Source: a virus (taxonomy: Duplodnaviria > Heunggongvirae > Uroviricota > Caudoviricetes). Taken from it: DNA of 24,199 nucleotides. The DNA is taken from IMG/VR virus record IMGVR_UViG_3300000288_000064. The stretch is one strand, 5' to 3'. Made by a program: the position numbers and the translations under genes. The notes under the pieces were generated by a model that worked only from the letters and a program-made list of their open reading frames with translations, ran no database searches and was not told where the DNA came from. Positions 1 through 24,199 of this stretch are shown one piece after another (positions within the stretch are counted from its first letter, which is position 1; the number at the start of each line of letters is the position of its first letter).

Positions 1-82
1 AATCGATACTGGAAAAAACTCTAACTCGGTGGCCAGTTTTTGTTGACCACTTCATGCTACCACAGAGTGGTTCGGTGAATCG

Positions 83-286
83 ATGTTGATTGCGATGGAA
101 GATGATCGTTATCCAGGCTGCCCTGTTTTTGCCTGTGTTGATTTGCCAGAAGGCGCGGTACTTGAAGACGACAAAGAAGAATGCTCGTCTGATGGCGAAC
201 TTGTCATTACTGGAATCGTTGATGGTAAGCCGGAATACTCTCGTATTGAGGTAAATAACGGCCGCATCCGTTTGATCCCTGCGTAA
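83..286 (+). CDS. hypothetical small acidic protein (67 aa)
   Basis: ATG-initiated ORF with protein-like, acidic composition; the overlapping minus-strand ORF (109..441) is Ser/Pro-rich low complexity. No recognisable motif. Confidence 0.3.
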   Translation: MLIAMEDDRYPGCPVFACVDLPEGAVLEDDKEECSSDGELVITGIVDGKPEYSRIEVNNGRIRLIPA

Positions 287-347
287 CGCATTACAGCAGC
301 TCTTGTGCTTACCAGGGGCTGCGATAATGCGCAAACCAAAGCTGCCT

Positions 348-377
348 CATTAACTCCAGCTCGCTGTGGAGTTAATG
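348..377. repeat. perfect 11-bp inverted repeat (cattaactcca / tggagttaatg) with 8-nt loop; candidate terminator or operator
   Basis: Read directly: 348..358 is the exact reverse complement of 367..377; a T-run (386..391) follows after an 8-nt spacer. Lies between ORF 83..286 and the ParB cassette. Confidence 0.3.
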
Positions 378-520
378 CTGGTGGCTTTTTTATTACTGGA
401 AGGTGGGCGACCGCCGTCAGTTGCGACCTGACGACAGTCATTCATACCCACAGGGTGCCGTGGATACAAACCGAGGCCCACTTGCTTGCACAAGCGAGGG
501 GATTTTAGCGGATAAACGGC

Positions 521-1144
521 ATGACAAAACATCTTAATGTGGTTTCTTTACCACTTTCTGTGTTGATTGGTTATGAAAAGAACGCTCGCACACACTCCGT
601 GGAGCAGGTAGATCAGATTATTGCCAGCATACAGGAGTACGGATGGACTAATCCGATCCTGATAGACGAGAACAACGTTGTAATTGCTGGTCATGGTCGA
701 ATTGCTGCGGCCACTCAGTTGGGGATGGATGATGTTCCCTGCATTGTTCTGGCTGGGCTAACGGAGAATCAGAAGAAGGCATATCGTCTGGCCGACAACC
801 GTATTCCGCTGAATGCTGGTTGGGATGAAGAGTTGTTAAGCGCGGAGCTTGCAGATCTTGCGGCCGATGATTTTGCTCTGGACTCAATTGGTTTTACTCA
901 GCGCGAACTGGATAACTTATTGAGTGCGGCGGTCTACGATGACACAGAGGGTATGGATATCCCATTTGAGAAGGATGAGGCCAAATCAGGCGTAAAAGTT
1001 CAGTACCTGTCATTTGGAGGTCATAAAATCCCGGCAACGGATGAGGAAGCGGATCGTTTTGACTGCGCGGTGTCTCGTTATGTTGATGATAATGGCAGCT
1101 ATATCGGATTTGTATCCGCATTGCTGGCTGGGGAGGTGTGCTGA
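521..1144 (+). CDS. ParB-like N-terminal domain protein (ParB/sulfiredoxin fold), copy 1
   Basis: N-terminal region (YEKNARTHSVEQVDQIIASIQEYGWTNPILID...IAGHGRIAAA) matches the ParB-N box with GxGR motif that often precedes phage DNA methylases; about 100-aa acidic C-terminal extension. Stop overlaps the next start. Confidence 0.8.
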   Translation: MTKHLNVVSLPLSVLIGYEKNARTHSVEQVDQIIASIQEYGWTNPILIDENNVVIAGHGRIAAATQLGMDDVPCIVLAGLTENQKKAYRLADNRIPLNAGWDEELLSAELADLAADDFALDSIGFTQRELDNLLSAAVYDDTEGMDIPFEKDEAKSGVKVQYLSFGGHKIPATDEEADRFDCAVSRYVDDNGSYIGFVSALLAGEVC

Positions 1145-2517
1145 TGCTTCACCTCAATTACGACATAACGCACCTACGCGGCGCGGAATATAACCCGCGT
1201 TTTATCGGTGAGGATGATCTTGCGAGGCTGGCGGAAAGCGTCAGGGAGCTGGGGCTTGTGAAGCCATTGATAGTGCGCGGCGATTTGCTGGTGGCGGGAC
1301 ACCAAAGGACGAAGGCGCTACGTAAGTTGGGAATAACGCGTGCTGCGGTGTATGTGTTGCCCTGTGAAACGACGGTATACGACGAAGTACGGTTTAACCA
1401 ACTGCATAACGGAACGGATTTTGATAGCGGAGATGAGCGTTGCAGGGTGTCCGGTCTGGAAGATAAGCATGGTTTTGTTCAGGTATCGGCAAGCCAGATC
1501 TCAGGCAATATGCGCGCGAAAATGGCATATGTTCGAAAGAACATAGCGGAACTGGTTATCAAGTATGGTCCGTGGGGTGGTTGTGTTGCTACTCAGTCTG
1601 GTGAGGTTATTCACTGTGCTCAGTATGCATTAGCAGCGAAAATGACGCGCACACCGCTAACGGTGTTTGTGATCCCTGATGTTGAGAAGGAAAAATACCA
1701 AAGTTATCTGAATAAAACTTATGGTGTATTTGAGTATTCTCATCTGGAGAAAACAACATACATCCAGACGTATGCGCAGCTTATGCGGTTGCGTAATGGT
1801 GGCAGCCTGAAATCAAATCTGTATGAGTCGTTGATCCTCCCGATCGTTGCCAAGACGCCAAGAGGAATTGATTTTGGTTCGGGGCAGGGAGACTACGCGC
1901 GAATGCTCAGGGCAAAGGGATATAACCTGCATGATCTTGAGCTTTTTCGCCGTAAGGGCGCTGGAAACACTCTGGATAGGGCTGCAACAAACCGAATGAT
2001 TGATACGCTGGTGGACGACTTAAAAACGCGAGGGCGTTACGACTACGTGATTTGCGATAGCGTTTTGAACTCGGTCGATAGTGTCGAGGCTGAATGGTCC
2101 GTTCTGACGGTTCTGAAAGGCCTGTGTAAAGCTGGTGGGTCAATATTCTTTTCTGGTCGTAGCCGTGGAGAGCTGGAAACAGTCCTGAAGCAAACACAAG
2201 CGGCGAGTTCCAAAAGCCGGCTTTATTTTATTGATCATAACGGTTTTACCGCGTTGTACCGGAAGGGGCACTGGTTTTACCAGAAGTTTCACTCTGATGA
2301 TGAAGTGAAGCAGTTGTGTCGTGTACATGGTTTCAGGATTAAGCGGTCAATATTCAACTGTAATAGCTGGTATTTGCACGTCATTAACGATGATTCCCTT
2401 AGTTGGGCGAGTCTGGAGAAAGCTGTTCGTTTTGAGTTTGAGTTGCCGTTGCCTGGTGGTTCAACAATCGGACGATCTGATGATGTGCTGGCGGCTTTCC
2501 GGCCGTTGATTAAGTAG
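1144..2517 (+). CDS. fusion protein: ParB-like N-terminal domain + class I SAM-dependent methyltransferase-like domain
   Basis: N-terminus has a ParB-N box (LVKPLIVRGDLLVAGHQRTKAL). C-terminal half carries Rossmann-fold MTase motif I (GIDFGSGQGDY, about 1864..1893) and a post-II-like motif (YDYVICDSVL, about 2038..2067). Start chosen as ATG 1144 (GGGAGG 7 nt upstream, TGATG overlap); in-frame GTG at 1138 is the alternative. Confidence 0.75.
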   Translation: MLHLNYDITHLRGAEYNPRFIGEDDLARLAESVRELGLVKPLIVRGDLLVAGHQRTKALRKLGITRAAVYVLPCETTVYDEVRFNQLHNGTDFDSGDERCRVSGLEDKHGFVQVSASQISGNMRAKMAYVRKNIAELVIKYGPWGGCVATQSGEVIHCAQYALAAKMTRTPLTVFVIPDVEKEKYQSYLNKTYGVFEYSHLEKTTYIQTYAQLMRLRNGGSLKSNLYESLILPIVAKTPRGIDFGSGQGDYARMLRAKGYNLHDLELFRRKGAGNTLDRAATNRMIDTLVDDLKTRGRYDYVICDSVLNSVDSVEAEWSVLTVLKGLCKAGGSIFFSGRSRGELETVLKQTQAASSKSRLYFIDHNGFTALYRKGHWFYQKFHSDDEVKQLCRVHGFRIKRSIFNCNSWYLHVINDDSLSWASLEKAVRFEFELPLPGGSTIGRSDDVLAAFRPLIK

Positions 2518-2533
2518 TGTGTAGGAGGCGCTG

Positions 2534-3253
2534 GTGGCTGACAGAATTGAGATAAAGATGGATTTTTCTTCTCAGGATATTCAACGACAACTCCAGCGCC
2601 TTGAAGAACGCGAATTGCCGTTCGCAATGGCGCTTGCGGCAACCAGAACGGCAAAGGCTTCTCAGGCTGCGATTAAGAATGAAATTAATCGGGTATTTGA
2701 CAGGCCCACGCCGTGGATTCAGAACTCTACTTACGTTTTGGCCGCAAAGAAGAGTGATCCTACAGCCATTGTGTATGCTCGTGAATGGGGAGGAACGCCA
2801 GCCCCTGTAACGTTGACTCCGCAAATCGAAGGTGGCCAACGACAGTACAAACGCTCAGAAGGGGCGCTAAGGGCTGGTGGATATTTGCCTAACGGCTGGC
2901 AGCTTGCTCCTGGTCCCGGCGCAAAGCTGGACAAATACGGGAATATTTCGCGGGGGCAATTACAGCAGGTCTTATCTGGCCTAAGAGTTCAGCGAGATGC
3001 GCATCAAAATCGCCGTCAGGGCAAGCCTACGGAGTTTTTTGTTGTTCGACCTGGTACAAGTAACCCGCTTCAACCAGGCGTCTGGCAGCGCGTTGGGCGG
3101 CGTCCTACGTTGATCCTTACGTTTATCCAGCAACCTAACTATTCGCAGCGTCTTGATTGGCATGGCGTGGCGCTGCGTGCTGGTGAGGATGCGTTTGCTG
3201 ATGAAGTCACAAAGGCTATTGATGACATTCTTTCTAAGACCTTCTCTCGTTAA
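2534..3253 (+). CDS. hypothetical protein (239 aa), third gene of the ParB/MTase cassette
   Basis: GTG start with a perfect AGGAGG 5 nt upstream, 16 nt after the previous stop; GC-rich coding composition; Gly/Pro/Arg/Gln-rich with no motif I can recognise. Confidence 0.6.
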   Translation: MADRIEIKMDFSSQDIQRQLQRLEERELPFAMALAATRTAKASQAAIKNEINRVFDRPTPWIQNSTYVLAAKKSDPTAIVYAREWGGTPAPVTLTPQIEGGQRQYKRSEGALRAGGYLPNGWQLAPGPGAKLDKYGNISRGQLQQVLSGLRVQRDAHQNRRQGKPTEFFVVRPGTSNPLQPGVWQRVGRRPTLILTFIQQPNYSQRLDWHGVALRAGEDAFADEVTKAIDDILSKTFSR

Positions 3254-3444
3254 TCATCGTGTGGTTGATGGTGTTGTTATGCAGAGTGTATTCACTGTGT
3301 TCTGTAGCGTCGCTCGCTGGCTGTCTGTGGGGGAGCACGAGCATCGTTTCATCGTCCGGCAGAATTGGGTCCTTCTGGCCAAAAGCGTTGGATGCGGGTC
3401 ATTCGAACCCCGATATTCGGCTAGCTAAACGTGAAAAAAGTTAG

Positions 3445-3809
3445 GTTAAAAGTTGCGGTAAAAGAAATTTACTCATCTCATTGAAAAATATCGGGAAAAC
3501 GTGATTTTTTCTGTATTTGTGCTGGTAAAAAGAAAGTGGAAAATTTTCTTTTAGATCATCAAGATACGCGCAGATCTTTAACCAATGTGATGTTGTTCTG
3601 ATAAAAATCGTTATAAATCATGCAAATACATCCAATCTTTTAACCAAAACACCATCGCAAGATCCTTTTTACTTATAAAAACTTAATAAAATCAGATAAT
3701 TATGCTGGTTTGTGTGATTTTTCATGAGTAAAAAGATCGTCATTTTTCTCTTTTAGTATCAATAAGTTAAACAGTTTTCTTTAACCTGTTGTGTTATGGC
3801 GGTTAAAAA
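3445..3809. promoter_or_regulatory. AT-rich intergenic spacer, probable promoter/regulatory region for the packaging-morphogenesis operon
   Basis: The only long non-coding gap among + strand genes; several TATAAA-like and TTGAAA/TTGATA-like hexamers, but no single promoter could be pinned by eye. Confidence 0.35.
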
Positions 3810-4400
3810 ATGGCTCTAAAAATCGAATATTTACCAGTCGGTAAGTTGCTCAGATATGCCAAAAATTCACGGACTCATTCAGATGAGCAAGTTGAACAGT
3901 TGGTGAACAGTATCCGTGAGTTCGGTTTCACTAATCCTGTGCTGATCGATGAAAAGAATGAACTGATTGCGGGGCATGGGCGGCTTGCAGCAGCCGAAAT
4001 TCTGGAAATGGATAAAGTTCCGGCGATTCGGTTGAGTAACCTTTCTGAAAAACAGAAGAAGGCTTACAGGATTGCAGATAACAAGCTGGCCTTAAATGCT
4101 GGCTGGGATATGCAGCTTCTGGCCGAAGAAGTCAAAGAGTTAATGGATGATGATTTTGATATTGATCTGCTTGGGTTTAATGATGCAGAGCTTGACGAAA
4201 TGTTAAGCGATGAACAGCCGCAGGAAGAAGACGATAATTCTTCCCCTGTTGTTCAAATTAAGTACCTGGCTATTGATAAAGAACGTATTCCCGCGACGGA
4301 TATGGAAATTGCATTGTTGCTGGATGTTTATCGTCAGTACCACGACGCGCATGAAACGCATGAGGGATTTGTTCAGTATCTTGCTAATGGTTGCAAGTAA
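3810..4400 (+). CDS. ParB-like N-terminal domain protein, copy 2 (paralog of 521..1144)
   Basis: Collinear similarity to copy 1 over the whole length (YAKNSRTHSDEQVEQLVNSIREFGFTNPVLID...IAGHGRLAAA...QKKAYRIADNKLALNAGWD...IPATD). Stop overlaps the small terminase start. Confidence 0.8.
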   Translation: MALKIEYLPVGKLLRYAKNSRTHSDEQVEQLVNSIREFGFTNPVLIDEKNELIAGHGRLAAAEILEMDKVPAIRLSNLSEKQKKAYRIADNKLALNAGWDMQLLAEEVKELMDDDFDIDLLGFNDAELDEMLSDEQPQEEDDNSSPVVQIKYLAIDKERIPATDMEIALLLDVYRQYHDAHETHEGFVQYLANGCK

Positions 4401-4951
4401 TGGCCATCGTCAGTAAGTCAGAGTTTGCCCGCCGGAAAGGTATTTCTCCGGCAATGGTTACGAAGCTCTGTCGTTCCGGTCGCATTCCAGTGCTGAAAAG
4501 CGGCAAGCTGGATTTTGATAAAGCCAGTGCGGCTTATGAAGCGAGCCGACAGGTTGGTCGTGAGGTATCTGCTGAAAATGGAAAAAGAGGGCATGGGATA
4601 TCTTCGGAACAACCAGAGTTACCCGCTGATGATGCCGGATTAGCTGGTGGTACTTCCGGTGTTGCGGTGCAATTCAACAAGGCTAAGACCGCAGAAAAAA
4701 TTTATCAGGCAAAGCTGAAACGCCTTGAATTTGAAGAAAAGGAAGGCTCTCTCATCGCTAAAGATGCGGTCAGGGATGATGCATTTCTGGCAGCTAATGA
4801 ATTGCGTAGCCGCTTATTTAGTATTGCTCCAAGAGCAGCTCCCCGTTGTGAAGGCAAAACAGCCAGGGAGATCGAGCGCATTATTGAAGACGAGATTAAT
4901 TTTGCGCTTCAGGCGCTCCAGGAATCCCGATTTATTAAGCAGGAAGAATAA
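4400..4951 (+). CDS. terminase small subunit (Nu1-like architecture)
   Basis: Sits immediately upstream of the large terminase; N-terminal helix-turn-helix-like segment (SKSEFARRKGISPAMVTKLCRSGRIPV) and central coiled-coil-like region, as in lambda Nu1. ATG at 4400; the ORF track opens at an upstream TTG (4391). Confidence 0.6.
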   Translation: MAIVSKSEFARRKGISPAMVTKLCRSGRIPVLKSGKLDFDKASAAYEASRQVGREVSAENGKRGHGISSEQPELPADDAGLAGGTSGVAVQFNKAKTAEKIYQAKLKRLEFEEKEGSLIAKDAVRDDAFLAANELRSRLFSIAPRAAPRCEGKTAREIERIIEDEINFALQALQESRFIKQEE

Positions 4952-4956
4952 ACCTC

Positions 4957-6813
4957 ATGGGCGAAACAGTATGGAGCACCGCTTTTTTCCGTGCGCTTCG
5001 CCCTAAATCACGGCTAACTGTTTCCGAATGGGCTGATAAGTATCGTCATGTAGCGCCGGGAACGTCTCCAGAGCCAGGGCCGTGGCGTACAAGCCGAGTG
5101 CCATATTTGCGTGAACCAATGGATGTTATTGGTGACGCTGATACAGAAACAGTAGTGATGCAATGTAGCTCGCAAATTGGTAAATCCGAATTACAGCTAA
5201 ATGTTATGGGTTACTTTGCAGATCAGGAGCCATCTCCTCAGTTGATGATTTATCCAACGGTAGAGGCGGCTGAGGCTTTTTCAAAAGAGCGTATTGATCC
5301 GACGTTCAAATATTCCCCTGGTTTGAAACACAAGCTGCATGAAGGGAAAGAGGGGCGCGGTGCAGCCAAAAAGTCCAGCACGACTATACGTATGAAGCAT
5401 TACGCTGGTGGATATATAGCACTTGTTGGTGCTAATTCCCCAGCAGGTCTTGCATCCAGGCCAATTCGAATACTGTTAGCTGATGAGATTGATCGTTACG
5501 GTGTGACGCAGGAGGGCGACCCACTAAAACTAGGTATTCAGCGTACTACCAACTTTCATAATCGTAAGAAAGTTTTTGTTTCTACTCCTGTTTTGGAGGA
5601 AACAAGCAAAATCCACAAGTGGTTTAAGCTCTCCGATCAGCGTTACTACCATGTTCCTTGCCCATGTTGTGGCACCATGCAGGTGATGAAATGGTCGCAA
5701 GTCAGATGGGATAAGAGCGATTCAGGTGAGGCGTTACCGGAAACGGCCAGATATGAGTGCTGTGAGTGCGGCGGGATTATGCGCGGATCTGGTAAACCAG
5801 ACGTTGATTGGTTGGCGAAGGGGGTATGGATAGCTGAACATACTGGAGTTAAAGGTATTGTTGGTTTTCATATTAACAGTCTTTACTCCCCGTGGGTTGC
5901 ATTGTCAGAGCTGGTTGAAGAATTTACGGAAGCAACCAGAAACCGCGATAAAAATGGATTAATGGAGTTTATTAACCTTAAGCTGGGTGAGCCATGGAAA
6001 GAGGATGCTAAAGACGATATCGATCCTGAATACTTGTTGCAACGCAGAATAAGGTTTGAAGAGTTTTTACCAGATGATGTTTTATTGTTAAGTGCTGGTG
6101 TTGACGTACAGGACACGTATTTAGTTTGTGAATTGGTCGGTTGGGGAAAAGGTAAGGAGTCATGGGGGATAGAATATAAAATATTCCCAGGTGATCCCGC
6201 ACAAGATGTTGTCTGGAAACAACTTGATGAATACTTACTCCGTAGCTGGTCATTCCGTGACGGTCGAAAATTACAGATTTCTTCCGTTTGTATTGACTCT
6301 GGTGGGCATTTTACGACAGAGGTATATCGCTTTACTAAGCCGAGAGAATCAAGGCGAATATACTCTATCAGGGGGCGTGGTGGGGTAGGTTTACCATTTA
6401 TAGGAAAGCCAAGTAATAATAACCGTGTGGGTGCTATGTTGTTTAATTTGGGGGTTGATGATGGTAAAGGGACCATCATGGCAAGAATTAAACTACATGA
6501 TCCTGGTCCTGGTTATATGCATTTCCCATTAGATTCTGACAGAGGATATGATACCGAATACTTTAAAGGATTATTATCAGAGAAAAAAATATTTGAATAT
6601 AAAAATGGGCAGACAAAAGAAAAGTGGGTGAAAGTCTACGAGCGTAACGAGCCTCTTGATTGCCGTAACTATGCAACTGCCGCGATGGAAATTCTGAACC
6701 CTAATTTTAACTGGCTTGCCGAACAGGAAATGCGAGGTAATGTGTATGTGCAGAACTCGTCAGGTATACGTAGAAGACGCCGTAGAGTTATAAGTAAAGG
6801 CGTAACCATATAG
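4957..6813 (+). CDS. terminase large subunit, GpA family (lambda A-like)
   Basis: 618 aa; N-terminal SEWADKYRHV segment and C-terminal LDCRNYATAAMEIL segment align by eye with lambda gpA (VEWADANYY; ALDCFVYALAAL). Confidence 0.9.
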   Translation: MGETVWSTAFFRALRPKSRLTVSEWADKYRHVAPGTSPEPGPWRTSRVPYLREPMDVIGDADTETVVMQCSSQIGKSELQLNVMGYFADQEPSPQLMIYPTVEAAEAFSKERIDPTFKYSPGLKHKLHEGKEGRGAAKKSSTTIRMKHYAGGYIALVGANSPAGLASRPIRILLADEIDRYGVTQEGDPLKLGIQRTTNFHNRKKVFVSTPVLEETSKIHKWFKLSDQRYYHVPCPCCGTMQVMKWSQVRWDKSDSGEALPETARYECCECGGIMRGSGKPDVDWLAKGVWIAEHTGVKGIVGFHINSLYSPWVALSELVEEFTEATRNRDKNGLMEFINLKLGEPWKEDAKDDIDPEYLLQRRIRFEEFLPDDVLLLSAGVDVQDTYLVCELVGWGKGKESWGIEYKIFPGDPAQDVVWKQLDEYLLRSWSFRDGRKLQISSVCIDSGGHFTTEVYRFTKPRESRRIYSIRGRGGVGLPFIGKPSNNNRVGAMLFNLGVDDGKGTIMARIKLHDPGPGYMHFPLDSDRGYDTEYFKGLLSEKKIFEYKNGQTKEKWVKVYERNEPLDCRNYATAAMEILNPNFNWLAEQEMRGNVYVQNSSGIRRRRRRVISKGVTI

Positions 6814-6824
6814 AGGAAATATAA

Positions 6825-7064
6825 ATGAACAATGAAGCATTTTCTCTGACTGAAGCCAGAGAGATGTTATCTGTCTGGCGGGAAGCATATCGCGCTATTG
6901 CTATTGGCGGTCAGTCATATAAATTTGGTACGCGGCAGTTAACTCGTGCGGATTTATCAGAAGTCAGAAAAGAGATGGATTACTGGCGTAATGAAGTAGA
7001 AAGATTATCAGCAGGTGTACGCCGAGGCCCACGAATTAAACGAGTGGTGATAAGAGATTTATGA
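6825..7064 (+). CDS. gpW-like head-tail joining (head completion) protein
   Basis: 79 aa between large terminase and portal; C-terminal VRRGPR and central DLSEVRKEM resemble lambda gpW (RRRGP; DLKKYIAELE). GAGGA RBS about 7 nt upstream. Confidence 0.65.
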   Translation: MNNEAFSLTEAREMLSVWREAYRAIAIGGQSYKFGTRQLTRADLSEVRKEMDYWRNEVERLSAGVRRGPRIKRVVIRDL

Positions 7065-8635
7065 ATATTCTTGATCGAGTTATTGCGCCGTTTTCACCTC
7101 AGAGGGCATTAAATCGAGCTTTGGCAAGAAAACGGTTAGAAGCACTTGAAGGTATTAATAACCTTGGATATTCACGTCATGGTGCAAGCACTCATAAAAA
7201 ATCATTAAGGGGTTGGTTTAGTAAAGCTGGTTCTCCTGATGATGATATTGTTAAAAATATAGATAAATTGCGTGAGCGTTCTCGTGATCTCTTCATGGGA
7301 AACCCGCTATCTGTTGGCGCAATAAAAACTATCAGGACAAACGTTGTTGGTTCCGGTTTAAAACTAAATGCGAACATTGATGCCGATTTCTTGGGGATGA
7401 CGCAGGAAGAAGCGCGAGCATGGGAAAAGCATGTTGAGCGTGAGTTTAGATTATGGGCTGATTCTCCAAATTGTGATGCATCAAGAATGTGTACTTTTGG
7501 ACAATTGCAATCATTGGTCCAAATATCTGCGTTAACATCTGGCGATATATTTGCTGCGCTACCAGTTATTAAGCGTAAGGGTGTTATATATGATTTGTGC
7601 GTCTATTTAATTGAAGGTGATCGTGTTTGCAATCCAGAGGATCGTTTTATACCAAATCTTTACGGTGGCGTAGAGGTTGGTGAATTTAGCGAGCCTGTGG
7701 CGTACTGGGTTGCAAAACATCACCCAGCCGGGACTTCTGGTTTTGTAACCCGCAAGTGGGAACGTATTCCCGCATATGGGAGTAAAACAGGAAGAAGAAA
7801 TATTCTGCATGTCATGCAGGATTTTGAAAGGCCTGGGCAACGCCGTGGCGTTCCTGTCCTTGCTCCTGTAATTGAAGCATTGAAGCAGTTAGGACGATAC
7901 ACCGATGCTGAATTGGTTGCTGCGGTTGTGTCAGGGATGTTTACTGTCTTTATTAAAACAGACGCTCCTGATGGGCCAGTCGGTGAATCGGGTATCCCTC
8001 AGTACGAGCAGATCGATAACCATGATAATAACACCCAAGAAATGGGGAATGGCTCCATAGTAAGTTTGGGTGAAGGTGAGTCGATAGATACAGCAAATCC
8101 CGGGCGACCAAATACGGCATTTGATGGTTTTGTTGTCGCCATATGCCGTCAAATTGGGGCTGCTTTAGAACTCCCTTACGAACTCTTGGTAAAGCATTTT
8201 ACAGCAAGTTATAGCGCAAGCAGGGCCGCATTACTTGAAGCCTGGAAAATGTTCCGTATGCGACGTGACTGGATGGTTCAGTCATTTTGCCAACCGATCT
8301 ATGAGGAATGGTTGGCCGAAGCCGTTGCTAAAGGTCGTGTTATTGCCCCTGGTTTTTTTTATGGGCCTGAATATCGCGCTGCATGGAGTGGCGCTCAATG
8401 GTATGGCCCATCACAAGGCCAATTAGATCCCCTTAAAGAAGTCAAAGCTGCAAAACTGCGTGTTGAGGAAACATTCTCTACCCGTGAAAAAGAAGCGGCT
8501 GAAATGTCAGGTCTTAACTGGGAAGAAACCGCACAAATCTGTGGCAGAGAAGAGAATGCTCGCCGTGAGTTGGGGCTTATTACACCTCCTGTTTCTGAGG
8601 TAAATGAACAAAATATGGAGACTGATGATGCCTAA
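7061..8635 (+). CDS. portal protein (lambda B family)
   Basis: 524 aa, expected size and position after the gpW-like gene; ATGA overlap with the upstream gene. Confidence 0.85.
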   Translation: MNILDRVIAPFSPQRALNRALARKRLEALEGINNLGYSRHGASTHKKSLRGWFSKAGSPDDDIVKNIDKLRERSRDLFMGNPLSVGAIKTIRTNVVGSGLKLNANIDADFLGMTQEEARAWEKHVEREFRLWADSPNCDASRMCTFGQLQSLVQISALTSGDIFAALPVIKRKGVIYDLCVYLIEGDRVCNPEDRFIPNLYGGVEVGEFSEPVAYWVAKHHPAGTSGFVTRKWERIPAYGSKTGRRNILHVMQDFERPGQRRGVPVLAPVIEALKQLGRYTDAELVAAVVSGMFTVFIKTDAPDGPVGESGIPQYEQIDNHDNNTQEMGNGSIVSLGEGESIDTANPGRPNTAFDGFVVAICRQIGAALELPYELLVKHFTASYSASRAALLEAWKMFRMRRDWMVQSFCQPIYEEWLAEAVAKGRVIAPGFFYGPEYRAAWSGAQWYGPSQGQLDPLKEVKAAKLRVEETFSTREKEAAEMSGLNWEETAQICGREENARRELGLITPPVSEVNEQNMETDDA

Positions 8636-9692
8636 TTGGTGGGAAATAAAAAATAGCACGGGTGAAGATGACTCTCCGGCTGAACTTTTAATTTACGGGT
8701 ATATTGGTGAATTTGATGAGGTTTCTTCTTCTGACATAGTTAATAAATTAAAGGATATTTCATCAAATACTATCAACGTAAAAATTAATAGTTATGGTGG
8801 TTCTGTTTTTACTGCTCAAGCTATTCTTTCATCATTAAAGCGTCATAAGGCGAATATTACGGTTTATATCGACGGGATTGCTGCATCGGCTGCAACTATT
8901 ATTGCAATGGCGGGTGATAAAATTATTATCCCATCTAATGCTATGATGATGATCCATAATCCGTGGATATTTGCTGCTGGCGATGCGGATGAATTGCGTG
9001 ATATTGCTGAGATGATGGATAAGATACGCAATAGTATTTTATCTGCATATAAGGAGAAAACAGGGCTTTCTGAGGATAAATTAATTGAACTAATGGATCA
9101 GGAAACATGGCTAAATGCAGAAGAGGCTGTAGAGCTTGGATTTGCTGACGAAGTTGAAAAACCAATACGCTTATCCGCTTCTATAAAGGAAGGGATGCTT
9201 TCGCTTAATGGAATAACTTTTGAAGCATCAAGGTTTTCAAAATTACCTGATTCACTCGCAAAGTTGCCGCAAAATAAAAATGAGTTATCTACTGAATCAA
9301 ATGAACAAAATGAGGACGATATTGTGACTCTTGATGAATTAAAAAATAAATATCCAGAATTATACAATCAGGTTTTTAATGCTGGTAAAGACGAGGGCGT
9401 TAAATCAGAACGCGAGCGCATTGAAACAATCGAGAATAGCGTGATTCCTGGTCATGACGACCTGGTTAAGAATGCAAAATTCAAAACAGGAGTTTCTGCG
9501 GCTGAACTTGCTTTGGAAATTATGAATGCAGAGCGAGCGCGTAACAAAAACTTTCTTAATCAACGGCAAGAAGACGCAAGTGAGGTGAATGATTCAGTTG
9601 ATGTTAATCAACCAGAAAACAACGGCAACAAACAGGCTGAAGCAGTAAAAAATGTTATTGGGTCAGTATTTAAAAACCGCGATAAAAATTAA
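8604..9692 (+). CDS. prohead protease (ClpP/S14-like) with C-terminal scaffold-like extension
   Basis: N-terminal half matches the ClpP-like serine protease fold (YGYIGEF...INSYGGSVFTAQAI...IDGIAASAATIIAMAGDK...MMMIHNPW); C-terminal about 170 aa is acidic and helical-looking. The true start may be ATG 8625 or 8628, after GGAG at 8617..8620. Confidence 0.85.
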   Translation: MNKIWRLMMPNWWEIKNSTGEDDSPAELLIYGYIGEFDEVSSSDIVNKLKDISSNTINVKINSYGGSVFTAQAILSSLKRHKANITVYIDGIAASAATIIAMAGDKIIIPSNAMMMIHNPWIFAAGDADELRDIAEMMDKIRNSILSAYKEKTGLSEDKLIELMDQETWLNAEEAVELGFADEVEKPIRLSASIKEGMLSLNGITFEASRFSKLPDSLAKLPQNKNELSTESNEQNEDDIVTLDELKNKYPELYNQVFNAGKDEGVKSERERIETIENSVIPGHDDLVKNAKFKTGVSAAELALEIMNAERARNKNFLNQRQEDASEVNDSVDVNQPENNGNKQAEAVKNVIGSVFKNRDKN

Positions 9693-9701
9693 GGTGAGTT
9701 T

Positions 9702-10085
9702 ATGCGAGAGTCTTTTTCATTTGAACCAGATAATCTGATTATTTCTGGTGGTATGCCAGCAATTCCAGCAAGTATTAAACTTGCCAGCGGTAAAGTAAAA
9801 CGGGGTGAGTTACTTGCTTTTGTCAGTATTGATCAGACAACAAATGTTGTCACTGTGGCGCCAATAAATCTCTCTGGTGAAGGGGAGGCAAAAGAACCGT
9901 ATTGTATCGCTCAACACAATATTGATGCGACTGATTCAGCGCAAGTCGGAACAGCATGGCTGACCGGAATGTTCAATGCACATGCGGTTATCCTTCCTGA
10001 ATCAGCAAAAGTTGCCGATGTATATCTGGCTTGCCGGAAGGTTGGAATATTCCTTAATACCGCACAACAAAATCCATCTGCATAA
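9702..10085 (+). CDS. head decoration protein (lambda D-like)
   Basis: 127 aa directly upstream of the major capsid gene; size and position match the lambda D family; AAGGTGAG RBS. Confidence 0.65.
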   Translation: MRESFSFEPDNLIISGGMPAIPASIKLASGKVKRGELLAFVSIDQTTNVVTVAPINLSGEGEAKEPYCIAQHNIDATDSAQVGTAWLTGMFNAHAVILPESAKVADVYLACRKVGIFLNTAQQNPSA

Positions 10086-10105
10086 TATAAAGAGGTCGTA
10101 TTTTT

Positions 10106-11149
10106 ATGCCGAATATTGATATTTTTGAACGACGTACGATGCTTGAGCCTGTTATTCAGAATTTCAAGGCTCGTCGTTTTCTTCTTCGTACCTTTTTTCC
10201 TGGTGTTCAGACCTTTAATACAAAGAAAGTTGATCTGGATTTTGTTCGCGGTGGCCGTACTATGGCTCCGTTTGTTGGTAAAGGTTTTGGCTCAAAAACC
10301 GTTGAGCGACGCGGCTTTGTAACGAGAACTCTGGAGCCACCACTTGTTGCACCTGATTTGGTAACAACAGCCGAGCTGCTTTTAAACAGGCTTCCGGGTG
10401 AGAATATTTACAACGCAAAATCGCCAGCAGAACGAGCCGCCGAGCAATTAGGTAAAGATTTGCTTGAGCTTGATGAAATGGTTAACCGCCGTGAAGAATG
10501 GATGTGTGCACAAGTCTTGTTTACGGGGCAGGTTGATATTGTTGGTGAAGGAGTGGATGACACAGTTTATTTTTGGCCTGAAGAGGAAGGAGATAAACCA
10601 TATCTTGAACTGACAGGTGATGATTTATGGAGTGCAGCAAAATCAGATCCGTTAGTCAATGTTCGCAACTGGAAACGTCGGGTATCACTAACTTCAGGTT
10701 TTACACCTCGTGTTGCCGTAATGGGCGCAAAAGTTGTTGATGCCTTCGTTAAAAATGAAGCAGTAACTAAATATCTTGATAATCGCCGAAAAGAGCTTGG
10801 GTATATTGAGCCTAAAGAGTTAGAAGAAGGCGTAACTCATTATGGCAATCTTGAAGGTGTCGATTTTTATGGTTACGACGAACTTATTCGCAATGATAAA
10901 ACAGGAAAACCTGAACCATTAGTACCGGAAGATAAGATCCTCTTTGGCTCTCCTGGTCGAGGAACGATGCTGTATGGTGCTGTAGAGCTTGTAGATGACG
11001 CCGAAAAGACTCTAACGATTGTTGAGTCACCACGAGTTCCAGACACTTGGGTAACTCGTAAGCCGGCTGGCCGTTATGTTGCCATGAAGTCATCTCCACT
11101 GCCTAATCCTGGTGTGGCTGATGCCTATCTGGTGGCTAAGGTGGTTTAA
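10106..11149 (+). CDS. major capsid protein (lambda E family)
   Basis: 347 aa; N-terminal FLLRTFFPG and LNRLPGEN segments align by eye with lambda gpE (FLRLFFRES; LRRLPDED); AAGAGG RBS. Confidence 0.9.
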   Translation: MPNIDIFERRTMLEPVIQNFKARRFLLRTFFPGVQTFNTKKVDLDFVRGGRTMAPFVGKGFGSKTVERRGFVTRTLEPPLVAPDLVTTAELLLNRLPGENIYNAKSPAERAAEQLGKDLLELDEMVNRREEWMCAQVLFTGQVDIVGEGVDDTVYFWPEEEGDKPYLELTGDDLWSAAKSDPLVNVRNWKRRVSLTSGFTPRVAVMGAKVVDAFVKNEAVTKYLDNRRKELGYIEPKELEEGVTHYGNLEGVDFYGYDELIRNDKTGKPEPLVPEDKILFGSPGRGTMLYGAVELVDDAEKTLTIVESPRVPDTWVTRKPAGRYVAMKSSPLPNPGVADAYLVAKVV

Positions 11150-11542
11150 ATGGCCAGACTGATTAAAAACATTGATACGATAAGCCACGGCTCGCTAAAA
11201 GCGGGCCGTTTGCTTAATGGGCTAATGGATAACTCCAGAATTGCCGAACTGATTGCGTCAGGACATGCTATTGCCACCGAAGAGGATGGTGATTTGGCAT
11301 CGGCTGGGGGCTATGATGCTGCTAAGTTAGCTTTTGAGCATGGATACGCATCTGCTGTTAATGATGCTGTGGACGCGGGGTTGATTACGCGAACGGAGGC
11401 GGGTAGCTGTGTATTCGAGGTTGAGTTTGAGGATGATGGCGGCAATGAGGAAATGGTTGCTGATGATTCATCTGAATCTGTAGCTACTTCTGATACCAGT
11501 AATGCGAAAAAATCAACGCAAAAAAAAGGTAATAAGAAGTAA
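11150..11542 (+). CDS. hypothetical protein (130 aa), positionally equivalent to lambda FI
   Basis: Coupled to the capsid stop; acidic C-terminal segment followed by a Lys-rich tail (KKSTQKKGNKK). No recognisable motif. Confidence 0.5.
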   Translation: MARLIKNIDTISHGSLKAGRLLNGLMDNSRIAELIASGHAIATEEDGDLASAGGYDAAKLAFEHGYASAVNDAVDAGLITRTEAGSCVFEVEFEDDGGNEEMVADDSSESVATSDTSNAKKSTQKKGNKK

Positions 11543-11886
11543 TGAACTCCTTCAAAGAGGTTATAGCGCAAGATATTTCTGCAATATTCCTCAATGAAAA
11601 AGAGTTTGCCGATACATATAACATAGACGGCAAGGATATCCTTGCCGTTATTGATACAGACCTTATTCATGAGCGGAATAAACGCTCATATGCTGAGTTT
11701 GCAGAGGGAATAAATCAGGGGCAAATAATATTATTTGTTTCAAGAAAAGATTTTCCTGTTCTCCCTGTCAAAGACCAGTCAATGAAAATCAACGGTAAAA
11801 ATTATATTGTTGATGAAGTATCAGATAATGTTGGTGTATTGGAAATAACTCTCACTGTTAATACTAACAGAGGAATGCCGATTTGA
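11542..11886 (+). CDS. putative head-tail joining protein (lambda FII-like)
   Basis: 114 aa; C-terminal pattern KINGKNYIVDEVSDNVGVLEITL resembles lambda FII (TIGEENFWVDRVSPDDGGSCHLWL); TAATG overlap upstream. Confidence 0.5.
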   Translation: MNSFKEVIAQDISAIFLNEKEFADTYNIDGKDILAVIDTDLIHERNKRSYAEFAEGINQGQIILFVSRKDFPVLPVKDQSMKINGKNYIVDEVSDNVGVLEITLTVNTNRGMPI

Positions 11887-12368
11887 TTAATCTTTTGATA
11901 GATGCAATAAAAAATCGGTTGGAACATGAGGTTTTCCATGATTTATTAGTGCAGGGGCCTCCTTATGATGAAACAGACAGCGATATTAAATTGTTTGTTC
12001 CAACAATATTTAAAGGGTACTTGCCTCCTAAATCACAACCATCTCCAGATAAACCGCCAGAATTTCCTCATGTGATTATCAGGCCCACGGAAGGAGGAAT
12101 GCAGCCTGAAACGGATGAAGTTAAGGTTAAGTTTCTTCTAGGTGGTTTTTGTGAGGACCATACTGGATATGAATGGGTAATGGCTCTTCTTGAAAGGATG
12201 ATGTTTCATTTTCAGGAGAAGCCTTTACTTGAAGAGAAATTTCTCTTTCAGGGTGATATCAGATGGCGAATGTTTGATGATCAACCATATCCATATTGGA
12301 TAACGGAAGCAACTGGAACGTGGCTAGTATTAAAGCCTCAGAATATTCAGTCTCAGGAGTTTATCTAA
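11883..12368 (+). CDS. hypothetical protein (161 aa), possible neck or tail-completion protein
   Basis: ORF with TTG start overlapping the upstream stop, AGAGGA about 9 nt upstream; assignment is positional only. Confidence 0.4.
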   Translation: MINLLIDAIKNRLEHEVFHDLLVQGPPYDETDSDIKLFVPTIFKGYLPPKSQPSPDKPPEFPHVIIRPTEGGMQPETDEVKVKFLLGGFCEDHTGYEWVMALLERMMFHFQEKPLLEEKFLFQGDIRWRMFDDQPYPYWITEATGTWLVLKPQNIQSQEFI

Positions 12369-12659
12369 ATGGCTAATAAGAAAAGTAGTAAAGAAGATAT
12401 AGAAAAGAAGGAAGATGTTGCTCAAACATTTGTATATATAGGGCCAACAATCCCTCAACTCTCAATTTTGAAGCATAAACTATTTAAGAATGGCTTATCT
12501 CCAGAGTGTGAAAAATTAATATCACATATTCCTGGTGCAAAGTGTTTGTTTGTGGCAACCAGTGATTTTTCAGATGCAGAAAAAAGACTTTCTGATAAAA
12601 CCAGTGTCGAGTATGTAATGTACTCTAGAGTTTCTTCTTCTATCATGGAGATTAAATAA
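12369..12659 (+). CDS. hypothetical protein (96 aa), low-GC, Lys/Glu/Ser-rich
   Basis: ATG-initiated ORF coupled to neighbours on both sides; no motif recognised. Confidence 0.45.
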   Translation: MANKKSSKEDIEKKEDVAQTFVYIGPTIPQLSILKHKLFKNGLSPECEKLISHIPGAKCLFVATSDFSDAEKRLSDKTSVEYVMYSRVSSSIMEIK

Positions 12660-14122
12660 TGGGATATCGCCACGGTATTTATATATCTGAGCTGGCTACA
12701 TCTATAACTCCTCCAGTACAAGTTAGTGCTGGGTTGATTGTCGCATTTGGTACAACTCCTGTTAATCAGTTAGAAGATCCAGCCTCAGCGGTAAATAAAC
12801 CTATCATTGCTTATACATACGCAGAGGCCGTATCTAAAATAGGATATAGCACAAACTTCGAGAAATATACTTTAAGCGAAGTAATTAAAGTCGCATTTGG
12901 AATATATGGTGTTGCGCCAGTTGTATTTATCAATGTGCTTGATCCAGCAAAGCATAAGAAAGACGTAACTGATGAGGTAGTAAAACTTTCTGGCGGGAAA
13001 GGTACGCTCTCTAACGATGGTGTCTTATATAAATCTGTTGTTGTGAAAAAAGCAGATGGTGATTCTCCAGGGTTAACGGTTGATACAGATTATGTACTGG
13101 CGCTGGATGATAATGGCTATACGGTCATTACCGCTATTAGCGGAGGAAAAATTACTGAAAAAGACGCCACTCTTAAGGTTAGTTATACGCATCTTGATCC
13201 CGGGGCTGTAACTAAAAACGATATTATTGGTGGTGTGGATTCCAACACTAAAGCGAATACGGGGCTTGAGTTACTGTCGGATGTTTATCCCCGCTTCAAA
13301 CTAGTTCCAGGACAAGTGATTGCGCCTGGATTTAGTTCTGATAGTGAAGTTGGCCAGCTAATGGCGGCTAAAGCTGCGCTGATTAGTGAATTGTTCAAAG
13401 CAGAAGCTATCACCGATGCGCCGACTGATAAATCTACTATCAGTGATTATTCTGCTGTTCCTGAATGGAAGCAGAACAATAATCATATGGCAGCTAACCA
13501 GACAGTGTGCTGGCCGATGGTGAAACTTGGTGACAATATTTACCATCACTCAACCCATTTAGCGGCAGCAACATGCTTGCTGGATAGTCAGTATGGTGAT
13601 ATTCCATCACGTTCTCCGTCAAATATAAAACTACAGATGGACGGTGCTGTACGTAAAGATGGCAGTGAGGTATGGCTTAACATTAGCCAGGCAAACTACT
13701 TAAATGGACAGGGGATTGTAACAAGCCTTAATTTTGATGGTTGGAAATCATGGGGAAACCGTAATGCTATTTATCCAACATCTACAGACCCCAAAGACGC
13801 ATTTCGTGTTTGCCGACGTATGTTTAACTGGGTGGGTAATACGTTAATTCTTTCGCATTGGTCAAAAATAGACAATCCTGCAAACCGTCGATTAATTGAA
13901 TCGATTGTTACTAGTGCGAATATTTGGCTTAACGGCCTCACTGGTAATCAGGATATTGCAGGTGGTGTTGTTACCTTTGATCAGTCTGAAAACACGATTA
14001 CGTCATTGATGGACGGGATTGTTAAATTCCATGTAAAAATGACACCATTCTCACCTGCCAGAGATATAGAGTTCGTCATGGAATATAATCCTGATTATCT
14101 GCTGAACTTGTTTTCTGAATAA
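12659..14122 (+). CDS. contractile tail sheath protein
   Basis: 487 aa; N-terminus MGYRHGIYISE matches the characteristic sheath start (P2 FI-type, HHGVxVxE); immediately upstream of the tube gene. Confidence 0.9.
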   Translation: MGYRHGIYISELATSITPPVQVSAGLIVAFGTTPVNQLEDPASAVNKPIIAYTYAEAVSKIGYSTNFEKYTLSEVIKVAFGIYGVAPVVFINVLDPAKHKKDVTDEVVKLSGGKGTLSNDGVLYKSVVVKKADGDSPGLTVDTDYVLALDDNGYTVITAISGGKITEKDATLKVSYTHLDPGAVTKNDIIGGVDSNTKANTGLELLSDVYPRFKLVPGQVIAPGFSSDSEVGQLMAAKAALISELFKAEAITDAPTDKSTISDYSAVPEWKQNNNHMAANQTVCWPMVKLGDNIYHHSTHLAAATCLLDSQYGDIPSRSPSNIKLQMDGAVRKDGSEVWLNISQANYLNGQGIVTSLNFDGWKSWGNRNAIYPTSTDPKDAFRVCRRMFNWVGNTLILSHWSKIDNPANRRLIESIVTSANIWLNGLTGNQDIAGGVVTFDQSENTITSLMDGIVKFHVKMTPFSPARDIEFVMEYNPDYLLNLFSE

Positions 14123-14138
14123 ATAATAGGAGGTTGCT

Positions 14139-14660
14139 TTGAGCAATCAAATTCCTGAGAGACTTATTAACTTTACAGTATACGGTGAAGGAAACCGTAT
14201 TATCGGTGTTGCTGACGCAAAGCTGCCATCAATTGAGATGATGACAGAAACTGTTAGTGGTGCAGGTATCGCTGGAGAGCTTGAGAGCGGAACGCTGGGG
14301 CATTTCAAACCAATGACTGTCTCTCTTAAATGGCGAACTCTGACCTCTGCTGGTACAAAATTATTTCTATCCTCATCGCATCAGGTAGATTTTCGCGGTA
14401 GCCAGCAGGTTTATGATGCAGGAACAGGAAAATATAAAACGGTTCCTATTCGGGCTTCAATGAAGCTAAACCCTAAAAAACTGGATTTAGGTTCGCTACA
14501 GGTGGCAAAGGCTACTGATTCAGAGAATGAATTTGAAGTTCTCTATATCAAATTATTTATTGATGGAAAAGAAGTCCTGGAAATTGATAAGTTGAACTTT
14601 ATTTGTATCTTTGATGGTGAAGATATATTAAAAAGCGTTCGTGATGATTTAGGTTTATAA
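14139..14660 (+). CDS. tail tube protein (P2 FII-like)
   Basis: 173 aa; C-terminus ELVEIDKLNFICIFDGEDILKSVRDDLGL is close to P2 FII (ELVEIDTINMIEKVNGVDRLEQHRRNIGL). TTG start 5 nt after AGGAGG. Confidence 0.85.
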   Translation: MSNQIPERLINFTVYGEGNRIIGVADAKLPSIEMMTETVSGAGIAGELESGTLGHFKPMTVSLKWRTLTSAGTKLFLSSSHQVDFRGSQQVYDAGTGKYKTVPIRASMKLNPKKLDLGSLQVAKATDSENEFEVLYIKLFIDGKEVLEIDKLNFICIFDGEDILKSVRDDLGL

Positions 14661-14669
14661 GGTGACAAA

Positions 14670-14951
14670 ATGGAAACCGTTAAATTAAGTAAAGAATATC
14701 GTTTTGAAGACTTTGAGCCGGTGACTGAACTCAACCTTGATTTAGACAACCTAAAAGGCAGTGATATTTTAGAGGTATCGGACTTACTGCAATCTCAAGG
14801 GCATGTTTCAGTTCAAACATCACTTGATAATAAAGTCCATGCAGCCTTGGCTGCTCGCTGTATTGGTCGTCCAATAGAGTATCTGAATGGATTACCAGCG
14901 AAAGACTTTGTTAAAGTTTGTCAAAAGGTACAGAATTTTTTGCTCTCGTAG
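14670..14951 (+). CDS. tail assembly chaperone (P2 gpE-like), zero-frame product
   Basis: 93 aa between tube and tape measure genes; ends at TAG just past a TTTTTTG heptamer. Confidence 0.7.
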   Translation: METVKLSKEYRFEDFEPVTELNLDLDNLKGSDILEVSDLLQSQGHVSVQTSLDNKVHAALAARCIGRPIEYLNGLPAKDFVKVCQKVQNFLLS

Positions 14952-15100
14952 GTTTTGATGAGCAAAAACCTATTGATAAGCAAATAATGAGGGCCGCGAG
15001 TTCTCTATCTCAATCATCTCAATCAACACCTATATCCTACTGGCTTTCGCTTCGGTTGAGGCGAATCGTCGCATGGATTGACGTGTTTAATGAGGATTAA
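14670..15100 (+). CDS. tail assembly chaperone frameshift fusion (gpE+E-prime-like), predicted -1 product
   Basis: A -1 frame ORF (14918..15100) overlaps the 3' end of 14670..14951 and ends 5 nt before the tape measure start; the slippery heptamer sits in the overlap. Confidence 0.55.
14937..14943 (+). other. slippery heptamer T_TTT_TTG for programmed -1 ribosomal frameshift
   Basis: Read directly: zero-frame codons AAT TTT TTG at 14934..14942; a -1 slip from TTT-TTG continues into ORF 14918..15100. Confidence 0.55.
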
Positions 15101-15105
15101 TACTA

Positions 15106-17898
15106 ATGGCCAGCAATAAGAACTTTAAGCTGGCTTTTGAAATTGGCGGCAAAGTTGCCGCCTCTCTCCCCAAAAGTTTTACTACAGCTAATCAGGCTGT
15201 TGCTAAATTAAATGCAGAGCTTGCTGGATTAACGAAAGAACATGGGGAAATTCAAAAGCTACAATCTGTAAAAGTAAAGGTTGGACAGACTGCCCTCGAA
15301 TATCATAAAGCTGCCGCTCGCGTTGAAGAGTTACAGAAGCAAATAAAAAACACGGCCAATCCAACCAGAGCGATGCTTCGTGACTTTGAGAAGGCAAAAA
15401 CACATTCATCAAATTTACGAGCATCACTACGTTCTCAGCGTGAAGAACTGGCCGCTTTAAAGTCTGCCTATCAGGGAGCTGATACATCTGCCAGAGCTTT
15501 GGCCTCAAGAGAGAAAGAGCTTAAAGCCAGCATTGATCGTAATCGTGAGGCTCAGGCCCGTAGCGTTGAGCAGGTTAACCGCTACAGAACGGCTTTGGCT
15601 TTAGCCAGAGCAAATGTTCAGCAAGTGAAAAAACAGCAGGAGGAACTTAACCGGGCATTAGAAAAACAACGTATTGATAAAATTAACAGCTATAAAAATG
15701 CGTTGGCTGAAGCACGGAAAAATGTTCTTGCAGTAAAACGTGCTCAGGAGGAGTTAAACCGCGCGTTGGAAAGGCAGCGTGAATTGAAGCGAGAGCATCT
15801 TGGTGAGGCAAAGAGTCAACTTGTAAGGTCAGGATTACAAACTGGTGCTGTAGCGGCTGGTGCATTTGCTGCTGCTAACAATGCAGCAAATTTCAATCGT
15901 GAAAACAAAATGATTGGTCTTACGGCAGATATGAAGCCGGAAGAAGTTCAGGCGATGGGGCAGGCGATGCTTGTTACCGGAACGGCTACCAACCAGTTTG
16001 CATCTGATATTCAGGCCGCTCAGGGTTTTCTCGTCGCTGCTGGGCAGGATTATAAAGAGGCTCAGGCGAATCTACTAACTATTGGGCGAACAGCTACAGC
16101 TACTGGCTCTGATATCCTCGATGTCTCGAAAGCATCATTTACATTAAGTGACTCATTGAAGATTGATCCATCTCAAATGAAGTCTGCAATGGGGATTCTG
16201 GTTCAGGCAGGGAAAGAGGGGAACTTTGAATTTAAAGATATGGCCAAAAATCTTCCTGTGCTTGGTGCTCAGTTCCAGGCATTAAAAATGGGAGGTAAAG
16301 AAGCAGCCGCGACGATGGGTGCAGCTTTGCAGATAGCTCGCAAGGGGGCTGCAACTTCGGATGAGGCTGCTAATAATATGAACAACTTTTTGGCAAAAAT
16401 ACTTTCCCCTGAAACACTAAAAAAAGCAAAGAAAAATTTCGGTGTAGATTTATATAAAATTGTTACAACAGCGCAGAAAAAAGGGAAGAATCCATTCGAA
16501 GCTGCAATGCATTCTGTCATGAAAATGACTAAGAACGGAGATCAGAAGTTACTTGGTGAACTATTTGGCGATATGCAGGTTCAGAACTTTGTTCGTCCGA
16601 TGATTCAAAACTGGAAGGAATACCAGAGAATCAAAGCAACATCTCTTGGAGCTGGAAGTGCTGTTATTGACCGCGATTTTGCCAACATAACGAAAGATAA
16701 TGCGGAGCGATTGAAACAATTACGTATTCAGGCTAGCAATGCATCATTAAGTTTTGGTCAGGCCTTGCAACCTGCTTTGAATGCCGCGCTTAGTGTTTTG
16801 GTTCCGCTGATTACAAAAATTAGTGAATTTGTAGCTAACAACCCCAATTTTGTGTCTCAGATAGTGATGGCGGCAGGTGCGTTTCTAACCATGAAAAGTG
16901 TGGTTATAGCGTGTAGGGTAGCTATGCTGGCTTTATCTGTAGCGACAAAGCTAACACCCTTCGGGTGGATTCAGATGGCTATATCTGCGCTGGTTGCCGC
17001 AGGAATATTGCTCTATCAGAATTGGGATAAGATCAGAGATTATGCTGTCAGAGTTTGGCCTTCTGTTAAGGAATATACAGTTAAATCATTTGAGGCTATA
17101 AAAAACTTTATCTTAAACTTTGACCTCAATGGATGGATTATATCTATGTTTGGTAAAGCATGGGATTATCTTTCCAACATAAACTGGAGTTCGGCAGGAG
17201 TAAGAATTTACAGTACATTAATTAGTGCTTTTAAATGGATGTCTCCGCTTCCGTTCTTAATTAAAGCATTTAAAATTACAACAAATTACCTTTCTGGCAT
17301 TAACTGGAGCGAAACAGGAAAGAAAATCATAGATACACTGGTATCTGTTTTTATGCGTTTTTCACCAGTTGGACTCTTTATAAGAGCATTCCAATCTGTA
17401 ACGACTTATTTATCTGGAATAAACTGGAGTGAGTCAGGCGCAAAAATAATTGAGACGTTAATCACTGGGATAAAATCAAAAGCAAATGCTTTAATTAATG
17501 AAGTGAAAGGCGTTTTTTCTTCTGTACGTGAGTATTTACCGTTCTCTGACGCGAAAAAAGGTCCATTCTCACAGCTAACAAAGTCAGGTGGTGCAATAAT
17601 GACTACTCTGGCATCAGGTGTTAGCAGGAATAACAGCTTACAGAATGCAATAGCAAGCAAGTTCGGGCAATCAAATTTATCACCTCACGGGATATCTGCC
17701 GCTGGGACTTCTGGACCTCGCCAGAACGTTAACGCTGTGACTGGTGGAATAACCTATTCACCTGTAATCAATCTTCCGGCTGGTTCACCAAAGGAAACTG
17801 AGGCGGCAGCTAAAAGAGCATTAGATGCGGGATATTCTGATTTTGAGAAGAAATTGAGTGCTCATATGTTCCAACAACGGAGATTAAGTTTTGGATGA
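15106..17898 (+). CDS. tail tape measure protein
   Basis: 930 aa downstream of the chaperone pair; coiled-coil N-terminal third, hydrophobic segment and tandem repeats, all typical of tape measure proteins. Confidence 0.9.
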   Translation: MASNKNFKLAFEIGGKVAASLPKSFTTANQAVAKLNAELAGLTKEHGEIQKLQSVKVKVGQTALEYHKAAARVEELQKQIKNTANPTRAMLRDFEKAKTHSSNLRASLRSQREELAALKSAYQGADTSARALASREKELKASIDRNREAQARSVEQVNRYRTALALARANVQQVKKQQEELNRALEKQRIDKINSYKNALAEARKNVLAVKRAQEELNRALERQRELKREHLGEAKSQLVRSGLQTGAVAAGAFAAANNAANFNRENKMIGLTADMKPEEVQAMGQAMLVTGTATNQFASDIQAAQGFLVAAGQDYKEAQANLLTIGRTATATGSDILDVSKASFTLSDSLKIDPSQMKSAMGILVQAGKEGNFEFKDMAKNLPVLGAQFQALKMGGKEAAATMGAALQIARKGAATSDEAANNMNNFLAKILSPETLKKAKKNFGVDLYKIVTTAQKKGKNPFEAAMHSVMKMTKNGDQKLLGELFGDMQVQNFVRPMIQNWKEYQRIKATSLGAGSAVIDRDFANITKDNAERLKQLRIQASNASLSFGQALQPALNAALSVLVPLITKISEFVANNPNFVSQIVMAAGAFLTMKSVVIACRVAMLALSVATKLTPFGWIQMAISALVAAGILLYQNWDKIRDYAVRVWPSVKEYTVKSFEAIKNFILNFDLNGWIISMFGKAWDYLSNINWSSAGVRIYSTLISAFKWMSPLPFLIKAFKITTNYLSGINWSETGKKIIDTLVSVFMRFSPVGLFIRAFQSVTTYLSGINWSESGAKIIETLITGIKSKANALINEVKGVFSSVREYLPFSDAKKGPFSQLTKSGGAIMTTLASGVSRNNSLQNAIASKFGQSNLSPHGISAAGTSGPRQNVNAVTGGITYSPVINLPAGSPKETEAAAKRALDAGYSDFEKKLSAHMFQQRRLSFG
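15573..15782 (+). repeat. tandem duplication of about 33 codons inside the tape measure gene
   Basis: Protein RYRTALALARANVQQVKKQQEELNRALEKQR versus SYKNALAEARKNVLAVKRAQEELNRALERQR; the two DNA copies are clearly related. Confidence 0.6.
17158..17520 (+). repeat. three tandem repeats of about 40 codons (YLSxINWS motif) inside the tape measure gene
   Basis: AWDYLSNINWSSAG..., TNYLSGINWSETGKKIIDTL..., TYLSGINWSESGAKIIETL... recur at about 120-123-bp spacing. Confidence 0.6.
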
Positions 17899-18109
17899 TT
17901 ATAGAACGGTTCAAGGGGACTCATGGGATAGTATCGCTTTAAAGTTGTATGGTAATGAGTACCTGTCTTATCTTCTTATTGATGCTAATACTGAGCACCG
18001 CTTTACGGTGCTTTTTTCTGCGGGAATTATTCTTAAAGTTCCTGATGCTCCGGTTATGCCAATATCAGTAAACAATTTTCCTCCGTGGAGACGCAATAGT
18101 GTTACGTAA
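17891..18109 (+). CDS. tail protein X-like (LysM-like, P2 gpX family)
   Basis: 72 aa; MDDYRTVQGDSWDSIALKLYG aligns from residue 1 with P2 gpX (MKTFALQGDTLDAICVRYYG). TTG start 7 nt after GGAGA, overlapping the tape measure stop. Confidence 0.6.
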   Translation: MDDYRTVQGDSWDSIALKLYGNEYLSYLLIDANTEHRFTVLFSAGIILKVPDAPVMPISVNNFPPWRRNSVT

Positions 18110-19100
18110 AACGCTTTTTGATGTTATATATCAGAATGTAAATATTACCGCTCATATGTCACCTGATGTTTTGTCAATGTCTTATACAGATAATGAAGAT
18201 GGTCAGGTCGATGATATTTCTATTATATTAAAAAATGATGATGGGAAATGGTCTGGAGACTGGACACCTAAAAAGGGTGATTTTATTGATTTGAGCTTTA
18301 AGCCTATAAATCAAATCGTCCTTGAGTGCGGGAAATTCCAGGTAGATGGCATAACTTGCTCTGGACCACCTTCTGTGGTTGAGGTAACTGCTGTTTCTGT
18401 TCCTGTTTCATCAGGCATTAGACGTGATTTAAAAAGTAATGCATGGGAAAAAACAACTCTTAAAGATATAGCAACTTCTATAGCTAAATTAGCTAACCTT
18501 GAACTGTTGTTTCTTATTGATGGTGATAGTAATCCATATTATGCGCGTGAAGATCAAATGGAGGAAAGCGATTTAAAATTTCTCCATCGACTTTGCCAGG
18601 ATGAAGGGTTGTCGTTAAAGGTCACTGATAGCCAATTAATAATATTTGCTCAAGAGATGTTTGAGCAAAAAGATCCTATCGCTACGCTTACGTTAGGTAT
18701 TGATGAGATAATCAGATATAGCTTTAGCACACAATCTACAGATTTGTATAAAAGTTGCACGTGCAAATATCGCGTACCTAAAAAAAGAAAGTCGCTTTCG
18801 TATACTTGGGTAGATCCATCCGTAGAAGAAGGGTCGAATCTTAAGATAAGAAAACTGGTAGCTAATTTAGATGAAGCAAAACGTAAGGCAAAGGCTGCTT
18901 TGCGGCTTAAAAATAGATATCAAAATACCGGATCTTTAGTATTGGTTGGAGACACCAGATTGGTAGCTGGTGTAACTATAAATCTGGAGGGATTCGGTTC
19001 ATTTTCTGGAAAATATCTTATATCGAAAGCTGTGCATTCAATTGGGACTAGTGGTTATACCACCTCGATTGATGTCCGAAGAGTAATTAATGGGTATTAA
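18099..19100 (+). CDS. tail protein D-like (late control D family, baseplate hub)
   Basis: 333 aa directly after the gpX-like gene, the canonical X-D pairing; GTG start 8 nt after GGAG. Confidence 0.8.
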   Translation: MLRKTLFDVIYQNVNITAHMSPDVLSMSYTDNEDGQVDDISIILKNDDGKWSGDWTPKKGDFIDLSFKPINQIVLECGKFQVDGITCSGPPSVVEVTAVSVPVSSGIRRDLKSNAWEKTTLKDIATSIAKLANLELLFLIDGDSNPYYAREDQMEESDLKFLHRLCQDEGLSLKVTDSQLIIFAQEMFEQKDPIATLTLGIDEIIRYSFSTQSTDLYKSCTCKYRVPKKRKSLSYTWVDPSVEEGSNLKIRKLVANLDEAKRKAKAALRLKNRYQNTGSLVLVGDTRLVAGVTINLEGFGSFSGKYLISKAVHSIGTSGYTTSIDVRRVINGY

Positions 19101-19102
19101 TT

Positions 19103-19723
19103 ATGAATGATTTAGAAACATTATTACGTCAGACTATAAGAGTTGGCGTTGTTTCTGATATTGATGATGGTGATGTTACAGCAAGAGTTACTTTCGATGA
19201 TCAGGATAACGTCACTTCGGCAAAGTTATCAGTTATTGTGAAAAATACAGATAAGAATGCTGATTACTGGATGCCAGATATTGGTGAGCAAGTTTTGTGT
19301 ATCTTTCATCCCGCGGGGCCGCAACAAGGTTTTATTCTTGGTAGTTTTTATGATGAAACACAGAAGCCGCCATCTAATACTGTTAATAAACGCGTCATTA
19401 GATTTAATAACGGAACTCGTATTGAGATAGACAGAGAATCTAATTTACTCCTTGTTGATGCTGTCGGAGATGTAACCATTAAGGCTACAGGAACCGTAAC
19501 TATTGATGCTCCAGAAACCATCATTACCGGAAATGCTACAGTTGAAGGATTACTAACCTTCAAAGGTGGAATGAAAGGATCTTCTGCTGGAGGTGTTGCA
19601 GCTACAATTTCTGGGAATGTTAAGGTTGTTGGTGGTGATATAGATGTTGATGGGATTAAATCTAAAGGCCACCATCACACAGCTCAGGGGGAATACGCTC
19701 CGACAACGGAGGCTCAGGCATGA
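19103..19723 (+). CDS. baseplate assembly protein V (central spike)
   Basis: 206 aa; N-terminal OB-fold-like region and a Gly-rich beta-helix-like C-terminus (VTIKATGTVTIDAPETIITGNATVEG), typical of gpV spikes. Confidence 0.8.
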   Translation: MNDLETLLRQTIRVGVVSDIDDGDVTARVTFDDQDNVTSAKLSVIVKNTDKNADYWMPDIGEQVLCIFHPAGPQQGFILGSFYDETQKPPSNTVNKRVIRFNNGTRIEIDRESNLLLVDAVGDVTIKATGTVTIDAPETIITGNATVEGLLTFKGGMKGSSAGGVAATISGNVKVVGGDIDVDGIKSKGHHHTAQGEYAPTTEAQA

Positions 19724-20187
19724 TTGTGGGTATGCTTGGTACAATGCCTTTTGTTGCCTCATCAATAGTGGTGAATACGTTCAACAATTTTAAAAGGACG
19801 TCAAAGCGTCGTGTAGCGCGCCATGATGTTATTGGGCTTAAACCTGTTCTGGAGGATATAGGTCCAGATCTGGATGAAGTTAGTTTTAATATGCGGTTGG
19901 ATACAACACTTGGCATTGTTCCATTGGCTGCGCTTTCATTACTTAGGACAATGCAATCAATTCAGGAAGTAAATCCTGTTGTAATTGGTATTCAGTATTT
20001 TGGTAATTTTATAATTACAGATATAGAGGAATCATGGACTTATTTCGGTCCAACTGGGAATCCACGAGTGATTATCGTCGGCATTAAATTACAGGAAGTC
20101 GGACAGACCTCTCTGAAAGAAGCATTAGTTGATATTGCTGGCAATATAGAGTCAAAAACTAGAAGTGCGTTAGGTAAATTATTATGA
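19720..20187 (+). CDS. phage tail protein, tentatively gpU-like
   Basis: 155 aa, ATGA-coupled to gpV; N-terminus MIVGMLGTMPF resembles the gpU-family start. Family assignment is tentative. Confidence 0.5.
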   Translation: MIVGMLGTMPFVASSIVVNTFNNFKRTSKRRVARHDVIGLKPVLEDIGPDLDEVSFNMRLDTTLGIVPLAALSLLRTMQSIQEVNPVVIGIQYFGNFIITDIEESWTYFGPTGNPRVIIVGIKLQEVGQTSLKEALVDIAGNIESKTRSALGKLL

Positions 20188-20504
20188 ATAATACGTTTAC
20201 CATATCATCACCTTCTTACTCGATTGATTGGTCGCCCAAAACAGTTGTAGAAGAAGTTTTGCAAAATGTCTCTACTATTATTAATACTCAAATTGGCACT
20301 GTACCATATGCCAGAAAATTAGGAATTAATTCAAGTCTTGTTGATAGCCCTAGTCCAATTTTTATTGCTACAGCAACACGAGAAATAATTCAAAAAATTA
20401 GTGAGTTTGAGCCTAGAGCGATTATCCATTCTGTTACTTTTGAAAGAACGGACGTTTCTGATGGTTTTATTAGGCCAAAACTTGTGATAGGAGTTAGAGA
20501 ATGA
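20184..20504 (+). CDS. baseplate wedge protein (gpW/gp25-like)
   Basis: 106 aa immediately upstream of the baseplate J gene; size and pattern fit the GPW/gp25 family. Confidence 0.7.
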   Translation: MNNTFTISSPSYSIDWSPKTVVEEVLQNVSTIINTQIGTVPYARKLGINSSLVDSPSPIFIATATREIIQKISEFEPRAIIHSVTFERTDVSDGFIRPKLVIGVRE

Positions 20505-21625
20505 CGTTGCCGCGTGGTGGTTTGCCAGATATTACTTTCGCAGATTCTAACCCGACTGATATAACAACTCGTTCAATCAGGGCTTTTGAGAGTATAACAG
20601 GTGAAACATTAGCACCTGCTGATCCACGTAGATTATTCATCTTATCATTGTGTGAGATTATTATACAGCAAAGAAAAGCTATCGATTTTTCTGCAAAACA
20701 AAACCTTCTTACATATGGTGAAGGTGAATATCTCGACCATATAGGCTATCTGACGGATACGCCTAGGCTGGAAGCTCAATCTGCCTTGACTACATTTGAG
20801 TTTAATCTGTCAACAAAATTATCGGGGATATATACAATACCTGCTGGCACTCAAGTTTCAACTGGAAATGGTGTTATTTTCCAAACAGATATTTTGTTGG
20901 AAATACCTGCTGGGAAAACAGTTGGTACAGTCTCAGGATATGCTGTTATACCTGGTTTATCTGGGAATGGCTTTTTACCAGGGCAAATAAATGAGTTGGT
21001 GACTCCGTTGCCGTATGTTTCCAGAGTAAGGAATGTAACAACATCTAATTCTGGTGCTGATACGGAGTCAGATGATAATTATGCTGAAAGAATAAAACTG
21101 TCGCCGGAAAAACTGTCTACAGCAGGGCCGGAGGATTCTTATAAATATTGGACAAGAACAGCCAATCAGAATATAAAAGATGTGAATGTATATACACCAT
21201 CGCCCGGAATTGTAGAAATCCGTTCTTTGTTAGAGAACGGAGATATACCTTCTGATGAACTATTAGAGCAGATAAATAGCGTTCTCTCTGCAACTAATAT
21301 TCGACCATTCACAGATAAAGTTCTTGTTAAGAAACCAGAGAGCATTGAATACGATATAATAATTAAATACTGGATTAACTCATCGGACAAAAACAGAACA
21401 ACTTTAATTCAAAGTGAGGTTGAGAAAGCTATTGATGAGTATAAACAATGGCAACGTTCGGTTATGGGAAGAGATATAAATCCAGATGAAATTATTCAAC
21501 GTTTAAAAAATGCTGGGGCTAAAAGATTAGAAATATCAAGTCCTGTTTTTAATGTGGTTGGAGAGACACAGGTCGCCAGAGAGAGAAATATAAATTGCCA
21601 GTATGCGGGGTTAGAGGATGGCTGA
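20501..21625 (+). CDS. baseplate J-like protein
   Basis: 374 aa between the gpW-like and gpI-like genes, the conserved W-J-I order; ATGA overlap upstream. Confidence 0.85.
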   Translation: MTLPRGGLPDITFADSNPTDITTRSIRAFESITGETLAPADPRRLFILSLCEIIIQQRKAIDFSAKQNLLTYGEGEYLDHIGYLTDTPRLEAQSALTTFEFNLSTKLSGIYTIPAGTQVSTGNGVIFQTDILLEIPAGKTVGTVSGYAVIPGLSGNGFLPGQINELVTPLPYVSRVRNVTTSNSGADTESDDNYAERIKLSPEKLSTAGPEDSYKYWTRTANQNIKDVNVYTPSPGIVEIRSLLENGDIPSDELLEQINSVLSATNIRPFTDKVLVKKPESIEYDIIIKYWINSSDKNRTTLIQSEVEKAIDEYKQWQRSVMGRDINPDEIIQRLKNAGAKRLEISSPVFNVVGETQVARERNINCQYAGLEDG

Positions 21626-22199
21626 TATCTTTAATGTTAGCTTGTTGGATGTTTTACCTCCTAACTTAGCTAGCGATCCCAACGTGATAGCTATGTCGAA
21701 AGCTATTGATGATGAACTACAAGCAATTAACAATTTAATATATAAGACAGAAATATATAGCGTTGTTGATAACCTGGACTCAGTTGTTCTCGATCATTTA
21801 GCTTGGCAATGGAATGCTGATACATGGAGGGATAGTTGGACTGTATCGTTAAAGCGTTCTGTTTTTAAATCAATAATACGAACAAAGCGAATAAAGGGTA
21901 CAAGGGCAGCGGTTGAAGATGTAGTAAATAGCTTGGGTGGAGAGGTAAACATAACAGAATGGTTTGAAACATCACCACCTGGCGAACCATATACAGCCTC
22001 AATTGTTGCTTCGATTAACTCTTTTGATGGTGCTGTTCCTTCGAAAGAGATGTTGGAGGATACGTTAAGAAGTATCAAGAGTGCAAAGTCGGCAAGAACA
22101 CTATTTACATTTTCGCAAGCAACCAATGTTTCAGGTGGTGTTGGTATTGTCGGTGCTTTCCAGCCTGTGTCTTATGTACGATTAATTGGTGAGTGCTAA
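21618..22199 (+). CDS. tail protein I (P2 gpI-like)
   Basis: 193 aa; LAWQWNADTWRDSW...GTRAAVEDVVNSLGGEVNITEWFETSPPGEPYT aligns with P2 gpI (LAWAFSVDRWDEKW...GTIGAIRRVVEPLGYLINVTEWWENSDPPGTF). Confidence 0.85.
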   Translation: MADIFNVSLLDVLPPNLASDPNVIAMSKAIDDELQAINNLIYKTEIYSVVDNLDSVVLDHLAWQWNADTWRDSWTVSLKRSVFKSIIRTKRIKGTRAAVEDVVNSLGGEVNITEWFETSPPGEPYTASIVASINSFDGAVPSKEMLEDTLRSIKSAKSARTLFTFSQATNVSGGVGIVGAFQPVSYVRLIGEC

Positions 22200-22229
22200 T
22201 TTGCGATTTGTTAATCCAAGGAATTAAGC

Positions 22230-24199
22230 GTGAGTAAATTATTATTTACGATGACTGACGCCGGGCGTAAGGCGCTGGTTAATGCCAACAAGACTGGAAC
22301 AAATAAAGTTGAGATCGTTTCTGTTGGTTTAGGTAGTAGATATTATGCCACATCAACCACACAAACAAAAATAACAGATGAAATAAAGCGACTTACCACA
22401 ATAGGAGGCAAAGTCGTTTCTCCTGATACCATTCATGTAACTGCGAAGGATGATAGTAAAGATGAGTATGTTGTCCATACAATAGGTTTGTATACAAATA
22501 AAGGAACATTGTTTGCTGTATACTCGCAAGAACAAGTAATAATAAATAAAGCATCTTCTACAATTGCTTTAATATCAAGTGATATAGCAATTAAAAATCT
22601 TGATACTAAAAACATTACATTTGGTGATGTTGAGTTTATTAACCCTCCCGCAACCGAAACTGTTGTTGGAGTAGCAAGATTTGCTAATGAACAAGAAATT
22701 GATGCAGGTACAGATGATTCCCTGGCTGTTTCAGCAAAGCGGCTTAAGCAAGCTATTGTAAAACATGAGCAATCACGTAATCATCCTGATGCAACTTTAA
22801 CATCAAAAGGCATTGTTCAACTCAGTAATGCCACCAATAGCACGTCTGAAAAGCTCGCAGCGACGCCTAAGGCTGTTAAGGCTGCATATGACCTGGCTAA
22901 CGCTAAATACACCGCACAGGACGCTACCACGGCGCGAAAAGGGATTGTTCAGCTCAGTAGTGCCACTAACAGTACGTCTGAAACGCAGGCGGCAACGCCA
23001 AAAGCGGTCAAGGCAGCAAATGACAACGCAAATTCACGTCTGGCGAAAAATCAGAACGGTGCAGATATCCAGGATAAATCAGCTTTTCTGGACAATGTTG
23101 GCGTTACCAGCCTGACGTTTATGAAAAACAATGGCGAAATGCCGCTTGATGCTGATCTGAATACGTTTGGTCCTGTTAAGGCTTATTCAGGTATCTGGTC
23201 TAAAGCAACATCCACCAACGCAACACTGGAGAAAAATTTCCCGGAAGATAATGCTGTCGGTGTGCTTGAGGTTTTTGCTGCCGGCAATTTTGCAGGTACG
23301 CAACGCTTTACCACGAGAGACGGCAATGTATACATGCGTAAACTCGCCAATAAGTGGAATGGCACTGATGGTCCGTGGGGCGTATGGCGTCACACTCAAT
23401 CTGCTACCCGCCCTTTGAGTACGACTATAGACCTGAATACGCTTGGAGCCGCCGAGCATCTTGGTTTATGGCGTAACAGTAGCTCAGCTATAGCTTCATA
23501 TGAACGCAATTATCCAGAGGAAGGCGGCTTTGCTCAGGGGATGCTTGAGATCCTCGAAGGCGGAAATTATGGAAGAACGCAACGTTATACCACTCGCCGT
23601 GGAAATATGTATGTCCGCTGTCTTGCGGCAAGCTGGGATGCATCAAATCCGCAGTGGGAACCGTGGTTAAGAGTCGGTCATCAGTCAGAGAGTCGTTATT
23701 ACGACGGTGATTTGAATGATGTAACCTCACCAGGTATTTACAGCGTTACAGGTAAAGCGACCAACGGTCCAATACTGGACGGAAACGGCGTGACAGTCCT
23801 CGGTATTCTGGAGGTGTTGAGGCGCTTTGATGGTGTTAATGTATGGCAGCGTTATACAACTGCCGGAACAGGTACAACCCTTAAAGGCCGCACCTTTGAG
23901 CGCGTCTTTACCGGCAGCTCATGGAGCGAATGGCGGGAAGTCTACACCTCGTATTCACTTCCCCTGAATCTGGGTATCGGCGGTGCTGTGGCAAAGCTCA
24001 CCAGCCTGGACTGGCAGACCTACGATTTTGTGCCGGGCAGTCTGATAACCGTTCGGCTTGATAACATGACCAATATTCCCGACGGTATGGACTGGGGCGT
24101 CATTGATGGCAACCTGATAAACATCTCAGTCGGTCCGAGTGATGATTGGGGTTTGAGGGCCAATGGAACGAAAACGTACGTTTATGGTATAACTTATTG
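22230..24199 (+). CDS. tail fibre protein (P2 gpH-like N-terminus), 3'-truncated by the window edge
   Basis: Frame 0 is open from GTG 22230 (AAGGA 7 nt upstream) to the window end, so it is absent from the ORF track. My translation starts MSKLLFTMTDAGRKALVNANKTG and contains HEQSRNHPDATLTSKGIVQLSNATNSTSEKLAATPKAVKAAYDLANAKYTAQDATTARKG, very close to the P2 H signature. Confidence 0.85.
   Translation, partial: MSKLLFTMTDAGRKALVNANKTGTNKVEIVSVGLGSRYYATSTTQTKITDEIKRLTTIGGKVVSPDTIHVTAKDDSKDEYVVHTIGLYTNKGTLFAVYSQEQVIINKASSTIALISSDIAIKNLDTKNITFGDVEFINPPATETVVGVARFANEQEIDAGTDDSLAVSAKRLKQAIVKHEQSRNHPDATLTSKGIVQLSNATNSTSEKLAATPKAVKAAYDLANAKYTAQDATTARKGIVQLSSATNSTSETQAATPKAVKAANDNANSRLAKNQNGADIQDKSAFLDNVGVTSLTFMKNNGEMPLDADLNTFGPVKAYSGIWSKATSTNATLEKNFPEDNAVGVLEVFAAGNFAGTQRFTTRDGNVYMRKLANKWNGTDGPWGVWRHTQSATRPLSTTIDLNTLGAAEHLGLWRNSSSAIASYERNYPEEGGFAQGMLEILEGGNYGRTQRYTTRRGNMYVRCLAASWDASNPQWEPWLRVGHQSESRYYDGDLNDVTSPGIYSVTGKATNGPILDGNGVTVLGILEVLRRFDGVNVWQRYTTAGTGTTLKGRTFERVFTGSSWSEWREVYTSYSLPLNLGIGGAVAKLTSLDWQTYDFVPGSLITVRLDNMTNIPDGMDWGVIDGNLINISVGPSDDWGLRANGTKTYVYGITY
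22806..23018 (+). repeat. direct repeat of 27 codons (KGIVQLS-N/S-ATNSTSE..AATPKAVKAA) in the tail fibre
   Basis: Two copies at 22806..22886 and 22938..23018, 132 bp apart. Confidence 0.7.
23150..23960 (+). repeat. three tandem repeats of about 90 codons in the distal tail fibre
   Basis: Units begin DLNTFG / DLNTLG / DLND and each contains L-E-V/I...G..QR-F/Y-TT..G..Y.R...W. Confidence 0.55.

Follow-up and report, generated by a model that had tools for sequence, protein, structure and literature searches.

Background

ParB-fold proteins have come to be recognized as general nucleotide-driven switches, and one of them activates a phage DNA-modifying enzyme (PMC12704722, PMC13229309). The described architecture closest to the locus considered here is the ParB-CTPase::Methyltransf23 fusion, which is enriched in phages and prophages according to Kaljevic et al., PNAS 2025 (PMC12704722). 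In that survey NTP-pocket control mutants were made for 11 proteins, one of them a phage Methyltransf23 fusion; ATP binding by the ParB pocket is reported for other family members, and the account covers architecture and nucleotide binding and gives neither a substrate nor a role. ParB-terminase loci with methyltransferase genes are known from the work of Iyer, Zhang and Aravind (PMC4738411), and the hypothesis favored in the literature is that such loci act in DNA modification (PMC4738411, PMC12704722). A precedent for partner control of an enzyme is the thymine dioxygenase system 5mYOX176/ParB176, in which the phage DNA-modifying enzyme depends for its activation on a stand-alone ParB protein that has no DNA-binding domain (PMC13229309). 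For the function of the fusion, for a ParB gene upstream of the small terminase subunit (TerS), and for the cassette of the phage-plasmid studied here, the literature yielded catalogue-level mentions only.

The initial annotation of the locus had proposed that three genes upstream of the packaging genes form one accessory cassette whose architecture could not be assigned to a described system. Both the ParB-CTPase::Methyltransf23 fusion and ParB-terminase loci are already catalogued (PMC12704722, PMC4738411), and the locus is therefore better regarded as a variant of a catalogued kind than as a new system.

Organization of the locus

The window, the whole 24,199-nucleotide stretch of viral DNA that was analysed, is part of a 47-49 kb E. 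coli phage-plasmid, whose RefSeq annotation has these three genes as well. This replicon, a plasmid prophage, encodes RepA and ParA, and about 1.4% of complete E. coli genomes carry the 47-kb phage-plasmid. The features of the locus are as follows.

521..1144, + strand: gene 1, stand-alone ParB/Srx-fold partner; phrog_620, Pfam ParB_N
1144..2517, + strand: gene 2, ParB fold, degenerate ParB-like domain and class I SAM methyltransferase; phrog_5475, Methyltransf_23
2534..3253, + strand: gene 3, basic 239-aa member of phrog_1924, final gene ahead of the putative cos site
3254..3809, no strand: AT-rich spacer, read as the cos region; conserved core and TTTAACC cluster
3397..3408, no strand: inferred 12-nt cohesive end GGTCATTCGAAC (cosN), from the opening points of two Yersinia phage records
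3810..4400, + strand: gene 4, second ParB-like protein, 196 aa, paralogue of gene 1; phrog_620
4400-4951, + strand: TerS; phrog_57, E 7e-42
4957-6813, + strand: GpA-type large terminase subunit (TerL); GpA_ATPase, E 1e-76, and GpA_nuclease, E 1e-84

The three plus-strand open reading frames lie where they were originally placed, at 521-1144 (207 aa), 1138/1144-2517 (459/457 aa) and 2534-3253 (239 aa). The stop codon of gene 1 and the ATG of gene 2 have one base in common (TGATG), with GGAGG 8 nt upstream, and 16 nt separate the end of gene 2 from the start of gene 3, which is preceded by AGGAGG. Gene 4 is coupled to TerS by a 1-nt overlap in the RefSeq coordinates. The window contains neither Rfam families nor tRNAs.

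Base composition does not set the three genes apart. The initial annotation gave about 57% GC for the cassette and 27-38% for the tail genes; on recomputation the cassette is 49.4% GC (48.1, 48.8 and 51.5% for genes 1, 2 and 3) and the tail genes span approximately 34-47% in 400-nt windows, while the value of 43% for gene 4 agrees with our 43.1%. TerS (48.1%) is equally GC-rich, as is the 520-nt flank ahead of the cassette, so the cassette is not a compositional island, and the argument for horizontal acquisition that had been built on the erroneous values was rejected. The spacer at 3254-3809 is, as described, both AT-rich and the longest non-coding stretch (556 nt; 36.7% GC, with 30.5% in the lowest 400-nt window).

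The ParB-methyltransferase pair

The assignment of gene 1 as ParB-like holds (phrog_620, E 1e-73; Pfam ParB_N, 22.9 bits). In its 207-aa product (pI 4.3), a ParB N-domain in which the motifs N..R, GHGR and ADN are conserved precedes an acidic C-terminal half; profile searches detected no DNA-binding domain in partners of the gene 1 type, and in gene 1 itself gave the ParB_N match and acidic tail only. Gene 4 (196 aa, pI 4.5; phrog_620, E 5e-75) is a paralogue, 47% identical to gene 1 over the full length, and its nearest kin are the N-termini of ParB-fused adenine DNA methyltransferases in approximately 400 phages. Both genes match residues 31-181 of phrog_498.

Gene 2 (457 aa, pI 9.1) had been called a fusion of ParB-N to a class I methyltransferase-like domain, and searches with ParB_N and Methyltransf_23 bear this out. 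The protein exceeds the gathering cut-off of Pfam Methyltransf_23 (PF13489; 31.5 bits against 27) and falls just below that of ParB_N (24.3 bits against 26.3), its family profile matches Spo0J (E 1.5e-8), and residues 3-459 align to positions 1-457 of the 458 in phrog_5475 (E 9.1e-265). Fusions of the phrog_5475 type account for 308 representatives of 50%-identity clusters at E<=1e-30. NCBIfam returned sub-threshold ParB/Noc matches only. The sole PADLOC match was to the ParB-like N-terminus of a type II methyltransferase model, and consequently gives no defence-system assignment.

The AF2 model of gene 2 is confident and compact (pLDDT 93.6, pTM 0.89) and comprises a ParB fold at residues 1-100, a degenerate ParB-like middle domain at approximately 108-200, the methyltransferase at approximately 216-415, and C-terminal helices. 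Within the first of these, the motifs NPR, GHQR and FNQxHN are invariant in 45 homologues (N17/R19, G52-H-Q-R55 and N85/Q86, corresponding to Box I, Box II GxxR and Box III). The N-terminal ParB fold retains every NTP-pocket motif. The middle domain has a weak, in-register match to the ParB-N domain of the partner (hhalign E 6e-4, probability 29%) and no similarity to the N-terminal domain of gene 2 itself (probability 0.4%). Because it resembles the partner family alone, and weakly, the idea of tandem ParB folds is tentative.

The SAM-binding motifs DFGSGxGDY, E266 and D305 are likewise invariant in the 45 homologues, and judged by these motifs the class I SAM methyltransferase domain is intact. 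Foldseek recovers a Rossmann methyltransferase fold resembling generic small-molecule and tRNA methyltransferases, and the nearest neighbors in sequence and structure are small-molecule, tRNA and protein enzymes such as UbiG, Trm9, GNMT and METTL6. In the 45-homologue alignment, the (D/N/S)PP(Y/F/W) motif of amino-methyltransferases is absent, with DSVLNSVD as the segment following strand 4, and the PC and ENV motifs of C5-methyltransferases are absent as well. Pfam shows no PF01555 match to gene 2, and the matches to phrog_498 and PADLOC MTase_II cover only the ParB part, residues 8-75.

Genes 1 and 2 belong together. Among IMG/VR loci with enough flank to test for a partner, a ParB-like gene lies directly upstream of the fusion on the same strand in all 64, which represent 34 clusters at 60% identity, and in most it overlaps the start of the fusion. 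The same order occurs in a Serratia prophage, a Bradyrhizobium prophage, a metagenomic GpA phage and the Bacteroides phage BS-TP3. The module is found in Pseudomonadota and in Bacteroidota, and a Brochothrix phage (Bacillota) has a relative that lacks the partner. On the dependence of gene 2 on its partner, we observed that single-chain partner-enzyme fusions occur naturally: two independent metagenomic contigs encode partner and fusion as one polypeptide of 658/659 aa. The two proteins also differ in charge, with a basic pI of 9.1 for the fusion and an acidic one of 4.3 for the partner.

The first large open reading frame downstream of the fusion is TerL in at least 24 of 32 lineages, and these TerL proteins are of four Pfam types; in the window the terminase lies 1.9 kb downstream of the fusion, with the putative cos site in between. 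Genes 1 and 2 are therefore a conserved and widespread two-protein module beside DNA-packaging genes. An MT-A70 gene is encoded approximately 2 kb upstream on the same plasmid, and canonical DNA methyltransferase genes are also found near the fusion in BS-TP3, the Brochothrix phage and the Bradyrhizobium prophage; with such enzymes often nearby, the fusion is not simply the DNA methylase of the phage.

Gene 3 and the AT-rich spacer

Gene 3 is a separate matter. It had been described as an orphan, yet its product (239 aa, pI 10.1) belongs to phrog_1924 (E 2.5e-97), and IMG/VR contains at least 572 relatives. In 65 of 78 diverged loci, the relative of gene 3 sits upstream of a GpA TerL at a median distance of 712 nt; the fusion is missing from all 78 and a ParB-like gene is present at two. 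Conversely, gene 3 is missing from the other 33 fusion lineages. Relatives whose fusion is at least 70% identical keep it together with the pair, and this gene-neighborhood comparison shows that gene 3 joins the fusion only in this phage lineage. Of the proposed uncharacterised ParB and non-canonical methyltransferase unit beside the terminase, genes 1 and 2 stand, as no profile library gives them a tested function, and gene 3 drops out. The gene 3 family is instead the final gene ahead of cos in phages with GpA terminases, and is distinct from the ParB-methyltransferase module.

What gene 3 does is suggested by several distant similarities. Minor_tail_Z (PF06763) gave weak, sub-threshold matches in 10 of 53 homologues (best E 1.3e-4), Pfam gave no match to the gene 3 protein of the window itself, and alignment with gpZ by hhalign gave a probability of 76% and E 2.3e-5 over the N-terminal 74 columns only. 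Fold matches in BFVD carry the names 'tail component' and 'HK97 gp10 family'. Against the PDB, Foldseek returned nothing below E 1 and the gene 3 profile nothing at E<=10 among PDB sequences; no HNH or other nuclease motif was detectable. Gene 3 is probably a gpZ/gp10-like virion-completion or packaging-associated protein. The homology to lambda gpZ is partial, being a weak profile similarity confined to those 74 columns, and gpZ is shorter (192 against 239 aa). The gpZ family also lies between head-closure and tail-terminator genes, whereas gene 3 follows the lysis and accessory genes and directly precedes cos, outside the head-tail joining module; the neck module of the window, at 11150-12659, has four small genes of its own. 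HK97 gp10-like tail-completion and neck proteins are linked to gene 3 by the names of its fold matches. With the HNH endonucleases found next to cos and terminase genes (PMC3592412), gene 3 shares only its position at the right genome end, and a role for it in cos cleavage would be pure speculation by analogy.

We interpret the spacer at 3254-3809 as the cos region. GpA-type terminases package from cos. The record of Yersinia phage vB_YpM_39 is opened at the position equivalent to 3396/3397 and that of vB_YpM_44 at 3408/3409, exactly 12 nt apart, from which we infer a 12-nt cohesive end, GGTCATTCGAAC, at 3397-3408 (cosN). Compared with relatives whose fusions are 90% and 70% identical, the spacer is most conserved in the block AAAAGCG..GGGTCATTCG.ACCCCG, and five of the six copies of TTTAACC in the window are clustered at 3444-3807, between cos and gene 4. 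If the spacer is the cos region, then in virion DNA the cassette lies at the extreme right end and the second ParB-like gene, TerS and TerL at the left end. Scans of the spacer for promoters and terminators found nothing, with counts at or below shuffle expectation. A 15-nt direct repeat, TTGTKCTGRTAAAAA, has only two exact copies in the spacer and was marginal against shuffled sequences; it was dropped in favor of the conserved TTTAACC cluster.

Discussion

Gene 2 has the architecture of the ParB-CTPase::Methyltransf_23 fusions (PF13489; phrog_5475) and matches their profile over its full length. To this we add observations that do not appear in the available text of PMC12704722: an obligate stand-alone partner, a second, degenerate ParB-like fold within the domain anatomy of the fusion, and synteny with terminase genes. 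The ParB-N::N6_N4 methyltransferases (phrog_498, PF01555) have in common with the module a ParB domain and a methyltransferase just upstream of the terminase. They differ in carrying a DPPY-type motif, which the generic class I Methyltransf_23 domain of gene 2 does not have, and the present module also encodes ParB as a separate polypeptide besides the fused one. The best functional analogy for gene 1 is ParB176, which likewise keeps the nucleotide-binding domain and adjoins the gene of its enzyme (PMC13229309). The analogy extends less well to the enzymes, as 5mYOX176 is an Fe(II)/2OG dioxygenase with no ParB fold of its own, whereas gene 2 is a SAM methyltransferase fused to one; and the 5mYOX176 locus is a hypermodification cluster, while genes 1 and 2 are at a terminase locus.

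The explanation we favor, at somewhat less than even confidence, is that the locus joins two unrelated neighbors, a packaging-linked, NTP-gated, DNA-methylating module formed by genes 1 and 2 and a cos-linked family represented by gene 3, with the spacer as cos. Genes 1 and 2 would be expressed together with the late packaging genes. The ParB folds of partner and fusion would then pair in an NTP-dependent manner, switching on or targeting the methyltransferase, which would mark replicated phage DNA shortly before or during packaging. Such a mark could serve in self-protection against restriction or as a packaging-linked signal. What was observed is the domain anatomy, the invariable pairing of the two genes, the natural single-chain fusions and the terminase synteny; the partner-fusion interaction, the gating by NTP and the choice of DNA as substrate are the inferred elements of this mechanism.

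An unlikely but credible alternative is that the module is real and its methyltransferase acts on something other than DNA bases, such as a packaging or virion protein (TerS, TerL, the portal or the partner), an RNA (tRNA, for example), or else a nucleotide or small molecule, in which case the ParB folds would be a phosphotransfer module or an ATP-dependent switch and not a DNA clamp. The fold and profile neighbors of the enzyme, all of them small-molecule, tRNA or protein methyltransferases, are as this would predict, and so are the missing DNA-methyltransferase catalytic motifs and the presence of separate canonical DNA methyltransferases nearby. In addition, ATP-using SerK and Srx have ParB/Srx folds, and methyltransferase fusions bound ATP (PMC12704722). 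Against a non-DNA target, the nearest counterparts of the ParB modules belong to true DNA methyltransferases, and the enzyme domains are basic (pI 9.3-9.6); a single specific protein substrate is further disfavored by strict terminase adjacency across four terminase families. That adjacency also bears on the improbable idea that genes 1 and 4 are packaging accessories, either nucleases or binders of cos or pac sites, with a part to play like that of the cos-adjacent HNH endonucleases of HK97-like phages, and that the methyltransferase modulates them or the terminase. HK97 gp74 is a named example of a cos-adjacent HNH endonuclease. Such genes are an established precedent (PMC3592412), the module always adjoins the terminase, the coupling of gene 4 to TerS mirrors that of gene 1 to the fusion, and the TTTAACC cluster falls between cos and gene 4. 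The partners are nevertheless very acidic with no DNA-binding domain detected, four unrelated terminase families are served by the module, and the rarity of ParB-like genes at GpA loci with gene 3 relatives (2 of 78) indicates that this terminase type does not need ParB.

Two further explanations are each very improbable. The initial annotation held that genes 1-3 are a single DNA-modification or anti-defence cassette of foreign, high-GC origin. The genes are indeed contiguous, tightly spaced and on one strand, and the trio is kept in the closest relatives, those with at least 70% fusion identity. The three-gene model is already contradicted by the synteny data, in which gene 3 and the fusion part company in the 33 other fusion lineages and the 78 diverged gene 3 loci; a GC content like that of TerS and the upstream flank and the structural-protein affinities of gene 3 weigh against it as well. 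Alternatively, the ParB-like proteins might be CTP switches of the ParB/KorB/VirB kind that act on sites within the AT-rich spacer, either to partition the phage-plasmid or to silence its genes. A replicon that is a plasmid prophage with RepA and ParA, conserved NTP motifs in the ParB folds, and repeated motifs in the spacer would suit such a role. However, genes 1, 2 and 4 score 30.5, 16.4 and 40.1 bits against a cut-off of 58.45 for TIGR00180, the family of canonical partition ParB proteins, whose cut-off calls for the HTH and dimerization domains; no HTH domain was detected, the only ParA of the plasmid is approximately 13 kb away beside a small partner gene of its own, and the same pair is found in integrated prophages and non-plasmid phages.

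A bolder reading, which we consider doubtful, is that the pair is a new kind of ParB-switched enzyme. Partner and fusion would form an NTP-dependent heterodimer, the degenerate third fold would act as a pseudo-partner, and the product would be an unusual packaging-coupled mark, distinct from m6A, m4C and m5C, placed on another base position, on DNA ends or on the packaging machinery. Separately, the gene 3 family could be an unrecognized cos-proximal packaging factor of lambda-type terminases and not a tail protein.

For annotation, the immediate consequence is to replace the "cassette" by three entries: a two-gene module, a gene linked to cos, and the cos site. The module is a compact and very widespread second candidate for a ParB-switched enzyme, with approximately 300 clusters at 50% identity and four terminase types, and its location on a 47-kb E. 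coli phage-plasmid offers a clear genetic handle. If DNA is marked at packaging, the module would explain the long-noted synteny of 'ParB-terminase loci' and might bring to light a new DNA mark of phages with a bearing on how they evade restriction; if another substrate is methylated, it would represent a new use of the ParB switch.

The cassette in its replicon

At 99% identity, the region matches circular E. coli plasmids of 47-49 kb such as pMB9698_3, a type encoding RepA, ParA, lysis genes, a lambda-type head module and a P2-type contractile tail, and it matches Yersinia phages vB_YpM_39/41/44 and Escherichia phage vB_EcoM-613R2 equally closely (99%). Of 5,426 complete E. coli genomes, 74 carry the element, nearly always on a plasmid, and it occurs on a few Salmonella and Klebsiella plasmids. 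On these grounds the window is the late region of a phage-plasmid.

The initial annotation described three coupled genes ahead of the packaging genes as a candidate DNA-modification or anti-defense cassette. All three open reading frames were found on the plus strand where it had placed them, and RefSeq annotates them likewise on near-identical plasmids:

521-1144, plus strand: gene 1, the stand-alone ParB-like partner, 207 aa by ORF scan
1138/1144-2517, plus strand: gene 2, the ParB-methyltransferase fusion, RefSeq start at the ATG at 1144
2534-3253, plus strand: gene 3, 239 aa, GTG start

The coupling is real: the A of the gene 2 ATG is shared with the gene 1 TGA, the gene 3 GTG lies 16 nt past gene 2, and GGAGG and AGGAGG sequences precede the ATG and GTG, respectively. 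The 556-nt gap past gene 3 is, as described, a long AT-rich spacer (36.7% GC) and the longest non-coding stretch. The stated compositional contrast does not hold: the cassette, put at about 57% GC, recomputes to 49.4% (TerS, 48.1%; whole window, 42.6%), and the tail genes, put at 27-38%, give about 34-47% in 400-nt windows.

Genes 1 and 2 are a conserved pair beside the terminase

A profile scan with the fusion across 1.84 billion cluster representatives gave 308 matches at E<=1e-30. The IMG/VR fusion set comprises 77 loci (34 clusters at 60% identity), and in 64/64 of those that extend 650 nt or more upstream of the fusion a ParB-like partner ORF lies just upstream on the same strand, mostly overlapping the fusion start. 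Partner and fusion also stand in this order in Bacteroides phage BS-TP3, a metagenomic GpA phage and one prophage each of Serratia and Bradyrhizobium. Downstream, the first large ORF encodes the terminase large subunit in at least 24 of 32 lineage representatives, and these terminases belong to four Pfam types (GpA, Terminase_6, TerL_ATPase/nuclease and Terminase_3). The constant partner order and the downstream terminase therefore define the conserved unit as two genes, [ParB-like][ParB-methyltransferase], directly before the packaging genes.

Two independent metagenomic contigs carry partner and fusion as a single ORF of 658/659 aa, collinear with genes 1 and 2 in that order:

L175:442-2421 and L176:1045-3021: single-chain partner-fusions, proteins P0486 and P0485, 658-659 aa

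No separate ParB gene was found upstream of the single-chain ORF in either contig. By the Rosetta-stone argument, these natural fusions suggest that partner and fusion act together.

In the Bradyrhizobium prophage (L003, 11054-17196), genes for Amidoligase_2, two GGACT/AIG2 proteins and, on the opposite strand, a DUF6283 protein lie between the pair and the Terminase_3 gene; this is a different accessory cluster at the same pre-terminase position. Canonical DNA methyltransferase genes, annotated as MT-A70, type I M-subunit-like, 'DNA methylase' and N6_Mtase-like protein, lie close to the pair in four of the six contexts that were examined:

L001 35449-36036: E. coli plasmid, about 2 kb before the window begins
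L015 3773-4765 and L016 3948-4715: Bacteroides phage BS-TP3 and Brochothrix phage contexts
L003 12644-13366: Bradyrhizobium prophage

Their proximity suggests that the fusion supplements ordinary DNA methylation and does not replace it.

Domain anatomy of the pair

Gene 1 matches the ParB-like family phrog_620 and consists of a ParB N-domain followed by an acidic C-terminal half (pI 4.3 overall, 4.05 for this half). The fusion has a basic pI of 9.1; over its full length gene 2 matches phrog_5475 ('unknown function'; E 9e-265), and its AF2 model is compact and confident (pLDDT 93.6, pTM 0.89). Across 45 fusion homologues the ParB Box I-III residues N17/R19, G52-H-Q-R55 and N85/Q86 are invariant, as are the SAM-binding motifs D243-F-G-x-G, E266 and D305. 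Profile and fold comparison show the C-terminal domain to be a generic methyltransferase of the class I Rossmann type whose nearest neighbors are the small-molecule, tRNA and protein enzymes UbiG, Trm9, GNMT and METTL6, not DNA methyltransferases. Strand 4 is followed by DSVLNSVD, and gene 2 therefore lacks a DPPY-type motif. Between the two domains, residues about 108-170 are modeled as strand-helix-strand-strand-helix-strand, the arrangement of a ParB N-domain, and give a weak, in-register alignment to the ParB domain of the partner (hhalign E 6e-4, probability 29%), with IHCAQY at the place of the partner's GHGR. We tentatively read this middle segment as a degenerate second ParB-like fold.

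Gene 3 and a likely cos site

Gene 3 was described as an orphan and as part of a three-gene unit, and neither description survives comparison. It matches phrog_1924 ('minor tail protein'; E 2.5e-97) and has at least 572 IMG/VR relatives. Among fusion loci it is confined to the lineage of this phage (L017-L024, fusion identity at least 70%), and in 78 diverged gene-3 loci (L095-L172) the fusion is found in none and any ParB-like gene in only two. In 65 of these 78 loci a GpA-type TerL begins a median of 712 nt downstream of the gene-3 relative, and in 7 more the contig stops within 1.5 kb of it. In Pseudomonas phage F10 the relative is the final gene of the linear genome, past the holin, endolysin and spanin genes. 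The family is conserved as the last gene ahead of cos in diverged viral loci and in F10, and gene 3 is read as independent of the methyltransferase pair.

Homology of gene 3 to lambda gpZ, a tail-completion protein, appears weak but recurrent: Minor_tail_Z is matched by 10 of 53 homologues (best E 1.3e-4), and gene 3 aligns to the gpZ profile with an hhalign probability of 76% over 74 N-terminal columns. Fold matches to its AF2 model (pLDDT 85) are viral models labeled 'tail component' and 'HK97 gp10 family', and a fold search of solved structures gave none. We read gene 3 as a cos/GpA-linked gene, probably for a virion-completion or packaging-associated protein. Since its synteny with TerL spans the physical ends of virion DNA, the family could have a packaging role instead of, or besides, that of the annotated 'minor tail protein'. 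Elsewhere in the window, the neck module at 11150-12659 contains four small genes, phrog_5541 (unknown), phrog_2551/82 (head closure), phrog_2581 ('virion structural protein') and phrog_4089 (unknown), with no clear tail-completion protein among them, so that gene 3 could fill that role.

The GenBank records of vB_YpM_39 and vB_YpM_44 are opened at 3396/3397 and 3408/3409 of the window, an offset of exactly 12 nt that brackets GGTCATTCGAAC. In relatives with 90% and 70% identical fusions, no part of the spacer is better conserved than the block holding this sequence. Together with packaging from cos by GpA terminases, the record offset and conservation make GGTCATTCGAAC a likely 12-nt cohesive end:

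3397-3408: GGTCATTCGAAC, likely cos cohesive end
3810-4400: gene 4, second ParB-like gene downstream of the spacer, pI 4.5

Given this cohesive end, the AT-rich rest of the spacer would be the cosB-like side. Of six TTTAACC/GGTTAAA heptamers across the window, five fall at 3444-3807, in the AT-rich half, and GTTAACC-type copies recur in the spacer of the relative with the 70% identical fusion; the cluster is a candidate set of TerS or ParB-like binding sites. Gene 4 is paralogous to gene 1 over its full length (47% identity) and overlaps the TerS start by 1 nt, the geometry of gene 1 and the fusion, so that cos is flanked by two copies of one ParB family.

Proposed function of the pair

The obligate pairing, intact NTP-pocket and SAM motifs, basic enzyme with acidic partner, and packaging synteny are consistent with an NTP-gated pair of partner and enzyme that would methylate phage DNA around packaging, a proposal we put at slightly under an even chance. 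DNA modification during packaging was predicted for the methyltransferases of 'ParB-terminase' loci (PMC4738411), and in a phage a DNA thymine dioxygenase depends for its activation on a stand-alone ParB lacking a DNA-binding domain (PMC13229309). Sequences most similar to the gene 4 ParB module, and by paralogy to that of gene 1, are N-terminal regions of adenine DNA methyltransferases. The main rival, in which the fusion methyltransferase acts on a non-DNA substrate, draws on a catalytic domain unlike those of DNA methyltransferases and on the canonical DNA methyltransferase genes already nearby; we put its chance somewhat lower. Partition by the ParB-like proteins, a nuclease or packaging-accessory role, and anti-defense by all three genes together are less likely readings of the locus than either of these.

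The initial annotation could not assign this architecture to a described system, yet catalogues already list both the ParB-methyltransferase architecture and this type of locus. In one study ParB-CTPase::Methyltransf23 is a phage-enriched architecture, with an NTP-pocket control mutant made in a phage member (PMC12704722). New here are the cos assignment in the spacer, the recognition of gene 3 as belonging to a separate, cos-linked family, the strict two-gene partnership of partner and fusion, their natural single-chain fusions, and a possible third ParB-like fold within the pair.

Follow-up and report, generated by a model that had tools for sequence, protein, structure and literature searches.

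The gene at positions 1144..2517 on the plus strand of a 24,199-nucleotide stretch of Caudoviricetes DNA (IMG/VR record IMGVR_UViG_3300000288_000064; hereafter the window) encodes a ParB/Srx-ParB/Srx-class I SAM methyltransferase fusion of 457 aa, in which the predicted SAM site is intact and the predicted catalytic loop carries a D-x-V-x-N-S motif in place of the (D/N/S)PP(Y/F/W) tetrapeptide. The best explanation is that its product is a three-domain phage enzyme, presumably made late, that belongs to the uncharacterised family phrog_5475, and the reading favoured here, with a probability of roughly 0.4, is that of an ATP-gated, ParB-delivered enzyme that would mark phage DNA in a non-canonical way prior to its packaging. 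New here are the second, cryptic ParB/Srx fold, the conservation of the catalytic site, the pairing with a short ParB gene and the linkage to terminase genes; no functional study of the family was found in the literature.

The ATG of the fusion gene overlaps the stop codon of an upstream ParB-like ORF (TGATG), with a GGGGAGG ribosome-binding site just 5' of it. The protein matches phrog_5475, which is annotated as 'unknown function', from end to end (E 9e-265; residues 1-457 on profile positions 1-457 of 458). It has 739 homologues, and among the matches listed nearly all carry PF13489 and most also carry PF02195; a scan of NCBIfam gave only weak matches, to ParB and Noc. The AF2 model (pLDDT 90.3, pTM 0.86), in which pLDDT is low only at residues 209-221, is made up of a ParB N-terminal NTP-binding fold (domain 1; 1144..1419, residues 1-92), a second ParB/Srx fold missed by Pfam (domain 2; 1420..1713, residues 93-190), a conserved linker or methyltransferase N-terminal lid (1714..1845, residues 191-234), the class I SAM methyltransferase core (1846..2388, residues 235-415) and a C-terminal helical tail with the stop codon (2389..2517, residues 416-457), all on the plus strand. 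The linker or lid bears the motif YGVF.Y...Q..AQ..R, with Y193, G194, Y198, Q208, Q212 and R215 conserved at 99-100% in 225 members, and the tail, modelled as two helices (421-431 and 445-456), bears a conserved EF...GR motif, with E431 and F432 conserved at 98-99% among members. No extra informative domains were found in the longer members of the family (495-572 aa).

Domain 1 belongs to the ParB_N group by profile and fold: the Pfam ParB_N match (E 3e-5, 24.3 bits) lies just under the cut-off of 26.3, the family profile matches Spo0J 6sdk with an E-value of 1e-8, and the fusion protein matches phrog_620 (E 3e-14). It has an NPxxPR-like Box I (YNPR, nt 1189-1200, residues Y16-N17-P18-R19) and a GxxR Box II (GHQR, nt 1297-1308, residues G52-H53-Q54-R55, within GHQRTKA at residues 52-58), the residues of which are 98-100% conserved in 225 members. 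A Box III-like segment, FNQLHNGTDFD (nt 1393-1425), extends from domain 1 into domain 2; at the position of the ENxxR motif it reads F84-N85-Q86-L-H88-N89, with the Asn kept and the Glu and Arg replaced, a pattern that suggests nucleotide binding without canonical hydrolysis. Fusions of the type 'ParB-CTPase + Methyltransferase-23 (PF13489)' have been catalogued, including one, 'Mtase23' (GA118, uvig_65837_18), that binds ATP rather than CTP and loses this binding when the Box II arginine is changed to alanine (PMC12704722, PNAS 2025). 'Mtase23' has the same GHQRTKA Box II at residues 52-58, and in the helix and loop of Box I it agrees with the family members P0232, P0239 and L121 at identical coordinates. 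Domain 1, which keeps the nucleotide-binding boxes, probably binds ATP by analogy. The catalogued PF13489 fusions share the domain architecture and phage enrichment of phrog_5475, with an identical Box II and common Box I features, and almost certainly belong to this family, as judged from these features. Nucleotide binding was the only activity tested in that survey, in which the Methyltransf_23 domain was labelled a 'predicted DNA methyltransferase'; the available text makes no mention of a missing catalytic motif, a second ParB fold, a partner gene or terminase linkage (PMC12704722).

Comparison of the model with known structures gives domain 2 the alpha+beta fold of ParB/Srx proteins, with the best superpositions on sulfiredoxin, SbnI, SerK and Osa, and also on PadC and KorB. 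The catalytic cysteine motif of sulfiredoxin is missing from it, as is the Box II arginine, whose position is taken by the near-invariant Y161 (HCAQY, nt 1612-1626), and no residues typical of a kinase or a nuclease could be assigned. An hhalign comparison of domains 1 and 2 revealed no significant sequence similarity; judging from the model, the duplication is visible in structure alone, and domain 2 appears to be a degenerate ParB/Srx fold. A ParABS partition ParB was considered and rejected, as Pfam finds neither a helix-turn-helix nor ParB_C and the model consists only of the two ParB/Srx folds and the methyltransferase; likewise, no parA-like ORF adjoins the gene in the window, and none adjoins it in the syntenic plasmid or the annotated loci that were examined.

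The initial annotation had described the methyltransferase half as having a SAM-binding motif I and a post-II-like motif while lacking the tetrapeptide of amino-methyltransferases and the cytosine-C5 motifs, and as resembling a small-molecule or RNA-type class I enzyme more than a Dam/N4C enzyme, a description that holds throughout. Motif I (GIDFGSGQG) lies at residues 241-249 (nt 1864-1890), and the segment YDYVICDSVLNSVD, at residues 299-312 (nt 2038-2079), holds the post-II-like motif and the family motif IV, D-x-V-x-N-S. The ribose-binding acid E266 is encoded within nt 1930-1953, and the sequence WFYQKFH, on beta6-beta7, at nt 2254-2295. The domain has the seven Rossmann-like strands, the DxGxGxG motif and the acids after beta2 and beta4 that define its fold. 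Regular-expression searches of the 457 aa found no [DNS]PP[YFWH], not even a PP dipeptide, and no PC[QK] or ENV; [DNS]PP[YFWH] and PC[QK] were likewise found in none of the 120 homologues fetched. The only proline of the core is P239, and in these 120 members there is none in or near the post-beta4 loop. No alignment revealed a DPPY-type loop overlooked by eye, the equivalent position being occupied by D-S-V-L-N-S-V-D.

Pfam Methyltransf_23 (PF13489) matches residues 236-398 with 31.5 bits, against a cut-off of 27, and was matched by all 19 family members scanned, none of which matched N6_Mtase, N6_N4_Mtase, MT-A70 or DNA_methylase. Against PDB sequences the family profile matched UbiG best (E 1e-6), with a lysine methyltransferase among the weak matches, and the top Foldseek matches were uncharacterised SAM methyltransferases, Trm9, glycine N-methyltransferase, METTL6 and CcbJ; MccD and AzeJ (non-methyl SAM users), a tRNA mo5U34 methyltransferase and a cap guanine-N7 methyltransferase were found among the other structural neighbours. 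UbiG (4kdr), Trm9 (5cm2), toxoflavin N-methyltransferase (5ufm), TehB, METTL6 and glycine N-methyltransferase are only 12-20% identical to the core, are not fused to ParB and occur outside the context of phage packaging, and their LEH or LHH is replaced by LNS in phrog_5475. When the methyltransferase half was used as a profile against 1.84 billion representatives, the best 150 matches were all members of the same fused family or fragments of them, and none was a stand-alone relative with a known function.

The absence of a tetrapeptide from a single protein has little meaning by itself; it is informative here because it is family-wide, at 32-99% identity, and goes together with a different conserved post-beta4 motif. 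D305, V307, N309 and S310 of D-x-V-x-N-S are 96-100% conserved in 225 members, as are D243, G245, G247 and E266 of the SAM site, and this near-invariance suggests that the domain is probably an active enzyme. Residues of the usual substrate pocket (N309, S310, R339, D364, W377, Q380 and H383) are as conserved as those that bind SAM. A canonical m6A/m4C amino-methyltransferase can be rejected, there being no DPPY family-wide and no Pfam, PDB or structural affinity, and so can a DNA cytosine-C5 methyltransferase, which would have PC[QK], ENV and an invariant cysteine; a 32-sequence family alignment contains no invariant cysteine, C304 varying to L or S. DPPY is also missing from some nucleic-acid N-methyltransferases, such as RsmH, and the absence of the motif therefore excludes the canonical mechanism, not a DNA target. 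The fold class as such does not fix the substrate.

The genes around the fusion provide further insight into its possible role. The upstream gene (521..1144, plus strand) encodes a short ParB-like protein of 207 aa, sParB1 (phrog_620, E 1e-73), which is translationally coupled to the fusion gene. Over about 150 residues sParB1 is homologous to the ParB module that is fused to N6/N4 DNA methyltransferases: it matches positions 31-181 of phrog_498, the ParB module of a ParB-DNA-methyltransferase family (E 2e-50), and positions 14-158 of the PADLOC model MTase_II (E 4e-37). PADLOC gave no other match than this one, which covers the ParB portion of its type II methyltransferase model. Downstream, 17 nt past the stop codon of the fusion gene, begins a gene for a protein of 239 aa (2534..3253, plus strand) that matches phrog_1924 ('minor tail protein'; E 2.5e-97) and has no Pfam match. 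Outside the closest relatives (L010-L017) it does not accompany the module, its homologues lie near the record ends of several Pseudomonas siphophages such as F10 and MD8 and not among their tail genes, and none of 267 proteins was a fusion of the methyltransferase with the downstream Cys-rich protein; its functional membership in the module is uncertain. Between the cassette and the packaging genes lies an AT-rich non-coding gap (3254..3809), in which GC content drops to about 0.42 from about 0.49. The records of three Yersinia phages stop within it, at window positions 3396-3408, and the gap is a probable genome terminus (cos) and packaging control region; the short repeats that it contains are not above chance, and a promoter and terminator scan of 1..5000 found nothing exceeding the shuffled expectation. 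Beyond the gap, on the plus strand, lie a second short ParB paralogue of 196 aa, sParB2 (3810..4400; 47% identical to sParB1; phrog_620, E 5e-75; ParB_N above the Pfam cut-off), directly followed by a putative small terminase assigned by position only (4391..4951), and a GpA-type large terminase (4957..6813), which corresponds to a RefSeq terminase large subunit in a syntenic plasmid and has homologues with GpA_ATPase and GpA_nuclease.

This arrangement is widespread. The phrog_5475 family occurs in prophages of at least eight phyla, with cross-phylum identities of 33-60%, which points to a universal substrate. A short ParB ORF lies directly 5' of the fusion gene in 56 of 63 dereplicated lineages, and in at least 41 of 57 lineages the pair precedes the large terminase by 1-5 kb, with terminases of the GpA, Terminase_6, Terminase_3 and TerL_ATPase types. 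The prophages of Chloroflexales have tandem arrays of two to three paralogues, which keep all of the catalytic motifs and differ most at residues 346-415, the usual substrate-recognition region. These arrays have tail-fibre genes and an HD protein as neighbours; no restriction endonuclease was found there, and there is therefore no restriction-modification-like pairing that would favour DNA methylation.

DNA appears to be the single most likely target because of the ParB modules, the partner gene and the terminase-adjacent position. In the favoured reading of a mark placed before packaging, the fusion protein would be made together with the short ParB from the overlapping upstream gene, the two genes lying at the genome end and shortly before those for packaging. 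The ParB folds would engage in an ATP-dependent manner, within the fusion protein, with the short ParB, or both, and would thereby load the enzyme onto phage DNA that has been replicated, late in the infection, or hold it there; the transferase domain would then methylate this DNA before it is packaged. The chemistry would differ both from DPPY-type methylation of an exocyclic amine and from C5 methylation through a cysteine, and would more likely involve a ring nitrogen or an oxygen; the mark might serve for protection or as a self mark; substrate, timing and purpose are all deduced indirectly. The links to DNA are the homology of sParB1 to the ParB module of DNA methyltransferases, the terminase linkage, the precedent of a phage short ParB that activates a DNA-base dioxygenase on dsDNA, the basic core (median pI 9.1), the phylogenetic spread and the paralogue arrays. 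Against them, DNA methylation has been tied to no member of the family by experiment, the nearest folds are those of small-molecule and tRNA methyltransferases, neither a target-recognition domain nor a helix-turn-helix was found in the fusion protein, and the related, syntenic plasmid already encodes an MT-A70 adenine methyltransferase. ParB N-domains without a helix-turn-helix are, moreover, nucleotide-binding or dimerisation modules, and sulfiredoxin, SerK and SbnI use the ParB/Srx fold and ATP on proteins or small molecules. Genome ends also collect unrelated accessory genes, and we know of no natural enzymatic DNA methylation by a class of the Methyltransf_23 type. A bolder form of the proposal, in which the short ParB and the fusion protein make up an ATP-gated loader for a pre-packaging methylation of DNA or deoxynucleotides of a type new to phages in at least eight phyla (not m6A, m4C or m5C, with ring-nitrogen or oxygen/phosphate methylation as candidates), is tentative and unlikely.

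The nearest known counterparts include the ParB-N6/N4 methyltransferase fusions (PF02195 + PF01555; phrog_498; MTase_II PDLC03229), such as the 'ParB-methylase' Bce_0392 of B. cereus. Like phrog_5475, they combine an N-terminal ParB-N fold with an (A/D)GHxR Box II and a C-terminal SAM-dependent transferase, and are found in prophages beside terminase genes, as in B. cereus (PMC3592412). In contrast, they rely for catalysis on a beta-class amino-methyltransferase domain with DPPY, rather than on a Methyltransf_23-type domain with D-x-V-x-N-S, and they have neither a second, cryptic ParB/Srx fold nor a separate, obligatory short ParB. In functional terms, the pair of short ParB and fusion protein has an analogue in a phage short ParB that is associated with 5mYOX and activates a thymine dioxygenase specifically on dsDNA (PMC13229309). 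It is also short, has no obvious DNA-binding domain and helps a DNA-modifying enzyme; however, it works with an Fe/2OG dioxygenase to which no ParB is fused, and mutations of its NTP site had little effect (PMC13229309).

The fold neighbours make it possible, if unlikely, that the fusion protein is a nucleotide or small-molecule transferase, in which the ParB/Srx folds would bind, and perhaps activate, a nucleotide-like ligand, and the class I domain would methylate this ligand or a related metabolite, so as to disable an immune signal of the host, for instance, or to make a modified precursor; alternatively, it would transfer the aminocarboxypropyl group of SAM. Small-molecule methyltransferases, with MccD and AzeJ beside them, are the closest structures, the ParB fold of a presumed family member binds ATP (PMC12704722), domain 2 most resembles sulfiredoxin, SbnI and SerK, and the invariant aromatic and polar residues near the active site (W377, F378, Q380, H383, N309 and S310) would fit a nucleobase pocket. 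An obligatory short ParB and arrays of two to three paralogues are, however, hard to reconcile with a single small ligand, and no conserved metabolic partner genes were found near the module. Counter-defence genes are mostly early, and a late place beside the terminase would be unusual for one. Late methylation of tRNA or rRNA, whether of the host or of the phage, which would tune translation or shield tRNA from anticodon nucleases, is distinctly unlikely: Trm9, METTL6 and the mo5U34 and cap guanine-N7 enzymes are among the neighbours, the core is basic, and a universal substrate of this kind would suit the cross-phylum spread, but the fusion protein has no PUA, THUMP, S4 or KH RNA-binding domain, and we know of no role for ParB folds in delivery to RNA. 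A tRNA gene does lie a few kb upstream in related plasmids, but it is outside the conserved module, and the window contains no tRNA gene or Rfam match.

Tight translational coupling to one specific partner, together with the lysine methyltransferase among the weak PDB matches, might instead indicate a protein target, be it the short ParB itself, a protein of packaging or of the virion, or one of the host. Late-gene proteins with ParB domains can be internal to the virion (PMC5512222), and the pair might be packaged and injected, by analogy with DdrB (ParB domain) and DarB (methyltransferase domain) of P1. This is improbable, as cross-phylum identities of 33-60% alongside varied terminase and capsid families disfavour any lineage-specific target other than the co-inherited short ParB, and no precedent was found. 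A non-catalytic sensor or scaffold, which would only bind SAM, as in SAMTOR, and regulate ParB-based DNA nicking or packaging, is very improbable given the conservation, outside the SAM site, of the pocket residues from N309 to H383. An ordinary m6A/m4C DNA methyltransferase with a DPPY-type loop diverged past recognition could be expected from the many phage fusions of ParB to N6/N4 methyltransferases and from the label given to Methyltransf_23 fusions in the nucleotide-binding survey, but it is extremely improbable with a strictly conserved D-x-V-x-N-S in a loop devoid of proline and with no affinity to the amino-methyltransferase families.

In routine annotation, fusions of ParB to methyltransferases are called DNA adenine or cytosine methylases, or else "partition proteins", and phrog_5475 cannot work in these ways. 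The family is experimentally tractable, with a protein of soluble size, an E. coli host and a natural 48-kb phage-plasmid. If the target is a nucleotide, RNA or a protein, the ATP-binding ParB fold would gain a new role as the regulator or carrier of a transferase. If it is DNA, the fusion would represent a new enzymatic route to DNA modification, relevant to the evasion of restriction by phages, and its mark would probably be missed by current methylome pipelines and by REBASE-style annotation.

The 457-aa protein encoded at 1144..2517 (+) belongs to a catalogued, functionally uncharacterised family, phrog_5475 ("unknown function"), which it matches over its full length (E 9e-265); set beside characterised systems, it represents a novel variation on the ParB-methyltransferase theme. 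A large protein collection contains 739 homologues; of the ones listed, nearly all have PF13489, which PF02195 accompanies in most. In the protein itself, Methyltransf_23 passes its Pfam cut-off and ParB_N narrowly misses its own. Searching with a profile built on the methyltransferase half retrieved 246 clusters (E<=1e-30), and the best 150 matches all had the same fused architecture or were fragments of it, indicating a domain without close stand-alone relatives. The family is found in Enterobacterales, Alphaproteobacteria, Bacillota, Planctomycetota, Myxococcota, Chloroflexota, Chlorobiota, Bacteroidota and Kiritimatiellae, and wherever its context was examined the setting was a prophage, with terminase or tail-fibre genes close by. 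Only seven deposited phage records include a member.

A 2025 survey of the ParB-CTPase fold described ParB + Methyltransferase-23 (PF13489) as a phage-enriched fusion, its activity being given as "predicted DNA methyltransferase" (PMC12704722). One of the ATP binders in its supplement, "Mtase23", has a Box I helix, DSAFAELKGSLKTL, at residues 21-34, a GFILP loop at 35-39 and a GHQRTKA Box II at 52-58; an R-to-A change in Box II abolished the nucleotide binding of positive binders (PMC12704722). The window protein has GHQRTKA at the same residues (52-58), and in P0232, P0239 and L121, also of this family, residues 21-39 read ...LKGSL..LGFILP, with GHQRTK[AT] at 52. Given that Box II and the Box I helix and loop match at the same coordinates, this ATP binder is almost certainly a member of phrog_5475, as judged from the Box I/II segments, the part compared. 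The published literature contains no paper on the methyltransferase activity of this family or its target. In domain 1 (residues 1-92), Box I (YNPR) is kept and Box II (GHQR) is 100% conserved, with FNQLHN at Box III, versus ENxxR; in domain 2 (93-190), a near-invariant Y161 occupies the position of the Box II arginine.

The SAM-binding motif I noticed in the initial annotation, GIDFGSGQG, is present at residues 241-249, and the post-II-like motif lies within YDYVICDSVLNSVD (299-312). That annotation also reported the absence of canonical amino-methyltransferase and cytosine-C5 motifs, and this holds well beyond the single protein: [DNS]PP[YFWH], the PP dipeptide, PCQ and ENV are all missing from the 457 aa, amino-methyltransferase and PCQ motifs are missing from 120 homologues, and none of 19 diverse members matched a DNA-methyltransferase family. 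Conservation reaches 96-100% across 225 distinct full-length members (32-99% identical) at the residues of the SAM site (D243, G245, G247, E266, D305), in a family-specific post-beta4 motif (D305-x-V307-x-N309-S310) and at five positions where the substrate pocket usually lies (R339, D364, W377, Q380, H383); the domain is thus probably an active enzyme. No cysteine is invariant in a 32-sequence family alignment, which speaks against a covalent C5-type mechanism. By family profile, UbiG is the best sequence match among solved structures (E 1e-6), and a confident AF2 model (pLDDT 90.3, pTM 0.86) matched uncharacterised SAM-MTases, Trm9, glycine N-methyltransferase, METTL6 and CcbJ in Foldseek. 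The proposed resemblance to small-molecule or RNA-type class I enzymes is thus supported by both profile and fold.

The neighbourhood was compared at 109 loci, which represent 75 lineages after clustering at 90% identity. Of the 63 lineages with enough flank, 56 have a short ParB ORF immediately upstream in the same orientation, and for at least 41 of 57 the start of a large terminase gene falls no more than 5 kb downstream. These terminases belong to different families (GpA, Terminase_6, Terminase_3, TerL_ATPase), so the module travels as a unit, staying ahead of whichever packaging genes occur. The short ParB is a homologue, over about 150 residues, of the ParB module in classical ParB-N6/N4 DNA methyltransferases (phrog_498, E 2e-50; PADLOC MTase_II, E 4e-37). 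Immediately downstream of the fusion, 31 of 57 lineages have a third conserved gene (for example L022:1589-2038, +; L046:7395-7856, +; L055:7367-7819, +; L027:7364-7822, -). Its product, Cys/His-rich and about 150 aa long, has FRYLWLK, HCARCL, YLCGV, NxH and TCRNFQFG motifs and no Pfam, PHROG or PDB relative; the invariant histidines and cysteines point to a metal site, and the protein may be a third module component. Chloroflexales prophages (Oscillochloris, Kouleothrix, Viridilinea; L101, L105, L106, L107, L108) have tandem arrays of two or three full-length paralogues (55-70% identical) after tail-fibre genes; every catalytic motif is kept, and divergence is greatest in residues 346-415. 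In a Bradyrhizobium prophage (L003-L005), Amidoligase_2, GGACT/AIG2-like and MTS/N6_Mtase-like genes, types linked to peptide or base hypermodification, lie within a few kb of the module; other lineages do not conserve them.

The window represents part of a contractile-tailed E. coli phage-plasmid of roughly 48 kb. Identity is 99% to Escherichia phage vB_EcoM-613R2 (window 55-5000) and to Yersinia phages vB_YpM_39, 41 and 44 (55-3400); the target gene is present in 71 of 5,426 complete E. coli genomes, 73 of its 74 copies being plasmid-borne (plasmid size about 31-50 kb). The genes run in the order short ParB (521..1144), fusion (1144..2517), a 239-aa phrog_1924 gene (2534..3253), an AT-rich non-coding gap of 556 nt (3254-3809), another short ParB (3810..4400), the putative small terminase (4391..4951) and the GpA-type large one (4957..6813), then head and tail genes. 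The fusion's ATG overlaps the upstream stop as TGATG, with a GGGGAGG site 5' of it. The two short ParB genes are paralogues (47% identical); the fusion is coupled to the first and the putative small terminase to the second. Most related phages have only one. The phrog_1924 gene fills the slot of the Cys/His-rich gene, which the window lacks. Its product has no Pfam or PDB match, homologues in several Pseudomonas siphophages (F10, MD8) lie near record ends rather than among tail genes, and its 'minor tail protein' label is probably wrong. GC falls from ~0.49 to ~0.42 at the gap, within which the record ends of all three Yersinia phages fall (3396-3408); the gap probably represents the terminus of the genome (cos) together with its packaging control region, and the higher-GC cassette (521-3253) looks like an acquired module. 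TTAACC-containing short repeats cluster in the gap, yet without excess over chance. At the left edge, window 1-55 matches an IS911-type insertion sequence end (IS ends in phage records from Shigella and Salmonella are 93-100% identical to it); related plasmids have lysis genes, a tRNA and an MT-A70 gene upstream of the cassette, a region that appears to be interrupted by the IS in this copy. At 340-400, 3' of a small ORF (83..286), a T-run follows a hairpin (TTAACTCCAGC...GCTGTGGAGTTAA-like); this could serve as a terminator or in antitermination before the cassette, and a simple scan did not flag it.

In the reading we favour, at a probability of about 0.4, the ParB folds would engage in an ATP-dependent manner, inside the protein, with the co-translated short ParB, or both; late in infection this would bring the transferase to replicated phage DNA, which it would methylate by chemistry other than the DPPY or C5 mechanisms. 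This is favoured by the ParB lineage shared with DNA methyltransferases, the niche adjoining terminase, the basic methyltransferase core (median pI 9.1), conservation across phyla, the paralogue arrays and the precedent of a short phage ParB that activates a thymine dioxygenase specifically on dsDNA (PMC13229309). A ParB-MTase fusion in a B. cereus prophage also sits among terminase genes, and has non-specific nicking activity (PMC3592412, PMC5512222).

Against DNA methylation, the enzymes closest in fold act on small molecules and tRNA, the protein has no DNA-recognition domain, and a ParB/Srx fold can be an ATP-using enzyme in its own right. A nucleotide or small-molecule transferase, in line with UbiG, glycine N-methyltransferase and that capacity for ATP use, is the least unlikely alternative, set against the terminase-adjoining niche; an RNA methyltransferase, to which Trm9 points, is somewhat more doubtful. 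A protein methyltransferase is a little less probable again. A SAM/ATP sensor is improbable beside the conserved pocket. A cryptic canonical m6A/m4C enzyme would share the ParB lineage and, with its catalytic motif missing from the protein and 120 homologues, is very improbable indeed. The protein makes a good and tractable candidate enzyme for a modification, as yet putative, that would be new to nucleic acids or nucleotides.

Follow-up and report, generated by a model that had tools for sequence, protein, structure and literature searches.

Two anciently diverged ParB-like paralogues lie in separate modules on either side of an inferred cos site in an Escherichia coli phage-plasmid

Why should one phage genome encode two similar standalone ParB-like proteins, 2.7 kb apart on the same strand, each followed by a different partner gene? 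The preliminary description of this locus offered two answers: an old duplication with subsequent sub-functionalization, or the import of a second copy together with its cassette. The window (the whole 24,199-nt stretch of viral DNA analyzed here, IMG/VR record IMGVR_UViG_3300000288_000064) represents a ~48-kb phage-plasmid of the E. coli ATCC 25922 type, which encodes RepA and ParA and whose prophage form is a plasmid. The ATCC 25922 element forms infectious phage, with 99% identity to Yersinia phage isolates vB_YpM_39, 41 and 44.

The first of the two genes encodes ParB1 (521..1144, + strand, 207 aa), the partner of a downstream fusion protein (1144..2517, + strand, 457 aa) that joins a ParB-N domain and a second alpha/beta domain to a class I SAM methyltransferase (Methyltransf_23, phrog_5475). 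Hyp239 (2534..3253, + strand, 239 aa; phrog_1924, which bears the label “minor tail protein”) is the last gene 5′ of cos, and ParB2 (3810..4400, + strand, 196 aa) is the first gene 3′ of it, followed by the small terminase subunit TerS (4400..4951, + strand; phrog_57, E 7e-42), with an N-terminal HTH-like segment (Cox-like HTH, residues 5–39), and a large terminase subunit TerL of the lambda gpA type (4957..6813, + strand), comprising ATPase and nuclease (PF05876, E 7e-76; PF20454, E 1e-84). The downstream partners thus differ as first described, and each ParB gene overlaps its own partner, the TGA of ParB1 with the ATG of the fusion (TGATG) and the TAA of ParB2 with the ATG of TerS (TAATG).

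Both reading frames, and the two peptides originally quoted from them, are present in the window, and the proteins are indeed collinear, with 95 identities in 201 BLASTP positions (47%, E 8e-62) extending from residue 3–5 to residue 194–204. By region, identity amounts to 58% in the ParB fold, 52% in the helical region, 14% in the linker and 33% in the C-terminal domain, such that the similarity is not confined to the ParB-N box but runs past it. The similarity of the C-terminal extension is borne out by an HMM built from ParB1-type C-terminal domains alone, which scores ParB2-type C-terminal domains at 29–53 bits, far above the top score of 9.1 bits among 1400 shuffled control sequences. In addition, both proteins match phrog_620 (“ParB-like partition protein”) over their full length, C-terminal extension included (ParB1, E 1e-73, residues 1–198 against profile positions 3–196 of 217; ParB2, E 5e-75, residues 1–195 against positions 5–210 of 217). 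The GC contents of 48.1% (ParB1) and 43.1% (ParB2) agree with the values of about 48% and 43% given earlier; the gap is small compared to the range of 34–53% across the window, and adds little on the origin of the two copies. Both genes are under purifying selection, with dN/dS of 0.06–0.08 (for ParB2, E. coli versus Salmonella, pN is 0.12 and pS 0.84, giving about 0.08).

[quoted passage not shown] ParB2 matches PF02195 (ParB_N) with 33.7 bits, above the cut-off of 26.3, and ParB1 scores 22.9 bits, below this cut-off despite its identity to ParB2. The AF2 model of ParB2 (pLDDT 83) predicts a ParB fold (residues 1–95), three short helices (101–132), a disordered stretch (137–147) and a C-terminal domain formed by a beta-hairpin and two helices (151–192). 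In Foldseek searches with this model, the top PDB matches over the first ~140 residues are Noc, ParB, PadC, KorB and Srx, with ParB-CTPase fold matches at E 1e-6 and an rmsd of 3.0 over 139 columns against Noc (7nfu). We assume the same build for ParB1, based on the full-length collinear alignment. Both clades show no variation in the Box I Arg, in GHGR (the counterpart of GERR) or in the DN motif, and the Arg of GHGR is invariant in alignments of 20 and of 36 sequences.

Public records annotate such proteins as “chromosome (plasmid) partitioning protein”, and a role of one or both as a centromere-binding ParB that segregates the prophage would be in keeping with a plasmid prophage carrying RepA and ParA, as well as with a weak match to TIGR00180 (type Ia centromere-binding). 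However, the TIGR00180 scores of the two ParBs are 30.5 and 40.1 bits, compared to a cut-off of 58.45; the ParB2 model contains no HTH DNA-binding domain by AF2 and Foldseek; and inspection of both N-termini revealed no LG(K/R)GL ParA-binding motif, as this motif is defined in PMC12704722. Furthermore, ParA is encoded ~13 kb from the ParB genes with a small downstream gene of its own, and ParBs of the phrog_620 type also occur in integrated prophages and, beside terminases, in linear Vibrio phage genomes. We consider a partition role very improbable.

Turning to the partner of ParB1, the fusion matches PF13489 (31.5 bits), PF02195 (24.3 bits) and phrog_5475 (E 9e-265), and its AF2 model has a pLDDT of 92.9. 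In fold, its methyltransferase domain comes closest to enzymes that methylate small molecules and tRNA, and does not resemble DNA methyltransferases. An assignment as a DNA amino-methyltransferase (N6_N4, PF01555) was rejected, as the Pfam matches besides PF02195 are PF13489 and PF08242, with no match to PF01555, and the sequence of the fusion contains no DPPY/NPPY-type motif. ParB1 is an obligate upstream neighbor of the fusion: at 63/63 assessable IMG/VR fusion loci, a same-strand upstream ORF matches the ParB-N and/or the C-terminal domain, and at 46 of these 63 it matches both. The pair lies beside Terminase_2/Terminase_6 packaging genes in Klebsiella and Pantoea prophages and on a metagenome contig, and is found also in Bradyrhizobium and in a metagenomic gpA phage; it is thus a mobile two-gene cassette that sits just 5′ of the terminase genes in many unrelated phages. 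ParB1 is therefore consistently adjacent to a modifying enzyme, here a Methyltransf_23 fusion and not a dioxygenase, and the neighbor of ParB2 is TerS.

A putative cos site lies between these two gene pairs. Two Yersinia phage records end between positions 3396 and 3397 and between positions 3408 and 3409, respectively, delimiting a 12-nt sequence, GGTCATTCGAAC (3397..3408), within the block GGGTCATTCGAACCCCG (3396..3412), which is the sole invariant block of the gap across five divergent loci and is matched exactly in six. From these record termini and this conservation, rather than from virion DNA ends, we infer a 12-nt cosN between ParB1 and ParB2, which, with the clear gpA domains, would make this a lambda-type module with a cohesive end upstream of the TerS gene. 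An AT-rich, cosB-like region follows (3441..3810), with the degenerate 9-mers CTTTTAACC / TCTTTAACC and their complements at 3444(-), 3524(-), 3575(+), 3637(+), 3778(+) and 3801(-), which align with sites in relatives. Taken alone, the window gives no significance for these iterated 9-mers; in the Serratia relative, the same gap holds 10 copies of TTGTTAACC, of which 9 are exact and 1 has a single mismatch, and this locus has 16 matches compared to 3.8 expected, a number reached in 0/200 shuffles. The 9-mers are as likely to be putative sites for TerS as for ParB2.

ParB2 is the first gene of this packaging module, made up of cosN, the cosB-like repeats, ParB2, TerS and the gpA-type TerL. ParB2, TerS and TerL occur together in the E. 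coli, Salmonella and Serratia elements, at two further loci (L169 and L170) and in the Vibrio phages X29, phi 2 and XM1, with the TerS homologues of the Vibrio phages after a ParB-like gene. There are also relatives that carry only the terminase-proximal copy, as the preliminary description had proposed to check: L086 and L088 are 97% and 92% identical, respectively, to a Salmonella-type element (L004) from Hyp239 onward, and both lack ParB1 and the fusion, with unrelated DNA upstream of Hyp239 in L086; the whole cassette is likewise missing from Vibrio phages X29 and phi 2. Hyp239 is kept in L086 and L088, and so moves with the packaging module and not with the cassette.

A recent, tandem-like duplication inside the phage-plasmid, followed by sub-functionalization, would account for two collinear copies with 47% identity so close together on one strand, and the E. 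coli plasmids always carry both (the cassette is present in 71 genomes and ParB2 with TerS in 72). This constant co-occurrence holds just among these near-identical plasmids, however, as ParB1-type genes with the fusion are found in phages without ParB2, ParB2-type genes in phages without the cassette, and ParB1 is missing from L086 and L088. In a neighbor-joining tree (~200 columns, 200 bootstraps), the ParB1 and ParB2 orthologues form separate clades (98% and 93% bootstrap, respectively), same-genome copies are exclusive sisters in 0/200 bootstraps, and ParB1 groups with the standalone ParBs of lambdoid prophages whose genes precede Methyltransf_23 fusions, a grouping with 54% bootstrap. Moreover, ParB1/ParB2 identity within a genome is constant, at 44–47% in the E. 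coli, Salmonella and Serratia versions, compared to 59–80% between orthologues, indicating that the split predates these versions. We thus give almost no credence to a recent duplication. Within a single phage family of small ParB/Srx proteins, ParB1 and ParB2 are paralogues of ancient origin, and the phage-plasmid lineage brought two different modules together on either side of cos; we regard this evolutionary part of the reading as solid. Of the two answers initially offered, import with the cassette is the one favored, on top of this ancient paralogy, and duplication within the genome at a recent date is unsupported.

A different origin for ParB2 is suggested by the many prophages in which TerS and a gpA-type TerL are immediately preceded by one or two genes for ParB-N6_N4 methyltransferases (L021, L025, L026, L034, L038, L115, L128 and L159), and by the alignment of the standalone-family profile to such fusions, which reaches the first beta-hairpin of the methyltransferase domain. 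ParB2 could, on this basis, be what is left of a gene for a ParB-N6/N4 DNA methyltransferase, formerly located 5′ of TerS, after loss of the catalytic domain, and an origin by truncation is possible. Loss of function, in contrast, is not supported, considering the strong purifying selection on ParB2, its length and C-terminal domain being kept from Vibrio to Enterobacterales, and its translational coupling to TerS. That ParB2 is a functionless remnant is, in our estimation, remote.

Taking these observations into account, both proteins would likely function as NTP-gated accessory subunits for the neighboring enzyme. Each ParB would dimerize, pair with its translationally coupled neighbor, and activate or position that neighbor on DNA, with ParB1 engaging the methyltransferase fusion through ParB-N/ParB-N contacts and ParB2 acting with the terminase/cos complex. 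Single ORFs with two tandem ParB-like modules (P0241, P0243, P0264 and P0377) are consistent with ParB–ParB pairing. A parallel is offered by 5mYOX, a thymine dioxygenase that is activated on dsDNA by its cognate phage ParB, a protein with nucleotide-binding and C-terminal domains but no DNA-binding domain (PMC13229309). ParB folds are described as binding CTP, ATP or GTP (PMC12704722). Counting against the proposal, mutants in the NTP-binding residues of the 5mYOX-associated ParB still activate (PMC13229309), which keeps nucleotide gating from being a settled property of such ParBs; the methyltransferase domain of the fusion is not of the DNA-methyltransferase kind; ParB2 has no enzyme partner besides the terminase; and in lambda the gpA-type terminase functions without a ParB2-like factor. 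We hold the reading as a whole, i.e., ancient paralogues in two modules that serve as nucleotide-gated accessory subunits, to be moderately probable.

The invariant His of GHGR resembles the motifs of ParB-like nucleases, which raises the question of whether these proteins are instead nucleases or nickases, with ParB2 as a cos-cleavage or packaging endonuclease, and ParB1 nicking DNA for the methyltransferase or attacking host or rival DNA. However, GHGR-type residues fit nucleotide binding equally well, and a gpA-type TerL already has a nuclease domain. On the other hand, ParB2 lies between cos and TerS, where HNH accessory nucleases are found in HK97-like phages (PMC3592412), the ParB domain of the B. 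cereus ParB-methylase Bce_0392 nicks DNA, and Osa is an ATPase/DNase (both PMC5512222). On balance, we judge nuclease activity unlikely. A bolder extension of the accessory-subunit reading would join ParB1, the fusion and ParB2 into one nucleotide-gated system coupling non-canonical methylation to genome packaging: ParB2, together with TerS, would be loaded at the cosB-like repeats, and ParB-N/ParB-N engagement would recruit the ParB1–methyltransferase complex to DNA under packaging, with DNA, a nucleotide or a packaging protein as the methylation target. The ParB switch would thereby be put to a new use, but we regard this extension as a long shot.

The roles of ParB-fold proteins beyond chromosome segregation are a live research question, to which this locus adds a very consistent pairing of a standalone ParB with a ParB-methyltransferase in one cassette, as well as a second paralogue hard-wired to the cos/terminase module. 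As E. coli ATCC 25922, a reference strain that can be cultured, carries both paralogues on an element that forms infectious phage, genetics gives direct access to how specific ParB paralogues are for their partners and to what the ParB fold does in packaging or modification. Were the two proteins simple accessory nucleases, or dispensable, the finding would be an ordinary one.

Among known systems, the HNH accessory endonucleases of the HK97 gp74 type share with ParB2 the position of a small accessory gene at the cos–terminase junction (PMC3592412), but have an unrelated fold; there is no HNH motif here, and the lambda gpA-type terminase has its own nuclease domain. The canonical CTP-dependent clamps (ParB/Spo0J, Noc, KorB and PadC) share the predicted ParB-CTPase fold and conserved residues in Box I (Arg), Box II (the last Arg) and Box III (Asn), whereas the proteins studied here have no predicted HTH DNA-binding domain, no adjacent ParA and a sub-cut-off TIGR00180 score, and replace the Box II Glu by an invariant His (GHGR versus GERR). 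The phrog_498 ParB-N6_N4 fusions (PADLOC MTase_II; B. cereus Bce_0392) share the first ~150 residues (E 1e-50, 47% profile-alignment identity) and the favored place just 5′ of terminase genes; ParB1 and ParB2 have a C-terminal domain of ~50 residues in place of the methyltransferase domain. The fusion belongs to exactly the class of ParB-CTPase/Methyltransf_23 proteins (PF02195 and PF13489) surveyed in PNAS in 2025 (PMC12704722), which are enriched in phages; that survey assigns them no functions and, in the passages covered here, mentions neither an obligatory standalone ParB partner upstream nor a terminase-side position. [quoted passage not shown] Their partner is a TET/JBP dioxygenase, whereas here it is a terminase (ParB2) or a ParB-N/class I SAM methyltransferase (ParB1), and the partner of ParB1 itself carries a ParB-N domain.

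Our analyses show the two standalone ParB-like genes, ParB1 (521..1144) and ParB2 (3810..4400), to be two ancient paralogues, each hard-wired to a different neighbour. Both belong over their full length to the phage family phrog_620, and, in agreement with the preliminary description, they are collinear (201 aligned positions, 47% identity, E 8e-62) and have different downstream partners. ParB1 precedes a ParB-N/Methyltransf_23 fusion (1144..2517; phrog_5475, with no function on record), followed by a 239-aa protein (Hyp239, 2534..3253; phrog_1924) and an AT-rich gap of 556 bp, while ParB2 precedes the small terminase subunit TerS (4400..4951; phrog_57) and the gpA-type large subunit TerL (4957..6813). 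The stop codon of ParB1 overlaps the start of the fusion (TGATG) and that of ParB2 the start of TerS (TAATG), such that each ParB is translationally coupled to its neighbour. The similarity between the copies also extends, as had been proposed, beyond the ParB-N box: identity falls from 58% in the ParB fold to 52% in the helices that follow and 14% in the linker, and amounts to 33% over the final ~50 residues, and an HMM built from ParB1-type C-terminal domains alone scores ParB2-type domains at 29-53 bits, against a top score of 9.1 bits among 1400 shuffles. The C-terminal similarity is thus genuine. The GC contents of 48.1% (ParB1) and 43.1% (ParB2) agree with the values of about 48% and 43% given earlier, although this difference carries little weight on its own, because the window itself spans 34-53% GC.

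In the AlphaFold model of ParB2 (pLDDT 83), the ParB fold occupies residues 1-95, followed by three short helices (101-132), a disordered linker (137-147) and a small C-terminal domain (151-192) comprising a beta-hairpin and two helices. Foldseek matches the first ~140 residues of this model to Noc, ParB, PadC, KorB and sulfiredoxin. Three features show no variation in either clade, namely the Arg of Box I, the final Arg of Box II and the Asp-Asn of Box III; Box II reads GHGR in this family, in contrast to GERR in partition ParBs. A partition role was considered and rejected, as the ParB2 model contains no helix-turn-helix DNA-binding domain, TIGR00180 scores under its cut-off, and ParA is encoded elsewhere. 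No family was found for the C-terminal domain in Pfam, NCBIfam or PADLOC, a PDB sequence search returned no close solved relative, and a fold search of BFVD matched unannotated phage ParB/Srx proteins alone. Over their first ~150 residues, both proteins correspond to the domain with which the common phage ParB-N6/N4 DNA-methyltransferase fusions (phrog_498, PADLOC MTase_II) begin. In a profile alignment, the C-terminal hairpins (V.YL.F...IP.T, at 981..1040 and 4254..4313) align with the first hairpin of the N6_N4 methyltransferase domain of ParB-methyltransferase fusions (DVW.LG.HRL.CGD), a hint that the standalone family may have been born by truncation of such a fusion.

The preliminary description left the origin of the two copies between an old duplication and the import of a second copy with the ParB1-fusion cassette. 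In a neighbor-joining tree (59 sequences, 202 columns, 200 bootstraps), the ParB1 orthologues group with 98% support, the ParB2 orthologues with 93%, ParB2 together with the copy from the metagenomic relative L169 with 99%, and ParB1 with lambdoid cassette ParBs with 54%, while ParB1 and ParB2 are exclusive sisters in 0 of 200 replicates. Within-genome identity between the copies is constant at 44-47% across three lineages, a pattern that speaks for an old split rather than gene conversion. Taken with gene presence and absence, the phylogeny favors import with the cassette on top of ancient paralogy, and a recent duplication was rejected on the same two grounds. Both genes are, judging from their sequences, under purifying selection, with dN/dS of 0.056 for ParB1 (E. 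coli versus Salmonella, a comparison in which synonymous sites are saturated) and 0.081 for ParB2 (two Salmonella-type elements).

The first 5 kb of the window are 99.3% identical to a 48,488-bp plasmid of E. coli ATCC 25922, are matched by ~65 similar plasmids of ~47-50 kb, and are 99% identical to the genomes of Yersinia phages vB_YpM_39, 41 and 44. As the ATCC 25922 plasmid carries RepA and ParA alongside a lysis cassette, a lambda-like head and a P2-like contractile tail, the element is a phage-plasmid. Its homology to the window begins only at 52-55, and positions 1..~55 match the end of an IS3-family (IS911-like) element that also occurs in Shigella phages Sf6 and SfII and in Salmonella phage SEN22, which indicates an IS insertion, in the source of the window, into the 136-aa gene that lies upstream of ParB1. 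The slot that separates the lysis genes from the cassette resembles a cargo region for accessory or anti-defence genes. We note that an Acb2/Tad1-hairpin gene (anti-CBASS/anti-Thoeris sponge family) lies one to two genes upstream of ParB1 in the Serratia-type relative L003 (7230..7508) and in L169 (490..774), and that this slot in the ATCC 25922 plasmid also carries an MT-A70 methyltransferase and a tRNA. Searches of Pfam, NCBIfam and PADLOC yielded neither a family for Hyp239 nor any assignment to a defence role, and a sigma-70 promoter and terminator scan of 1..5000 found nothing above chance, with no signal in the gap.

Of the complete E. coli genomes, 71 contain the cassette (521..3253) and 72 contain ParB2 with TerS, almost all of them plasmid-borne. 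Three relatives share the six-gene order, namely a Salmonella-type element (80% identity for ParB1 and 79% for ParB2), the Serratia-type contig from a metagenome assembly (59% and 65%), and L169. The two copies thus always occur together in close relatives, but this does not hold for the related loci L086 and L088, in which neither ParB1 nor the fusion was found, such that elements with the terminase-proximal copy alone, the existence of which had been raised previously, do occur. From the 239-aa gene onward, the Salmonella-type element is 97% identical to L086 and 92% to L088; the upstream DNA of L086 is unrelated, with minus-strand YfbU and DUF2441 genes straight after the lysis cassette. 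The genomes of Vibrio phages X29, phi 2 and XM1 likewise open with a ParB-like gene, after which comes a TerS that shares 42% identity with that of the window, and contain no methyltransferase fusion. Conversely, a ParB1-type gene lies directly before a Methyltransf_23 fusion in lambdoid prophages of Klebsiella and Pantoea and in a contig from a metagenome, each of which has packaging genes of the Terminase_2/Terminase_6 kind, and this pair is also found in a Bradyrhizobium prophage remnant and a metagenomic gpA phage. Scanning IMG/VR with an alignment of the fusion yielded 69 loci, 63 of which have upstream sequence; all 63 carry a same-strand upstream ORF matching the ParB-N and/or C-terminal-domain HMMs (both in 46), and a further ParB-like gene before TerS occurs only in the five loci of the phage-plasmid lineage.

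Two variations on this arrangement were also observed. In L234..L240 and L242 (IMG/VR sample 3300045988; fusion 33% identical), two consecutive ORFs of ~230-250 aa, rather than one, precede the fusion, and both carry the C-terminal domain of the family. Many Acidobacteria and Alphaproteobacteria prophages (L025, L026, L034, L038, L041, L046, L115, L128 and others) encode two tandem paralogous ParB-N6/N4 methyltransferases of ~500 and ~430 aa, in most cases directly upstream of TerS and/or a gpA-type TerL, and two ParB-N paralogues next to the terminase are therefore a wider theme.

The confident model of the fusion (pLDDT 92.9, pTM 0.88) divides into three parts: ParB-N at residues 1-90, another alpha/beta domain at 96-190 and, at 235-457, a class I methyltransferase. 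Among solved structures, those closest in fold are methyltransferases of small molecules and of tRNA (for example 3d2l, 3h2b, Trm9, glycine N-methyltransferase and METTL6), with no DNA methyltransferase among them, and the sequence lacks a DPPY-type motif. In the middle domain (1429..1713), strands and helices succeed one another as in the ParB fold, and the domain aligns weakly with the ParB-N profile (hhalign probability 6%) but in register (IHCAQYALAA against IAGHGRLAAA); BLAST with this domain gave no match. It may be a degenerate second ParB fold, which we offer as a lead only.

Two Yersinia phage records break at 3396|3397 and 3408|3409, 12 nt apart and bracketing GGTCATTCGAAC, the pattern expected of filled-in 12-nt cohesive ends. 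When five divergent relatives are compared, the block GGGTCATTCG[A/T]ACCCCG alone is invariant within the gap; it is exact in six loci, and the 17-mer GGGTCATTCGAACCCCG (3396..3412), which surrounds GGTCATTCGAAC, holds the palindrome TTCGAA. From the record breaks and this block, we infer that cosN lies at 3397..3408, between ParB1 and ParB2, with GGTCATTCGAAC as its 12-nt cohesive end. ParB1, the fusion and the 239-aa gene would then be the last genes of the linear genome and ParB2 the first, starting 402 bp after cosN, roughly the place of cosB and Nu1 in lambda. Between cosN and ParB2, L003 (10900..11387) carries TTGTTAACC ten times, in nine cases exactly and in one with a single mismatch; the first three copies lie on the minus strand and the next seven on the plus strand, with spacings mostly of 47-75 bp. 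The whole locus has 16 matches versus 3.8 expected, a number reached in 0 of 200 shuffles. These repeats are candidate sites for TerS or, equally likely, for ParB2. The window carries degenerate versions of TTGTTAACC at aligned positions, but the 9-mers of its gap (CTTTTAACC, TCTTTWAACC) are not enriched over shuffles, the array being significant in the Serratia relative alone, and we therefore do not claim ParB2 binding sites. Yersinia phage vB_YpM_44 is viable with 88 bp (3536..3623) missing between cos and ParB2, so that this part of the cosB-like region is dispensable. In L088, an inserted TnpB gene (IS605 OrfB/Cas12f-like, 5747..6916) separates the 239-aa gene from the cos region.

ParB1, ParB2 and the fusion belong to known, uncharacterised phage families, and our search of the literature for ParB-like proteins linked to the small terminase or to packaging returned no study of the phrog_620-type family. 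Within that literature, both the near-obligatory pairing of a standalone ParB with a ParB-methyltransferase fusion and the presence of a terminase-linked paralogue alongside this pair, with cos between them, appear to be undescribed. A 2025 survey of the ParB-CTPase fold describes Methyltransf_23 fusions as phage-enriched, and shows that such folds can bind CTP, ATP or GTP (PMC12704722). We propose that each ParB would serve its neighbour as a dimerising, nucleotide-gated accessory subunit, activating that neighbour or positioning it on DNA. Four database proteins (P0241, P0243, P0264 and P0377) are single ORFs of 320-435 aa with two tandem ParB-like modules of the phrog_620 type, which either hint, in "Rosetta-stone" fashion, at ParB-ParB pairing or are gene-calling artefacts. 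The main rival reading is that ParB1 and ParB2 are nucleases or nickases, in line with the nicking of DNA by the ParB domain of the Bce_0392 ParB-methylase (PMC5512222), and with the HNH nucleases found at the equivalent cos-proximal position in other phages (PMC3592412). For the proposed accessory-subunit role, the closest precedent is a ParB, likewise from a phage, that activates its cognate enzyme, a thymine dioxygenase, on dsDNA; its architecture is that of ParB1 and ParB2, which combines a nucleotide-binding domain with a C-terminal one and includes no DNA-binding domain (PMC13229309).

What the first reader, a model, noticed from the sequence alone, without database searches (positions are those of the whole stretch)
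14670..15100. Programmed -1 frameshift producing two tail assembly chaperones
The zero-frame chaperone ORF passes through the heptamer T_TTT_TTG (14937..14943) a few codons before its stop, and the -1 frame stays open from there to just before the tape measure gene. This is the arrangement of P2 E/E+E-prime and lambda G/GT, and the same heptamer is the one I recall for P2.
Basis: partly seen in the sequence, partly recalled or inferred. Interest (0 to 1): 0.45.

Follow-up and report, generated by a model that had tools for sequence, protein, structure and literature searches.

The report
Tail chaperone programmed -1 frameshift
This is an ordinary, strongly conserved programmed -1 ribosomal frameshift that makes a short and a long tail assembly chaperone from one gene of an E. 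coli phage-plasmid; it is the P2 E/E+E' and lambda G/GT arrangement, and public annotations of this element have simply missed it.

Summary
The heptamer T_TTT_TTG lies at 14936-14942, in phase (AAT TTT TTG), two codons before the stop of a 93-aa ORF (14670-14951). That ORF sits between the tail tube gene and the tape measure gene. The -1 frame is open from the heptamer to 15100, 5 nt before the tape measure ATG, giving a 143-aa fusion.

- The heptamer is invariant in 10 non-redundant enterobacterial relatives, where only 11 of 91 third codon positions are invariant.
- It is also present in phase in 20 distant viral loci (17 distinct), two Firmicute prophages, Vibrio phage X29 and P2.
- In a 59-protein alignment (mean column identity 25%) the only invariant column is the Phe encoded by the slippery TTT.
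- The extension shows coding constraint only in the -1 frame (pN/pS 0.33, against 1.0 and 2.3) and carries a conserved TP[IV]SYWLSL motif.
- X29 already annotates the same frameshift, and its fusion is 38% identical to this one over 142 residues.

The extension is not the P2 E' Pfam family. A 9-bp hairpin 5 nt downstream is specific to this lineage and is not conserved. Verdict: a new member of a known kind, of low interest, useful mainly as an annotation fix.

The parts
14139..14660 (+). Tail tube protein gene (173 aa), upstream neighbour. By analogy with lambda, it is the likely partner of the frameshift extension.
   Evidence: PF04985 Phage_tube, E 3.5e-44; annotated as major tail tube protein in ON470591 and NZ_CP117232.1.
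14660..14665 (+). Shine-Dalgarno sequence AGGTGA for the chaperone gene, 4 nt before the ATG at 14670. Its first base is the last base of the tube gene's stop codon.
   Evidence: Read directly from the sequence.
14670..14951 (+). Zero-frame tail assembly chaperone ORF, 93 aa (analogue of lambda gpG and P2 gpE).
   Evidence: ORF list; PF10109 Phage_TAC_7 at 25.4 bits (cut-off 25) and phrog_3140 tail assembly chaperone at 8.7e-43; RefSeq product name 'phage tail assembly protein'.
14936..14942 (+). Slippery heptamer T_TTT_TTG (zero frame AAT TTT TTG), the site of the -1 shift.
   Evidence: Sequence. Invariant in 10 non-redundant relatives, where only 11 of 91 third codon positions are invariant. 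Present in phase in 20 distant loci, in P2 and in X29. The Phe it encodes is the only invariant column among 59 homologues.
14942..15100 (+). -1 frame extension: 52 codons plus a TAA stop at 15098-15100. It forms the C-terminal domain of the long chaperone (analogue of lambda T and P2 E'). The fusion is join(14670..14942, 14942..15100) and is 143 aa.
   Evidence: Open in all informative relatives. pN/pS is 0.33 in this frame against 1.01 and 2.30 in the other two, with 0 stops against 2-8. phrog_30074 at 1.7e-31. It is 38% identical, together with the N-terminal part, to the annotated X29 gpGT analogue. The motif TP[IV]SYWLSL is conserved in distant loci.
14948..14973 (+). Candidate downstream hairpin: 9 bp (GUAGGUUUU / AAAACCUAU) with an 8-nt loop, 5 nt after the heptamer. 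It contains the zero-frame stop codon. It is specific to this lineage and its function is unproven.
   Evidence: MFE of the 48-nt stretch downstream of the heptamer (dominated by this hairpin): -9.5 kcal/mol, z -2.0 in the window and z -4.6 in L011. No significant fold in L013, L038, L040, L042, P2 or L005. RNAalifold consensus is only -1.24 kcal/mol with a 3-bp core.
15092..15096 (+). Shine-Dalgarno sequence GAGGA of the tape measure gene, embedded in the last codons (N-E-D) of the extension.
   Evidence: Read directly from the sequence. It may partly explain the conservation of the C-terminal NED.
15106..17898 (+). Tape measure protein gene (930 aa), the presumed client of the chaperones.
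   Evidence: PF10145, E 1e-20, and phrog_28 tail length tape measure protein, 9.4e-109.

Best explanation
The gene at 14670 encodes the tail assembly chaperone pair of a contractile-tailed phage-plasmid. Most ribosomes read 14670-14951 and release a 93-aa protein. A minority slip back one base on U_UUU_UUG (14936-14942): tRNA-Phe re-pairs from UUU to UUU in the P site and tRNA-Leu from UUG to UUU in the A site. These ribosomes continue with GCU at 14942 in the -1 frame, terminate at 15098-15100, and yield a 143-aa fusion (...VQNFL-ALVGFDEQ...FNED). By analogy with lambda gpG/gpGT and P2 gpE/gpE+E', the shared N-terminal domain is expected to coat the tape measure protein encoded immediately downstream. 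The extension is expected to recruit the tail tube subunit, and neither product should remain in the virion. Shown here: the anatomy, homology of the N-terminal part to the TAC_7 family, conservation of the slip site, and purifying selection on the -1 frame. Inferred: that the shift is ribosomal, its efficiency (probably a few per cent, as in lambda and P2), and the binding partners.
For: Anatomy and phase. Gene order sheath-tube-TAC-TMP-gpX-gpD, with Pfam and PHROG assignments. The P2 record has the identical heptamer in the identical phase, and in both proteins the Leu of TTG aligns to PF10109 profile position 78 of 79. In 10 non-redundant relatives (71-96% aa identity in the short product) the codon before TTT TTG is AAT, AGT or CGT, so the amino acid varies while the T is kept. 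Only 11 of 91 third positions are invariant, and three of them are the heptamer codons. The -1 ORF always runs to the tape measure start. pN/pS is 0.33 in the -1 frame against 1.01 and 2.30 in the other phases, with no stops. All 20 distant viral loci (17 distinct) carry T_TTT_TT[GA] in phase plus a -1 ORF with the motif TP[IV]SYWLSL. In three lineages the zero frame runs on 14-19 codons past the heptamer, so the slip site is the conserved feature, not the stop. Blautia and Agathobacter prophages at 34% identity have T_TTT_TTA followed by a 146-nt -1 ORF. F90 is the only invariant column among 59 homologues. Most of the 147 homologues in the representative library end at query residue 91-92. 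Vibrio phage X29 annotates gpG and gpGT analogues at AAT TTT TTG, and its fusion is 38% identical over 142 residues, E 6e-32. The best BFVD fold match is a 147-aa protein aligned over the full length, E 2.8e-10. A metagenomic homologue with a T7 run is a natural in-frame fusion, homologous across both parts. Literature: P2 shifts at TTTTTTG to give 91- and 142-aa products (PMC3091744). The lambda G:GT ratio of about 30:1 is needed for tail assembly, and P2 efficiency is 2-3 fold higher (PMC5009743).
Against: No protein, ribosome profiling or reporter data exist for this element, so all evidence is comparative. The Pfam match of the short product is at threshold (25.4 against 25.0 bits), and the fusion scores 23.7. 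Direct comparison with P2 E+E' is not significant (BLASTP E 4.6; hhalign probability 0.3%). The extension does not hit PF06528. The first 15 codons of the extension are less constrained (pN/pS 0.64) than the rest (0.21), and a Met codon at 14987 is conserved within the enterobacterial clade. No conserved stimulatory RNA structure was found. No solved structure matches the model.
Confidence: 0.92

Rival explanations
1. The fusion is made by transcriptional slippage. RNA polymerase adds one extra U on the T6 run, so a fraction of mRNAs carry U7 and encode the fusion in a single frame. The product would read ...NFF-ALVGF... rather than ...NFL-ALVGF....
For: The site is a homopolymer run. A homologue with a genomic T7 run encodes exactly such an in-frame fusion (DFFERAGLG...), which shows that this product is viable.
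Against: The conserved element is a phased heptamer that includes the base after the run (G or A, always giving a Leu codon), not just a T run. From my own knowledge, six U residues is shorter than the runs known to give efficient bacterial transcriptional slippage. In P2 the same site is described in the literature as a translational frameshift (PMC3091744). The phase of the run relative to the zero frame is invariant in every relative, which slippage by RNA polymerase would not require.
Confidence: 0.04
2. The downstream ORF is translated on its own, either from ATG 14987 (37 aa, MRAASS...) or from TTG 14918 (60 aa), as a separate small tail protein. The heptamer would then be irrelevant.
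For: Gene callers do produce these ORFs. P0021 is the 37-aa peptide at 100% identity. phrog_30074 models a roughly 62-aa ORF that starts 8 residues upstream of the slip site. The Met at 14987 is conserved in the 10 enterobacterial relatives, and constraint is stronger downstream of it.
Against: No Shine-Dalgarno sequence precedes ATG 14987 or TTG 14918. The Met is replaced by Arg, Ile, Ala or Cys in X29 and in many distant loci that keep both the heptamer and the extension. This rival does not explain the invariance of the heptamer at synonymous positions, nor the fact that F90 is the only invariant column in the family. The X29 fusion and the L044 in-frame fusion are homologous across the junction.
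Confidence: 0.03
3. A chance heptamer followed by a non-coding spacer between the chaperone and tape measure genes.
For: In-phase X_XXY_YYZ heptamers are frequent (35 in the window's long + strand ORFs), and about 4% of shuffles of the 156 nt stay open.
Against: The site, the frame, the ORF length and the peptide motif are conserved from enterobacteria to Firmicutes, and the coding signature is restricted to the -1 frame.
Confidence: 0.01

Closest known systems
Vibrio phage X29 tail assembly chaperones (RefSeq NC_024369.2; YP_009043921.1 'lambda gpG analog', YP_009091831.1 'lambda gpGT analog')
   Same: Same gene order (sheath, tube, chaperone, tape measure). Same heptamer and context (AAT TTT TTG...NFL). 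Product sizes are 92 and 147 aa, against 93 and 143 aa here. The fusion is 38% identical over 142 residues (E 6e-32), including the extension motif TPI.YW. It may also be the full-length BFVD fold match A0A097P6T1 (147 aa; its identity was not established).
   Different: Different host (Vibrio cholerae) and only 38% identity. X29 has an extra small ORF between the tube and chaperone genes. In X29 the frameshift is annotated, whereas in every record of the present element that I inspected it is not.
Bacteriophage P2 gpE / gpE+E' (Christie et al. 2002, as cited in PMC3091744; RefSeq NC_001895)
   Same: Identical heptamer T_TTT_TTG in the identical phase. The shift falls at the same Pfam PF10109 profile position. 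Products are 91 and 142 aa, against 93 and 143 aa here. Same position between the tube gene (FII) and the tape measure gene (T). Contractile tail. No strong conserved downstream structure.
   Different: No significant pairwise or profile similarity. P2 E' belongs to PF06528 and the extension here does not. P2 E' overlaps the start of T by 8 nt, whereas here the extension stops 5 nt before the tape measure ATG. P2 is experimentally proven and this element is not.
Phage lambda gpG / gpGT (Levin et al. 1993; Xu et al. 2004, 2013, 2014, as summarised in PMC5009743)
   Same: [quoted passage not shown] A functional model is available: the G part binds the tape measure protein, the T part binds the tube subunit, and neither is present in the virion.
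   Different: From my own knowledge, lambda uses a different heptamer (G_GGA_AAG), has a non-contractile tail, and has a T part that is longer than the extension here. No sequence similarity was tested or expected.

Membership tests
G/GT-type frameshifted tail assembly chaperone pair (Xu, Hendrix and Duda 2004 class) | Located between the major tail (tube) gene and the tape measure gene | tested here: met
   Tube gene 14139-14660 (PF04985), chaperone 14670-14951, tape measure gene 15106-17898 (PF10145).
G/GT-type frameshifted tail assembly chaperone pair (Xu, Hendrix and Duda 2004 class) | A second ORF overlaps the 3' end of the first in the -1 frame and has no ribosome binding site of its own | tested here: met
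   The -1 frame is open over 14915-15100. No Shine-Dalgarno sequence precedes TTG 14918 or ATG 14987.
G/GT-type frameshifted tail assembly chaperone pair (Xu, Hendrix and Duda 2004 class) | Slippery heptamer X_XXY_YYZ in zero-frame phase within the overlap | tested here: met
   T_TTT_TTG at 14936-14942, in phase.
G/GT-type frameshifted tail assembly chaperone pair (Xu, Hendrix and Duda 2004 class) | The slip site and the -1 ORF are conserved in diverged relatives, and the -1 frame is under purifying selection | tested here: met
   Ten enterobacterial relatives, 20 distant loci, two Firmicute prophages, X29 and P2. pN/pS is 0.33 in the -1 frame only. F90 is the only invariant column.
G/GT-type frameshifted tail assembly chaperone pair (Xu, Hendrix and Duda 2004 class) | Both products are made in vivo at a fixed ratio, both are needed for tail assembly, and both are absent from virions | not testable with these tools
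   This needs protein detection and genetics.
Pfam PF10109 Phage_TAC_7 (P2 E, Mu gp41 type) | Score at or above the gathering threshold of 25 bits | tested here: met
   The 93-aa product scores 25.4 bits, E 1.5e-05, over profile positions 1-78 of 79. The match is at threshold. All 10 relatives match at E down to 4.2e-05, but the 143-aa fusion scores 23.7 bits. Independent support comes from phrog_3140 at 8.7e-43.
Pfam PF06528 Phage_P2_GpE (the E' extension of P2) | The extension matches the profile | tested here: not met
   P2 E+E' hits at 1.2e-21 over residues 104-139. The window extension and all 10 fusion products give no hit at E up to 1.
P2 E/E+E' orthologue (Peduoviridae type) | Significant direct sequence similarity to P2 gpE+E' | tested here: not met
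   BLASTP E 4.6 and hhalign probability 0.3%, although the only aligned segment spans the slip site.
X29-type gpG/gpGT analogues | Full-length similarity of the fusion product, extension included | tested here: met
   38% identity over 142 residues, E 6e-32. A full-length BFVD fold match at E 2.8e-10 to a 147-aa protein whose source phage is not named.
-1 frameshift signals with a downstream stimulatory RNA structure | A stable structure 5-9 nt 3' of the heptamer, conserved or covarying in relatives | tested here: inconclusive
   A 9-bp hairpin with a 5-nt spacer is present in the window and L011 (z -2.0 and -4.6). It is not conserved: the alifold consensus is -1.24 kcal/mol and only one pair covaries. 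No Rfam family matches.

The most novel reading that the evidence does not exclude
Two modest novelties are not excluded. (1) The extension may define a widespread, uncurated T-domain family (motif TP[IV]SYWLSL, phrog_30074 'unknown function', no Pfam hit) that is distinct from P2 E' (PF06528). It would be the tube-recruiting module of a large group of myovirus and phage-plasmid tails. (2) The AU-rich hairpin 5 nt downstream, which is specific to this lineage and contains the zero-frame stop codon, may tune the short:long chaperone ratio in this E. coli phage-plasmid clade.
Probability: 0.3. Interest if true: 0.25.

Novelty: new member of a known kind. Interest (0 to 1): 0.15.

Why it matters
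The main value is to annotation. This roughly 48-kb phage-plasmid is carried by 71 of 5,426 complete E. coli genomes, including the reference strain ATCC 25922, and by related Yersinia phages. Every record I inspected annotates only the 93-aa product and leaves 154 nt unannotated. Adding the joined CDS, join(14670..14942, 14942..15100), would complete the tail module. The comparative data also give a clean illustration: a recoding signal can be the single most conserved feature of a protein family, since F90 is the only invariant column among 59 homologues. They further show that the extension domain belongs to a family that curated databases label 'unknown function'. Nothing here changes the understanding of frameshifting or of tail assembly.

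Tried and rejected
- Direct homology to P2 E+E' by BLASTP and hhalign was not significant.
- PF06528 on the extension gave no hit.
- A sequence search of the PDB with the family profile gave only noise. A Foldseek search of the AlphaFold model (pLDDT 86.4) against the PDB gave nothing at E <= 0.001.
- A conserved downstream stimulatory structure was rejected as a family feature. The alifold consensus is -1.24 kcal/mol, and several relatives have z-scores at or above 0.
- Rfam gave nothing relevant.
- The upstream SD-like AAGGT(A/G), 9 nt before the heptamer, is invariant in the enterobacterial set and has the same spacing in P2. However, it is absent in several distant relatives and its conservation is confounded with coding (K-V), so I do not claim it as a stimulator.
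- Three loci were set aside as uninformative. L012 is a truncated element in which a plasmid rep-like gene follows the chaperone gene. L032 and L033 are assemblies riddled with indels.
- A related-loci scan with the 59-sequence alignment failed because no stretch was conserved enough, and scans with P0020 and P0049 found nothing.
- Christie et al. 2002 could not be read because the library does not hold it. Its content is cited second-hand from PMC3091744.

Full report
**Observation.** The region reads ...CAA AAG GTA CAG AAT TTT TTG CTC TCG TAG in the frame of an ATG-initiated ORF at 14670-14951 (93 aa). In phase it is the canonical X_XXY_YYZ pattern T_TTT_TTG. The -1 frame is open from 14915 to a TAA at 15098-15100, 5 nt before the ATG (15106) of a 930-aa ORF. 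A tandem -1 slip yields 91 + 52 = 143 aa.

**Context.** Genes 12659-19100 form a contractile-tail module:
- a sheath-like gene at 12659-14122 (no Pfam hit; named from database annotation);
- a tube gene at 14139-14660 (PF04985, 3.5e-44);
- the 93-aa ORF (PF10109 Phage_TAC_7 at 25.4 bits against a cut-off of 25; phrog_3140 'tail assembly chaperone' at 8.7e-43);
- a tape measure gene (PF10145 at 1e-20; phrog_28 at 9.4e-109);
- a gpX-like ORF and a gpD-like ORF.

The 52-aa extension matches phrog_30074, which has no assigned function (1.7e-31). The DNA is 97-100% identical to plasmids of about 47-50 kb found in 71 of 5,426 complete E. coli genomes, always on plasmids. These include E. coli ATCC 25922 pATCC25922_4, a replicon that carries repA, parA, toxin-antitoxin genes and a full phage morphogenesis set. 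The DNA is also nearly identical to Escherichia phage vB_EcoM-613R2 and to Yersinia phages vB_YpM_39, 41 and 44. Every one of these annotations calls only the 93-aa product and leaves 154 nt empty before the tape measure gene.

**Is it more than chance?**
- In-phase X_XXY_YYZ heptamers are common (35 in the window's long + strand ORFs), so the heptamer alone is weak evidence.
- TTTTTTG itself is depleted, with 4 occurrences against 12.1 +/- 3.1 expected.
- Stops occur at 0.11 per codon in the -1 frame of coding regions, giving P of about 0.002 for 52 open codons. About 4% of mononucleotide shuffles stay open.
- The 154-nt interval is one of only four gene junctions wider than 20 nt among 27 consecutive + strand genes. 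Another of those four (200 nt) holds the unannotated gpX-like ORF.

**Comparative test in close relatives.** I assembled 10 non-redundant relatives from Escherichia, Salmonella, Klebsiella, Citrobacter, Enterobacter, Hafnia and Symbiopectobacterium, with 71-96% aa identity in the short product.
- All carry NNT TTT TTG two codons before a TAG stop. The residue before Phe varies (Asn AAT, Ser AGT, Arg CGT), but the T is always kept.
- Only 11 of 91 third codon positions are invariant across the set, and three of them are the consecutive heptamer codons.
- In every case the -1 frame runs to the tape measure start.
- Read in the -1 frame, the extension has pooled pN/pS of 0.33 and no stops. The same nucleotides in the other two phases give 1.01 and 2.30, with 2-8 stops per sequence.

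**Comparative test in distant relatives.**
- Two Firmicute prophages (Blautia and Agathobacter, 34% identity) have T_TTT_TTA followed by a 146-nt -1 ORF.
- Twenty viral contigs (17 distinct) related to a 41%-identical homologue all carry T_TTT_TT[GA] in phase. All but one have a -1 ORF running about 50-60 codons past the heptamer (L048's is cut short at 36), and all contain the motif TP[IV]SYWLSL seen in the window (STPISYWLSL).
- In three of those lineages the zero frame continues 14-19 codons past the heptamer. The slip site, not the stop codon, is therefore the conserved element.
- A HMMER scan of 1.84 billion representative proteins found 147 homologues, most of which end at query residue 91-92.
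- In a 59-sequence alignment with 25% mean column identity, the only invariant column is F90, the Phe encoded by the slippery TTT.
- One metagenomic homologue has a T7 run and is a natural in-frame fusion, homologous across both parts.

**Known counterparts.** The P2 RefSeq record annotates E (91 aa) and E+E' (142 aa) with a -1 frameshift at GGT TTT TTG. In both P2 and the window, Pfam PF10109 profile position 78 of 79 aligns to the Leu of TTG. However, P2 and the window proteins are not significantly similar to each other. The P2 extension belongs to PF06528, which the window extension does not match.

The closest annotated relative is Vibrio phage X29. Its RefSeq record carries a 'lambda gpG analog' and a joined 'lambda gpGT analog' at AAT TTT TTG. 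Its 147-aa fusion is 38% identical to the window fusion over 142 residues (E 6e-32). An AlphaFold model of the fusion (pLDDT 86.4) has as its best BFVD match a 147-aa viral protein aligned over the full length (E 2.8e-10). Proteins named tail assembly or tape measure chaperone follow in the list. No PDB match was found.

**Mechanism.** The best-supported mechanism is tandem ribosomal slippage on U_UUU_UUG, giving a minor 143-aa product alongside the major 93-aa product. For lambda, the review PMC5009743 reports a ratio of about 30:1 that is critical for tail assembly. It describes G-domain binding to the tape measure protein, T-domain recruitment of the tube subunit, and a 2-3 fold higher efficiency in P2. 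Applying this to the present element is inference.

**Stimulatory elements.**
- A 9-bp AU-rich hairpin (14948-14973) starts 5 nt after the heptamer and contains the zero-frame stop. It folds better than shuffles in the window (z -2.0) and in its closest relative (z -4.6). It is not conserved in other relatives, in P2 or in the Firmicute loci, and the alifold consensus is -1.24 kcal/mol. At most it is a lineage-specific modulator. PMC3091744 likewise reports no hairpins in P2-like phages.
- An SD-like AAGGT(A/G) lies 9 nt upstream with the same spacing as in P2. It is invariant in the enterobacterial set but absent in several distant relatives, and its conservation is confounded with coding.

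**Rivals.**
- Independent initiation at ATG 14987 (37 aa, which some gene callers do call) or at TTG 14918 is unlikely. There is no Shine-Dalgarno sequence, the Met is not conserved outside the enterobacterial clade, and this rival cannot explain the synonymous-site invariance of the heptamer.
- Transcriptional slippage on T6 would give the same frame change but with Phe instead of Leu at position 91. It is disfavoured by the conserved phase and by the conserved seventh base, but only mass spectrometry or RNA-seq can exclude it.
- A non-coding spacer is excluded by the frame-specific constraint.

**Verdict.** This is a textbook G/GT-type tail chaperone frameshift with the P2 heptamer, in a phage-plasmid whose public annotations omit it. 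It is a new member of a known kind and of low interest, with minor value as an annotation correction and as a pointer to an uncurated extension-domain family.

Noticed in passing
window 17891-18109 (+): A 72-aa gpX-like ORF (PF05489 Phage_tail_X at 21.1 bits, just under the cut-off of 22) overlaps the end of the tape measure gene. It is annotated as tail protein X in ON470591 but is missing from the RefSeq plasmid record, which shows a 200-nt gap there.
   Followed up: partly
window 11519-11526 (+), within ORF 11150-11542: An A8 run forms an in-phase A_AAA_AAA heptamer 4 codons before the stop of a gene lying between the capsid and sheath genes. The -1 frame has a stop at 11533-11535, so a slip would only shorten the product and would not fuse it to the next gene.
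   Followed up: partly
whole window: TTTTTTG is depleted: 4 occurrences on both strands against 12.1 +/- 3.1 in dinucleotide-preserving shuffles (no shuffle had fewer than 4). This is consistent with avoidance of this slippery run outside the programmed site.
   Followed up: no
L044 128-628 (ENA ERZ27234820 k141_433436): A homologue whose slip site is a T7 run (GAT TTT TTT GAA), so that chaperone and extension form a single 166-aa in-frame ORF directly upstream of a tape measure-like gene. It may be a genuine fused variant or a homopolymer error.
   Followed up: partly
L012 3001-4451 (IMGVR_UViG_2824588292_000004): A relative in which the chaperone gene and heptamer are intact, but the sequence diverges 20-25 nt after the heptamer into a 277-aa ORF that I read as plasmid replication-initiator-like (no family search run). 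The extension, the tape measure gene and the rest of the tail module are missing, so this looks like a truncated or rearranged element.
   Followed up: partly
proteins P0025, P0029, P0036, P0045, P0047, P0061 and others: Homologues of 166-210 aa match the chaperone domain in two stretches, which suggests tandem duplication of the TAC_7 domain in some phages.
   Followed up: no
window 14925-14930; L034 (P2) 668-673: An SD-like AAGGT(A/G) has its GG exactly 9 nt upstream of the heptamer in both this element and P2. The third-position G of the preceding codon is one of only 11 invariant wobble positions in the enterobacterial set. The motif is absent in several distant relatives.
   Followed up: partly
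whole window; NZ_CP117232.1 (L043): The window belongs to a phage-plasmid of about 48 kb (repA, parA, RelE/ParE toxin, ParB-like genes and a full myovirus morphogenesis set). It is found in 71 of 5,426 complete E. coli genomes, always on plasmids and never on the chromosome.
   Followed up: partly
window 15092-15096: The tape measure gene's Shine-Dalgarno sequence (GAGGA) lies inside the last codons (N-E-D) of the frameshift extension, whose stop is 5 nt before the tape measure ATG. Ribosomes that have shifted frame could therefore reinitiate on the tape measure gene (translational coupling). This is untested.
   Followed up: no

Follow-up and report, generated by a model that had tools for sequence, protein, structure and literature searches.

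Gene order and features of the locus

The stretch of DNA analysed here (24,199 nucleotides, IMG/VR virus record IMGVR_UViG_3300000288_000064; hereafter the window) is half of an approximately 48-kb phage-plasmid of Escherichia coli with a P2-type contractile tail. The phage-plasmid contains repA, parA, and ParB-like genes, and its structural genes are AT-rich. At the 3' end of the window, the baseplate genes J and I are followed by a tail fibre gene, within which several blocks, two junctions, and the end of a transposon are situated:

20501-21625, + strand: baseplate gene J (Pfam Baseplate_J, E = 9e-54)
21618-22199, + strand: baseplate gene I (Pfam Tail_P2_I, E = 5.5e-27)
22230-24199, + strand: tail fibre gene with GTG start; 639 native codons, continuing through the transposon end past the window edge
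22230-22754, + strand: block A, lineage-specific N-terminal domain, residues 1-175 (delimited by composition and relatives)
22747-22755, + strand: junction J1, older module boundary at the GC step, where homology ends or starts
22755-23024, + strand: block B, HEQSRNHPDA motif and two Phage_fiber_2 repeats (PF03406, E = 3.3e-41, in two stretches)
22986-23002, + strand: junction J3, latest crossover of the distal cassette (switch of informative sites)
23025-24147, + strand: block C, distal module with three knob-like units, common to P2-like prophages
24148-24199, + strand: end of a Tn3-family transposon, following 24147 (38-bp terminal inverted repeat and 14 subterminal bases)

An intact near-identical relative is plasmid NZ_CP032259.1 of E. 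coli AR_0067 (hereafter the twin), which is collinear with the window up to 24147 (99.6-99.99% identity) and possesses a fibre of 948 amino acids (99.9% identical over 22230-24153) with a Caudo_TAP gene (tfa chaperone; Pfam E = 1e-39) directly 3' of the fibre gene. Altogether, 27 complete E. coli replicons carry this fibre; given this and the collinearity of the twin up to 24147, an assembly chimera was rejected. A search of the fibre protein against NCBIfam gave no match.

Concerning the baseplate genes and the proximal fibre part (20501-22739), DNA matches are found only in the phage-plasmid family, i.e., in the phages Escherichia vB_EcoM-613R2 and 473R2 and Yersinia vB_YpM_39/41/44, and in E. 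coli plasmids of 46-52 kb. No family name for this group was found in the literature, and vB_EcoM-613R2 and 473R2 are listed as ParB carriers in one paper. An assignment to the pSLy3 group was considered and dropped, since pSLy3 belongs to the SSU5 supergroup according to published work. At the protein level, J and I show 30-31% identity to J and I of P2, and gpV, W, J, and I show 25-31% identity to their counterparts in P2-like phages.

Base composition of the tail fibre gene

The baseplate genes between 18099 and 22199 exhibit a GC content of 34-40%; J and I, directly 5' of the fibre gene, belong to this low-GC backbone (38-39%, third-position GC 27-29%). The first part of the fibre gene (22230-22739) is 35.9% GC, with 200-nt windows ranging from 31 to 38.5%. 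An earlier note on this DNA had described this part as backbone-like with 25-33% GC; the likeness to the baseplate genes holds, but the actual value is a few points higher. Equally, the jump that it had reported for the distal part is present, but the 50-53% given there compares to 49.2% for 22740-24199, with 200-nt windows between 44 and 56.5%.

The position of the switch, claimed to be around 22740, lies inside the support interval of a changepoint analysis: the maximum likelihood estimate is 22830, with 2-log-likelihood support from 22640 to 22860. The log-likelihood ratio of this changepoint (33.0, for 18000-24199) is far above the values obtained from 1000 shuffles of 60-nt blocks (mean 4.2, maximum 13.1), which confirms that the composition switch is real, near the position claimed for it, and beyond chance. 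As also claimed, the HEQSRNHPDA motif, starting at residue 179, is situated at the switch. Within the window, the step is unusual, not unique: among 21000 other positions, 134 show a step of at least 0.134, and the largest of these lie around 3936 and 11448.

Third-position GC rises from 22% to 46% across the step (22.3% in 22230-22754, 41.1% in 22755-23024, and 47.3% in 23025-24147), with overall GC contents of 36.4% in block A and 49.7% in block C, and the proportion of GC-ending to AT-ending codons changes from the proximal to the distal block (chi-square on the counts, p = 8e-7). Since third-position GC shifts at synonymous sites too, the GC step is not an amino-acid effect; the profile is a step, synonymous sites included, and not the smooth course that would have spoken against the earlier reading.

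Relatives of the three fibre blocks

The identity to P2-like phages differs among the blocks: block A has no significant match, whereas block B reaches 83% and block C 96%. Separate searches of the two fibre halves, as the earlier note had proposed, likewise yield different nearest relatives, namely the phage-plasmid family for the proximal half and Peduovirus and P2-like prophages for the distal one.

Block A is presumed to attach the fibre to the baseplate, by analogy to the N-terminal part of P2 gpH; BLASTP gives no significant match to gpH itself. Its protein relatives are fibre N-termini of P2-like phages of Burkholderia, Stenotrophomonas, Halomonas, and Zymomonas (40-47% identity), and nearly all of these matches stop at query residues 170-175. 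For the tail-collar domain PF12571, this block gives a weak match below the cut-off (E = 0.008; 16.6 bits vs the required 23 bits). Scans of species-representative genomes with the single sequence and with an alignment found no relatives of this domain.

Block B is a conserved linker used for recombination, showing 83% amino acid identity to P2 gpH. Its Phage_fiber_2 repeats are also present in the DNA as direct repeats of 88 nt with a period of 132 nt (22805-22892 and 22937-23024, approximately 80% identical), visible by BLAST self-comparison only; the output of Tandem Repeats Finder was empty for the fibre gene. The number of repeat copies varies between 1 and 4 among the relatives examined.

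Block C opens with the motif KNQNGADIQDK (23045-23080), and self-comparison reveals its three knob-like units, two of which are clearly related (37% identical, E = 5e-20), the third more weakly. Compared to H variants of Peduovirus, the block is 94% identical in nucleotides and 96% in amino acids. Similarly close matches are obtained for the distal fibre with H genes of E. coli and Yersinia Peduovirus (88-94%), for the fibre with a P2-like prophage of E. coli 4/0 (95% over 1776 nt), and for 23000-24147 with P2-like prophages in E. coli chromosomes (up to 97.6%). Among 5426 E. coli genomes, 396 carry block C, which occupies 440 places in chromosomes vs 34 in plasmids; the chromosomal copies range from approximately 80% to 97.6% identity, and the phage-plasmid copies listed are 98.3-100% identical (four sampled; 27 near-full-length matches). 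With a third-position GC of approximately 47%, vs 31% in the tail genes of the phage-plasmid and 58-68% in the baseplate genes of P2, block C is compositionally foreign to P2 too. The H genes of P2-like phages have a GC content below that of their own baseplate genes.

Module junctions and alternative distal cassettes

Two junctions of different age are nested within the fibre gene. At the older one (J1), homology to a Salmonella-type relative ends at 22747, and nucleotide homology to H genes of the P2 family (75-80%) begins at 22755-22764; the 28 relatives from IMG/VR fall into two classes that part right after the residues AVSAKRLK. This boundary is defined by relatives of 70% identity and the start of P2 homology, not by a near-isogenic pair. 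The GC step is common to every E. coli member of the family, so the J1 boundary is older than the latest exchange.

The latest crossover of the distal cassette (J3) is situated in a 17-bp interval (22986-23002) in the second Phage_fiber_2 repeat, approximately 250 bp 3' of the GC step. Between 22900 and 23029, there are 41 informative sites: the 35 sites up to 22985 are of the sibling type in the window, except for 22967, which matches neither type, and from 23003 on, all six are of the P2-prophage type. The interval lies within an 87-bp stretch (22938-23024) that is homologous in both parental types. The earlier claim that the receptor-binding part was replaced at the conserved motif holds, with a refinement: a module boundary does exist at the step (22747-22755), but the latest crossover took place approximately 250 bp downstream, in the second copy of the motif. 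The reading of the composition switch as a product of recombination is supported, with the junctions being nested.

Related elements possess other distal parts. The siblings vB_YpM_39, the plasmid of ATCC 25922, and pP136-7 have 22230-23024 in common with the window and continue with three other distal modules; sibling pMB9880_3 departs at 22900. Counting the type of the window, the E. coli phage-plasmids have five distal types, which join at 22900 and 23024; the sibling plasmids carry at least four cassettes other than that of the window, some of them invertible. Salmonella-type relatives, which depart at 22747 and exhibit the GC step as well, provide a sixth distal class joined at that position.

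The elements vB_YpM_39, the ATCC 25922 plasmid, and pP136-7 combine gix-like sites and a Hin-type invertase with tfa and variable fibre parts in inverted orientation. The two gix-like sites of vB_YpM_39 have 2 and 3 mismatches, and in the siblings, the gix-like inversion site is directly followed on its 3' side by the KNQNGADI motif. No gix-like site with up to 7 mismatches to the 26-mer occurs in 22000-24199 of the window, and the twin contains neither an invertase gene nor an inverted alternative cassette; because of these two absences, the fibre of the window lineage is regarded as fixed and non-switching. The replaced cassette occupies 14682-18132 in NZ_CP032259.1; beyond it, sibling homology starts again close to the 3' end of the invertase gene of the siblings. 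This right-hand junction was mapped in NZ_CP032259.1 only, and no shared motif was identified there.

Transposon end

Collinearity with NZ_CP032259.1 stops at 24147, and a transposon end begins at 24148. The earlier note had proposed to look past the window for a chaperone gene or an invertible segment; a transposon is found there instead. Its end at 24148-24199 was missed in the first reading of the sequence. The 38-bp terminal repeat GGGGTTTGAGGGCCAATGGAACGAAAACGTACGTTTAT, which starts with GGGG, occupies 24148-24185, and the last 55 bases of the window match thousands of plasmids. In CP057480.1 and NZ_CP009167.1, the same 38-mer constitutes the left repeat, and an inverted right copy (36 of 38 positions) is situated approximately 5.98 kb apart; these reference elements encode a Tn3-family transposase (annotation: ISEc63 family) along with a resolvase and a P-loop ATPase. 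The exact junction of fibre and transposon (24090/24100-24199) is absent from the plasmids of PLSDB and from all complete E. coli genomes.

The fibre is cut after residue 639, such that the part forming a T4 gp37-like tip in the twin is removed. Therefore, this copy is very probably unable to make adsorption-competent virions; the remainder of the gene may be situated on the far side of the transposon.

Origin of the mosaic fibre

We interpret the fibre as a nested mosaic, in which the N-terminus of the lineage was joined to a distal cassette from a P2-like prophage and which was later hit by the insertion of a Tn3-family transposon (probability about 0.85). Residues 1-175 would be the lineage's own domain, with the composition of the backbone; from HEQSR onward, the gene would consist of modules circulating among enterobacterial phages at approximately 48-50% GC: the linker containing both Phage_fiber_2 repeats comes first, then the KNQNGADI motif, and then the three knob-like units. 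In intact relatives, these are succeeded by the T4 gp37-like tip and the tfa chaperone gene. The GC step around 22750 would mark the border between native and circulating sequence. The present cassette was probably installed via homologous recombination with the fibre gene of a P2-like prophage, by RecA or a phage recombinase and with the crossover in 22986-23002; on the right side, the same replacement would have taken away the sibling-type invertible segment together with the invertase. Later, the Tn3-family transposon would have entered the fibre gene after 24147.

The direction of transfer, from prophage to phage-plasmid, is inferred and not proven, because the composition of the distal module fits neither backbone. 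A third pool may have been the source for both lineages, or a phage-plasmid or another lineage may have given the module to the P2-like prophages, with the arrangement of the window being ancestral; besides the module's own composition, the low GC content of P2-like H genes relative to their baseplate genes agrees with such a reversed or third-source transfer. We nevertheless consider it unlikely: chromosomal places of block C far outnumber plasmid places in E. coli (440 vs 34), and the diversity of the chromosomal copies (approximately 80-97.6%) contrasts with the uniformity of the phage-plasmid copies listed (98.3-100% identical), suggesting a recent single entry into plasmids. Moreover, the sibling homology of the twin resumes near the 3' end of the invertase gene, as a derivation of the window type through replacement would predict.

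Even less probable is the capture of the cassette by a Hin- or Gin-type invertase at gix-like sites. The siblings do possess a gix-bounded invertible segment with a Hin-type invertase, and the start of the distal module at KNQNGADI, which lies 3' of the gix-like site in these siblings, would be compatible with an invertible-cassette origin; however, 22000-24199 is devoid of gix-like sites (with up to 7 mismatches to the 26-mer), the intact twin is without an invertase gene, and a switch of informative sites within 87 bp homologous in both parents is the signature of homologous exchange. That no transfer occurred, and that the GC step merely reflects amino acid composition and purifying selection on the Ala/Thr/Gly-rich motif and shaft of an always-resident gene, can practically be discounted: GC also rises at codon position 1 (47% to 53-54%) and codon position 2 (40% to 48-51%) and the motif is conserved at the protein level across many fibre genes, but third-position GC doubles (22% to 41-47%, p = 8e-7), the identity to P2-like prophage fibres amounts to 94-97.6% for the distal DNA, vs 25-31% to P2 for the neighbouring baseplate proteins, and otherwise near-identical plasmids carry unrelated distal parts.

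Going beyond the nested mosaic itself, the Phage_fiber_2 array and KNQNGADI might act as splice adaptors, through which the AT-rich lineage repeatedly samples cassettes from the chromosomal P2-like prophages of its host, and the Tn3-family insertion might represent a phage-plasmid caught while losing its infectivity and turning into a plain plasmid. We offer this as a tentative idea, to which we would give somewhat less than even odds.

The breakpoint map is unusually clean, with the latest crossover located within 17 bp of a Phage_fiber_2 repeat. It also reveals that genes pass between chromosomal P2-like prophages and a family of plasmid-borne phages often found in clinical E. coli; this bears on host-range prediction for these elements. 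Concerning annotation, the fibre copy in the window is to be treated with caution as truncated by a transposon, and the element is probably not infectious.

Comparison with known systems

Ever since P2, Mu, P1, and lambda were compared in the early 1990s, it has been textbook knowledge that segments of tail fibres are exchanged as modules at conserved motifs. For this reason, the present case carries little weight for general biology, and its use is local: the fibre of the window is an ordinary case of long-known fibre swapping. The gpH of P2 and its Peduovirus variants are the classic example of fibre segments that passed horizontally between phages without close kinship (Haggard-Ljungquist et al. 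1992, cited through PMC8986868).

The terminal repeat GGGGTTTGAGGGCCAATGGAACGAAAACGTACGTT is, we assume, similar to that of Tn1000/gamma-delta. Among the ISEc63-family elements with this repeat, the 38 bp and the 14 subterminal bases are identical in the window and CP057480.1; whereas the reference element is approximately 5.98 kb long, the window holds 52 bases of its transposon, up to the contig end.

According to Sandmeier's model (cited through PMC8986868), fibre cassettes are acquired at inversion regions. The siblings share the invertible arrangement with Mu (G segment, Gin), P1 (C segment, Cin), and e14 (Pin), whereas the window lineage is without it. Residues 205-296 of the window fibre are similar to Mu S (PDB 5yvq, E = 9e-16). 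In the twin, fibre residues 716-948, which lie outside the window with its gene cut at 24147, match the tip of T4 gp37 (PDB 2xgf, E = 8e-82); this tip is a further module from an unrelated phage type.

The organization found in the window is most similar to that of P2: the fibre gene is situated 3' of J and I, contains the HEQSR motif and Phage_fiber_2 repeats, and is followed by tfa in the twin, and H of the P2 variants OU784746 and LR595870 is 94% identical to the distal 1.2 kb of the fibre gene. Despite this similarity, there are clear differences between them: the N-terminal 175 residues of the window fibre lack significant BLASTP similarity to gpH, the backbone has a GC content of approximately 39% vs approximately 58% in P2, and P2 is an integrating phage, whereas the window belongs to a prophage that resides on a plasmid and has repA and parA.

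Phage-plasmid and fibre gene

Window 55-24147 is collinear with NZ_CP032259.1, a 49.9-kb circular plasmid of E. coli AR_0067 (hereafter the intact twin), at an identity of 99.6% over 55-8342 and of 99.99% over 8343-24147. Since this plasmid carries repA and parA together with terminase, portal, capsid and P2-type contractile tail genes (besides ParB-like genes and a toxin-antitoxin pair), it is a phage-plasmid. The 62 relatives in PLSDB measure 32-94 kb (nearly all 46-52 kb) and come almost all from Escherichia, three Salmonella plasmids being ~70% identical; the phages vB_EcoM-613R2, 473R2 and Yersinia vB_YpM_39/41/44 belong to the same family. The genes concerned are:

20501-21625, + strand: Baseplate_J gene, upstream of the fibre gene
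21618-22199, + strand: Tail_P2_I gene, between Baseplate_J and fibre genes
22230 to past the window end, + strand: fibre gene, GTG start, directly 3' of the Tail_P2_I gene

Window 1-54 is without match in the twin (its 41580-41633) or in any locus compared, and could be a variable region or the end of another element. The window head (1-3426) has 49.7% GC vs 41.4% elsewhere, the changepoint at 3426 (log-likelihood ratio 41) exceeding that of the fibre gene in strength; ParB/Srx-like genes occupy the matching region of the twin. From capsid through tail/baseplate genes, GC in the twin is ~37-46% per 1-kb window (mostly 38-42%), the remainder being mostly at 44-53%. Relatives are annotated, at coordinates equivalent to 17891-18109, with a small overlapping gene, labelled 'tail protein X', that lies between those for the tape measure and gpD; it is too short for the 80-aa ORF list of the window.

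Composition step and junctions

GC within the fibre gene rises from 35.9% (22230-22739) to 49.2% (22740-24199), which confirms the step described in the earlier note, although its figures (25-33% proximal, 50-53% distal) were a few points off; the 25-33% it gave for the baseplate genes does not hold, as these measure 34-40%. The maximum-likelihood changepoint lies at 22830 (support interval 22640-22860), with a log-likelihood ratio of 33.0, whereas 1000 shuffles of 60-nt blocks reached 13.1 at most; equally large steps occur at 0.6% of other window positions. Third-position GC increases from 22% in the N-terminal block to 41% in the motif block (HEQSRNHPDA and two Phage_fiber_2 repeats) and 47% in the distal block, pooled tail genes having 31%, so that the step is not an amino-acid effect.

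The same note had placed a recombination event at the conserved motif. This interpretation is supported, but the junctions form a nested set, of which the most recent falls in repeat 2 and not at the step:

22747-22755, + strand: J1, coinciding with the composition step
~22900: J2, where plasmid pMB9880_3 diverges past the first repeat
22986-23002, + strand: J3, most recent crossover, within Phage_fiber_2 repeat 2

Concerning J1, a Salmonella-type relative loses homology to the window at 22747, and P2-family H genes show nucleotide homology (75-80%) from 22755-22764 onward. All 28 IMG/VR relatives fall into two classes directly after AVSAKRLK (QAIVKHEQSR... vs GELDKKANLDSPNLTGTPTAPT...), both exhibiting the step in GC and third-position GC right there; the step at J1 is common to every E. 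coli family member examined. Concerning J3, the window shares 92% identity with the siblings vB_YpM_39, ATCC 25922 plasmid and pP136-7 until 23023-23024, beyond which these continue with three unrelated distal parts. In a three-way comparison of window, siblings and the E. coli 4/0 prophage, informative sites are sibling-type through 22985 save one and all prophage-type from 23003, and the latest crossover therefore lies within 22986-23002, ~250 bp downstream of the step. Repeat copy number ranges from 1 to 4 among relatives, which fits unequal exchange inside the repeat array.

The linker between the repeats (22860-22979) is only 82-92% identical to vB_EcoM-613R2/473R2, though both sides are 100% identical (DLADGKYTAQNATTAQKG against DLANAKYTAQDATTARKG); here the window resembles the sibling plasmids, and the linker may be a small gene-conversion patch.

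Relatives of the two halves

The two halves differ in their nearest relatives. Baseplate genes and proximal fibre have DNA-level matches only within the phage-plasmid family. The next protein relatives of the N-terminal 175 residues are fibre N-termini of P2-like phages of Burkholderia, Stenotrophomonas, Halomonas, Zymomonas and Vibrio (40-47% identity), with alignments stopping at residues 170-175 in nearly all cases; against P2 itself, the N-terminus gave no significant protein match. The distal half is 88-94% identical to H genes of E. coli and Yersinia Peduovirus variants and up to 97.6% to chromosomal P2-like prophages, the match to the E. coli 4/0 prophage (95% over 1776 nt) starting at 22938 and extending beyond what the window contains.

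Amino-acid identity to P2-like phage
gpV, W, J, I: 25-31%
fibre motif block: 83%
fibre distal block: 96%

Cassette and direction of transfer

The variable cassette of the intact twin (14682-18132) comprises the distal fibre, the chaperone gene tfa (Caudo_TAP, E = 1e-39) and, on the opposite strand, an acetyltransferase gene. The latter is convergent with tfa, just 3' of it; its top NCBIfam matches are serine O-acetyltransferase models (E = 7e-23), every one below cut-off. In place of this cassette the siblings have a different distal fibre with tfa, a tfa' and variable fibre part in inverted orientation, and a Hin-type invertase gene; homology to the twin picks up again close to that gene's 3' end. 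In vB_YpM_39 the invertible segment is flanked by 83-nt inverted repeats with gix-like sites; these repeats end in QKNQNGADIPDK.

L002 (vB_YpM_39) 11084-14144: invertible fibre region, gix-like sites and Hin-type invertase
Window 23045-23080, + strand: KNQNGADIQDK motif, directly after repeat 2

The window's lineage has lost this invertible region. As KNQNGADIQDK is present and no gix-like site was found in the window fibre region, the distal module has the look of a cassette that was once variable and has since become fixed in a non-invertible gene.

The module's third-position GC (46-47%) matches neither backbone (58-68% in P2 baseplate genes, 31% in phage-plasmid tail genes); it is foreign to P2, too. 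Of 5426 complete E. coli genomes, 396 have the module, at 440 sites in chromosomes and 34 on plasmids. Its abundance and widely varying identity in chromosomes, vs near-identical plasmid copies among those listed, together with the point where homology resumes at the siblings' invertase, favour entry into the phage-plasmid from the P2-like prophage pool.

Transposon insertion

Collinearity with all intact relatives ends at 24147; window 24148-24199 is the end of a transposon of the Tn3 family, which has inserted into the fibre gene.

24148-24185, + strand: 38-bp terminal inverted repeat, Tn3-family transposon, GGGGTTTGAGGGCCAATGGAACGAAAACGTACGTTTAT

In CP057480.1 and NZ_CP009167.1, the same 38-mer and a 36/38 inverted copy enclose ~5.98 kb encoding a Sll1717-family P-loop ATPase, a resolvase and a Tn3-family transposase. 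The ATPase (Sll1717 family, E = 1e-86) weakly resembles an anti-phage protein at its N-terminus (E = 1e-14, far below cut-off). The fibre reading frame runs on past the insertion as WGLRANGTKTYVYGITY; assuming that the rest of the element is like that in these two records, the frame would end at a TGA completed one base beyond the window, and the predicted truncated fibre would keep 639 of 948 native residues, without collar domain and tip. The fibre-transposon junction was found in none of the PLSDB plasmids and complete E. coli genomes searched. The window probably ends at 24199 through a contig break inside the repeated element. The view of the gene as a recombined mosaic stands, with the correction that it is disrupted.

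In the Salmonella Weltevreden plasmid NZ_LN890526.1 (L012 6637-8757), the fibre gene appears frameshifted: the annotation gives a hypothetical protein of 399 aa, after which ~900 nt lack an open frame up to tfa. This may be a further case of an inactivated fibre within this element family.

Comparison with known systems

The GC step is confirmed and its interpretation as recombination supported, with three corrections: junctions are nested with the newest in the second repeat, the module is foreign to P2 also, and a transposon disrupts the gene. The siblings' invertible fibre region (L002; also L009, L010) resembles the Mu G segment, and the C-terminal end of the intact twin's fibre strongly resembles the receptor-binding tip of T4 gp37 (PDB 2xgf, E = 8e-82):

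L006 (fibre locus of the intact twin) 9776-10474: T4 gp37-like tip, residues 716-948

Modular exchange of fibre segments is a classic phenomenon in the literature cited in PMC8986868, and the window's fibre mosaic constitutes a further instance of this known kind.
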